Shown one piece after another: positions 1 to 31,438 of a stretch of DNA of 31,438 bases. The notes beneath the pieces were generated by a model, which was not told the origin of the DNA, made no database searches, and saw only the letters and a list, made by a program, of their open reading frames with translations. The DNA is from an uncultured Chroococcidiopsis sp. Lineage in GTDB: Bacteria > Cyanobacteriota > Cyanobacteriia > Cyanobacteriales > Chroococcidiopsidaceae. Position numbers and translations under genes: made by a program. The number at the start of each line of letters is the position of its first letter. Positions within the stretch are counted from its first letter, which is position 1. Location of the stretch: positions 94,232 to 125,669 of the forward strand of contig CAXTYC010000012.1 of the NCBI GenBank assembly GCA_964248365.1, in the 5' to 3' direction.

Positions 1-10
1 TGGTTTTGAG

Positions 11-38
11 CAAAGGACAAAGGACAAAGGACAAAGGA
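11..38. repeat. STRR heptamer (CAAAGGA)x4
   Basis: Four exact tandem copies read directly from the sequence; typical cyanobacterial short tandem repeat. Confidence 0.95.
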
Positions 39-156
39 CTACTTTCTATAGTGGGGCAATTTCTGATAGCTTACAATTAGGCAGTTGTGTAAAAATATCA
101 AGCTTAACGCTCGACGGTTTTTTATCTGCTTTTTTGCTGTGTTGAGAGAAGCACCA

Positions 157-345
157 ATGTTTATAATATTTCAATTAGCCATAGTAGCTCTGGTCTTGTT
201 GTCATTTGCTCTGATCATCGGCGTTCCGGTTGCCTATGCCAGTCCTCAGTATTGGGATGAATCTAAAAGATTGCTCTGGATTGGTTCTATTGCCTGGTTT
301 GGTCTTGTGTTTTTGATTGGTGCGTTAAACTTTTTAGTAGTCTAA
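157..345 (+). CDS. psbZ: Photosystem II reaction centre protein PsbZ (62 aa)
   Basis: [47 protein letters not shown]...LNFLVV has two TM helices and the PsbZ VPV.yASP..W signature. ATG at 157 is preferred over the TTG at 85. Confidence 0.96.
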
Positions 346-361
346 AGTGCCTGCTATCAAT

Positions 362-544
362 TCAGTTACCAGCAACCCAGTTACCAGTGAAAAGTAGAAA
401 GTGTGAAAAGTAGATTGTATTTCAAAAATACTCGTTTTTACTTTCTACTATTTACCTTACCCACGTTGGTAACTGGGTTTCTGGAAAGGTAACTGATAAC
501 TGGTAACTGATAACTGGTCACTGGTAACTGATAACTGGTCACTG
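362..544. repeat. STRR arrays in inverted arrangement (CAGTTAC... / (T)GGTAAC, TGATAAC, TGGTCAC)
   Basis: Heptamer runs at about 362-389 and 467-544 are reverse-complementary and could fold back downstream of psbZ. Confidence 0.85.
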
Positions 545-575
545 TTTAAGCCAGCAAGCACCAAATAATTTTTGT

Positions 576-603
576 GTAGGGGCGTTGGCATCAACGCCCC
601 TAT
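576..603. repeat. REP-like GTAG palindrome
   Basis: GTAGGGGCGTTG-GCAT-CAACGCCCCTAT forms a near-perfect inverted repeat. Confidence 0.8.
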
Positions 604-639
604 GTTATTGTGAGTTGAGAGGAGCGATTAAAAATAGCA

Positions 640-1221
640 ATGGCAGTTTTCGAGGGAACTTTTACTCAAACAGAGCCTTTACGGTTTGCTATAGTCATTG
701 CTCGGTTCAATGATCTTGTGATTGGCAAACTGTTAGAAGGTTGTCAAGATTGTCTGAAACGTCACGGTATCGATGCCAATCCTCACGGTGCTCAGGTGGA
801 CTACTTTTATGTACCAGGAAGCTTTGAAATACCAGTAGTAGCTCGACAACTGGCGCTGACACATCACTATGATGCCGTAATTTGTCTAGGCGCAGTGATT
901 CGAGGTCAAACTCCTCATTTTGATATGGTAGCAGGTGAGGTATCTAAGGGAATCGCGGCAGCTGGGTTTCAAACCGGAGTGCCAGTAATTTTTGGCGTTT
1001 TGACTGTAGATACTATGCAGCAAGCTCTGGAAAGAGCAGGCATTAAAAGCAATCTAGGCTGGGAGTATGCGATGAACGCTATAGAAATGGCTAGCCTGAT
1101 GCGTCAATTGCGCTCAAGTGTTACCTTGGAAACCTACGGCAATAATTCCCAGTCTCTACCCGCCTCCTTGAAAAGCGCTGTAGCTGGTGAGTTGCCTGTC
1201 ACGGCTGAAGAAATGGGGTAG
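640..1221 (+). CDS. ribH: 6,7-dimethyl-8-ribityllumazine synthase
   Basis: Motifs [33 protein letters not shown]...[14 protein letters not shown] upstream. Confidence 0.97.
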
Positions 1222-1230
1222 ACAATTATC

Positions 1231-1346
1231 TATTAGCTATTAGCTTTTAGCTTTTACTGGTAATTGGTAATTGGTAGTTGGTAACTGATAACTGATAAGT
1301 GATAACTGATAAGTGATAACTGGGTTTCTGGTAACTGATAACTGAT
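1231..1346. repeat. STRR heptamer array (TATTAGC, TGGTAAT, TGATAAC, TGATAAG variants)
   Basis: Run of degenerate 7-mers between ribH and the tRNA promoter. Confidence 0.9.
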
Positions 1347-1353
1347 TTAGGGG

Positions 1354-1382
1354 TTGACAAAAACAGGTTAGTATGAGATATT
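1354..1382 (+). promoter_or_regulatory. sigma70-type promoter of tRNA-Gly
   Basis: Perfect TTGACA (1354-1359), a 17-nt spacer, then TG-n-GATATT (extended -10, 1377-1382), 18 nt before the tRNA. Confidence 0.7.
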
Positions 1383-1400
1383 AATAAATACACAGAAAGT

Positions 1401-1472
1401 GCGGGTATAGCTCAGTGGTAGAGCGTCACCTTGCCAAGGTGAATGTCGCGCGTTCGAATCGCGTTACCCGCT
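1401..1472 (+). tRNA. trnG: tRNA-Gly (anticodon GCC)
   Basis: Acceptor stem GCGGGTA/TACCCGC, D-arm AGCTCAGTGGTAGAGC, anticodon arm CACCT-TGCCA-AGGTG, T-loop GTTCGAATC. CCA is not encoded. Confidence 0.97.
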
Positions 1473-1654
1473 TGTTATTTAATCTTCAGAAGCACTAAGC
1501 ACTGATTTATTGTTGAGCTTACTTTTTACCCTTGTTTCCTCTGTGCAAATTATTGTGCTTTAAATTTACAAAGCAATAATGAAAACCAGATATCCACCAA
1601 TACAGAAATCTGGTTAAGCAGTAACTGAAAATTACTTGTTCAAGAAACTTTTTA

Positions 1655-1825
1655 TCAGCTAACAGTGAAAGCAACGAACATTAAACCTGCAAGTAATACG
1701 ACAGCAGCAACACCCCCAATGATGTAGTTTCGCTGTTGTGCTTGGCTGGGTGGATCTGCTTGATAAACCTTGGGTTCTACAGCAAAGTTATTTAAACGAC
1801 CGCCTTCTTCGTTGGTATAGGGCAT
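1655..1825 (-). CDS. psb34: Psb34 / Ssl1498-family light-harvesting-like PSII assembly protein (56 aa; absent from the ORF track)
   Basis: Hand translation MPYTNEEGGRLNNFAVEPKVYQADPPSQAQQRNYIIGGVAAVVLLAGLMFVAFTVS*. Carries the EGGRLNNFA.EPKVY signature plus one C-terminal TM helix, with an AAGGA RBS upstream. Confidence 0.93.
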   Translation of the reverse strand: MPYTNEEGGRLNNFAVEPKVYQADPPSQAQQRNYIIGGVAAVVLLAGLMFVAFTVS

Positions 1826-1895
1826 TAATCCAATCCTTGATATTTTTGTTTTGCTTAACTGTAATCAAAACTAGTATATCTACTATCTGCCTTTG

Positions 1896-1913
1896 GTTAC
1901 AAATCTTTACAAA
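1896..1913. promoter_or_regulatory. HLR1 (RpaB-binding) motif upstream of psb34
   Basis: GTTACAAA-TC-TTTACAAA exactly matches (G/T)TTACA(T/A)(T/A)-N2-(G/T)TTACA(T/A)(T/A). It overlaps the -35 position of a minus-strand promoter whose -10 is TATACT (1878-1873). Confidence 0.8.
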
Positions 1914-1931
1914 AAATTAGGGGGCAGAACA

Positions 1932-2031
1932 GAGCTGAGGAAGCTGAGGGAGCTGAGGGAGCTGAGGGAGATAAATTTCTGGTTCCTCTAGTTCCTCTGG
2001 TTCCTCTAGCCCCTAGTTCCTCTAGCCCCTA
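1932..2031. repeat. Short tandem repeats (AGCTGAGGG 9-mer; GTTCCTCT(A/G)G / CCCCTAG units)
   Basis: Visible tandem units between the psb34 promoter and the glgP stop. Confidence 0.85.
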
Positions 2032-2034
2032 AAA

Positions 2035-4743
2035 TTAGAGCGAAACAGGGTGTGGGGCGATCGCACCGCTTGTTACATCATTCTGGCGTAATTCCCCATT
2101 GAGACTGTGTACTCGTACAGCATTAGGATCATTAGCCCAGAGAATTAACCTTGGCTCATAAGGACTAGACAAGTACTTGTGTTTTGGCAACACACGTAGA
2201 GACAAGCCCTGCAAACCAGAGTAAGTGTAGGTGATGTTAGCTGTGTAAATGGTATGACCAGAGTTATCCTTACCCTGGCATTCCATCACAACTGGAACAC
2301 CGTTGACAATTTCCCCACTAGCATCAACAGAACCCTGGTAAAGTTCTACTTGCACATCATTTGGGGTGAGAGTTGCCAAATCAATTTTGGCTTTGACAGT
2401 AATATCTTGGTTAACTAGAATCTCAGATGGTTCAGAGATATCAATTTCTTCAACCTTAATATAGTTCCAGTGCTGAACCAGATTTGCTTTCCATTGAGCT
2501 AATTCCTTAGCTGGGGCATAATGATTGGCAGTTAAAGAGTGATAGCGATCGCTTGCTGGGAAATAACCGCGCAAGGCATATTCACTTACCATCCGAGATG
2601 TATTAAAAAACGGACAGTTTAACCGGATCGCATCCTTCATTTTGGCAATCCAACGGCGGGGTAAAGCATCATCATCCCGCTCGTAGAACAAAGGCACGAC
2701 TTCCTGTTCGATCAAGTCGTATAGGGCGTTCGCCTCGATCTGATCTTGGTAACTGGGGTCATCATAAACTTCCCCATGTCCAATAGCCCAGCCAGTGTGA
2801 ACATAATCCGCCTCATCCCACCAGCCATCTAAAACACTCAAATTGAGCAAGCCATTCATCGCCGCCTTCATCCCGCTCGTTCCAGAAGCCTCACGAGGAC
2901 GACGAGGCGTGTTGAGCCACACATCGCAACCTGCGACTAACAGACGAGCTACATGAATATCGTAGTTGGGAACAAATACTACCTGCTTTTCTAGTCCTTG
3001 TTCCCGAATGAAGCGGTTAATTTCCCGAATAAGTTCCTTGCCTGGAATATCTTTAGGATGGGCTTTACCAGAGATCACAAATTGTACCTTGCGGTTTCTA
3101 TTCCCCAAGATCTGCTTGATTCTTTCTACATCGCGCATCCACAATGTTGCCCGCTTGTAAGTGGCAAAGCGACGAGCAAAACCAATAGTAAAAGCATAGG
3201 GATCGAGGACTTCTTGTGCCTGGGCAATTTCCGCAGGAGAAGCACCGCGATCGCGTAAATGTTTCACTAGATGCTCTCGCACATATACAATCATATCCAA
3301 GCGACAACGCTCATGATTGCGCCATAATTCCTCATCGGGAATTGCATCCATTCGTTCCCATAACTGGTTTTCCTTTGGGGCTGAAGACCAATTTGGTCCC
3401 AGATAGCGATCGTACAATTCCTGTGTCGCTTTAGCTACACAACTACGGGCATGAACACCATTAGTAATTGCTGTGATTGGCACTTCCTGTTCTGGCAGGT
3501 TCTGCCACAGCCCTTGAAACATATCCCGTGATACAACACCGTGCAGCTGGGCAACACCATTAGCAAACGTTGCCATTTTTAGTGCTAGCACCGCCATACT
3601 GAAAGGCGCACTTAAATCACCTGTTTTTTCCCGCCCTAGTCCGAGAAATTCATCTCTAGACAAGCCAAAAATGTCTGCATAGTAACCCAAATAGTACAAA
3701 ACTTTATCTGGGGGAAATAGGTCAATTCCTGCGGGGACGGGTGTATGGGTAGTGAACAGATTACTTGAAGCAACTACTTGTCTAGCAGAGGGAAAATTCA
3801 AACCCTCCTCTTGCATTAACATCCGAATACGTTCGAGCGCTAAAAACGCCGCGTGTCCTTCGTTCATGTGATACGCTGTTACCTTCAATCCCAGCGCTTT
3901 GAGCATTTTCAATCCACCAATTCCCAGCATAATTTCCTGGTGGATACGCATATCAATATCACCACCATAAAGCTGGTCTGTGATATTGTGGTCGTAAGGA
4001 TTGTTGGGTTCAATGTTGGTATCGAGCATATAGAGCGACACCGTTCCCACCTGCACCCGCCACACTCTAGCATAGACAGTGCGACCTGGATATTCTACGC
4101 CAATCCTTAGCTCGGAGCCATCAGTATTGCGCTCTAGGTGCAGCGGCATATTATAGAAATCGTTAATCGGGTAGCGTTCCTGCTGCCAACCATCAGCATT
4201 GAGATATTGGGCAAAATAACCTTGCTGGTAAAGTAAGCCCACACCAACCAGCGGTAGCCCTAAATCACTAGCAGATTTGAGGTGATCTCCTGCCAAAACA
4301 CCCAAACCACCAGAATAGATGGGCAAGCAATCTACCAAACCAAACTCAGCCGAAAAATAAGCGTAACACTCTTGTCCTTTGTCATTTGTCCTTTGTCCTT
4401 TGTCATCTGACGAATGACTAATGACAAATGACGAATGACTAGTTCTGTGCTTTTCATACCAAGTGCGCTCTTGTAGGTAGTCATCTAATTGACGAGCTGC
4501 TCTATCCATTTGAGCTAGAAAGCCTTCGTCTTCGACAACTTCCTGTAGTCGCGTTTGACTGATGAAACCGAGCATCAAGACGGGGTTGTGACGGCTGGAT
4601 TCCCATAAGTCAGGATCTAGACGGCGAAACAAGTCTTTTGTTTCGACATTCCAGTCCCAGTGCAGGTTATAGGCTAACCGCCGTAGGGGTTCGAGTCGCG
4701 GTGGTAAGGAAGGAGAAACGTTGAATGTACGAATTGGTTGCAT
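2035..4743 (-). CDS. glgP: Alpha-glucan (glycogen) phosphorylase
   Basis: AYFSAEFG, YSGGLGVLAGDHLKSASDLG, HMNEGH, FARRFATYKR and the EASGTSGMK PLP-lysine motif. Contains an in-frame STRR insertion at about 4372-4441. Confidence 0.97.
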   Translation of the reverse strand: MQPIRTFNVSPSLPPRLEPLRRLAYNLHWDWNVETKDLFRRLDPDLWESSRHNPVLMLGFISQTRLQEVVEDEGFLAQMDRAARQLDDYLQERTWYEKHRTSHSSFVISHSSDDKGQRTNDKGQECYAYFSAEFGLVDCLPIYSGGLGVLAGDHLKSASDLGLPLVGVGLLYQQGYFAQYLNADGWQQERYPINDFYNMPLHLERNTDGSELRIGVEYPGRTVYARVWRVQVGTVSLYMLDTNIEPNNPYDHNITDQLYGGDIDMRIHQEIMLGIGGLKMLKALGLKVTAYHMNEGHAAFLALERIRMLMQEEGLNFPSARQVVASSNLFTTHTPVPAGIDLFPPDKVLYYLGYYADIFGLSRDEFLGLGREKTGDLSAPFSMAVLALKMATFANGVAQLHGVVSRDMFQGLWQNLPEQEVPITAITNGVHARSCVAKATQELYDRYLGPNWSSAPKENQLWERMDAIPDEELWRNHERCRLDMIVYVREHLVKHLRDRGASPAEIAQAQEVLDPYAFTIGFARRFATYKRATLWMRDVERIKQILGNRNRKVQFVISGKAHPKDIPGKELIREINRFIREQGLEKQVVFVPNYDIHVARLLVAGCDVWLNTPRRPREASGTSGMKAAMNGLLNLSVLDGWWDEADYVHTGWAIGHGEVYDDPSYQDQIEANALYDLIEQEVVPLFYERDDDALPRRWIAKMKDAIRLNCPFFNTSRMVSEYALRGYFPASDRYHSLTANHYAPAKELAQWKANLVQHWNYIKVEEIDISEPSEILVNQDITVKAKIDLATLTPNDVQVELYQGSVDASGEIVNGVPVVMECQGKDNSGHTIYTANITYTYSGLQGLSLRVLPKHKYLSSPYEPRLILWANDPNAVRVHSLNGELRQNDVTSGAIAPHPVSL

Positions 4744-4768
4744 GAAGTGCGTAGTATTTTTAGATCTA

Positions 4769-4831
4769 GTAGGGGCTGGTTTTTCAAGATTGTCTGGTTC
4801 CCAAACATATATCGATTAAACCCGTCCCTAC
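4769..4831. repeat. REP-like GTAG...CTAC imperfect inverted repeat
   Basis: GTAGGGGCTGGTTT...AAACCCGTCCCTAC arms lie just upstream of the glgP start. Confidence 0.7.
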
Positions 4832-5024
4832 CTCGTTATTGTTGACTCCTTTATGCCTTATTATTAGCAACTTGTGATACTTTTTGAACTCAAAGGCGAT
4901 CGCCTTGTCTCAAACTGGCGACTCTTAGGGGCTGCATTTTGCCGCTGTTAACTGACTATCCACACTTTTTCCACCTGGTAAAATTCCCAGACGATTAGAA
5001 CAAATGTGCTTCGCGCACTTGCTA

Positions 5025-5492
5025 CTACACTAACGGTGTACCACGCGCAACTGTTTCCTCTTCACCCGTTTTACGGGCAAAAAATTGGCTAATCCATTTT
5101 GTCACCATGTGAGACAACAATCCCAAGGGACCTGCAAACAAACACAGTGCGAGAGAGTGAATTGTCCAGATTCCCTTACTTTGTCCTTGCCAATATATCC
5201 AGCGACCGACAAATAAATCCATCACCAGATAATGAATCCATCCCGTCGCCATTACTTTTTCGTCGGCAAAAGCGCGGGCGATATCTGCCAATTGGGGACT
5301 TGACAAAGCCTGGGCATTTTCTGGGGTAATGCTGCTGACGAATAAATACAAGTACAAACTCGCCAACACCACATAGGGAATATATGATTCCATTACCCGC
5401 CGTGTGACTCCCCAATTCGGCAGCAGAATCATCAATGCCCAAAAGGGTAGAACAAACAAATTAGCACCATTGAATAGCAAAGCGATCGCCAT
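5025..5492 (-). CDS. ABA4-like (DUF4281) membrane protein
   Basis: LPFWALMILLPNW, GWIHYLVMDLFVGRWI and HSL.LC..AGP.GLLSH motifs; about 4 TM helices. Confidence 0.88.
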   Translation of the reverse strand: MAIALLFNGANLFVLPFWALMILLPNWGVTRRVMESYIPYVVLASLYLYLFVSSITPENAQALSSPQLADIARAFADEKVMATGWIHYLVMDLFVGRWIYWQGQSKGIWTIHSLALCLFAGPLGLLSHMVTKWISQFFARKTGEEETVARGTPLV

Positions 5493-5537
5493 AGCTGCAA
5501 ATAAAATATGTAGTAACGGCTTTTTGTCTATATAATA

Positions 5538-6746
5538 CTAGCTGGGTAAAGATACTAACTGTGACTCAATTGCAGATGGATTGAGATTTTGACCGATAAA
5601 TACTAACCGAGTTTGCTTTGCTTCATCTGGTTGCCAGGGGCGATCATAAAATTGATCGAAGCGTGTACCTACGCCTTGCAATACCAGCCGCATAGATTTG
5701 TTAGGCACAGCTACAAACCCCTTAATTCGATATATATCTTGTTCCTGTGCTAGGACTTGCAATTGCTTTTGCAAAGCATTCGGTTCAAAGGTGCGGTTTA
5801 AAATCAGGTGAGTTGAGGTAATATCCTCGTCGTGATCGTGATCTTCTTCTGTGTCGTGATGACTGGGACGGCTGTCTAAATTATCCTCAACTGCGGCTTG
5901 AAAACCTAATAAGATAGATGGATCAAGTTTACCGCGATCGCTTGCTACCATCTTCACCACTGGGGGCAGTTCTTTTTCAATCAACTCTACAACAGTAGCT
6001 TGTGTTGTCTGGTCAACTAAATCAGTTTTATTCAACACTATCAAATCAGCACAAGCTAGCTGATCTTCAAACAATTCCTGCAAAGGTGTCTCATGCTCTA
6101 GACTCTCATCTGCTTGCCGCGCGATCTCCACTGCCTCTGGATCACTAGCAAATGTCCCAGCTGCTACCGCCGCACAATCCACGACGGTAATTACAGCATC
6201 CACTGTCGCCGCATTGCGAATTTCATGCCAACGAAAAGCCTTCACCAGTGGCTTAGGCAAAGCAAGCCCAGATGTTTCAATCAAAATGCAATCTATGCTA
6301 TCTCGCCGCTTCAGCAACTCCTGCATCGTGGGCAGAAATTCTTCTTGCACTGTGCAGCACAGACAACCATTGGTCAATTCAACGATTTCAGGCACGAAGC
6401 TAGAGGCTTGAGGCTCATCAGAAGGCGATCTGCGATCTGCGATCTGCGAGAGGTTGGATTTTTCGTTTGTTTCCAGATTTGTGCTATCAGTAGACGTTTT
6501 TTCCTCGTGCCTCGCGCCTCGTGCCTCGTGCCTCGTACCGCTTGCAGATCGCCCCTTGCCTGTTGCATCATCTGGGCAAATTTGACAAGAACGGAGTAAT
6601 TCACCATCAATCCCCAGTTCTCCAAACTCATTAACTAAAACAGCAATGCGTCGTCCCTGGTTATTTTGTAGGATATGACGAATCAGGGTAGTTTTACCAC
6701 TGCCTAAAAATCCAGTAATAACTGTAACGGGAATTTTTGTAGCCAT
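5538..6746 (-). CDS. cobW: Cobalamin biosynthesis protein CobW (COG0523 GTPase)
   Basis: GFLGSGKTT, NEFGE, ELTNGCLCC, IETSGLALPKPL, His/Asp-rich HHDTEEDHDHDED, RIKGF. Has a repeat-derived insertion of roughly 50-55 aa before the CLCC motif. Confidence 0.93.
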   Translation of the reverse strand: MATKIPVTVITGFLGSGKTTLIRHILQNNQGRRIAVLVNEFGELGIDGELLRSCQICPDDATGKGRSASGTRHEARGARHEEKTSTDSTNLETNEKSNLSQIADRRSPSDEPQASSFVPEIVELTNGCLCCTVQEEFLPTMQELLKRRDSIDCILIETSGLALPKPLVKAFRWHEIRNAATVDAVITVVDCAAVAAGTFASDPEAVEIARQADESLEHETPLQELFEDQLACADLIVLNKTDLVDQTTQATVVELIEKELPPVVKMVASDRGKLDPSILLGFQAAVEDNLDSRPSHHDTEEDHDHDEDITSTHLILNRTFEPNALQKQLQVLAQEQDIYRIKGFVAVPNKSMRLVLQGVGTRFDQFYDRPWQPDEAKQTRLVFIGQNLNPSAIESQLVSLPS

Positions 6747-6750
6747 TCTT

Positions 6751-6850
6751 TTGTAATTGGTAATTGGTAGTTGGTAGTTGGTAGTTGGTAACTAGTAACT
6801 GGTAACTGATAACTGGTAACTGGTAACTGATAACTGATAATTGGTAACTG
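6751..6850. repeat. STRR heptamer array (TGGTAAT/TGGTAGT/TGGTAAC/TGATAAC)
   Basis: About 14 degenerate 7-mers directly upstream of the cobW start. Confidence 0.92.
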
Positions 6851-7014
6851 CCCATGCAAGCTGACAATCCTGAAGAATTGATGACCGCACCATCACCAAT
6901 CCCCCAGGATTGTAAGAATTTATTGTTATTTTTCAAGCTTGGCGGCAGGTTCCGGTGATAAATGACAAATGACGAATGACAGCTAAAAGCTACTCGCGCT
7001 CTCGCTAAAAGCTA

Positions 7015-7731
7015 TTAATCTGCAGTTGCCAGTTCAGTGCTACCACGAGAGCGCCGACGAGTCAAGGTGTTAAATAGCATCTGACCGATCGCTTTGATTA
7101 AATTGCCTTCTAACTCTTGGAATAACTTCATATTCATACCAAAAGCGGCATTTGCCTCATCAACAATCCGATGTGCTGTCGCCTCATCAATGGGCAATTC
7201 ATCCAGCCTTGCCCGATAGGTTGCTTTAAACTGCTTTTCATCGGGAATTTCTTCAAATTCATAAAAAGCAGTGCCTTCTCCATCTGAAAGGTTCATTGCT
7301 CTTTGAGCAATGCCTTTCAGAATTTGTCCGCCCGATAAATCACCCATATAGCGAGTATACAAGTGAGCAATCAACAGTTCAGGTTCGGAATTTGACACTT
7401 CCCGAATTCGCTGTACATAAGCCTCGCCTGCTGGGGAAAGGGCGACTTGCTCTCGCCACCCAGAGCCAAAGTAATACTTCAGATCTTGTTCCAGGCTGCG
7501 CTGGCGATTTAGCTGTTGGAAGTAAACTTTTGATAGGATTGGGTGCTCCCGATGCCGCTCCATTTCTTCTTCCATTGCACAGTAGACGAAGTAGAGATTG
7601 CCGACGAGCTTACGGTAAGAAGTTTTCTCAACTACTCCTTTTAAAAAGCACTTGACAAAACCCACGTTTTCTGCCATCGTGTGTGCCTTTTTTGTCCCCT
7701 CACGCAAAAGAGTTGCTAGATTGCTGCTCAT
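7015..7731 (-). CDS. ho1: Heme oxygenase (biliverdin-producing)
   Basis: LREGTKKAHTMAENVGF, HLYTRYMGDLSGGQILK, EANAAFGMNM and a C-terminal GSTELAT, typical of cyanobacterial HO1. Confidence 0.95.
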   Translation of the reverse strand: MSSNLATLLREGTKKAHTMAENVGFVKCFLKGVVEKTSYRKLVGNLYFVYCAMEEEMERHREHPILSKVYFQQLNRQRSLEQDLKYYFGSGWREQVALSPAGEAYVQRIREVSNSEPELLIAHLYTRYMGDLSGGQILKGIAQRAMNLSDGEGTAFYEFEEIPDEKQFKATYRARLDELPIDEATAHRIVDEANAAFGMNMKLFQELEGNLIKAIGQMLFNTLTRRRSRGSTELATAD

Positions 7732-7832
7732 GCTAAATTTCTCAAGTTAAAATTAACGGTCTATCAGCCAGAACACAGAGCAAAATAAAAATTGCACCTA
7801 AATCGTTACATTAGACTGAATTGATGAGAAAA

Positions 7833-7850
7833 TTTGTTAAAAATTCTAAA
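7833..7850 (-). promoter_or_regulatory. Possible HLR1-like site upstream of ho1
   Basis: Minus strand TTTAGAAT-TT-TTAACAAA has one mismatch per half-site; the AT-rich context weakens it. Confidence 0.3.
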
Positions 7851-7975
7851 GTAGTGGAACCAGTGGAACCAGTGGAACCAGGTGCTAGAGAATGGATAGG
7901 TGGTATGTGGTAGGTAAGATTCACCATCACACCCGATCACCCTGTCTCCCCATCAGCCTTTACGAGAAAAATTAA

Positions 7976-8797
7976 ATGTCTAGTAGCGTATCTGCCGCAT
8001 GGCTGTATGAACATTTGGAAGATGCTCAGATAGCGATCGCCGATTGTCGTTTTTCCTTGAGTGAACCCCTACTCGGTCGGCAACAGTATCAAACAAGTCA
8101 CATCCCAGGTGCATACTACCTAGATTTAAATCAGGATCTCTCCAGTCCGGTAGGTAAGCATGGGGGGCGGCATCCCTTACCCACACCAACCGATTTAGCT
8201 GATAAATTGTCGGCAATGGGGGTAAATTCCCAAACATTAGTTGTTGCTTACGATGACTCCCGCTTTGCCTTTGCTGCTCGTCTGTGGTGGTTATTGCGTT
8301 ACATGGGACATCAGCGAGTAGCTGTCTTAGATGGAGGTTTCCAAGCTTGGGTAAAAGCGGGTTTACCAGTCACAGATATAATTCCCCCACCAAGACAAGG
8401 TAATTTTGTGCCGCATCTGGAAGCATCACGGCTAGTAGACATAGAAATCGTGAAAGCTCGTAAAGACATACCCCATGTGGCGCTAGTAGATTCGCGCGAG
8501 AGCGATCGCTATCGAGGTGAGCGAGAACCAATAGATCCTATTGCTGGACATATTCCAGGTGCAGTTAATTATCCCTGGCAAGAGGTTACTGATACTCAAG
8601 GCTACCTGAAATCTAGCGCCGAGCAACGCGATCGCTGGCAAAATCTAGAACAAGCCGAGGAAATTTTAGTCTATTGCGGTTCTGGTGTTACAGCCTGCGT
8701 CAACTTACTATCTTTAGAAATGGCTGGGATTGACACAGGTAAACTTTATGCTGGAAGCTGGAGCGATTGGTGTTCTTATCTAGGGGCTAGAGGCTAG
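7976..8797 (+). CDS. Tandem-domain rhodanese / sulfurtransferase (SseA-like)
   Basis: HIPGAYYLDL, GRHPLP, VLDGG, DPIAGHIPGA, active-site YCGSGVTAC and LYAGSWSDW. Confidence 0.93.
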   Translation: MSSSVSAAWLYEHLEDAQIAIADCRFSLSEPLLGRQQYQTSHIPGAYYLDLNQDLSSPVGKHGGRHPLPTPTDLADKLSAMGVNSQTLVVAYDDSRFAFAARLWWLLRYMGHQRVAVLDGGFQAWVKAGLPVTDIIPPPRQGNFVPHLEASRLVDIEIVKARKDIPHVALVDSRESDRYRGEREPIDPIAGHIPGAVNYPWQEVTDTQGYLKSSAEQRDRWQNLEQAEEILVYCGSGVTACVNLLSLEMAGIDTGKLYAGSWSDWCSYLGARG

Positions 8798-8956
8798 GGG
8801 CAAAGGGGCTAGGGGCGAGAAAAGTGTGAAGTGTGAAGTGTGAAGGTAGAAGGTAGAAGTATGTAGGCAAAGCCGCACCCGTTGGGTAGTGTGAAATTTC
8901 AACCTTTATCCTTTACCCTTTATCCTTTACCCTTTCAACAGTTACCAATTACCAAA
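8782..8956. repeat. Mixed STRR arrays (GGCTAGG/GGCTAGA, AAGTGTG, AAGGTAG, CCTTTAT/CCTTTAC) between convergent genes
   Basis: Tandem 7-mers visible, with a short GC-rich palindromic insert (GCAAAGCCGCACCCGTTGGGT) inside. Confidence 0.85.
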
Positions 8957-8958
8957 GC

Positions 8959-10227
8959 TCAAAACCTACCCAATTCGACTGTATAGCTAATACTTAAAAA
9001 CAGGTTATCAAAATCAATATTTGGATCAGAAGAACCACCAAAACTGACACCACCTTGAAGATTTATCTGACTGTCATGGGATGTAGCATAAGTTAAGCTG
9101 CCCAGAATTAAATGATAGTTATCATTGCGATCGCGCTGCGTAAAATTTGAGGCGGCAAACTGATAGCCAAGACCAATCTGAAGGCGTGGTTTTACATAGT
9201 AAACCAAATCGGCTGACAAAGAATTGATTACTCGACTGCGACTATCTGGATCGGCAAATCCCAGTTGAAATTCGTAGAGAGAATTTAACCATAAATTATT
9301 ACTGATTTTATCTTGCCTCTGAAGGGCTAAGCGTAAGGCATTCTCATTGAGAAAGCGATCGCCTGTTTTGGCAATAAATAATTCTTGATTGTTCCAACCA
9401 ATTTCACCAAACATTTCTGGTGTTAGCTGGTGACGCAACCCTGCTCTAAGTCTTAATAGATTGTAATTAGCGTTAGAATGCTCGACATAACGAATTATTT
9501 TACCATCAATTGCCGTTATCAAACTAGTTTTATTTCCTAATTTTGGGGCAACAAAAAGCGTTAAATTAGATGAAAATAAACCATCTTCAACCGGATCAAC
9601 TAGGAAAAATATATTATTTGATTGAAAATATCCAACTTGCCCTATTAAATGCCCAATTGGTTGATAGGGTGGAGACTGTAATTTTTGCTTCTGCACTCGC
9701 AGAGTTCCTAATTCTGGATCTCCATCTTTCTTGTGTACATCTACTTTTTCCTCTTTTGCCTCCAACTGTGTTTTAGGTATTGTCTGAGCCAGTAGTAGAC
9801 AGTAGCGAGAGGCTAGGGAATTTTGGATTTTAGATTTTGGATTTTGGATTAAATTTTCTCCCCAGATCCCCAGATCCCCTCTTCCTCCCAACCCCACGAA
9901 GTGGGGACCCCGAAGCCCCCCTGTCCCCAGTTCCGAAGGAACCGAGTCTCCCGATTCCCCCCAGATCCCCTGCTTCCCCAGCTCCCCCTGCTCTCTTTGC
10001 TTAGAGGTGGCTGCAATTGTTGCCCTGTGTTCAAAAAAAAATCCGACTATGCTACTTGCAGTGCATAAAATCAACAGCCCGCTTGCAAAAGACACTCTTT
10101 TAGTAAAGGTAGAGAACTCTTGAAAAGGATTCTCCCTTGTTGCTTTGACGAAAAATCTATTTTGCAAGAAGTCTAGTCTTTGGATATGCTGGTCAATAAT
10201 ATTAGCTTGAACTTTAAAATTAGTCAC
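8959..10227 (-). CDS. Putative outer-membrane beta-barrel protein (start uncertain)
   Basis: The C-terminal ~230 aa show alternating amphipathic beta-strand patterns rich in Y/F/G/Q and end in LSISYTVELGRF (terminal Phe beta-signal). There is an N-terminal hydrophobic stretch, and an STRR-derived in-frame insert at about 9811-9995. Confidence 0.7.
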   Translation of the reverse strand: MTNFKVQANIIDQHIQRLDFLQNRFFVKATRENPFQEFSTFTKRVSFASGLLILCTASSIVGFFFEHRATIAATSKQREQGELGKQGIWGESGDSVPSELGTGGLRGPHFVGLGGRGDLGIWGENLIQNPKSKIQNSLASRYCLLLAQTIPKTQLEAKEEKVDVHKKDGDPELGTLRVQKQKLQSPPYQPIGHLIGQVGYFQSNNIFFLVDPVEDGLFSSNLTLFVAPKLGNKTSLITAIDGKIIRYVEHSNANYNLLRLRAGLRHQLTPEMFGEIGWNNQELFIAKTGDRFLNENALRLALQRQDKISNNLWLNSLYEFQLGFADPDSRSRVINSLSADLVYYVKPRLQIGLGYQFAASNFTQRDRNDNYHLILGSLTYATSHDSQINLQGGVSFGGSSDPNIDFDNLFLSISYTVELGRF

Positions 10228-10543
10228 ACTGGATAGAAAAATATATAATCTTATTGAATGAGTTGCAAAAGTTCACCTAGTAATAAGAATTTATTAGGTA
10301 CGCCTTCCGCAAACATAGACTAATTCAGGAAGTAGCAATTCCATATCCGCAAAACTACGGTATTATGAAGCGTTGATAAGGATGTGCGGATTCGGGTAGA
10401 TTTTAATCAAACAATTAAAGTTCTTTTGCAAAGAATCGAGATCTTTGTGCAGCTCCCGCTTTTAAATGGGCATACTAGAATTGTTAATTGTTAATGGCTG
10501 ATTGTTCATTGCAATTAGCTATTAACCATCAACCATTAGCCAA

Positions 10544-12007
10544 ATGTGTCGCCGATTCGTTGTATTCATCACCTTTATTCTCTGGAGTACTACAACACTG
10601 CCTCTACCAAAGTCGGCTAGTGCTGAAACTGCTTTAAATCGGGCTATTGTGCAAAGCTTACGCAACTTGGCGCAACTGATGCCACAAAATCGCTCCCCCC
10701 ATCCGGCGCGGGTATCAGATGCCATGACACCAGGGGATGCATTGTCTACTGGTCGCTCTTCTTTGGCAGAATTGCGCTTCAACGACGGCTCTTTGGCAAG
10801 AGTTGGCGAACAAGCGATATTTCGATTTGTCAAGAAGACACGTAACTTTCAATTGTCAAACGGAACTTTACTGCTGCTAATTCCCCCAGGTAGGGGACAA
10901 ACAGACGTGTGGACACCTAATGCAACAGCAGCAATTCGCGGCTCAGCATTATTCATACGTTACATTCCTGAAACTGCAACTACTGTTGTGGGAGCATTAA
11001 CCAATAGCAAAATCGAGGTATCTAACCCAAAAGCTTCCCAGCGTCAGGTATTGCAAGCAGGTCAAATGGCAGTTGTCGTCAAAGACACAATTGAAGGGCT
11101 ATACAACTTCGATCTCAAAACTTTTTATCAAACCAGCGATTTAGTACAGGGACTGGATCTAAATAAGAAAAGTGGTAAAGCTAGTTTAGATCCAGCGATC
11201 GCCTCTGTGCAAGCTGAAACTGCCACAGCCTTGGCTGCACAACCAGCTCTAACTGACGCAGGAGTAATTGTTAATCCAACTTTTGTCAGCCGTCCAGAAA
11301 ACAATCAAACTCAACAGCCGAATTTAAATCTATCGCAAGACAGCCAAAATCCTTTTAATAACAATTTTGATTCTATTAATGAGTTTTTAGAGAACTCAGA
11401 AGTTATTTCAAATCCAGATAATTCCCCATTATTGCCTACCAAGGCTGAACCCTCGATTAGTGTTCCACCGCAAAGCGGCTTTCCAACTCCATCTGAAGTT
11501 AATAATGGGGGTTCTACAAATGAGTCGGGTGTGAACAATGGTGGTTCCTTTAATGGCATACAACAGCCAAACGGGGGTAACAACTCAATTGGCGAAGGTG
11601 TTGGTGGTCGAGTTGAAAGTAACCCTGCTAACAGCAGTGGGAATGCGATCGGCGGTGGTGTAGGTGGAGGGGTGGGAAATAACCCAGGTAGCGGTAATGG
11701 GATCGGCGGTGGTGTAAGTGGAGGGGTGGGAAATAACCCAGGTAGCGGTAATGCGATCGGCGGCGGTGTAGGTGGAGGGGTGGGAAATAACCCAGGTAGC
11801 GGTAATGGGATCGGCGGTGGTGTAGGTGGAGGGGTGGAAAATAACCCAGGTAATAATGGCAATAATAATGGAGTTGGTCAAGGTGTAGGTGGTGGACGTG
11901 AAGATAATCGCGGCAATGGCAATGGCAATAATAATGGAGTTGGTCAAGGTGTAGGTGGTGGACGTGAAAATAATCGTGGTAACGGCAATGGCAACAATCG
12001 ACGTTAA
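10544..12007 (+). CDS. Exported FecR-domain protein with Gly/Asn-rich repeat tail
   Basis: Signal-like N-terminus. GDALSTGRSSLAELRFNDGSLARVGEQ...TPNATAAIRGS is the FecR-family pattern (GD.l.T....A.L.F.DGS...lg; TP.a.a.vRGT). The C-terminus is low-complexity. Confidence 0.85.
   Translation: MCRRFVVFITFILWSTTTLPLPKSASAETALNRAIVQSLRNLAQLMPQNRSPHPARVSDAMTPGDALSTGRSSLAELRFNDGSLARVGEQAIFRFVKKTRNFQLSNGTLLLLIPPGRGQTDVWTPNATAAIRGSALFIRYIPETATTVVGALTNSKIEVSNPKASQRQVLQAGQMAVVVKDTIEGLYNFDLKTFYQTSDLVQGLDLNKKSGKASLDPAIASVQAETATALAAQPALTDAGVIVNPTFVSRPENNQTQQPNLNLSQDSQNPFNNNFDSINEFLENSEVISNPDNSPLLPTKAEPSISVPPQSGFPTPSEVNNGGSTNESGVNNGGSFNGIQQPNGGNNSIGEGVGGRVESNPANSSGNAIGGGVGGGVGNNPGSGNGIGGGVSGGVGNNPGSGNAIGGGVGGGVGNNPGSGNGIGGGVGGGVENNPGNNGNNNGVGQGVGGGREDNRGNGNGNNNGVGQGVGGGRENNRGNGNGNNRR
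11639..11986 (+). repeat. Coding tandem repeats: 4x54 bp, then 2x66 bp
   Basis: Units start at 11639, 11693, 11747, 11801 (GN(A/G)IGGGV(G/S)GGVGNNPGS) and at 11855, 11921 (NGNNNGVGQGVGGGRE(D/N)NRGNG). Confidence 0.95.
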
Positions 12008-12099
12008 TACTAGCTGGCGCGCTGTTAGCTGGCGCGCTGTTATTAGTTTGTTTATTTGTATAGCAATCCGCGCATCATTGGTGAATAGTAGATGAAGGG

Positions 12100-12151
12100 G
12101 TTTGCCACCCATGCCCACCATGATCAAATTTGGTGGGCATGGGTGGCATAC
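12100..12151. repeat. Palindromic element (GTWTGCCACCCAT family), probable terminator between convergent genes
   Basis: Perfect 18-bp arms TGCCACCCATGCCCACCA / TGGTGGGCATGGGTGGCA with a 10-nt loop. Confidence 0.88.
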
Positions 12152-12192
12152 TAATCGCTAAAAGCTAATTGCTAAAAGCTAATCGCTAATCG

Positions 12193-14613
12193 CTAATTGT
12201 TTTCTGATGAAGGTGGCAAAAGATTTGTAGCAGAATCTGGAATTTTTGTAGAATCAGATATCCAAATAGCTGTAGGAGTGTCTAAATCTTCTGGGGTTTC
12301 ATTATTGTCAAATCTTTTGCCAGACAAAGAATTTGTGGAATCTATGAACTTGGTAAGAGCATTCAGGGCAACTGATGCGGAACTATAGCGCCGCCTGAAG
12401 TCATGTAGTACCATTGTGTTTAAGATTTCAGTTAACTGGGGACTAATTTGTACTTTATCTGTCCAGAGTAACTCTCCAGTTGTAGTGTCTAGCTCTAGTT
12501 CGTGGGGTGCTAACCCAGTTAAAGCTTTGATCGCACTCATGCCTACAGCATAAATATCACTACTGAAGAAGGCACGACCAGCGTTTTGCTCACTTGGGGC
12601 ATAACCGTGAGTACCGATGCTAACGGTAAGGTTAGTTTTTTCACCTGGCTCCAGTAATTGTGTGGTAACTTGTTTGACAGCTCCAAAATCAATTAGTACA
12701 AGCTTGCGGTCTGAATGCCGTCGCATGATATTACTGGGTTTAATATCGCGGTGGATGACATTGTGATTGTGGACGAATTCCAATATTTGCAATAAATCGT
12801 GCAAAATTTTGATCGCTTCGTCTTCACTAATGGGTTTACCTGGTTTGAGTTCCCAGCTAAGAGGATGCCCGACAATGTATTCTTGGACTAAATAAAATTC
12901 TTCGTCCTGTTCAAAATAGGCAAGCAGTTGAGGAATTTGGTTGTGTTTGCCGAGTTTTTCCAGAGTTTCTGCTTCTAGTTGAAATAACCTTCTAGCAATT
13001 TGCAATTGCTTGGGATCGTTGTTAGCTGGTTTGAGTTGCTTGACCACACATAGCGGATTCCCTGGACGTTGGTTATCTTCAGCTACATAAGTTTGACTGA
13101 AGCCACCATCACCTAAAACTTTGACAATTTTGTAGCGTCCTCCCAGGATTTTCCCAGAGGTAACGGGATCTTGCTGTTGTAGTCGGTCTTGGGGTTCATC
13201 CACAGAGCTAATAACATCTTGTACGAGCAAAGAGGAATCATCCTCTAAGCTGCGTTGTTGTTGTCTCAAGTTTTGGCTAATTGATCCTGCCACTAGGTAT
13301 GTAGTACCGCACAGAGCGATCGCTATCATCGGTAGGGCAGTAGGTAAAATGAGATACTGGTAGGTAAATAAGGTATAACTAATACTTCCCCAAGCAATGG
13401 CAAAGCCTAGCCCCATGCCCCATCGAGTCAAGGGGCGTTTAAAGAGAGTCAAAAGTACCGCCGAACCACCTACAAATAGCAATACCAACAAACCCCGCAT
13501 CTGTAGATTAGGAATTGCCTCTCGTATCGCCCGTCCTTGTAGTAAAGTGGCGATGCTACTTGCTTGAATTTCCACTCCGGCGAGGCGTTGGGGATACAAC
13601 CAGCTTTCGGAAAAAGGTGCTTTATGTAAGTCTTGCAACACGGCAGCTGTTGCCCCAATCAGCACAATTTTGTCTTTGAAATACTTTCCCTGCTGGAGAT
13701 ATGTATTCCAATTATCCGAATCGAGTACGTGCCAAAAAGGAATTTGCTCGAACGTCCCCGTCGGACCATAAAAATAAATGCGATCGCCTTTTTGAGGGGC
13801 TAGGGAATTTTGGATTGGGAATTCTCCCCCAGATCCCCCAGATCTCCCTAAAGAGGCTGCTGCCACAACTGCTTTTTCAAACGAGGGGATTGATATTTTT
13901 AGAGCGTCAAAATTTAAAAATTGCTTCTGGGATTTCTCGGCTAAGAGCTGGGGAAAAACACTTGCAAATCTGTGAATTCGCCCATCCGGTTCTACTGGGA
14001 AATTAACGAATCCAAGAGACCTTGGTGTTGTCCAAAGCAGGCGTTCCGGCTGTGTCAGTTGAATTACACTTCCCTGGCGCAGCGTTAGCTGTTCATATTG
14101 TGCTGCTAAAGTGACTCTACCAGGATAACGCTGCAATACTTGGGCAAAGGCGCGATCGTCTTCTATCCCGTAGCTACTGGGGCTAGCAAATACAATATCC
14201 AAGGCAACAGAGCGTACCCCTGCTTTCATGAGTTTGTCAATTACAAGCGCATAGGCACGGCGTTGCCAAGGCCAAGCTTGCAATGGTTTTAGATAAGAAT
14301 ATTGTTGTGGGTTGGTTTGATAGTATTGCTCTGGGACTGATAAAGACTGCTCATCAATTGCCAAAATCACGATGCCTTTTGGTGGTTCCATCGGGCCTCG
14401 GATTTCAAAAAACAGGCTTTGCGTTTCCGATTCTATTATTTGTACTAGTCCTACGTTGGCAGATGTAGCCATTGCTGCTAATACTACCCAAGTTGCTGTG
14501 AGAATATGACCAATACGGGCAAGTCGGTCATATTGGCGTAGCTTGACTTGTGATGACGCAATGCCAGTGGAAGTTGTTTGGCTGGTTTGAAGCGGTTTGC
14601 GGTTGTGTCCCAT
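12193..14613 (-). CDS. CHASE2-domain membrane Ser/Thr (Hanks-type) protein kinase
   Basis: CHASE2 motifs IVILAIDEQSL, WPWQR, VALDIVF, KDKIVLIGAT and GVEIQA, then 3 TM helices. Kinase motifs LGDGGFSQTY, VVKQLK, HRDIKPSN, IDFGAVK, GTHGYAPSEQ and SDIYAVG. Confidence 0.95.
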   Translation of the reverse strand: MGHNRKPLQTSQTTSTGIASSQVKLRQYDRLARIGHILTATWVVLAAMATSANVGLVQIIESETQSLFFEIRGPMEPPKGIVILAIDEQSLSVPEQYYQTNPQQYSYLKPLQAWPWQRRAYALVIDKLMKAGVRSVALDIVFASPSSYGIEDDRAFAQVLQRYPGRVTLAAQYEQLTLRQGSVIQLTQPERLLWTTPRSLGFVNFPVEPDGRIHRFASVFPQLLAEKSQKQFLNFDALKISIPSFEKAVVAAASLGRSGGSGGEFPIQNSLAPQKGDRIYFYGPTGTFEQIPFWHVLDSDNWNTYLQQGKYFKDKIVLIGATAAVLQDLHKAPFSESWLYPQRLAGVEIQASSIATLLQGRAIREAIPNLQMRGLLVLLFVGGSAVLLTLFKRPLTRWGMGLGFAIAWGSISYTLFTYQYLILPTALPMIAIALCGTTYLVAGSISQNLRQQQRSLEDDSSLLVQDVISSVDEPQDRLQQQDPVTSGKILGGRYKIVKVLGDGGFSQTYVAEDNQRPGNPLCVVKQLKPANNDPKQLQIARRLFQLEAETLEKLGKHNQIPQLLAYFEQDEEFYLVQEYIVGHPLSWELKPGKPISEDEAIKILHDLLQILEFVHNHNVIHRDIKPSNIMRRHSDRKLVLIDFGAVKQVTTQLLEPGEKTNLTVSIGTHGYAPSEQNAGRAFFSSDIYAVGMSAIKALTGLAPHELELDTTTGELLWTDKVQISPQLTEILNTMVLHDFRRRYSSASVALNALTKFIDSTNSLSGKRFDNNETPEDLDTPTAIWISDSTKIPDSATNLLPPSSENN

Positions 14614-15335
14614 ATTTTGCTTCGGACGATTAATTTACACAGCTACTAGGAGCGAACAAAGTTCGCCTGGTGCGGTGGGGCTTACCTGTTTGTGTAGCTA
14701 ATATGCGTGAACTTTAGCCTGTAACTGTATTGGGTAAAATTAGCTTGTATACTGTGCCAGCAAAGACTAAAGATAAAATATACAGATGCAAAAGAGTTTG
14801 ACTATTGGGGGTGAGAGTGTACGTCCGCTAGTGTTAAGATACTTTTTCTTTAGTGACAACAGATCTATCTTTTGCTTACCTGTACTTTGACTTTTGACTC
14901 CTTTAGCTTTAGTGTTAGCCGTAAACTCTATAAGTTATTGTTCCCTAACAGCACAGAAATCTTCTGGTGACAATTACAATTGGTAGAAAATTTATGATTA
15001 ATGTTGCAACTTCTACTCTTACAGCACACTTTAACGGTTTACTATGTTCAAAGGGAGAGATTTCACAAGCACACAACTAACACTCGCTAGCTGCAAAAGA
15101 GTTAATTTAAAGGTAGATTTTAGAAACAGGTGCTTATAGTGGCGCTAACCTGGTAAGGGTTTAGCAAACAAAGACAAATCTATATCTTGTGATAGTTATC
15201 TATACTTAGGGAGGTTAGATAAAAAAGTTGGATGAAAATTATAACATATTACTTGTAAATTCCCGCATTACAAATCGTTATACTAGTTGATTCGGCTTAA
15301 ATTGTTTTTTTGCAATTTTTAGGTATTTAATTTCT

Positions 15336-15860
15336 ATGCCTTGCTCGCCAATGAACCGTCTGTCTATTTTTGTAGACGGAAACAATATGTTCTATGCTCA
15401 ACAGAAAAATGGCTGGTTTTTTGATCCAAGAAGGGTGTTGGAATACTTCAAAAAAGAACAGCCAGATACTGTCCTAATCAATGCCTTTTGGTACACTGGT
15501 TTGAAAGATCCGCAAGACCAGCGCGGTTTTAGAGATGCATTAATTAGTTTAGGATATACAGTTCGTACCAAAATCCTCAAAGAATATTACGATGATACCT
15601 CTGGTCGCTACTCGCAAAAAGCTAATCTAGATATAGAAATTGTAGTAGATATGTTTAATACAGTGGAACAGTACGATCGCGTAGTTTTATTCAGTGGCGA
15701 TGGAGATTTTGAAAGAGCAATAGAACTATTACGCTCAAAAAATACTCATATTACGGTTGTATCAACTGAGGGGATGATTGCCAGAGAACTACGTAATGCT
15801 ACTGATAGATACATTGATTTAAATGATATACGAGACACAATTGAAAAAATGGATTATTAG
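15336..15860 (+). CDS. labA: NYN-domain (LabA/DUF88) protein
   Basis: IFVDGNNMFYAQQKNGWFFDPRRVL, LDIEIVVDMF and FSGDGDF. From memory it resembles cyanobacterial LabA; the gene symbol is less certain than the domain. Alternative start at 15351. Confidence 0.8.
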   Translation: MPCSPMNRLSIFVDGNNMFYAQQKNGWFFDPRRVLEYFKKEQPDTVLINAFWYTGLKDPQDQRGFRDALISLGYTVRTKILKEYYDDTSGRYSQKANLDIEIVVDMFNTVEQYDRVVLFSGDGDFERAIELLRSKNTHITVVSTEGMIARELRNATDRYIDLNDIRDTIEKMDY

Positions 15861-15969
15861 GAACCAGAGGCTAGAGGCTAGAGGGAAAAAATAAGAAATA
15901 AGAGTTTTGGCTGACAAATAGCAGATAAACAAAAAACTAAAAAAGTAGGAGAACAGTTGATTTAAACCT

Positions 15970-17568
15970 ATGGAAAACAAATCAAAACAGGACAGGATCA
16001 TTATTTTCGATACGACATTGCGAGATGGAGAGCAATGCCCAGGTGCAACTTTAAACACAGACGAGAAACTGGCGATCGCTCGACAGTTATCCCGTCTGGG
16101 GGTAGATGTAATAGAAGCGGGTTTCGCTTTTGCTAGCCCTGGAGATTTTGAGGCGGTCGAGAAGATTGCTAGAGAAGTTGGGAAAGAAGAAGGTCCAGTC
16201 ATCTGTAGTTTGGCAAGAGCAATCAAGGGCGATATTAAAGCCGCCGCCGAAGCACTCAAACCAGCAGCAAAAGCAAGAATTCATACATTTATTTCGACCT
16301 CAGATATTCACTTGGAATATCAACTGAAGAAATCAAGATCCCAGGTGCTAGCGATCGCAGAGGAAATGGTCGCCTACGCCAAGTCATTCATGGATGACGT
16401 GGAATTTTCACCAATGGACGCAGGACGTACCGATCCAGAATATTTGTATCAAGTGCTGGAAAGGGCGATCGCAGCTGGGGCAAAAACAATCAATATCCCT
16501 GACACTGTAGGTTACACCACCCCCAGCGAATTTGGCGACCTGATTCGCGGGATCAAAGAAAATGTCCCCAACATTGACCAAGCGATTATTTCTGTTCACG
16601 GTCATAACGATCTAGGCTTAGCTGTAGCTTGCTTCTTGGAAGCTGTGAAGAATGGAGCCAGACAGCTAGAATGTACAATCAACGGAATTGGTGAAAGAGC
16701 CGGAAACGCTGCATTAGAAGAGTTGGTAATGGCGCTGCACGTCCGGCGACAATATTTTAACCCGTTTTTGGGACGTGCGGCTGATAACGAAGCACCCCTA
16801 ACTAATATTGATACGCGCGAGATCTACAGAACTTCCCGTCTGGTTTCCAACTTGACTGGAATGCTAGTGCAGCCAAATAAGGCAATTGTAGGCGCAAATG
16901 CTTTTGCCCATGAATCTGGCATTCACCAAGATGGTATCCTCAAGAACAAGCTCACCTATGAGATCATGGATGCCGAGTCGATTGGATTGACAAACAATCA
17001 GATTGTATTGGGCAAACACTCTGGACGTAATGCCTTCCGCACTCGCTTACAAGAATTAGGGTTTGAACTGTCAGAGACAGATTTAAATAAAGCATTTGTG
17101 CGGTTTAAAGACCTAGCGGATAAGAAAAAAGAAATTTCTGATTGGGATTTAGAAGCGATCGCCAACGACGAAATTCAATCGACTCCAGAAATCTTCCGTT
17201 TAGAATTAGTACAGGTTTCTTGCGGCGATCGCGCCCGTCCGACTGCAACTGTTACCCTAAGAACACCAGAAGGAGAAGAATTGACCGATGCGGCGACTGG
17301 TACGGGACCTGTTGATGCTGTGTACAAAGCAATTAATCGCGTGGTAAATGTACCAAACGAGCTAATTGAGTTTTCCGTGCAATCTGTAACAGCTGGGATT
17401 GACGCGATCGGTGAAGTGACAATCCGACTACGCTATCAAGATAAAGTGTATTCCGGTCATGCAGCCAACACAGATATTATTGTCGCATCAGCCCAAGCTT
17501 ATGTAAATGCTCTCAATCGCCTTTATGGGGCTTTGCAAAGTCAGAGTAAGACCGAAGCGATCGCTTAA
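15970..17568 (+). CDS. leuA: 2-isopropylmalate synthase
   Basis: [41 protein letters not shown] and the C-terminal regulatory domain GPVDA. Confidence 0.97.
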
Positions 17569-17571
17569 ATA

Positions 17572-17596
17572 GTAGGGTGGGCAATGCCCACCATAC
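17572..17596. repeat. REP-like palindrome GTAGGGTGGGCAATGCCCACCATAC
   Basis: GGTGGGCA/TGCCCACC inverted repeat immediately after the leuA stop. Confidence 0.82.
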
Positions 17597-17603
17597 TCAA
17601 ATT

Positions 17604-19757
17604 ATGCCACGCACTCGATCCCAATTGGAATTTCGCCCGCCGCTTCTAGTCAACTTGGGCTTATTTGCTATATTGGTGGCGATCGCCATAACCATCACCA
17701 CACTATATATATCCCACGAGCGTAACTTTCATTGGTGGATCGACTGGTATTACAAAACCATCGATGTAGCTAATGCTTTTCGTAAATCACCTTTGGCGGG
17801 AATAGATAATGTTTTACAGTCTCTGGGGGATGAGCGTAATAAAATCTATACTCTGCCGTTAGTACCATTCATCCTCATATTCGGTGAATCTCGGCTTGTC
17901 TATGAAATTGGCTTAGCTGTAGCCTATCTGATACCATTTAGTCTGAGCATGGGAGCCGTAGCTACTCAACTGATTGGGGCTAATCCTCAGAGTGTTTTTT
18001 GGTCAACAGCCCTAATTTGCTTACTAATTCCGGTTACTTGGATAGCAACCTTTTTGGGTATTCCTGACACGGGTGGATCTGCACTAATTGGATGGGCAGC
18101 TTTTGTTTACCTCAAGGATATCAAACTCAAACAGTGGTGGCAAATTCCTCTAATTGGATTTTGCTTGGGATTAGCTGTTTTGTTACGTCGCCATTTTGTC
18201 TATGGTGCGATCGCCTTTTTGTGTGCAATTACCTCACAAGCATTGATTTATTTCTTTGCCAAATTACCACACAATCCCCAAATGGCTTGGCGGAATTTGC
18301 AAGTGGTAGGTGTGCGAATTGGTTTAACTGCTACCCTAAGCTTTACTACATTAATAACTGTAGCGGGAGAGTTTACCCAACGAGCAATTACAACTGATTA
18401 TCGAAATCTTTACGCTTCGTGGACTTTGCCATTTCATAATGTTGTTGGACTGTATGCTGCTTTTTATGGGTGGGCAACTTTATTGCTGGTAGCAATTGGT
18501 TTTTCGGCTGGTATCCTTACCCATGTTTTATCGGTAACGAGTTTCAGCTTTATTTGCCTGTTTGGAATCTTCTCTTTAATAGAGTGGCTAATTGTATTAC
18601 GCTATGGAAATATTTTTTATAGCTTACATCTCACTCCAATAGTAGTACTGGGGTTAGCAGCATTTATTTGGACTTGCTTTAAATTAAATAGAATTCGCAT
18701 TTTAATGCTTGTTATTGCTGGCTGCTATTTAGTTAGTAATTTAGTTATAGGGTTAACTCCCATTGGTAGCTTCAATCACAGGTTGCGTCCTTTATTTGCG
18801 CTGAATATTCCCCCTTTAGTGCGTACAGATTATGATGAAGTTGTTCGCATGATTGATTATTTACGTAAAATAGCTCCCAACAAAGAATCTATTTATGTTG
18901 TGGGTTCTCAAAGGCTGCATCTGAATAGAAGCATGATCAGAGCAGGCGATCGCATATTATATCCACATCAAGATATCCTACTTCTACTACCAGCACCGCA
19001 AGTTGACTCTCAAGATTATTATCCCTTAGAAACACTCTTGCAGGCACAGTATGTAGTTGTGCCTAACCATCTACCAGATTATGACTGGGATTTTACTAAA
19101 GTTCCTGCTGTTGGTGAGTGGCTACCGCCCAAAGAATCCGATGTGGTAAAGGTTGTATTAGATGCCTTTACTCAAAATTGGAAAATAGCCCAAGATTTCA
19201 AACGCTTGCCTGTACATTTCACCCTAGCTGATGGTGCTATTGTTAATATTTATCAACGAATTCGCCCCACTTCTTTAGAAACGGCTGTGCAAACCCTGAC
19301 AACCATGCAACAGCAAATTGGCAAACGTCCAGGCGGACAGTTAGACTGGATCAGTTTGAGTCAACGTTGGAACTACTCATCAGTGCGGAAAAATCCAGAC
19401 AACACTTATAAATTAATAACTTATCCGATTGAGCGTACCAAAAAACAAGCAAGAACATTCCTTTATTTAGGGACTTTACCAGAAGATGCCGAAGTTACTG
19501 GTACAGTAAAATTTTTCGGCATTCGCTGTGGTACATCTCTAAATTTGAAAATGCTTAACCAAGAAGGTAATATAATTAGTTCGACCAAAAATGAATTATT
19601 TGATGAAAATTCATCTAAATTTAGCTTATCAATTACTGGTAAGAATGCAACTTATTTATTGCTAAATTTACTCAATTATGATAAAGATGATTTAATCAAT
19701 GAATGTACCCTAGAACTGAATTCTCTGGTAGTATCATCCCAGAAAACAGGTGACTAA
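17604..19757 (+). CDS. Polytopic membrane protein, GT-C/ArnT-PMT-like glycosyltransferase candidate
   Basis: About 11-12 TM segments followed by a ~300-aa soluble C-terminal domain, with an acidic residue in the first loop (WWIDW) and a G...GLAVLLRR motif. ATG 17604 is preferred because the GTG at 17577 lies inside a palindrome. Confidence 0.6.
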   Translation: MPRTRSQLEFRPPLLVNLGLFAILVAIAITITTLYISHERNFHWWIDWYYKTIDVANAFRKSPLAGIDNVLQSLGDERNKIYTLPLVPFILIFGESRLVYEIGLAVAYLIPFSLSMGAVATQLIGANPQSVFWSTALICLLIPVTWIATFLGIPDTGGSALIGWAAFVYLKDIKLKQWWQIPLIGFCLGLAVLLRRHFVYGAIAFLCAITSQALIYFFAKLPHNPQMAWRNLQVVGVRIGLTATLSFTTLITVAGEFTQRAITTDYRNLYASWTLPFHNVVGLYAAFYGWATLLLVAIGFSAGILTHVLSVTSFSFICLFGIFSLIEWLIVLRYGNIFYSLHLTPIVVLGLAAFIWTCFKLNRIRILMLVIAGCYLVSNLVIGLTPIGSFNHRLRPLFALNIPPLVRTDYDEVVRMIDYLRKIAPNKESIYVVGSQRLHLNRSMIRAGDRILYPHQDILLLLPAPQVDSQDYYPLETLLQAQYVVVPNHLPDYDWDFTKVPAVGEWLPPKESDVVKVVLDAFTQNWKIAQDFKRLPVHFTLADGAIVNIYQRIRPTSLETAVQTLTTMQQQIGKRPGGQLDWISLSQRWNYSSVRKNPDNTYKLITYPIERTKKQARTFLYLGTLPEDAEVTGTVKFFGIRCGTSLNLKMLNQEGNIISSTKNELFDENSSKFSLSITGKNATYLLLNLLNYDKDDLINECTLELNSLVVSSQKTGD

Positions 19758-19878
19758 AACTACCAACAGTAAGGACACAAAAAACCCTTGTTTGCACAAA
19801 ACTAAAACTTAAAAAACTTTTCTTTGCGCCTTTGCGTCGAGGCGCGACACTAATCCAAAATTCAAAATCAAACGAGCT

Positions 19879-20679
19879 ATGCAAAACGAATCCCTAGAAC
19901 GAGAGCGAAACTTTCATGATGCTTGGGCTGCTGCGATTGATGTAGAAGGTATTCGGGTAGCAGACTACTTTGAGACTTGTACCGCGCCTGAAAATCGATT
20001 CATCCTCAGACAGATGGGAGATGTGAGAGGAAAGCGACTGTTAGATTTAGGCTGTGGTGCTGGGGAAAACAGCGTTTATTTTGCGGGGAAAGGGGCGCTA
20101 TGTGTAGCATCTGACTATTCTCCTGGCATGGTGGAAGTAGCGTTAGAATTGGCATCTGCCAATGGAGTGAAAATCGAGGGACGGACGATGAATGCAATGT
20201 CGCTCGATTGTCCTGACAACTATTTTGACTTTGTTTACGCCTCTAATTTGTTGCATCATTTACCAGATCCCCGTGCAGCTATTTTAGAAATGCATCGTGT
20301 GCTAAAGCCTGGGGGTAAGGCTTGTTTTTGGGACCCGCTGAAGCACAATCCGATTATTAACGTGTATAGGCGGATTGCTACAAAGGTAAGGACAGAGGAT
20401 GAAACGCCGTTAGATATTAATATTGTTAATTTTGTCAAGGCAAATTTTTCTCGAACAAATTACGATACATTTTGGCTAGCAACTTTGTGGATTTTTTTGC
20501 GTTTTTATTTGATTGAAAAAGTCGATCCAAATAAGGAGCGTTACTGGAAGAAGATTATTATTGAACACGCCAGATTGAAACCGCAATATCGACGATTGGA
20601 AAAGTTAGATAAAGTTTTGAAAAAGGTTCCTGGGATGAAGCGATTTGCTTGGAATTTGGCTGTGGTAGCGACAAAGTAA
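19879..20679 (+). CDS. Class I SAM-dependent methyltransferase
   Basis: LLDLGCGAGE motif I, FDFVY...LLHH and EMHRVLKPGG. Confidence 0.92.
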   Translation: MQNESLERERNFHDAWAAAIDVEGIRVADYFETCTAPENRFILRQMGDVRGKRLLDLGCGAGENSVYFAGKGALCVASDYSPGMVEVALELASANGVKIEGRTMNAMSLDCPDNYFDFVYASNLLHHLPDPRAAILEMHRVLKPGGKACFWDPLKHNPIINVYRRIATKVRTEDETPLDINIVNFVKANFSRTNYDTFWLATLWIFLRFYLIEKVDPNKERYWKKIIIEHARLKPQYRRLEKLDKVLKKVPGMKRFAWNLAVVATK

Positions 20680-20729
20680 TTAATCGAACTGCCTCCCTGC
20701 GCTTCCTAGCACATTAGATTATGAAAAAA

Positions 20730-20757
20730 TACTCTCTTGCTGTTAGACAAGAGAGTA
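20730..20757. terminator. Hairpin, probable terminator after the methyltransferase
   Basis: TACTCTCTTG-8 nt-CAAGAGAGTA, with an A-run before and TTTT shortly after. Confidence 0.55.
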
Positions 20758-20843
20758 GGGTCTTTTGTAGTAATGCGTAAGAGGTAATATATATAGGATT
20801 ACTAAAAATTTAGTTCATAAATGTGGCAGTAATGTGTTAATTA

Positions 20844-20922
20844 TATGACAATGCTGTGACGTAAATATTTCACAAAAAGGACACAGCGTAGACACACATT
20901 AGACATAGAACTTATCTAAGGT
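20844..20922 (+). promoter_or_regulatory. OmpR/PhoB-type phased repeat array plus -10, upstream of esterase 1
   Basis: TTCACA (20869), GACACA (20880), GACACA (20891), GACATA (20902), 9 nt, then TAAGGT. An additional opposite-strand GTCACA-N5-GTCATA lies at 20860-20844. Confidence 0.7.
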
Positions 20923-20947
20923 GTGATTAAAATTATCTTTAATTAAT

Positions 20948-21838
20948 ATGAAGTACAAACAATATAAAAGGATTAGCTTTGCTCTGCTGCTAGCTTTAGC
21001 AAGTTTGAGTTATAGATATGTGGCGATCGCTAGTGTACCTCAACCACAGACTTCCCCAGCTACAACATCAACCACGAACTTAAGCTACCAGCTTGAAACT
21101 TACAACTCTCAGGTAATGGGTGGTAAAAGAACCTATGGCGTTTGTTTACCTCCTGGCTATGAGCAAAACCAAAATCAGCGCTACCCTGTAGTTTTTCTCC
21201 TACATGGAGGACACGGCAATCCTACTGACTGGTTTAACCCGCAAAAGGGATCAGCCTTAAAAACCTTGCAGCAACTATATGCCCAAGGCAAGTTACCACC
21301 TACTATTATTATCACCCCAGATGGTAACGATTTACGCGGTTCTAGTCCCAAATTTGATCCACAATATTTTGATGGTCCTAACGGCAAGGTGTCTACGGCA
21401 ATTGGGGAGGAATTGGTGCAAGTCGTTTCAAGTCGCTACCGGACACTTCCCACTCCGAAGTTTTGGGCGATGGGTGGGCTATCTTCTGGGGGATGGGGTG
21501 CAATCAATGTGGGACTACGGCATCTAAATCACTTCTCGATTTTGTTCAGCCATAGTGGTTATTTTGTCGATAATAGTGGAGCGCAAAATAGTCCACTGAA
21601 ATATATTAAAAATATTTCTCCTCAAGCCAGACAGAATTTGGTAATTTACTTAGATACTGGCACTGGGGATAGTTATTATCTTAATCAAGCGCAAAAGTTT
21701 CATGACTTGCTCAATAAATTGCAAATTAAAAATGTGTTTAATTCGTTTCCAGGGACTCACAGTTGGCGATATTGGCGGCAGCATTTGGCAGATTCTCTAA
21801 CTTATGTGGGGGAACAATTCCGAATTCGTAATTCATAA
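20948..21838 (+). CDS. Exported esterase-family alpha/beta hydrolase (esterase 1)
   Basis: Signal peptide, YPVVFLLHGG, nucleophile elbow GLSSGG, YLDTG..D and PGTHSWRYW. Confidence 0.9.
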   Translation: MKYKQYKRISFALLLALASLSYRYVAIASVPQPQTSPATTSTTNLSYQLETYNSQVMGGKRTYGVCLPPGYEQNQNQRYPVVFLLHGGHGNPTDWFNPQKGSALKTLQQLYAQGKLPPTIIITPDGNDLRGSSPKFDPQYFDGPNGKVSTAIGEELVQVVSSRYRTLPTPKFWAMGGLSSGGWGAINVGLRHLNHFSILFSHSGYFVDNSGAQNSPLKYIKNISPQARQNLVIYLDTGTGDSYYLNQAQKFHDLLNKLQIKNVFNSFPGTHSWRYWRQHLADSLTYVGEQFRIRNS

Positions 21839-21861
21839 TTGAAAAATCAAAATTATGAGCA

Positions 21862-22710
21862 ATGAAGCCAAACAACGTGAAGCTCGAAGATGATGTTGTT
21901 AATGACCCTTTAGCAGGTGAAAGAATTCATCTGCGTTGGGGTGTAGATTTGCAGGTTTGCTACAGTCAGGGAAAAACTCCTGCAATTGTATTTTTGCATG
22001 GTGGGTTAGGAAACCGCTTCAACTGGCGATCGCAATACGAGTTTTTCCAGTCTGGGGGTAGGGAAGTTTTAGCTTACGACTTAGCTGGACACGGGCAATC
22101 TGTCCCCTACCGTCGCTACTCTTTGGGACGGTATTGCAGAGATTTAACCAGACTATTGCACAAATTCCACATCTCTTCTCCCATTTTGTGCTGCCATAGC
22201 TATGGAGTTCCTCTCGGTTTAGAGTGGGCAAGGCGGCATCAAATTAGTGCTTTAGTTGCTATTGCTGGCGGTACTCATGACCTCGATCCTTGGTGGGAAG
22301 TACCGCTAATGAAGTTCCTCGCTTGGGGTGGTAGACACTTGTATCGATTACCACGAGTACAGCATCTGACCAATACTTTAAGTAGCACTCATCGTCATGA
22401 TGTGATGCAGCGGTTTTTTGCCGAAGCCCCAGTGCCAACTAATGTGCATCCTTATAAAGCTTTAGAAATATTTTGGGGCTATAACTTCTTTGAGCGTCAC
22501 TTAACCCATTGGCAGCCGGAGATTCCCCTACTGGTAATTAGTGGTGGGCAAGATCCGACATTTACTGCCCAAATGGGAGCAGATTTAGCCGCCAGCTTTG
22601 GGCAAGGAACACATTTGCATATAAAAGAGGCGGGACATTTAGTGATGGCTGAGTATCCAGAAGTAATTAATGATGCGATAGCGAGATTCCTCATCCAACA
22701 TAGATTATAG
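21862..22710 (+). CDS. Alpha/beta fold hydrolase (no signal peptide)
   Basis: VFLHGGLG, YDLAGHGQS, CHSYG nucleophile, GGQD and AGHLVMAE. Confidence 0.9.
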   Translation: MKPNNVKLEDDVVNDPLAGERIHLRWGVDLQVCYSQGKTPAIVFLHGGLGNRFNWRSQYEFFQSGGREVLAYDLAGHGQSVPYRRYSLGRYCRDLTRLLHKFHISSPILCCHSYGVPLGLEWARRHQISALVAIAGGTHDLDPWWEVPLMKFLAWGGRHLYRLPRVQHLTNTLSSTHRHDVMQRFFAEAPVPTNVHPYKALEIFWGYNFFERHLTHWQPEIPLLVISGGQDPTFTAQMGADLAASFGQGTHLHIKEAGHLVMAEYPEVINDAIARFLIQHRL

Positions 22711-22713
22711 TCA

Positions 22714-22773
22714 GTTTGCCACCCATGCCCACCATCTTATAATTTGTAATTTGGTGGGCATTGCCCACCAAAC
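22714..22773. repeat. Palindromic element (GTTTGCCACCCATGCCCACCA...TGGTGGGCATTGCCCACCAAAC)
   Basis: The left 21 bp are identical to 12100-12120; it lies between convergent stop codons. Confidence 0.85.
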
Positions 22774-22781
22774 CTTGTGGG

Positions 22782-23714
22782 TTAGGCTGCTAATCGCTGG
22801 CGAAGCTCATAAATGCCCAAGAGTAGGACGGCAATTATCAATGGTAGGAAGTAGTAGATACCTCGGTATGCCAAAAGCGCTCCCAAGAGGGTAGGAGATG
22901 AGATAGGGGGCGAGAGCAACAGTAAAATTATTGTCTCAAACACACCAAGTCCGCCTGGAACATTGCTGATGAGTGCTGCAATTTGTGCTAGCAGGTATAT
23001 CCCGAAAAAACCAGGGAAAGACAAACTACTTGATGGTAGAAGCGCGTAGAGGACACTTGCTGCTAGTGTCCAATCAAGGGAAGCCACCAGAAGTTGAGCA
23101 ACGGCGAACTTGGTAGAGAGATGGGGAAATACCAACTTACCAATTCTTAACGCATTCCTGCTGAGAGTATTCCATACCAGATATCCCACCACCAACAGCA
23201 GAAATATTGCTCCCACAGGCTGCACTGAAGCAAACGGAAGGTGGAGTAAGCTTGGAACTGCCAAGGGTTCCTTTAAAAACATCACACCACTAACTGTAAA
23301 AAGTCCCAGCCAGAAGCTTAAATTGCAAAAAGCAACTATATTGGTAATCTGAAGCGCTGATAATCCCCAGGTTGAGTAAAGCCGATAGCGGATAGCACTA
23401 CCAGTTAGTAGAGCAAATCCAATAGTATTACTAATGGCATAAGTAATGACAGATGTTAGCGCGATTTTTCCATAGGGGAGTGGATGGCGAACGTACCGCA
23501 TACCAAGAGTGTCATACGCAGTTAGCATTAAGTAGTTTAATACGGTCAGTACTAGCGCCAACAGCAGGTGATTTTTGGGAATTTCCTCCAGGCTGTGTAA
23601 GACATCACGATAGTTATACTGTTTCAGTTCTAGATTAATCGCCCACAGGGAAAGCCCAAATAGGAGTAAACCAAAAATTGGGGAAGCAAATTGAGACAGG
23701 CGCTTTAGATTCAT
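22782..23714 (-). CDS. MprF-type flippase / lysylphosphatidylglycerol synthase TM domain (stand-alone)
   Basis: LTAYD, LTGSAIRYRLYSTWG, SNVPGGLGVFE and LLAYRGIYYFLPL are motifs of the MprF N-terminal membrane domain; about 8 TM helices. Confidence 0.9.
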   Translation of the reverse strand: MNLKRLSQFASPIFGLLLFGLSLWAINLELKQYNYRDVLHSLEEIPKNHLLLALVLTVLNYLMLTAYDTLGMRYVRHPLPYGKIALTSVITYAISNTIGFALLTGSAIRYRLYSTWGLSALQITNIVAFCNLSFWLGLFTVSGVMFLKEPLAVPSLLHLPFASVQPVGAIFLLLVVGYLVWNTLSRNALRIGKLVFPHLSTKFAVAQLLVASLDWTLAASVLYALLPSSSLSFPGFFGIYLLAQIAALISNVPGGLGVFETIILLLLSPPISSPTLLGALLAYRGIYYFLPLIIAVLLLGIYELRQRLAA

Positions 23715-23764
23715 GCGAAAATCGTGGTTTTTATTACAGCATCTGGATCGTCGAATCTTAGGTC

Positions 23765-25438
23765 TTAGGTATCAGGTTTGAAATAATCTAGCAAGCGATC
23801 GCCAGAGTCAGCCCGAATCAAAGCAACCACAACGGATGGTAAAGCCCTTAAACTGGGATAAACCAGATAACGCGGCTCCCAGCGGGGGTGAAATTTTTCT
23901 TTGTAGGCGTGTAAACCTTTGAAGTTATAAAATTTATTTAGGTGTTCGTAGAGATAGCGTAACCCCTTTTCCAGACGAGGAGAGTCGCTCGTTTCACCTA
24001 CACCAGAAAGCGCTGATAAACCCAAATTAAAGCCGTCGTATCCCAATTCTTTGAAATGCCCAAACATTGAGATAAATAAGAAATCCATCGTGCCAGATTC
24101 TACCTCGCTACGATGCCGCATTAAATCAATCGTGATTTCGTTAATTTGATACTCCGGTACGACATTGGCAAAAGCAGTTATGTAACCCTCTTTTGTCTCT
24201 ACAGTAGCAATTTCACACTCGCGCAAATAATCATCATCAAACCAACCGACTGAAAACTTTTTTTCCGCCCCTTGCATCAACTTCAGCCATTCATCACTAA
24301 CGTCTCTCAACTTGAGTAACAACTTATCTGAAATTGGTGGTTGGTAAAATTTGACTTGATATCCCGCCTTGGTAAGGCGATTGTTGTAATTTCTGAAGTT
24401 CTGGTTAGCTTTTCCCTTCAGGCTAAACGTTTGAAGATCGACGATCGCTTCTTCGCCCATTCGTAGCACTCTAAAGCCAAGGTTTTGATAGAGGTCGAGG
24501 TCATCTGGTAGAGTTTGGTAAAAGGCAGGATACCAATCATTGCGAGCGCAAAATTGTCCAAACCCGATCAATACTTCTTTTCTGTCTTCGACTGGACCTA
24601 TGGGATCTCCCAAAGCGATCGCCCCCCGCCCCTTTGCTACATAAGCGATTACACTTTGACCTGATGGGCTGAAATAGTAAGCCTTATCATCAAATAAAGT
24701 AAATCGTGCCAAAGAAGATCGGCCATATTGCTCTACAATTGCCTTAGCTTGCTTTCGTTCCCTAGAATCAGCTCTATCGCGCACCAGAACGGGGCGCAGT
24801 AGCATAAACAGGGCATAACCCACAGTCACAGCACCGACAATATAAATTGAATTAGCAAAAAAGTTTGCGAAGCGAGTTTGTGGTTGCAGCCCAGCGTTAT
24901 CCTCTGTGAAGAACATCGCTAGGGTTTGCAGCAGTGCTTGTGTTAAAGAAAACTTGACTTGATAATAACGTTGATCTATTAGATAAAAACCTGCTGTACC
25001 ATAAGCTAGTGTGAACAGCAACGCTGCGATCAACACTCGAATACCCTGAGCAATTGAGGGACGATCTGACTGGGCTGTAAACACATTCCGCATCAGCAGC
25101 AATTGAATTAGCAATACCCCAGATAGCAGACTCTCCTCATAATCCAATCCCTTGACTAAATGGCTGATTATTGATATAATTAGCAAACTGACAGTGAGCA
25201 ACCAAGCAACTCGCTTGCGCCGTAACAAATTAGTGGCAAGCGTTAGCAGCACAAAGCCAGTAAGAGCTGCAAATAGATGCCCACTTACCCTGATTTCAAA
25301 AGGAAAAAATTGTTTGAGTATTGCTGTCCGCCCTCGTAAGTTGGGGGTTACGGCAGACACCAGGTTAACCACTCCCACTAATCCGGTTAGTAGTGCTGCT
25401 GTCCATAAGCTTATTTGATTACGCTTCACACTTAGCAA
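23765..25438 (-). CDS. Aminoacyl-phosphatidylglycerol synthase (MprF C-terminal/DUF2156 domain with ~6 N-terminal TMs)
   Basis: LLRRKRVAW, ALGDPIGP, MGEEAIVDL, FSVGWF, IDLMR, GTMDFLF, FNLGLSAL and FYNFKGLHAYKEKFHPRWEPRYL. TTG start 8 nt after GAGGAG. Confidence 0.92.
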   Translation of the reverse strand: MLSVKRNQISLWTAALLTGLVGVVNLVSAVTPNLRGRTAILKQFFPFEIRVSGHLFAALTGFVLLTLATNLLRRKRVAWLLTVSLLIISIISHLVKGLDYEESLLSGVLLIQLLLMRNVFTAQSDRPSIAQGIRVLIAALLFTLAYGTAGFYLIDQRYYQVKFSLTQALLQTLAMFFTEDNAGLQPQTRFANFFANSIYIVGAVTVGYALFMLLRPVLVRDRADSRERKQAKAIVEQYGRSSLARFTLFDDKAYYFSPSGQSVIAYVAKGRGAIALGDPIGPVEDRKEVLIGFGQFCARNDWYPAFYQTLPDDLDLYQNLGFRVLRMGEEAIVDLQTFSLKGKANQNFRNYNNRLTKAGYQVKFYQPPISDKLLLKLRDVSDEWLKLMQGAEKKFSVGWFDDDYLRECEIATVETKEGYITAFANVVPEYQINEITIDLMRHRSEVESGTMDFLFISMFGHFKELGYDGFNLGLSALSGVGETSDSPRLEKGLRYLYEHLNKFYNFKGLHAYKEKFHPRWEPRYLVYPSLRALPSVVVALIRADSGDRLLDYFKPDT

Positions 25439-25496
25439 AAGCTCATCTCCTCATCACAAAATTACTCAATTTTTAGATAGTTTTCTTTTAGTGTGC

Positions 25497-26426
25497 CTAA
25501 TTATTTCGTTTTTGTAGTGCTGCTTGAAACTGCTTACCCACATAGCTCAGCGAATCCGCTGCGTGTTTGTGGTCATAATTCCATCCCATATCAGGACCAG
25601 ACAAACCATGACCACCTGGGAAGGCATAGAAAACATTGTCAATGCCTAACTGATTCAAGGTTTGATGGAACTTTCGGGTAGAGTCGAGAAATTCGCTGCC
25701 AGTTAAGTCATTAAGTCCAGCATCTAGATAGATGTGCAAGCGTTGGCGCTGCTCAGCGGGAATCTGTTTGACAAATACTTGAGGGCTGTTCTGGGGTCCA
25801 CTGTCATCAGTAAAATAACCGATGTGACTAAAGAAAATATTGAAGTTGTCCAAATGGCGTAACCCAATGTTGAGCGCACCCCATCCACCAGAAGACAGCC
25901 CCCCCATTGCCCAAAACTGTGGCTCGTCGTAGGTGCGATAGCGCGATTTGACAACTTCAACCAGTTCTGAGCCAATTAACGTACCAACGTTCCCATTGGG
26001 ACCATCGTAATAATCGGGGTCAAACAGCGGACTTGAACCCCTTTTGTCATTGCCATCGGGGGTAATTACAATTGAGTATGGCAGCTTACCGCTTTTGTAG
26101 AGGTCATGCAGAACGGGGATAATGCCAATCTTGTCTACCCAAGCACGGGCATCATCGTGTCCGCCGTGTAACAAGAAGATTACAGGATAGCGTTTATTGG
26201 TATGGTCGTAACCAGGAGGCAAAATTAGACCGTATTGGCGTACCTCGCCCATTGCCTTACTGTTAAAGGTTTTGAGTTGAAAGGTCAGACCTGTGCCAGC
26301 GGTACTGACGGTGGGCGGATCTAACTGGGGCGCACCAGCAATAAACACATACCAGTAGCCTGCCGCTCCTACAGCTGCTACTGTACCGATAAAAATCGCT
26401 AAAATTTTGCCATAACGAAATTTCAT
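25497..26426 (-). CDS. Membrane-anchored/exported esterase-family hydrolase (esterase 2, paralogue of 20948-21838)
   Basis: N-terminal TM helix, YPVIFLLHGG and GLSSGG. Shares the block ITPDGND.RGSSP.FDP.Y.DGPNG.V.T.IG.ELV.VV.SRYRT with esterase 1. Confidence 0.9.
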   Translation of the reverse strand: MKFRYGKILAIFIGTVAAVGAAGYWYVFIAGAPQLDPPTVSTAGTGLTFQLKTFNSKAMGEVRQYGLILPPGYDHTNKRYPVIFLLHGGHDDARAWVDKIGIIPVLHDLYKSGKLPYSIVITPDGNDKRGSSPLFDPDYYDGPNGNVGTLIGSELVEVVKSRYRTYDEPQFWAMGGLSSGGWGALNIGLRHLDNFNIFFSHIGYFTDDSGPQNSPQVFVKQIPAEQRQRLHIYLDAGLNDLTGSEFLDSTRKFHQTLNQLGIDNVFYAFPGGHGLSGPDMGWNYDHKHAADSLSYVGKQFQAALQKRNN

Positions 26427-26819
26427 ATCAAGTCACATTTTGCTGGGTTTTGTAGAATTGGCTCCAATCATAATTGGGGCAAGTAGAGGATGAGTGTTGA
26501 GTCAGGCGAGGCTGATATATTCTCATGGCAATATTTAACCTAAATGAGAGACAATAGCGATCGCTTGAACTGATAATATTTATGACTATTTACCTCTATC
26601 ACTAAAACTAAACTAATATCTTTGCAGATTTATTTTGACTGGGTGTGTCGCTTAGATTAACCTAAGGTGACGAGTTTGAAAATTCAATGATTATGTTAGG
26701 TTCACATAAATTAATGCTAATTAATCTCTTTTGCTTTTACAACCGCTACAAATGCAATTGCTCAAACTAACCGAATCTAAATCCAAAATCTAAAATCTAA
26801 GGCTCCAAAATCGTCAGAG

Positions 26820-27527
26820 ATGGATATTTTAATTATTGAGGATGAACCGGAAATTGCCCGACTCATTCAGCTATCTTTAGAAAAAGAAGGGTTTTCGTGC
26901 CAGATCTGCCGCGATGGTTTAACTGCTTTGCGAATTGCCCAGGATGTGCAGCCAGACTTAATCATCCTTGACTTGATGTTACCAGGTTTGGATGGACTGG
27001 AAGTGTGCGCTCGAATACGACAAAAACCTGGAGCGAAAGATCCTTATATTTTGATGGTGACAGCTAAAGGTGAGGAAATCGATCGCGTCATTGGTTTATC
27101 TACGGGAGCTGATGATTATCTAGTCAAGCCTTTCAGTCCCAGAGAATTAATTGCTAGAGTGCGGGCATTACTGCGGCGTAGCTTGCGTCAAGGTGGACAA
27201 CAACAGATCTATCGAAGTGGGCATTTCATAGTAGATGTTGAGCAACGCACAGCCAGCATACAGTATAATTCCAATTCTCCAGAAATGCTGGACTTAACCA
27301 CTTTGGAATTTAACCTGTTATCGACATTTGTCAGCCATCCTGGTCGAGTTTGGAACCGTACCCAGCTAATTGACAAACTTTGGGGAAGTGACTTCTTTGG
27401 AGATGAGCGGGTAGTAGATACTCATGTAGCGCGGCTCAGGAAAAAAGTAGAGCCAGATCCAGCAAATCCCACTTTTATCAAGACTGTTGTTGGTGTTGGC
27501 TATAAATTTGAAGATCCAGCAGTTTAG
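26820..27527 (+). CDS. OmpR/PhoB-family response regulator
   Basis: IIEDE, LIILDLMLPG (phospho-Asp), GADDYLVKPF and the winged helix ERVVDTHVARLRKK...TVVGVGYKF. Confidence 0.96.
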   Translation: MDILIIEDEPEIARLIQLSLEKEGFSCQICRDGLTALRIAQDVQPDLIILDLMLPGLDGLEVCARIRQKPGAKDPYILMVTAKGEEIDRVIGLSTGADDYLVKPFSPRELIARVRALLRRSLRQGGQQQIYRSGHFIVDVEQRTASIQYNSNSPEMLDLTTLEFNLLSTFVSHPGRVWNRTQLIDKLWGSDFFGDERVVDTHVARLRKKVEPDPANPTFIKTVVGVGYKFEDPAV

Positions 27528-27538
27528 AGAACCCAGTT

Positions 27539-28627
27539 ATGAGGTTAGGCTTGCGATCGCGTCTTTTTCTCTCCCATGTGCTAGTAACGGCAGTAGGGAT
27601 ACTCAGTCTTGTGATCATCGGCAAAGTCTCCTCACCTCGCTTTTTTGTCGTCCACCTGCAACAACTAGAAGATGAGGGTTGGGATTTAATCGATGTCCGT
27701 ACTGAATTGGTTCAAGGATTTGAAGCTGCTTGGTATCTTGGTACTGTTTGGTCAATACTGATCGGCTCAACCGCAGCTGGGGGGTTAAGTTACTGGGTGT
27801 CCAAACGGATTATGCAACGTTTAGCCGAAATGGAACAAATCACCCAAAAGTTTGCCGTCGGTGAACTAGATGCACGGCTACCAGCTAGTGATATTCCCGA
27901 ACTTAACCGCCTAAATACCAGTTTCAATCGTATGGCGGCAAGTTTGTCAGGGGTAGAACAGCGGCGGCGAGAACTCGTGAGCGATCTTACTCATGAACTG
28001 CGGACACCACTGACAGTTGTGCGCGGTTACTTAGAGGAACTTGCTGACGGCGGACTTGAACCATCTTCAGAGATTTATCAACAACTAATCAGAGAAACCA
28101 AACGGTTGGAACGCTTAGTAAACGATTTGCAAGAACTCTCCAAGGCTGAGGCTGGATACTTACCAATCAACTTGCAAGCAGTTAATCTGCGTCCCTTGCT
28201 GGAGTCATTGGTAGAAAAATTTGCCGACCAGATTTTAGAAGATGGTCCAGTTTTGCGTCTAAAATGTCCCCTCCAGCTACCTCTGGTATTAGCCGATCTT
28301 GACCGCACCGAGCAAGTTTTGGTTAACTTGGTTGGTAATGCAGTGCGTTACACTCCTAAAGGTTCTATTACCGTCCGTGTCTGGACTGAACCTGGTAAAG
28401 TATGGATTGCAGTAATTGATACAGGTATTGGTATTGCCCCAGAGGATTTACCCCATGTATTTGAGCGCTTTTTTCGTGCCGATCGCTCTCGTACTAGGCA
28501 TTCTGGGGGTACTGGTATTGGTTTGGCGATTTCCCGCCGTTTAGTTGAACTACAAGGTGGGCAAATTTTTGTGGAAAGTCAACAAGGATCGGGTAGTATA
28601 TTTCGGTTTTTCTTGCCTTTGGCTTAA
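27539..28627 (+). CDS. BaeS-like sensor histidine kinase (2 TM, short loop, HAMP, HisKA, HATPase)
   Basis: THELRTPL, NLVGNAVRYT, DTGIGI, FERFFR and GTGIGLAI; only about 35-40 aa between the TM helices. Confidence 0.95.
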   Translation: MRLGLRSRLFLSHVLVTAVGILSLVIIGKVSSPRFFVVHLQQLEDEGWDLIDVRTELVQGFEAAWYLGTVWSILIGSTAAGGLSYWVSKRIMQRLAEMEQITQKFAVGELDARLPASDIPELNRLNTSFNRMAASLSGVEQRRRELVSDLTHELRTPLTVVRGYLEELADGGLEPSSEIYQQLIRETKRLERLVNDLQELSKAEAGYLPINLQAVNLRPLLESLVEKFADQILEDGPVLRLKCPLQLPLVLADLDRTEQVLVNLVGNAVRYTPKGSITVRVWTEPGKVWIAVIDTGIGIAPEDLPHVFERFFRADRSRTRHSGGTGIGLAISRRLVELQGGQIFVESQQGSGSIFRFFLPLA

Positions 28628-28633
28628 TAGTAA

Positions 28634-28762
28634 GGGGTTAGAGACTAGGGGCTAGGGGCTAGAAGAAAGTTGGGGGAGCTAAAGGGAGCTAAAGGGAGCT
28701 AAAGGGAGCTAAATTTATAATCTCTCGCCTCTCGCCTCTGGTTCCTCTCGCCCCTAGCCCCT
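28634..28762. repeat. STRR arms (GGGGCTA / CCTCTCG, CCCCTAG) flanking (GGGAGCTAAA)x4
   Basis: 10-mer x4 at 28674-28713, with inverted heptamer arms on both sides. Confidence 0.88.
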
Positions 28763-28801
28763 GATGCCTCCTACATCGCTAATCTCCAATTACTAATAGC
28801 T

Positions 28802-28855
28802 TTCACCCTTTTGACACAATATAGTCATAAAGCCGTCACATCTAGCTGTTAATTT
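28802..28855 (+). promoter_or_regulatory. OmpR/PhoB-type phased repeat array plus -10, upstream of the RRM gene
   Basis: TTCACC (28802), GACACA (28813), GTCATA (28824), GTCACA (28835), 9 nt, then TAATTT. Confidence 0.72.
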
Positions 28856-29086
28856 AAAGCTATCTGACTTTTACAACTCAAATCCTTAGCGCCCTAGCCG
28901 CCTGCTGCCGACTCTTTGTATCAAAGGGTTACTCTCCCTTGAGGCTCCTTAGCGTCTATGCGCGAACAAAATCCCAGCACCCTAAGTTTCCCGATTGCAA
29001 TTAAATTCTAGTCAATTTAGATTCTAAATAATTTTTTGGGAATACTTTGGTTAGGTGTGCCAATTGCATTTGAGGAGTTCTATTCT

Positions 29087-29365
29087 GTGACCATTTTCAT
29101 TAACAACTTGCCTTACCAAATGTCTCAAGCAGATGTACTGGAATTGTTTGCCGACTACGGTGCTATTAGGCATATTTTTTACCCAACAAACGGTCGTACA
29201 GGTCAAGGACTTGGCTTTGCCTTTGTAGAAATGTCTGTAAAATCTCAAGAAGAAACGGCTAAGTTGGATCTAAATGGTTGCCCATTCATGGGGAATCAAT
29301 TGGAAATTAGAGAAGTGAGTTCTGAAGAACCTATTCCAAATAGGCAAATAAGTTACTTAGATTGA
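29087..29365 (+). CDS. Divergent RRM (Rbp-like) RNA-binding protein (92 aa)
   Basis: RNP2 IFINNL and RNP1 LGFAFVEM. GTG at 29087 follows GAGGAG (29072-29077) and is preferred over the TTG at 29036. Confidence 0.85.
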   Translation: MTIFINNLPYQMSQADVLELFADYGAIRHIFYPTNGRTGQGLGFAFVEMSVKSQEETAKLDLNGCPFMGNQLEIREVSSEEPIPNRQISYLD

Positions 29366-29393
29366 GTTTTAGAAAAATTCAATTTATACCTTG

Positions 29394-29420
29394 TGAGGGA
29401 GAAATTCTCCATCTCCCTCA
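29394..29420 (+). terminator. Hairpin downstream of the RRM gene
   Basis: TGAGGGAGA-9 nt-TCTCCCTCA, with no strong U-tract. Confidence 0.45.
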
Positions 29421-29469
29421 GCATAATTAAAGTCAATATAAATAACATTTAATTCGTCAATAATTTCAC

Positions 29470-29583
29470 ATGATTTTAGTATTACCTCCTGTTTTTCTAG
29501 CTATATCTCTGGTTGTTTTACTGACTTTATCAGGATTCGGAGCGATCGCCTATTTGTTTCCTGACGACCACTCTCAAGATTAA
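29470..29583 (+). CDS. Putative 37-aa single-TM small protein (absent from the ORF track)
   Basis: Hand translation MILVLPPVFLAISLVVLLTLSGFGAIAYLFPDDHSQD*: an uninterrupted hydrophobic stretch plus an acidic tail. No clear SD sequence. Confidence 0.5.
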   Translation: MILVLPPVFLAISLVVLLTLSGFGAIAYLFPDDHSQD

Positions 29584-29624
29584 GCCTACTAGCTCTCTTG
29601 CGCTCGTCTACATTAACCCACCAG

Positions 29625-29703
29625 GTATGCCACCCATAGCCAGCAAATTATTTATGGTGGGCGAAGTTGGGTATTACACCATGCGGAGGGATGGGTGGCA
29701 TAC
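29625..29703. repeat. 79-bp element with perfect 13-bp terminal inverted repeats (MITE/REP-like)
   Basis: GTATGCCACCCAT...ATGGGTGGCATAC; same termini family as 12100-12151. Confidence 0.8.
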
Positions 29704-29826
29704 TTTTACTCTTAAAATTAGACTTTCTGCACAAGTCAGTAAAAGGGAAAAGGGCAAGGGAAAAGGAAAATGCAATTCCTTTAACCCTTGTCCCTTTCGC
29801 AATCAGAGCTATCGCACTGTATTTTG

Positions 29827-31119
29827 CTACTGTTGTTCTGCTTGGGCTGTTAAAGCCTCTGGACGCACAGCCAAGTCAAAATTTCGCCCATTGCGATGCA
29901 GCCCTATTCGCATTTGACTACCCACAGAGCTATTTTCTACCGCCTGTTGTACAGTTTCAGCGCTCTTTACAGTTTGCCCATTGATCTGGTGAATTACATC
30001 TCCTGCGCGCAAACCAGCTTTAGCCGCCGGAGAATTAGGCATGACTTTAACAACCAACACGCCACTATCTTCATCCACAGTCAAACCACTGTTAGGATCG
30101 CTGTTGATATTTTGTTTCAACTCAGGTGTGAGTTGCGCCATCTGAATACCCAAGTAAGCGTGTTCTACCTTGCCTTTGGCGATTAGTTGCTGGGAAATAC
30201 GTTGAGCTGTATTAATCGGAATCGCAAAGCCTAAACCTTGAGCGCCTTGGAGAATTGCTGTATTCATCCCAATTACTTCACCACGAGCATTCAGCAGTGG
30301 TCCACCGGAGTTACCTGGATTGATTGCAGCATCGGTTTGAATAAAGCTAACTCGCTTATCAGGAACGCCAACATCGCTGCTAGAGCGACCTGTAGCACTG
30401 ATGATACCTGTAGTGACGGTATTATCTAATCCTAGAGGGTTGCCGATCGCGATCGCCCATTCCCCAGCCTTGAGCCGATCCGAGTTACCCAAAGCTACCG
30501 TAGGCAGCTTATTTGCCTGAATCTTAACAACGGCTACATCGGTAACAGTATCTTCACCCAACACCTTACCCTGATACTTACGTCCATCCTTCAGAGTCAC
30601 TGATACTGTATCCGCACCATCAACAACGTGGGCATTGGTAAGAATACGACCATCGGCACCAATAATAAAACCAGAGCCAGTCCCGCGTTCAATCTGCTTT
30701 TGAGATTGTTTGGGTAATTGCGACCCAAAGAAATCACGAAAGAACGGGTCTTTAAATATCTCTGGAGCTTGAGTAGTAACAGTTCTAGAAGAATCAATCC
30801 TTACTACAGCAGGTCCCACTTTGTCAACCACAGCAGTCACAAAATTGGTGTCCCCAGTCGGTGGCAAACTAGCTACAGTCGTTGGAGGTGGTGCAACAGA
30901 TTGTTGAGAATTAGCTGGCTGTGCTGCTAGAGAATTTCGCGCCTGCAAGTAATTTCCAGAAACAGGAATTGCAGCGCCTAGTAGTATTAATGATAAATAT
31001 GTAGCAGACTTCTGCCATAAAAATTTTTTATTAGCCCCAGTTGGATGAACTGAAGCATTTGAGGAAATATGATTGGATTGACCCGAACCACGATGGAAAT
31101 TAGGCTTTTTGATTTGCAT
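29827..31119 (-). CDS. HtrA/DegP-family (HhoA/HhoB-like) serine protease with one PDZ domain
   Basis: GTGSGFII, LTNAHVV, DVAVVKI, QTDAAINPGNSGGPL and a C-terminal PDZ (SPAAKAGLRAGDVI). ATG 31119 follows AGGAGG. Confidence 0.95.
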   Translation of the reverse strand: MQIKKPNFHRGSGQSNHISSNASVHPTGANKKFLWQKSATYLSLILLGAAIPVSGNYLQARNSLAAQPANSQQSVAPPPTTVASLPPTGDTNFVTAVVDKVGPAVVRIDSSRTVTTQAPEIFKDPFFRDFFGSQLPKQSQKQIERGTGSGFIIGADGRILTNAHVVDGADTVSVTLKDGRKYQGKVLGEDTVTDVAVVKIQANKLPTVALGNSDRLKAGEWAIAIGNPLGLDNTVTTGIISATGRSSSDVGVPDKRVSFIQTDAAINPGNSGGPLLNARGEVIGMNTAILQGAQGLGFAIPINTAQRISQQLIAKGKVEHAYLGIQMAQLTPELKQNINSDPNSGLTVDEDSGVLVVKVMPNSPAAKAGLRAGDVIHQINGQTVKSAETVQQAVENSSVGSQMRIGLHRNGRNFDLAVRPEALTAQAEQQ

Positions 31120-31191
31120 TCGTAATACCTCCTGTAAGGAGGAAGGTAAAACCAAGTTTTGTTTAATTGCTTTCTTGTGCTGACACTTCTA

Positions 31192-31245
31192 AGTGTATAC
31201 ACCTTTTATGAACTTCTTGTGACAGAGTTGTTGCATAGGAGTGAA
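31192..31245 (-). promoter_or_regulatory. OmpR/PhoB-type phased repeat array plus -10, upstream of htrA
   Basis: Minus strand reads TTCACT-N5-GCAACA-N5-GTCACA-N5-TTCATA, 9 nt, then TACACT. Confidence 0.72.
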
Positions 31246-31438
31246 AAATTCCTGTTTAATAGCGCAAAACTGGGGTATCACTAAAGTTATAGAAAATTGG
31301 GCAAGCTTCTCTATTCCAGGGTTTTGAGGCTTAATGCAACCCGTTATGTGGGGCAAAAAGAGCGGTTTGATACTAATAAAATCTGTGTGCGATTCGTTCG
31401 GTCGAAACCGTAGAAACGGGGGATGACTGGCTTCTATA

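Follow-up and report, generated by a model that had tools for sequence, protein, structure and literature searches.

The hexamer arrays characterized in this study have a consensus of G(T/A/C)CA(C/T)A and a spacing of 11 bp, and 9 nt separate their last box from a -10 element. They are understood as likely sites of a neighbouring Rre3-type response regulator that, phosphorylated by a Hik10-type kinase, would activate htrA, a membrane microprotein and predicted small RNAs (sRNAs) carrying the Yfr1 seed. In the window, by which we mean the whole 31,438-nt stretch of Chroococcidiopsis DNA analysed, the three arrays of a preliminary description are borne out in position, hexamers, 11-bp period, 9-nt gap and TANNNT element. 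Array 1 (20869-20907, plus strand, -10 TAAGGT at 20917-20922) precedes esterase 1, array 2 (28802-28840, plus strand, -10 TAATTT, extending to 28855) lies directly behind the kinase gene, and array 3 (31245-31207, minus strand, -10 TACACT at 31197-31192) precedes htrA. That inventory was incomplete, as it lacked one more array built in the same way (GTCACA/GTCATA/AACACA/GCCACA; 20860-20822, minus strand, -10 TAAATT at 20812-20807; score 26.4).

When a position model trained on 23 htrA promoters from other genomes was scanned over the 5.58-Mb genome, arrays 3, 2 and 1 came out as ranks 1, 2 and 3 (36.2, 36.1, 32.4), and scores above 25 were obtained six times in the genome, never in the reversed genome and never with any of 10 column-permuted models; this ranking is not fully independent because the training sites had been chosen with the window's own hexamers and 9-nt gap. 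A gap-free test of the period was applied to 234 related loci (2.14 Mb), none of them retrieved via the array pattern. It gave 84 distinct box triples at period 11, compared to 3, 0, 1 and 0 at periods 9, 10, 12 and 13, with TANNNT placed exactly 9 nt past the last box in 78 of the 84 (12/16 once near-duplicates are removed). Chance or local duplication devoid of regulatory meaning could be argued from the AT-rich intergenic background and from a control pattern that matches 8 of 151 genomes, but it is a highly improbable explanation, refuted already by the genome-wide ranks and controls and by the conservation of period and gap across non-homologous promoters and across orders. One triple repeat of TTCACA (G000 C8:142417; score 20.3) has no TANNNT and resembles a tandem repeat; it was left out of the counts. 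The earlier statement that the first box is always TTCAC holds for the three arrays it was based on, and TTCAC/TTCAT is a frequent first box at htrA promoters. Elsewhere the statement fails: most relatives have TACAAG/TACAAA as box 1 of the array that follows the kinase, and sRNA promoters have GTCACA/GTGACA in that place. Because box 1 thus differs between promoter classes, boxes 2-4 are considered the core.

The assignment to an OmpR/PhoB-type architecture in which the boxes replace the -35 element is well founded, for direct repeats, 11-bp period and fixed -10 distance are all present and the E. coli phoA promoter (PMC1906773) shares GTCA(T/C)A/G boxes, the period, the 9 nt to TANNNT and the lack of a -35. 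PhoB uses two boxes, whereas the window arrays have three to four, and the window targets are not phosphate genes. The window regulator has PhoB as its best NCBIfam match, at a score of 227 below the cut-off of 296 (TIGR02154). Cyanobacterial SphR binds CTTAACCT (PMC1906773), a motif distinct from the array box and having its own site in this genome; lacking the PhoB equivalog, the CTTAACCT boxes and any phosphate targets seen, the arrays fall outside the Pho regulon. These comparisons bear on the alternative that another OmpR-family regulator (CopR, ManR, RpaB, SphR or an unidentified member) binds the arrays and that Hik10-Rre3 acts on htrA indirectly, which we regard as unlikely. SphR is disfavoured by its different motif and RpaB by its HLR1 motif of 8-nt repeats at a 10-bp period (PMC6525291), compared to no triple at period 10, which sets the arrays apart from the RpaB regulon. 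The CopR motif TTCAT-N4-5-TTCAT does overlap the TTCATA box variant (PMC4182526), yet CopRS is reported to control cop operons only. The array box itself was not found in the literature searched.

The regulator of our preferred reading is encoded in the window itself, by an OmpR/PhoB-family gene (26820..27527, plus strand) adjacent to a membrane histidine kinase gene (27539..28627, plus strand) whose product combines an N-terminal transmembrane segment, a short loop, a probable second transmembrane segment and a HAMP-HisKA-HATPase module. Sequence comparison identifies the two proteins as orthologues of Rre3 (Sll0649) and Hik10 (Slr0533) of Synechocystis. In the Synechocystis-like genomes G122 and G146, a single regulator match is found at E<1e-55, with 73% identity and both published primer sites of sll0649, the gene designated rre3 in Synechocystis, at 3-4 mismatches; the window regulator also has a cysteine spacing of 36, equal to that of Rre3 C38/C74. 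The kinase match in both genomes is located directly upstream of an SLT gene, like hik10 (slr0533-slr0534), and the G122 copy returns the window kinase as its best match (E 2e-121 vs 7e-37), making the two reciprocal best hits. A protein homologue search retrieved no match named Hik10. Whereas the window genes are adjacent, those of G032 and G122 are unlinked. A possible link to alr1170-alr1171 was set aside; the one literature passage on that locus names it a hik31 operon.

The boxes are distributed together with the pair. A relaxed pattern, devised after the htrA sites had been seen, occurs in 25/36 kinase-positive compared to 8/114 kinase-negative genomes (reversed control, 8/151) and a strict pattern in 13/26 compared to 1/14, counts that overstate independence because the genomes are related. 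The relaxed pattern is missing from 11 of the 36 kinase-positive genomes, its single matches in G093 and G170 are located away from htrA, and in each of the five Synechocystis-like genomes there is a single site, which lies at htrA. Of 80 loci, 65 have an array immediately downstream of the kinase gene. This phylum-wide tracking of the Hik10 orthologue counts against a different OmpR-family binder and, together with the orthology, upholds the original proposal of the local pair as likely regulator, with direct binding of the neighbouring regulator to the arrays considered probable. Autoregulation receives no indication (0/77 regulator upstream regions score >16), and only in G038 does an array lie upstream of the kinase gene.

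Among the predicted targets is htrA (29827..31155, minus strand, likely start ATG 31119), which encodes an HtrA/Deg protease. Its control by Hik10-Rre3 in salt and hyperosmotic stress has been reported for Synechocystis only (PMC3195437; PMC3264485), and the slr1204 orthologue carries the array: in G122 and G146 the Deg paralogue that has the array can be identified as slr1204, both published promoter primers matching exactly, while the published htrA cloning primers gave no match at ≤3 mismatches. The resemblance to Synechocystis PCC 6803 lies in kinase and regulator and probably in this target, with a larger regulon (microprotein, sRNAs, esterase, RRM) predicted for the window system. Since Rre3 and Hik10 are genetically known to control htrA, the pair-htrA link is not new, and the regulon cannot be called undescribed in cyanobacteria to that extent; what was not found in print is the cis-element, the broader range of targets and any Rre3 binding motif at htrA. 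In a quick tree of htrA, 34 of the 38 pair-positive rows in the array-bearing group show the full architecture, compared to none of 13 pair-negative rows, just two of the latter being informative orthologues; the two pair-negative genomes that keep an htrA of this group have lost the array (G006) or show it eroded (G030). The window htrA is placed inside the group, which is weakly supported (support 84). Two checks proposed at the outset, transcription start sites and regulator binding, have published Synechocystis results that are unfavourable. Purified His6-Sll0649 gave 1.05-fold enrichment of the slr1204 promoter in DAP-qPCR and no EMSA shift (PMC5559466), on a probe that covers the whole array as mapped in G122 and G146, and this favours a different OmpR-family binder. 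The negative result may be explained by the regulator having been unphosphorylated, a phosphodonor being absent from the listed buffers (PMC5559466). The dRNA-seq unit of slr1204 has a 122-nt 5'UTR (PMC4195498 supplement), and its start, projected on G122 and G146, coincides with the end of box 4 and so precedes the predicted start by ∼23 nt. Membership of htrA in the PerR regulon has been reported as well.

Behind the kinase, array 2 had been taken to serve an RRM protein (92 aa; 29087..29365, plus strand; most likely starting at GTG 29087 behind GAGGAG rather than at 29036). An array-led RRM is confined to three loci of genus g1 (the window, L001 and G004), and the gene is, from the comparison of loci, a genus-level insertion between array 2 and the product that is actually conserved, an unannotated 37-aa single-transmembrane microprotein (29470..29583, plus strand) with a conserved YLFP-x(4)-QD motif at its C-terminal end. 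Membrane microproteins of 33-37 aa stand behind the array in 65/65 box-positive loci; at E≤1e-3 they are found in 13 genomes, all kinase-positive, and in 0/114 kinase-negative ones. Codon change in the order position 3 > 1 > 2, synonymous exceeding non-synonymous, shows coding-type selection on the microprotein, which in G038 and G028 has been relocated away from the kinase yet is still array-led. No Pfam family was matched, and the ESM Atlas leads, all <0.9 (hypothetical clusters 0.82, MgtS-like 0.79), were not counted as evidence. As a small single-transmembrane protein predicted to be under the regulator's promoter, it resembles MgrB, which provides feedback on PhoQ/PhoP (PMC12648545), but it differs in showing no sequence or Pfam relation, in lacking conserved cysteines and in being encoded beside the kinase. 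By this analogy, an MgrB-like feedback on the kinase may be advanced tentatively.

The fourth array leads a predicted sRNA of ∼77 nt (20724..20800, minus strand) having the seed ACCTCTTAC at ∼20785-20777 and a terminator hairpin at 20757-20730 followed by a U-run. Its fold has a z-score of -5.38, with none of 200 shuffles as stable, although the hairpin could also terminate the opposite-strand methyltransferase gene. It aligns with the relatives' array-led Yfr1-seed RNAs in a 14-locus alignment, and such predicted RNAs are present in families f1, f15 and f25. Like Yfr1 and Yfr10-like sRNAs, they consist of the seed CTCCTCACACC followed by a terminator, but are set apart from Yfr1 by their position behind arrays and, in the window copy, by the seed changed to ACCTCTTAC; near-variants of the motif occur at G000 C8. 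Canonical Yfr1, described as constitutive, lies between guaB and trxA at G000 C16, with no array. The array-led copies are loci apart from it and do not match Yfr1 as defined by that position together with the full conserved motif. A Yfr1 motif carried by a short unit of its own that ends in a terminator, characteristic of Yfr10-like RNAs, is found for predicted sRNAs at G000 C2 and in several relatives; additional Yfr1-motif RNAs are known (PMC6778093). Rfam gave no match in the window or at nine sRNA loci. The array-led seed is complementary to murC and OprB porin start regions, classes of gene that are validated or predicted targets of Yfr1 (PMC6974561). For the window sRNA, the porin match is weak (11 nt, a length equalled or exceeded in 3/3590 start regions), and ranking by duplex energy leaves the porin outside the top 15; htrA was rejected as its target (rank 317/3590). 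In a scoring of sRNA loci other than L224 and L225, the promoter of the pair-negative genomes G002 and G006 retained a pair of good boxes as well as the -10, a further point in favour of binding by another regulator than Rre3, although both are 96% identical to pair-positive G004 in this region.

Array 1 is predicted to drive esterase 1 (PF00756; 20948..21838, plus strand), which has a hydrophobic N-terminal segment and is likely co-transcribed with an alpha/beta hydrolase 23 nt downstream (21862..22710, plus strand). The array was not found at three homologous esterase genes without mprF and is therefore lineage-specific. Lipid aminoacylation, earlier counted among the coupled functions, drops out: the esterase-2/mprF operon (22782..26426, minus strand), in which mprF is split into a synthase C-terminal part and a flippase part, lies on the opposite strand from array 1, and its own upstream array (26633..26671, minus strand) is weak (15.4) and has no TANNNT at the 9-nt gap. 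With the full architecture in one of nine such operons, mprF was rejected as a conserved array target, its genomic linkage to the regulator-kinase pair notwithstanding. Esterase 1 and RRM are regarded as lineage-specific add-ons, as probably are several secreted proteins encoded outside the window. An alternative is a regulon in which Rre3 binds the arrays, but controls only htrA and lineage-specific passengers, the microprotein and sRNAs having no feedback or envelope role and the signal being salt, osmotic or metal stress. The single site and the absence of a microprotein match at E≤1e-3 in Synechocystis-like genomes, published inducers (salt, hyperosmotic stress, Cd) and the fact that sRNAs and microprotein are known here from sequence alone agree with so narrow a regulon; the coding-type selection on a microprotein that stays array-led even when relocated, the array-led Yfr1-seed RNAs of three families and the location of off-window sites mostly before secreted proteins or lipoproteins argue against it, and we consider it quite improbable.

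Protease induction combined with sRNA repression of outer-membrane proteins and a small feedback protein is the logic of the CpxAR, CssRS and sigma-E envelope-stress responses. The circuit proposed for the window follows like logic, with a pair that is below the NCBIfam cut-offs of CpxR, BaeR, CpxA and BaeS and by that measure not orthologous. To proceed, the Hik10-type kinase would sense membrane or envelope perturbation via its transmembrane segments and short loop, envelope damage being the presumed inducing signal, and would phosphorylate the Rre3-type regulator; head-to-tail regulator dimers on boxes 2-4 would stand in for the -35 and bring in RNA polymerase in a PhoB-like manner. Induced HtrA would remove damaged envelope proteins, the Yfr1-seed sRNAs would repress porin and peptidoglycan synthesis and, as the weakest step, the microprotein might feed back on the kinase like MgrB. 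In its most general form, which is doubtful as a whole, Hik10-Rre3 would be a cyanobacterial envelope homeostat, convergent with Cpx and PhoPQ, that has taken over GTCAYA, a box of the PhoB type not occupied by SphR, to induce HtrA, a kinase-binding MgrB-like microprotein and stress-inducible Yfr1-seed sRNAs adding to constitutive Yfr1 against porin and murC translation, Synechocystis having kept the htrA arm only.

Lastly, our study has importance in that the literature searched had Hik10-Rre3 as a stress pathway controlling a single target and gave no box for it, while a precise phylum-wide candidate box makes its regulon directly testable. For Yfr10-like sRNAs, whose control the literature describes as unknown, a candidate regulator is nominated; the microprotein, conserved and unannotated, becomes a candidate regulator of the kinase. 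If true, the proposal would provide a compact inducible promoter design and, for the cyanobacteria, a defined envelope-stress circuit.

The three promoter arrays of the preliminary description are confirmed on re-reading of the sequence, each with four hexamers at a period of 11 bp, a 9-nt gap and TANNNT, situated before the gene of esterase 1 (array 1), behind the kinase gene (array 2) and before htrA, a Deg protease gene (array 3); the interpretation attached to them, a regulon of the local regulator-kinase pair, is partly supported. When the own genome (5.58 Mb) was scanned with the pooled hexamers, all three were among the best matches; the scan also returned a fourth array within the window (array 4, at 20860, minus strand) and several sites outside it. 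Under a position model trained on 23 htrA promoters, all from other genomes and selected by the hexamers of the window plus the 9-nt gap, the three sites rank 1-3 genome-wide, and six sites of the own genome score above 25, compared to none in the reversed genome and none in each of 10 column-permuted models. Among distinct box triples from 234 related loci, fetched without use of the array pattern, period 11 accounts for 84 and periods 9, 10, 12 and 13 for 3, 0, 1 and 0, with TANNNT exactly 9 nt past the last box in 78 of the 84 (12/16 once near-duplicates are removed). Box 1 varies at promoters other than htrA. The E. coli phoA promoter (GTCATA, GTCACG, 9 nt, TATAGT) has a geometry equal to that of the arrays.

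Based on sequence comparison, the pair is identified as Hik10-Rre3. The OmpR/PhoB-type regulator (26820..27527, plus strand) is followed by a histidine kinase (27539..28627, plus strand) having an N-terminal transmembrane segment and a short loop, then HAMP, HisKA and HATPase domains; its second transmembrane segment is moderately hydrophobic only. The identification is made because the genomes G122 and G146 each hold one sole regulator match at E<1e-55, with both published sll0649 primer sites present at 3-4 mismatches (sll0649 being rre3; PMC4361706), because their kinase match immediately precedes an SLT gene, as stated for hik10 (slr0533) in PMC3514855, and because the best match of the G122 kinase copy is the window kinase.

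The slr1204 promoter primers published in Table S1 of PMC5559466 both match G122 and G146 exactly and flank the array on either side, which therefore marks the true htrA. Counts of the co-distribution of box and pair, from patterns and from the Deg tree alike, are inflated by kinship of the genomes and are read with that limit: a relaxed array pattern, devised after these htrA sites were known, finds one site per genome in 5/5 Synechocystis-like genomes, always at htrA; in the phylum sample without the own genome, it occurs in 25/36 kinase-positive vs 8/114 kinase-negative genomes (the pair's absence re-checked in five of the eight), its reversed control in 8/151 genomes; the strict pattern gives 13/26 vs 1/14 for close relatives; and in a quick tree with 69 Deg proteins, full architecture is seen in 35 rows, of which 34 belong to the array-bearing group (34/38 of its pair-positive rows) and one is placed outside that group, compared to 0/13 rows of pair-negative genomes, just two of these 13 being informative orthologues, namely G006, where the array is absent, and G030, where an eroded array adjoins an intact -10. 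At one locus (L283, G038:C9:99795), an array separates the regulator gene from the kinase gene, which it immediately precedes, and may reflect lineage-specific autoregulation of the kinase in that genome. A 370-kb small second contig (G004:C2) carries the pair, an htrA orthologue, RRM gene, mprF module, microprotein and one sRNA together, possibly as a mobile or plasmid-borne module; the close relatives G001-G003 are without the pair.

OmpR-family proteins often need a phosphodonor. The slr1204 level is lowered in the sll0649 mutant, but purified Sll0649 gave an enrichment of 1.054, that is none, and no gel shift on the slr1204 promoter (PMC5559466). The probe spans the array, according to primer mapping on G122 and G146, and the buffers listed in that paper name no phosphodonor among their components; Sll0649 binding is reported there at slr0946, sll1598 and slr0798. 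PMC4195498 assigns the slr1204 transcription unit a 122-nt 5'UTR, and the published start, projected on G122 and G146 rather than on PCC 6803 itself, precedes the predicted one by about 23 nt, falling at the end of box 4, and has no -10 upstream of it. In both relatives (L136/L137), the ATG that starts the published reverse primer lies 5 nt past the -10 and does not share the reading frame of the 419-aa ORF; the shorter slr1204 start is therefore likely real. Two boxes are retained at an sRNA promoter in the pair-negative G002 and G006, at 96% identity to G004. Regarding other binders, CopR has a TTCAT repeat overlapping one box variant (PMC4182526); RpaB, with a motif period of 10 bp (PMC6525291) vs 11 here, and SphR, which binds CTTAACCT (PMC1906773), are ill fits. 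Rre3~P is probably the protein that occupies boxes 2-4, head to tail, replacing the -35 and activating transcription.

Array 1 before esterase 1 is understood as lineage-specific. Lipid aminoacylation through mprF, a further target assumed at the outset, is not supported, the esterase-2/mprF operon having full architecture in 1/9 cases only. At 22782-26426, a split MprF is encoded by two genes, with a PF00756 esterase gene ahead of them; in G013, G026, G014 and G007 (L255, L258, L260, L263) the module lies divergent to the Rre3 gene, and esterase homologues occur in 10/41 genomes, each with kinase or regulator. Candidate targets of off-window arrays are a Pls/PosA-type single-module NRPS (G000:C58:5853, plus strand, L274; strong array, score 28.1, -10 ending ~445 nt before the start), a 172-aa sulfocyanin/cupredoxin-like lipoprotein (G000:C32:30820, plus strand; score 27.4) and four tandem paralogous small secreted proteins, basic or His-rich (G000:C9:140800-142570, L271), three of which have weaker arrays with CATACT/CATATT in place of TANNNT. 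A conserved array also precedes a 220-228 aa ORF in genus g4 (L158-L160; G016, G020, G009). Elsewhere in the window, 8959-14613 holds a cluster of an outer-membrane-like protein, a FecR-domain protein with Gly/Asn-rich repeats and a CHASE2 Ser/Thr kinase.

Array 2 is kept directly behind the kinase in 65/80 loci. The RRM gene proposed for it does follow in the window and in L001, but in the other 64 of the 65 a 27-37 aa ORF ending YLFP comes directly after the array; in L001 this ORF comes after the RRM gene, like the window microprotein (37 aa, 29470-29583, plus strand). The microprotein has one hydrophobic helix, no Pfam match and a substitution pattern of coding type, and at E<=1e-3 it is found in 13/151 genomes, all kinase-positive, with weak matches in 10 further genomes, some kinase-negative. 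A second, partial profile match (E 4e-5, 43-codon frame) lies at G000:C35:38687-38749(-) (L250). Short tandem heptamer and decamer repeats, presumably STRR-like, lie at 28640-28760 between kinase stop and array 2; at L067, CRISPR-array-like repeats directly follow the kinase gene, and array and microprotein are absent.

Array 4 runs into a predicted ~77-nt unit with terminator (fold z -5.38). Relatives have array-led units that align with it, many of them with the Yfr1 seed CTCCTCACACC; such Yfr1-seed units are present in families f15 and f25 too. Three array-led sRNA-like units outside the window (G000:C8:150199(+), C8:112495(-), C2:22186(-)) have the seed or a near variant plus terminator, and the canonical Yfr1 of the genome, between guaB and trxA, is without array. 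The seed complement occurs in 7/3590 start regions, including murC and three OprB/SLH porins, and murC and OprB porins are Yfr1 target classes (PMC6974561). The window RNA, with its changed seed, has an 11-nt match to one porin's ribosome-binding region, a weak signal. Further Yfr1-motif RNAs are known from PMC6778093, where the regulators of Yfr10 are termed unknown.

The preliminary description knew of no account of the regulon in cyanobacteria; the Hik10-Rre3 pair and its htrA link are in fact known, and for box, microprotein and Rre3-linked sRNAs no description was found in a full-text literature search covering few subscription papers, a prior description being possible. Published inducers of Hik10-Rre3 are salt, osmotic stress and Cd. 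We infer membrane or envelope perturbation as the signal upon which Hik10 would most likely phosphorylate Rre3. By analogy with MgrB, which feeds back on PhoQ (PMC12648545), the microprotein could, more tentatively, exert feedback on the kinase. Damaged envelope proteins would be cleared by HtrA, and translation of murC and porins would be lowered by the predicted sRNAs.

Follow-up and report, generated by a model that had tools for sequence, protein, structure and literature searches.

A split MprF-type synthase and flippase encoded with two paralogous PF00756 esterases and a third hydrolase in an uncultured Chroococcidiopsis

Introduction

VirJ and AcvB, which are operon partners of aminoacyl-PG synthases, are hydrolases that control the level of aminoacyl-phosphatidylglycerol (aminoacyl-PG) (PMC6103681); AcvB works on the periplasmic side (PMC6103681; PMC13197417), and AhyD, like VirJ and AcvB, is a hydrolase that controls the level of its lipid (PMC13197417). 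Among synthase partners, the PesT-type esterases are the one class for which a role has yet to be settled; PesT itself is required for the formation of Ala-PG, and a transferase role has been proposed for it (PMC6103681). When the lysX-linked esterase of M. marinum was disrupted, lysyl-DAG was unchanged (bioRxiv 10.1101/2025.11.06.685907). The six-helix synthases AlaDAGS and LysX produce aminoacyl-DAG (PMC10580965), and the halves of S. aureus MprF, residues 1-320 and 328-840, function in trans (PMC8131360; PMC4324311). The literature searched, with subscription journals outside its coverage, was silent on aminoacyl lipids in cyanobacteria and on the gene module described here.

The locus

The window, that is, the whole stretch of DNA that was analyzed, comprises 31,438 nt of contig CAXTYC010000012.1 from an uncultured Chroococcidiopsis sp., and all coordinates are positions within it. 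Its relevant features are as follows.

20846-20906, minus strand: tandem TGTC(A) half-sites upstream of esterase 1, a candidate response-regulator box
20948-21838, plus strand: esterase 1 (PF00756), 296 aa
21862-22710, plus strand: alpha/beta hydrolase (PF00561), 282 aa, predicted to be cytoplasmic
22712-22789, no strand assigned: double hairpin between the converging operons, evaluated by folding energy against shuffles
22782-23714, minus strand: flippase (PF03706, PplT domain), 310 aa, stand-alone MprF-type
23765-25438, minus strand: synthase (PF09924 and PF16995), 557 aa, corresponding to MprF without its N-terminal flippase half
25497-26426, minus strand: esterase 2 (PF00756), 309 aa
26820-27527, plus strand: OmpR/PhoB-type response regulator, divergent from esterase 2
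27539-28627, plus strand: HAMP sensor kinase beside the response regulator (the pair spans 26820-28627)

The first-pass annotation described an operon of esterase 2, synthase and flippase converging on esterase 1 and the hydrolase, and five intact, unbroken ORFs are indeed found in this arrangement, with gene labels that are borne out by Pfam and NCBIfam matches. Gaps of 58 bp (esterase 2 to synthase), 50 bp (synthase to flippase) and 23 bp (esterase 1 to hydrolase) separate the genes. The ends of the converging operons lie 71 bp apart, and this space holds the double hairpin (-31.8 kcal/mol, z -3.63, as stable in 0 of 200 shuffles), which is probably a terminator shared by both operons. A scan for sigma-70 promoters and terminators did no better than chance.

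The synthase and the flippase

The synthase has six hydrophobic segments and a GNAT-type PF09924 domain (289.5 bits, cut-off 27.5). It covers positions 320-840 of the MprF model NF033480 with 502 bits, as against 172 bits for the LysX model; its KxFSxGW motif, D438, R441 and YNFxGLxxxKxKF motif are conserved across 30 aligned rows, and its best solved relative is the LysPG synthase domain of B. licheniformis. A LysX-type identity was rejected: with LysX sequences alone standing for the LysX/AlaDAGS lineage, the synthase falls outside the LysX clade, in a separate clade, and has 23-24% identity (97-117 bits) to three LysX proteins, while fused MprFs are closer to it than LysX is. The flippase matches PF03706 with 59.5 bits (cut-off 33.4), covers positions 2-302 of NF033480 with 235 bits and has the PGGLGVFE and YR motifs. 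Both halves stay below the NF033480 cut-off of 600 bits.

The proposal that this is a split MprF, with its order reversed relative to the fusion, agrees with the two adjoining ORFs, of which the synthase is first. A frameshift or assembly artefact was rejected as the source of the split, given the clean stop and start, the gap between the genes, and the stand-alone synthase at 27 of the 28 other loci. The gene break coincides with the split point of the S. aureus MprF halves that work in trans. At L055 there is a natural fusion in which the synthase comes first and the flippase is C-terminal, the reverse of MprF. The tie of the flippase to the synthase is loose; its gene frequently lies apart from that of the synthase or has given way to another.

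The esterases and the cytoplasmic hydrolase

Both esterases contain a GLSSGG sequence and a single N-terminal hydrophobic segment. The shared GLSSGG elbow had been noted from the beginning; the long identical blocks claimed along with it were overstated, since identity extends over 14 aa in a row at most, and the next runs are 7 aa long. A recent local duplication was rejected, because protein identity is 53%, DNA identity is 69% over 294 nt, and the two belong to old subfamilies in the tree. In esterase 2, an anchor at about residues 11-29 is followed by a conserved Y-x-F-x-x-G-x-P-Q-x-D sequence, and the predicted triad (Ser178, Asp240, His273) is invariant in 19 aligned esterases; esterase 1 has the predicted triad Ser179, Asp241 and His271 (roles assigned by alignment) and does not have the 7 residues inserted after the His of esterase 2. 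Assignment of a signal peptide to esterase 1 and of an anchor to esterase 2 was made by inspection and hydropathy; esterase 1 is likely exported via a cleavable signal, and its orthologues at several loci have a lipobox. Seven Asp residues are invariant in the esterase alignment and, by analogy with AcvB, would be compatible with a positively charged head group.

The closest solved folds are the CE1 feruloyl/acetyl esterases (5vol, 7b5v and 1jjf; TM about 0.65). A quick tree of 101 rows, from which 40 unlinked rows had been thinned and which includes a few overlapping spurious ORFs, was cleaned to 43 rows; in the latter, the synthase-linked esterases lie on one side and 13 feruloyl-esterase-like rows lie apart (support 97). 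The LysX-linked esterase falls on the same side as the former, in a quick tree that has long branches and contains no other PF00756 subfamilies and no PesT. Prediction of a complex between the synthase and esterase 2 gave 0.00 in two runs (mark 0.32), which is uninformative either way.

The alpha/beta hydrolase has no hydrophobic segment, and its Ser113, Asp231 and His259 (triad roles assigned by alignment) are invariant in 12 aligned hydrolases. Structure searches of the atlas and the PDB returned generic alpha/beta hydrolases alone, and none of 1587 longer candidates was a fused form, though this is weak evidence. Pfam and NCBIfam find no VirJ/AcvB family domain in any of the three hydrolases.

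Co-occurrence and gene neighborhoods

The esterases and the hydrolase co-occur tightly with the synthase, which supports the link that the first-pass annotation made between them. Within 301 genomes of the phylum, the esterase is found in 22 and the hydrolase in 12, and a synthase match is present in every one of these (22/22 and 12/12). In family f23, the esterase occurs in 46 of 76 genomes and a strong synthase match in exactly the same 46 (a hand tally), and the 24 genomes with the hydrolase all lie within this set; all of these counts include kin, so that the genomes are not independent. Conversely, the esterase match is absent from 8 of 29 genomes with a full-length synthase, and both esterase and hydrolase are absent from 5 of the 29; the partners are therefore dispensable.

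Esterase 2 is present at 20 of the 28 other full-length synthase loci, and at 19 it lies directly upstream of the synthase. The complete set of five genes is present at 1 of the 28, a result that does not sustain the idea of one conserved five-gene pathway and argues instead for a core pair with optional partners. That the esterases might fail to accompany the synthase elsewhere had been named as an outcome that would count against the proposal; clearly this is not so, as the pairing recurs. The order esterase, synthase, flippase is also found on two plasmids, one of Rubrobacter and one of Chroococcidiopsis. Beyond the phylum, 11 of 80 esterase loci lie beside a synthase (in Actinomycetota, Chloroflexota and Dormibacterota), and the pairing there extends to one fusion; the remaining 69, mostly feruloyl-esterase-like genes of Bacteroidota, have no adjoining synthase.

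Possible regulation

The TGTC(A) half-sites upstream of esterase 1 have an 11-bp period and form a pair (20846-20861) and a triple (20880-20906). When a TGTCA matrix was run over the whole genome, it was not discriminating: there were 80 matches, and the esterase 1 site ranked 29th. The two-component pair, which might, as a guess, correspond to Hik10-Rre3 of Synechocystis, is a recurrent neighbor of genes of the module. Together, the tandem box and this neighbor suggest co-regulation, as far as sequence can, and the pair is a possible regulator of the module.

Possible functions of the module

We give roughly an even chance to the reading that the module makes aminoacyl-PG and has turnover enzymes dedicated to it, which resemble AcvB in role and PesT in family. 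With aminoacyl-tRNA as the donor, the synthase would likely charge phosphatidylglycerol (PG) with an amino acid; we favor PG over DAG as the lipid in view of the greater likeness of the synthase to MprF than to LysX. The separately encoded flippase would likely carry the product outward in trans. The esterases, both of which are predicted to face the periplasm, and the cytoplasmic hydrolase would then likely take the amino acid off again, with the Ser-acyl intermediate presumably ending in hydrolysis, and would thus set the level of the aminoacyl lipid. In this scheme esterase 2, tethered to the membrane, would serve the synthase as its dedicated partner; esterase 1 (exported or a lipoprotein) and the hydrolase would form an optional pair under separate regulation, the former acting further out and the latter on the inner leaflet. 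This reading is supported by the fact that the characterized synthase partners VirJ/AcvB and AhyD are hydrolases, by the co-occurrence of esterases and hydrolase with the synthase, by the position of esterase 2 next to it, and by a split at the point where the S. aureus halves work in trans. Against it, three hydrolases for one lipid exceed the needs of simple turnover, and the partners are dispensable. Furthermore, the formation of Ala-PG requires PesT, the sole studied PF00756 partner and possibly a transferase, and the unchanged lysyl-DAG of the M. marinum mutant is not what a simple hydrolase model predicts. Finally, the nearest folds are carbohydrate esterases, and one branch of the family has entered a glucan operon.

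Rather unlikely, in our judgment, is a transfer from lipid to lipid, the idea put forward in the first-pass annotation and one of the hypotheses for PesT, in which the synthase would make aminoacyl-DAG or aminoacyl-PG as donor and esterase 2 would move the amino acid to a different lipid of the outer leaflet, for instance PG, a glycolipid or lipid A. PF00756 does include transacylases such as antigen 85, and in P0219 an esterase and a synthase are fused in one protein. The requirement for PesT in Ala-PG formation and its proposed transferase role (PMC6103681) speak for such a transfer, as does the number of hydrophobic segments in the synthase, which is that of the aminoacyl-DAG makers AlaDAGS and LysX (PMC10580965). 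Esterase 2 also tracks the synthase more closely than the flippase does, in that 10 of 21 genomes with synthase and esterase have no close match to the flippase of the window; however, other PF03706 proteins are present in 5 of 5 tested genomes that lack this flippase. In addition, the synthase is far from LysX and nearer to fused MprFs, the cyanobacterial profile gives only weak matches to the LysX-linked esterases (E 3.6e-10 and 2.7e-9), and some synthases occur without any esterase.

We consider it improbable that the aminoacyl lipid serves as an activated carrier from which the exported esterases load a periplasmic or cell-wall glycan. The model for such a transfer is the decoration of periplasmic glucans from lipid donors by OpgB and OpgE. 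All nine of the longer esterase homologues found (9/9) are fusions to DUF3131, whose fold resembles beta-1,2-glucanases and the middle domain of cyclic glucan synthase (5gzk, E 1e-9, TM 0.57; 8rf0; 8wy1, E 5e-5), and a fused or adjacent esterase is present in an operon of DUF3131 genes and a GT2 synthase, in a slot that an OpgC-family acyltransferase fills at 4 of 29 other loci. These glucan-linked esterases derive from the esterase 2 group (support 99-100), both fusion-bearing genomes retain the synthase and esterase 2, and the nearest solved structures bind carbohydrates. However, the glucan-linked forms are a single clade and therefore one evolutionary event, and the four OpgC loci come from a single lineage (97-99% identity). 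The DUF3131 operon has no esterase at 6 of 8 loci examined (one of them cut by a contig end), is present in 2 genomes that have neither synthase nor esterase, and was looked for but not found in the genome of the window; moreover, the recruited copy might do no more than remove acyl groups from the glucan, as CE1 enzymes usually do. The branch might hint at transfer of amino acids to envelope sugars, and it turns the EPS acceptor named in the first-pass annotation into a concrete lead, though one from other genomes.

We give a slightly lower probability still to the view that only esterase 2 belongs to the synthase, and that esterase 1 and the hydrolase are enzymes of envelope stress under common control, with unrelated esters as substrates, whose clustering here has a regulatory cause: near the synthase, esterase 1 is seen at 4 of 28 other loci and the hydrolase at 7, several esterase-1-type copies stand alone, the hydrolase adjoins the two-component pair and not the synthase at 19 of 24 f23 loci, and a TGTCA box lies upstream of the hydrolase (19/33) and esterase 1 (6/14) but seldom of esterase 2 (4/44) and never of the synthase (0/54), yet none of the genomes that carry these genes was found to lack a synthase (0/22, 0/12 and 0/24), whereas of the 66 genomes (among 301) that have the sensor kinase about 44 do lack one (a hand tally), and relocated esterase 1 and hydrolase genes still pair together or with the flippase (L087, L090).

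A broader proposition, which we also regard as improbable, is that the esterase clade consists of periplasmic aminoacyl-transferases that would pass amino acids from a flipped MprF lipid to envelope glycans, one branch having become fixed to an operon of the beta-1,2-glucan type. If true, cyanobacteria would have a tRNA-fed route to amino-acid-decorated periplasmic glucans, and the open question of PesT would be settled in favor of transfer; should the glucan link be due to transfer, the decoration of glycans would draw on MprF lipids as donors. In cyanobacteria, PG is the main phospholipid and is important for photosynthesis; consequently, the system favored above, dedicated to PG modification and turnover, would be new physiology. 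With small, single-anchor esterases from an organism that is not a pathogen and a naturally modular MprF, hydrolase and transferase roles can be tested gene by gene.

Comparison with known systems

MprF (NF033480; S. aureus, R. tropici, P. aeruginosa, B. licheniformis) has both halves and the conserved motifs that are present here; however, MprF is one chain with the flippase first, whereas the window has two genes with the synthase first. VirJ/AcvB of proteobacteria and AhyD of Enterococcus are serine hydrolases encoded with a synthase, as are those of the window, but VirJ and AcvB belong to different families. The CE1 feruloyl/acetyl esterases share their fold and triad with the window esterases; they have GLSMGG rather than GLSSGG, and the window esterases have a membrane anchor, form a separate clade and lack a polysaccharide-use context. 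CE1-like loci have no synthase nearby.

The comparison with PesT made in the first-pass annotation is apt with respect to both the Pfam family (PF00756) and the pairing of the gene with a synthase. AlaDAGS-PesT of Corynebacterium glutamicum and lysX-Rv1639c of mycobacteria each combine a six-helix synthase with a PF00756 esterase, as here, and the likeness to lysX-Rv1639c is seen at L385, where LysX is followed 54 bp on by a 480-aa PF00756 protein. Unlike the LysX systems, the window has a synthase that lies outside the LysX clade and is without LysRS. The esterases of the AlaDAGS-PesT and lysX-Rv1639c systems have several helices, whereas those of the window have one anchor and are distant from the LysX-linked ones. 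The window also goes beyond this type of system in that its esterase is represented by two paralogues and is accompanied by a gene for a flippase and by a third hydrolase.

Gene organization

The first-pass annotation placed five genes at this locus, and all five are present as unbroken open reading frames:

25497-26426, minus strand, esterase 2 (est2), PF00756 (Pfam)
23765-25438, minus strand, aminoacyl-lipid synthase half of MprF, PF09924 + PF16995 (Pfam)
22782-23714, minus strand, flippase half of MprF, PF03706 (Pfam)
20948-21838, plus strand, esterase 1 (est1), PF00756 (Pfam)
21862-22710, plus strand, alpha/beta hydrolase, PF00561 (Pfam)

The minus-strand unit est2 > synthase > flippase (gaps of 58 bp and 50 bp) and the plus-strand unit est1 > hydrolase (gap of 23 bp) converge on a 71-bp spacer that holds a double hairpin (z -3.63). 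Identity between the two esterases is 53% (longest identical run, 14 aa), and they are the only ones of this kind in the genome, which has one synthase; the close homologues that carry names are cyanobacterial.

Directly upstream of est1 lie a 726-aa multi-pass membrane protein (17577-19757; no Pfam or NCBIfam match) and then a SAM methyltransferase (19879-20679), neither of which is a conserved neighbour among the synthase loci examined. A separate cluster (8959-14613) holds a 422-aa ORF without a Pfam match, a FecR-domain protein, and a CHASE2 Ser/Thr kinase.

A split and reversed MprF

The fused MprF model aligns to the flippase over positions 2-302 and to the synthase over 320-840, and the cyanobacterial split falls at the boundary at which the S. 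aureus halves work in trans (PMC8131360; PMC4324311). Because of this, and because stand-alone flippase (PplT) domains and flippase-less synthases are already described (bioRxiv 10.1101/2022.03.11.483950), the split is mechanistically unsurprising. The synthase-then-flippase order is real, yet not unique to the window. Among 28 other loci with full-length synthases (stretches of at most 16 kb, in some cases truncated by a contig end), a flippase is close to the synthase in nine; it is directly downstream or C-terminally fused in four and directly upstream in none. One of these loci, L055, encodes a natural 906-aa synthase-then-flippase fusion (L055:7328-10048), a circular permutation of MprF; a GT2 gene lies close by, and its genome gave no esterase match.

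By score the synthase is MprF-like rather than LysX-like (502 versus 172 bits with the respective models), and it forms a clade separate from three LysX proteins (23-24% identity), which would favour PG rather than DAG as the acceptor.

Co-occurrence with the synthase

Across 301 genomes of the phylum, a synthase match is found in 35 (full length in 29). The esterase occurs in 22, each with a synthase match: full length in 21, and in one a membrane-less synthase beside the esterase. The hydrolase occurs in at least 12 (eight candidates scored per genome), all with the synthase. In family f23 (76 genomes), the esterase-DUF3131 fusion P0127 matched in 48, two through DUF3131 alone, and PF09924 matched in 51, five weakly or partially; by hand tally the remaining 46 esterase genomes and 46 synthase genomes are the identical set. 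Presence is patchy within genera, and the hydrolase is found in 24, every one among the 46. The proposed co-occurrence is thus borne out elsewhere, as description rather than statistics, since kin are not independent. The five-gene neighbourhood is rare, however: only one of the 28 other loci (L033) has the full partner set. Because of this, and because the esterase is missing from 8 of the 29 full-length-synthase genomes and both esterase and hydrolase from 5, a fixed pathway is disfavoured.

The flippase occurs in 46 of the 301 genomes, of which 28 gave no synthase match. A close match to it is lacking in 14 of the 29 full-length-synthase genomes; all five such genomes tested contain other PF03706 proteins. 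In the 28 synthase-less genomes (families f6, f9, f12, f16), several of the close flippase homologues adjoin a QueF-like gene.

Membrane-less, divergent PF09924 proteins (343-354 aa) pair with the same esterase clade at L062:7389-9505 and G327:C1:6402057-6403963; at L062 this protein is divergent from a two-component pair, with an HtrA protease nearby, as in the window. Broken synthase remnants in two same-genus genomes (G374:C7:2824-3157, G376:C12:27169-27490) show recent loss of the module.

The hydrolases and their role

Ser178, Asp240, and His273 are invariant across 19 esterases, and the esterase model (pLDDT 78) resembles CE1 esterases (TM about 0.65). In est2 a conserved motif comes after a single hydrophobic segment; est1 has a signal-like start, and 6 of 12 inspected relatives (esterase-1-type or unlinked) carry a lipobox. 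The substrates of est1 and est2 may differ, given that est2 alone carries 7 extra residues after the His. The third hydrolase shows no hydrophobic segment; its Ser113, Asp231, and His259 are retained in all 12 rows aligned.

We give about an even chance to hydrolytic turnover of the aminoacyl lipid as the role of these enzymes; VirJ/AcvB and AhyD, operon partners of synthases, are reported to hydrolyse aminoacyl-PG (PMC6103681; PMC13197417). Transfer of the amino acid from lipid to lipid is unlikely. PesT is described as required for Ala-PG in C. glutamicum, with either transferase or hydrolase proposed (PMC6103681), and the report that disrupting the lysX-linked esterase of M. marinum left lysyl-DAG unaltered (bioRxiv 10.1101/2025.11.06.685907) fits neither simple model well.

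Transfer from lipid to glycan, which we hold somewhat less probable again, draws on an esterase branch fused to DUF3131 or housed in a GT2 operon. All nine longer homologues returned (of 2973 candidates) are esterase-DUF3131 fusions, situated in an operon that combines a GT2 synthase with DUF3131 genes; unfused esterases occupy the same operon in 2 of 29 metagenome loci. The predicted DUF3131 fold (pLDDT 85) resembles endo-beta-1,2-glucanases and the middle domain of the cyclic glucan synthase, a clan treated in PMC12102758, the consulted portion of which does not mention DUF3131. In trees these esterases form one clade arising from the esterase-2 group, and both f23 genomes with the fusion retain the synthase and est2, in one case 9 kb away. 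But this branch represents a single event. Of 8 genome loci fetched for the operon, 6 have no esterase in it; the operon also occurs in two genomes without the synthase, and a glucan de-acylase role would account for the esterase equally well. An OpgC-family acyltransferase takes the esterase's slot in 4 of the 29 metagenome loci, all one lineage. Searches of the window's genome did not turn up the operon; tblastn checks agree, although the control of one search matched nowhere. Least probable is a role of est1 and the hydrolase unrelated to the synthase with which they co-occur.

The DUF3131/GT2 operon is itself a candidate periplasmic beta-glucan synthesis system. It recurs in cyanobacteria (L279:1251-9625, L280:5815-16389, L283:5325-15437, L145:6954-16624) and combines a cellulose-synthase-like GT2 with three to four DUF3131 domains and a 380-480-aa gene that lacks annotation; hybrid kinases and a response regulator are frequent neighbours. 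The literature searched contains no paper on DUF3131 in beta-glucan synthesis; the domain is mentioned there a single time in each of four papers, all unrelated.

Regulation

A TGTCA-N6-TGTCA box, counted where 9 or more of its 10 positions match (motif chosen from the same data, many rows being kin), stands upstream of the hydrolase in 19 of 33 regions and of est1 in 6 of 14, against shuffle means of 0.66 and 0.38. The corresponding counts are 4 of 44 for est2, 0 of 54 for the synthase, and 0 of 30 for the regulator; in the window, 20846-20906 holds five TGTCA-type half-sites. The two-component pair that diverges from est2 in the window is a neighbour of the hydrolase at 19 of 24 f23 loci, and among close relatives it adjoins the synthase at 3 of 9 loci. 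Its kinase, however, occurs in 66 of the 301 genomes, mostly synthase-less. A regulatory link is plausible. Two genes past the pair lies an HhoA/HhoB/HtrA protease (29827-31155).

Comparison with known systems

Outside cyanobacteria, the window's order of esterase > synthase > flippase is also found on a Rubrobacter plasmid, and P0219 joins esterase and synthase in one chain. Named genome records yielded 80 esterase loci, of which 11 adjoin a synthase (Actinomycetota, Chloroflexota, Dormibacterota); the other 69, without an adjacent synthase, are mostly Bacteroidota feruloyl-esterase-like genes. Among 20 of 59 actinomycete synthase places, selected for long or LysX-like frames, six have a related esterase inside the 10-kb stretch. 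Among these six is a LysX with a 480-aa PF00756 protein after it, matching the lysX-Rv1639c arrangement described in PMC9504009. By E value (about 1e-9 to 1e-24) the actinomycete synthase-linked esterases are distant from the cyanobacterial ones, which form one clade (support 100) in a quick 43-row tree; the same tree separates 13 feruloyl-esterase-like rows from all synthase-linked rows (support 97).

Three actinomycete proteins (L390:4242-7802, L391:2087-5638, L392:2450-6010) have an N-terminal lysyl-tRNA synthetase and a C-terminal lipid synthase, a domain order opposite to that of LysX; a PF00756-type esterase lies no more than a few kb from each. At L396:3219-5768, the N-terminus of the synthase weakly matches a rhomboid domain (23.6 bits). 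Two-esterase-domain proteins occur in the wider group (P0138, P0146, P0147, P0209, P0213); in some of them the domains are joined by many membrane helices.

The literature searched yielded no paper on this module in cyanobacteria, though the primary PesT/AhyD papers may already include cyanobacterial members. Taken together, the locus is a real, conserved, and unstudied variant of the known synthase and esterase pairing. The analysis extends that pairing by a cytoplasmic hydrolase that depends on the synthase, a natural fusion in reversed order, a candidate box for regulation, and a branch of the esterases with a glucan link.
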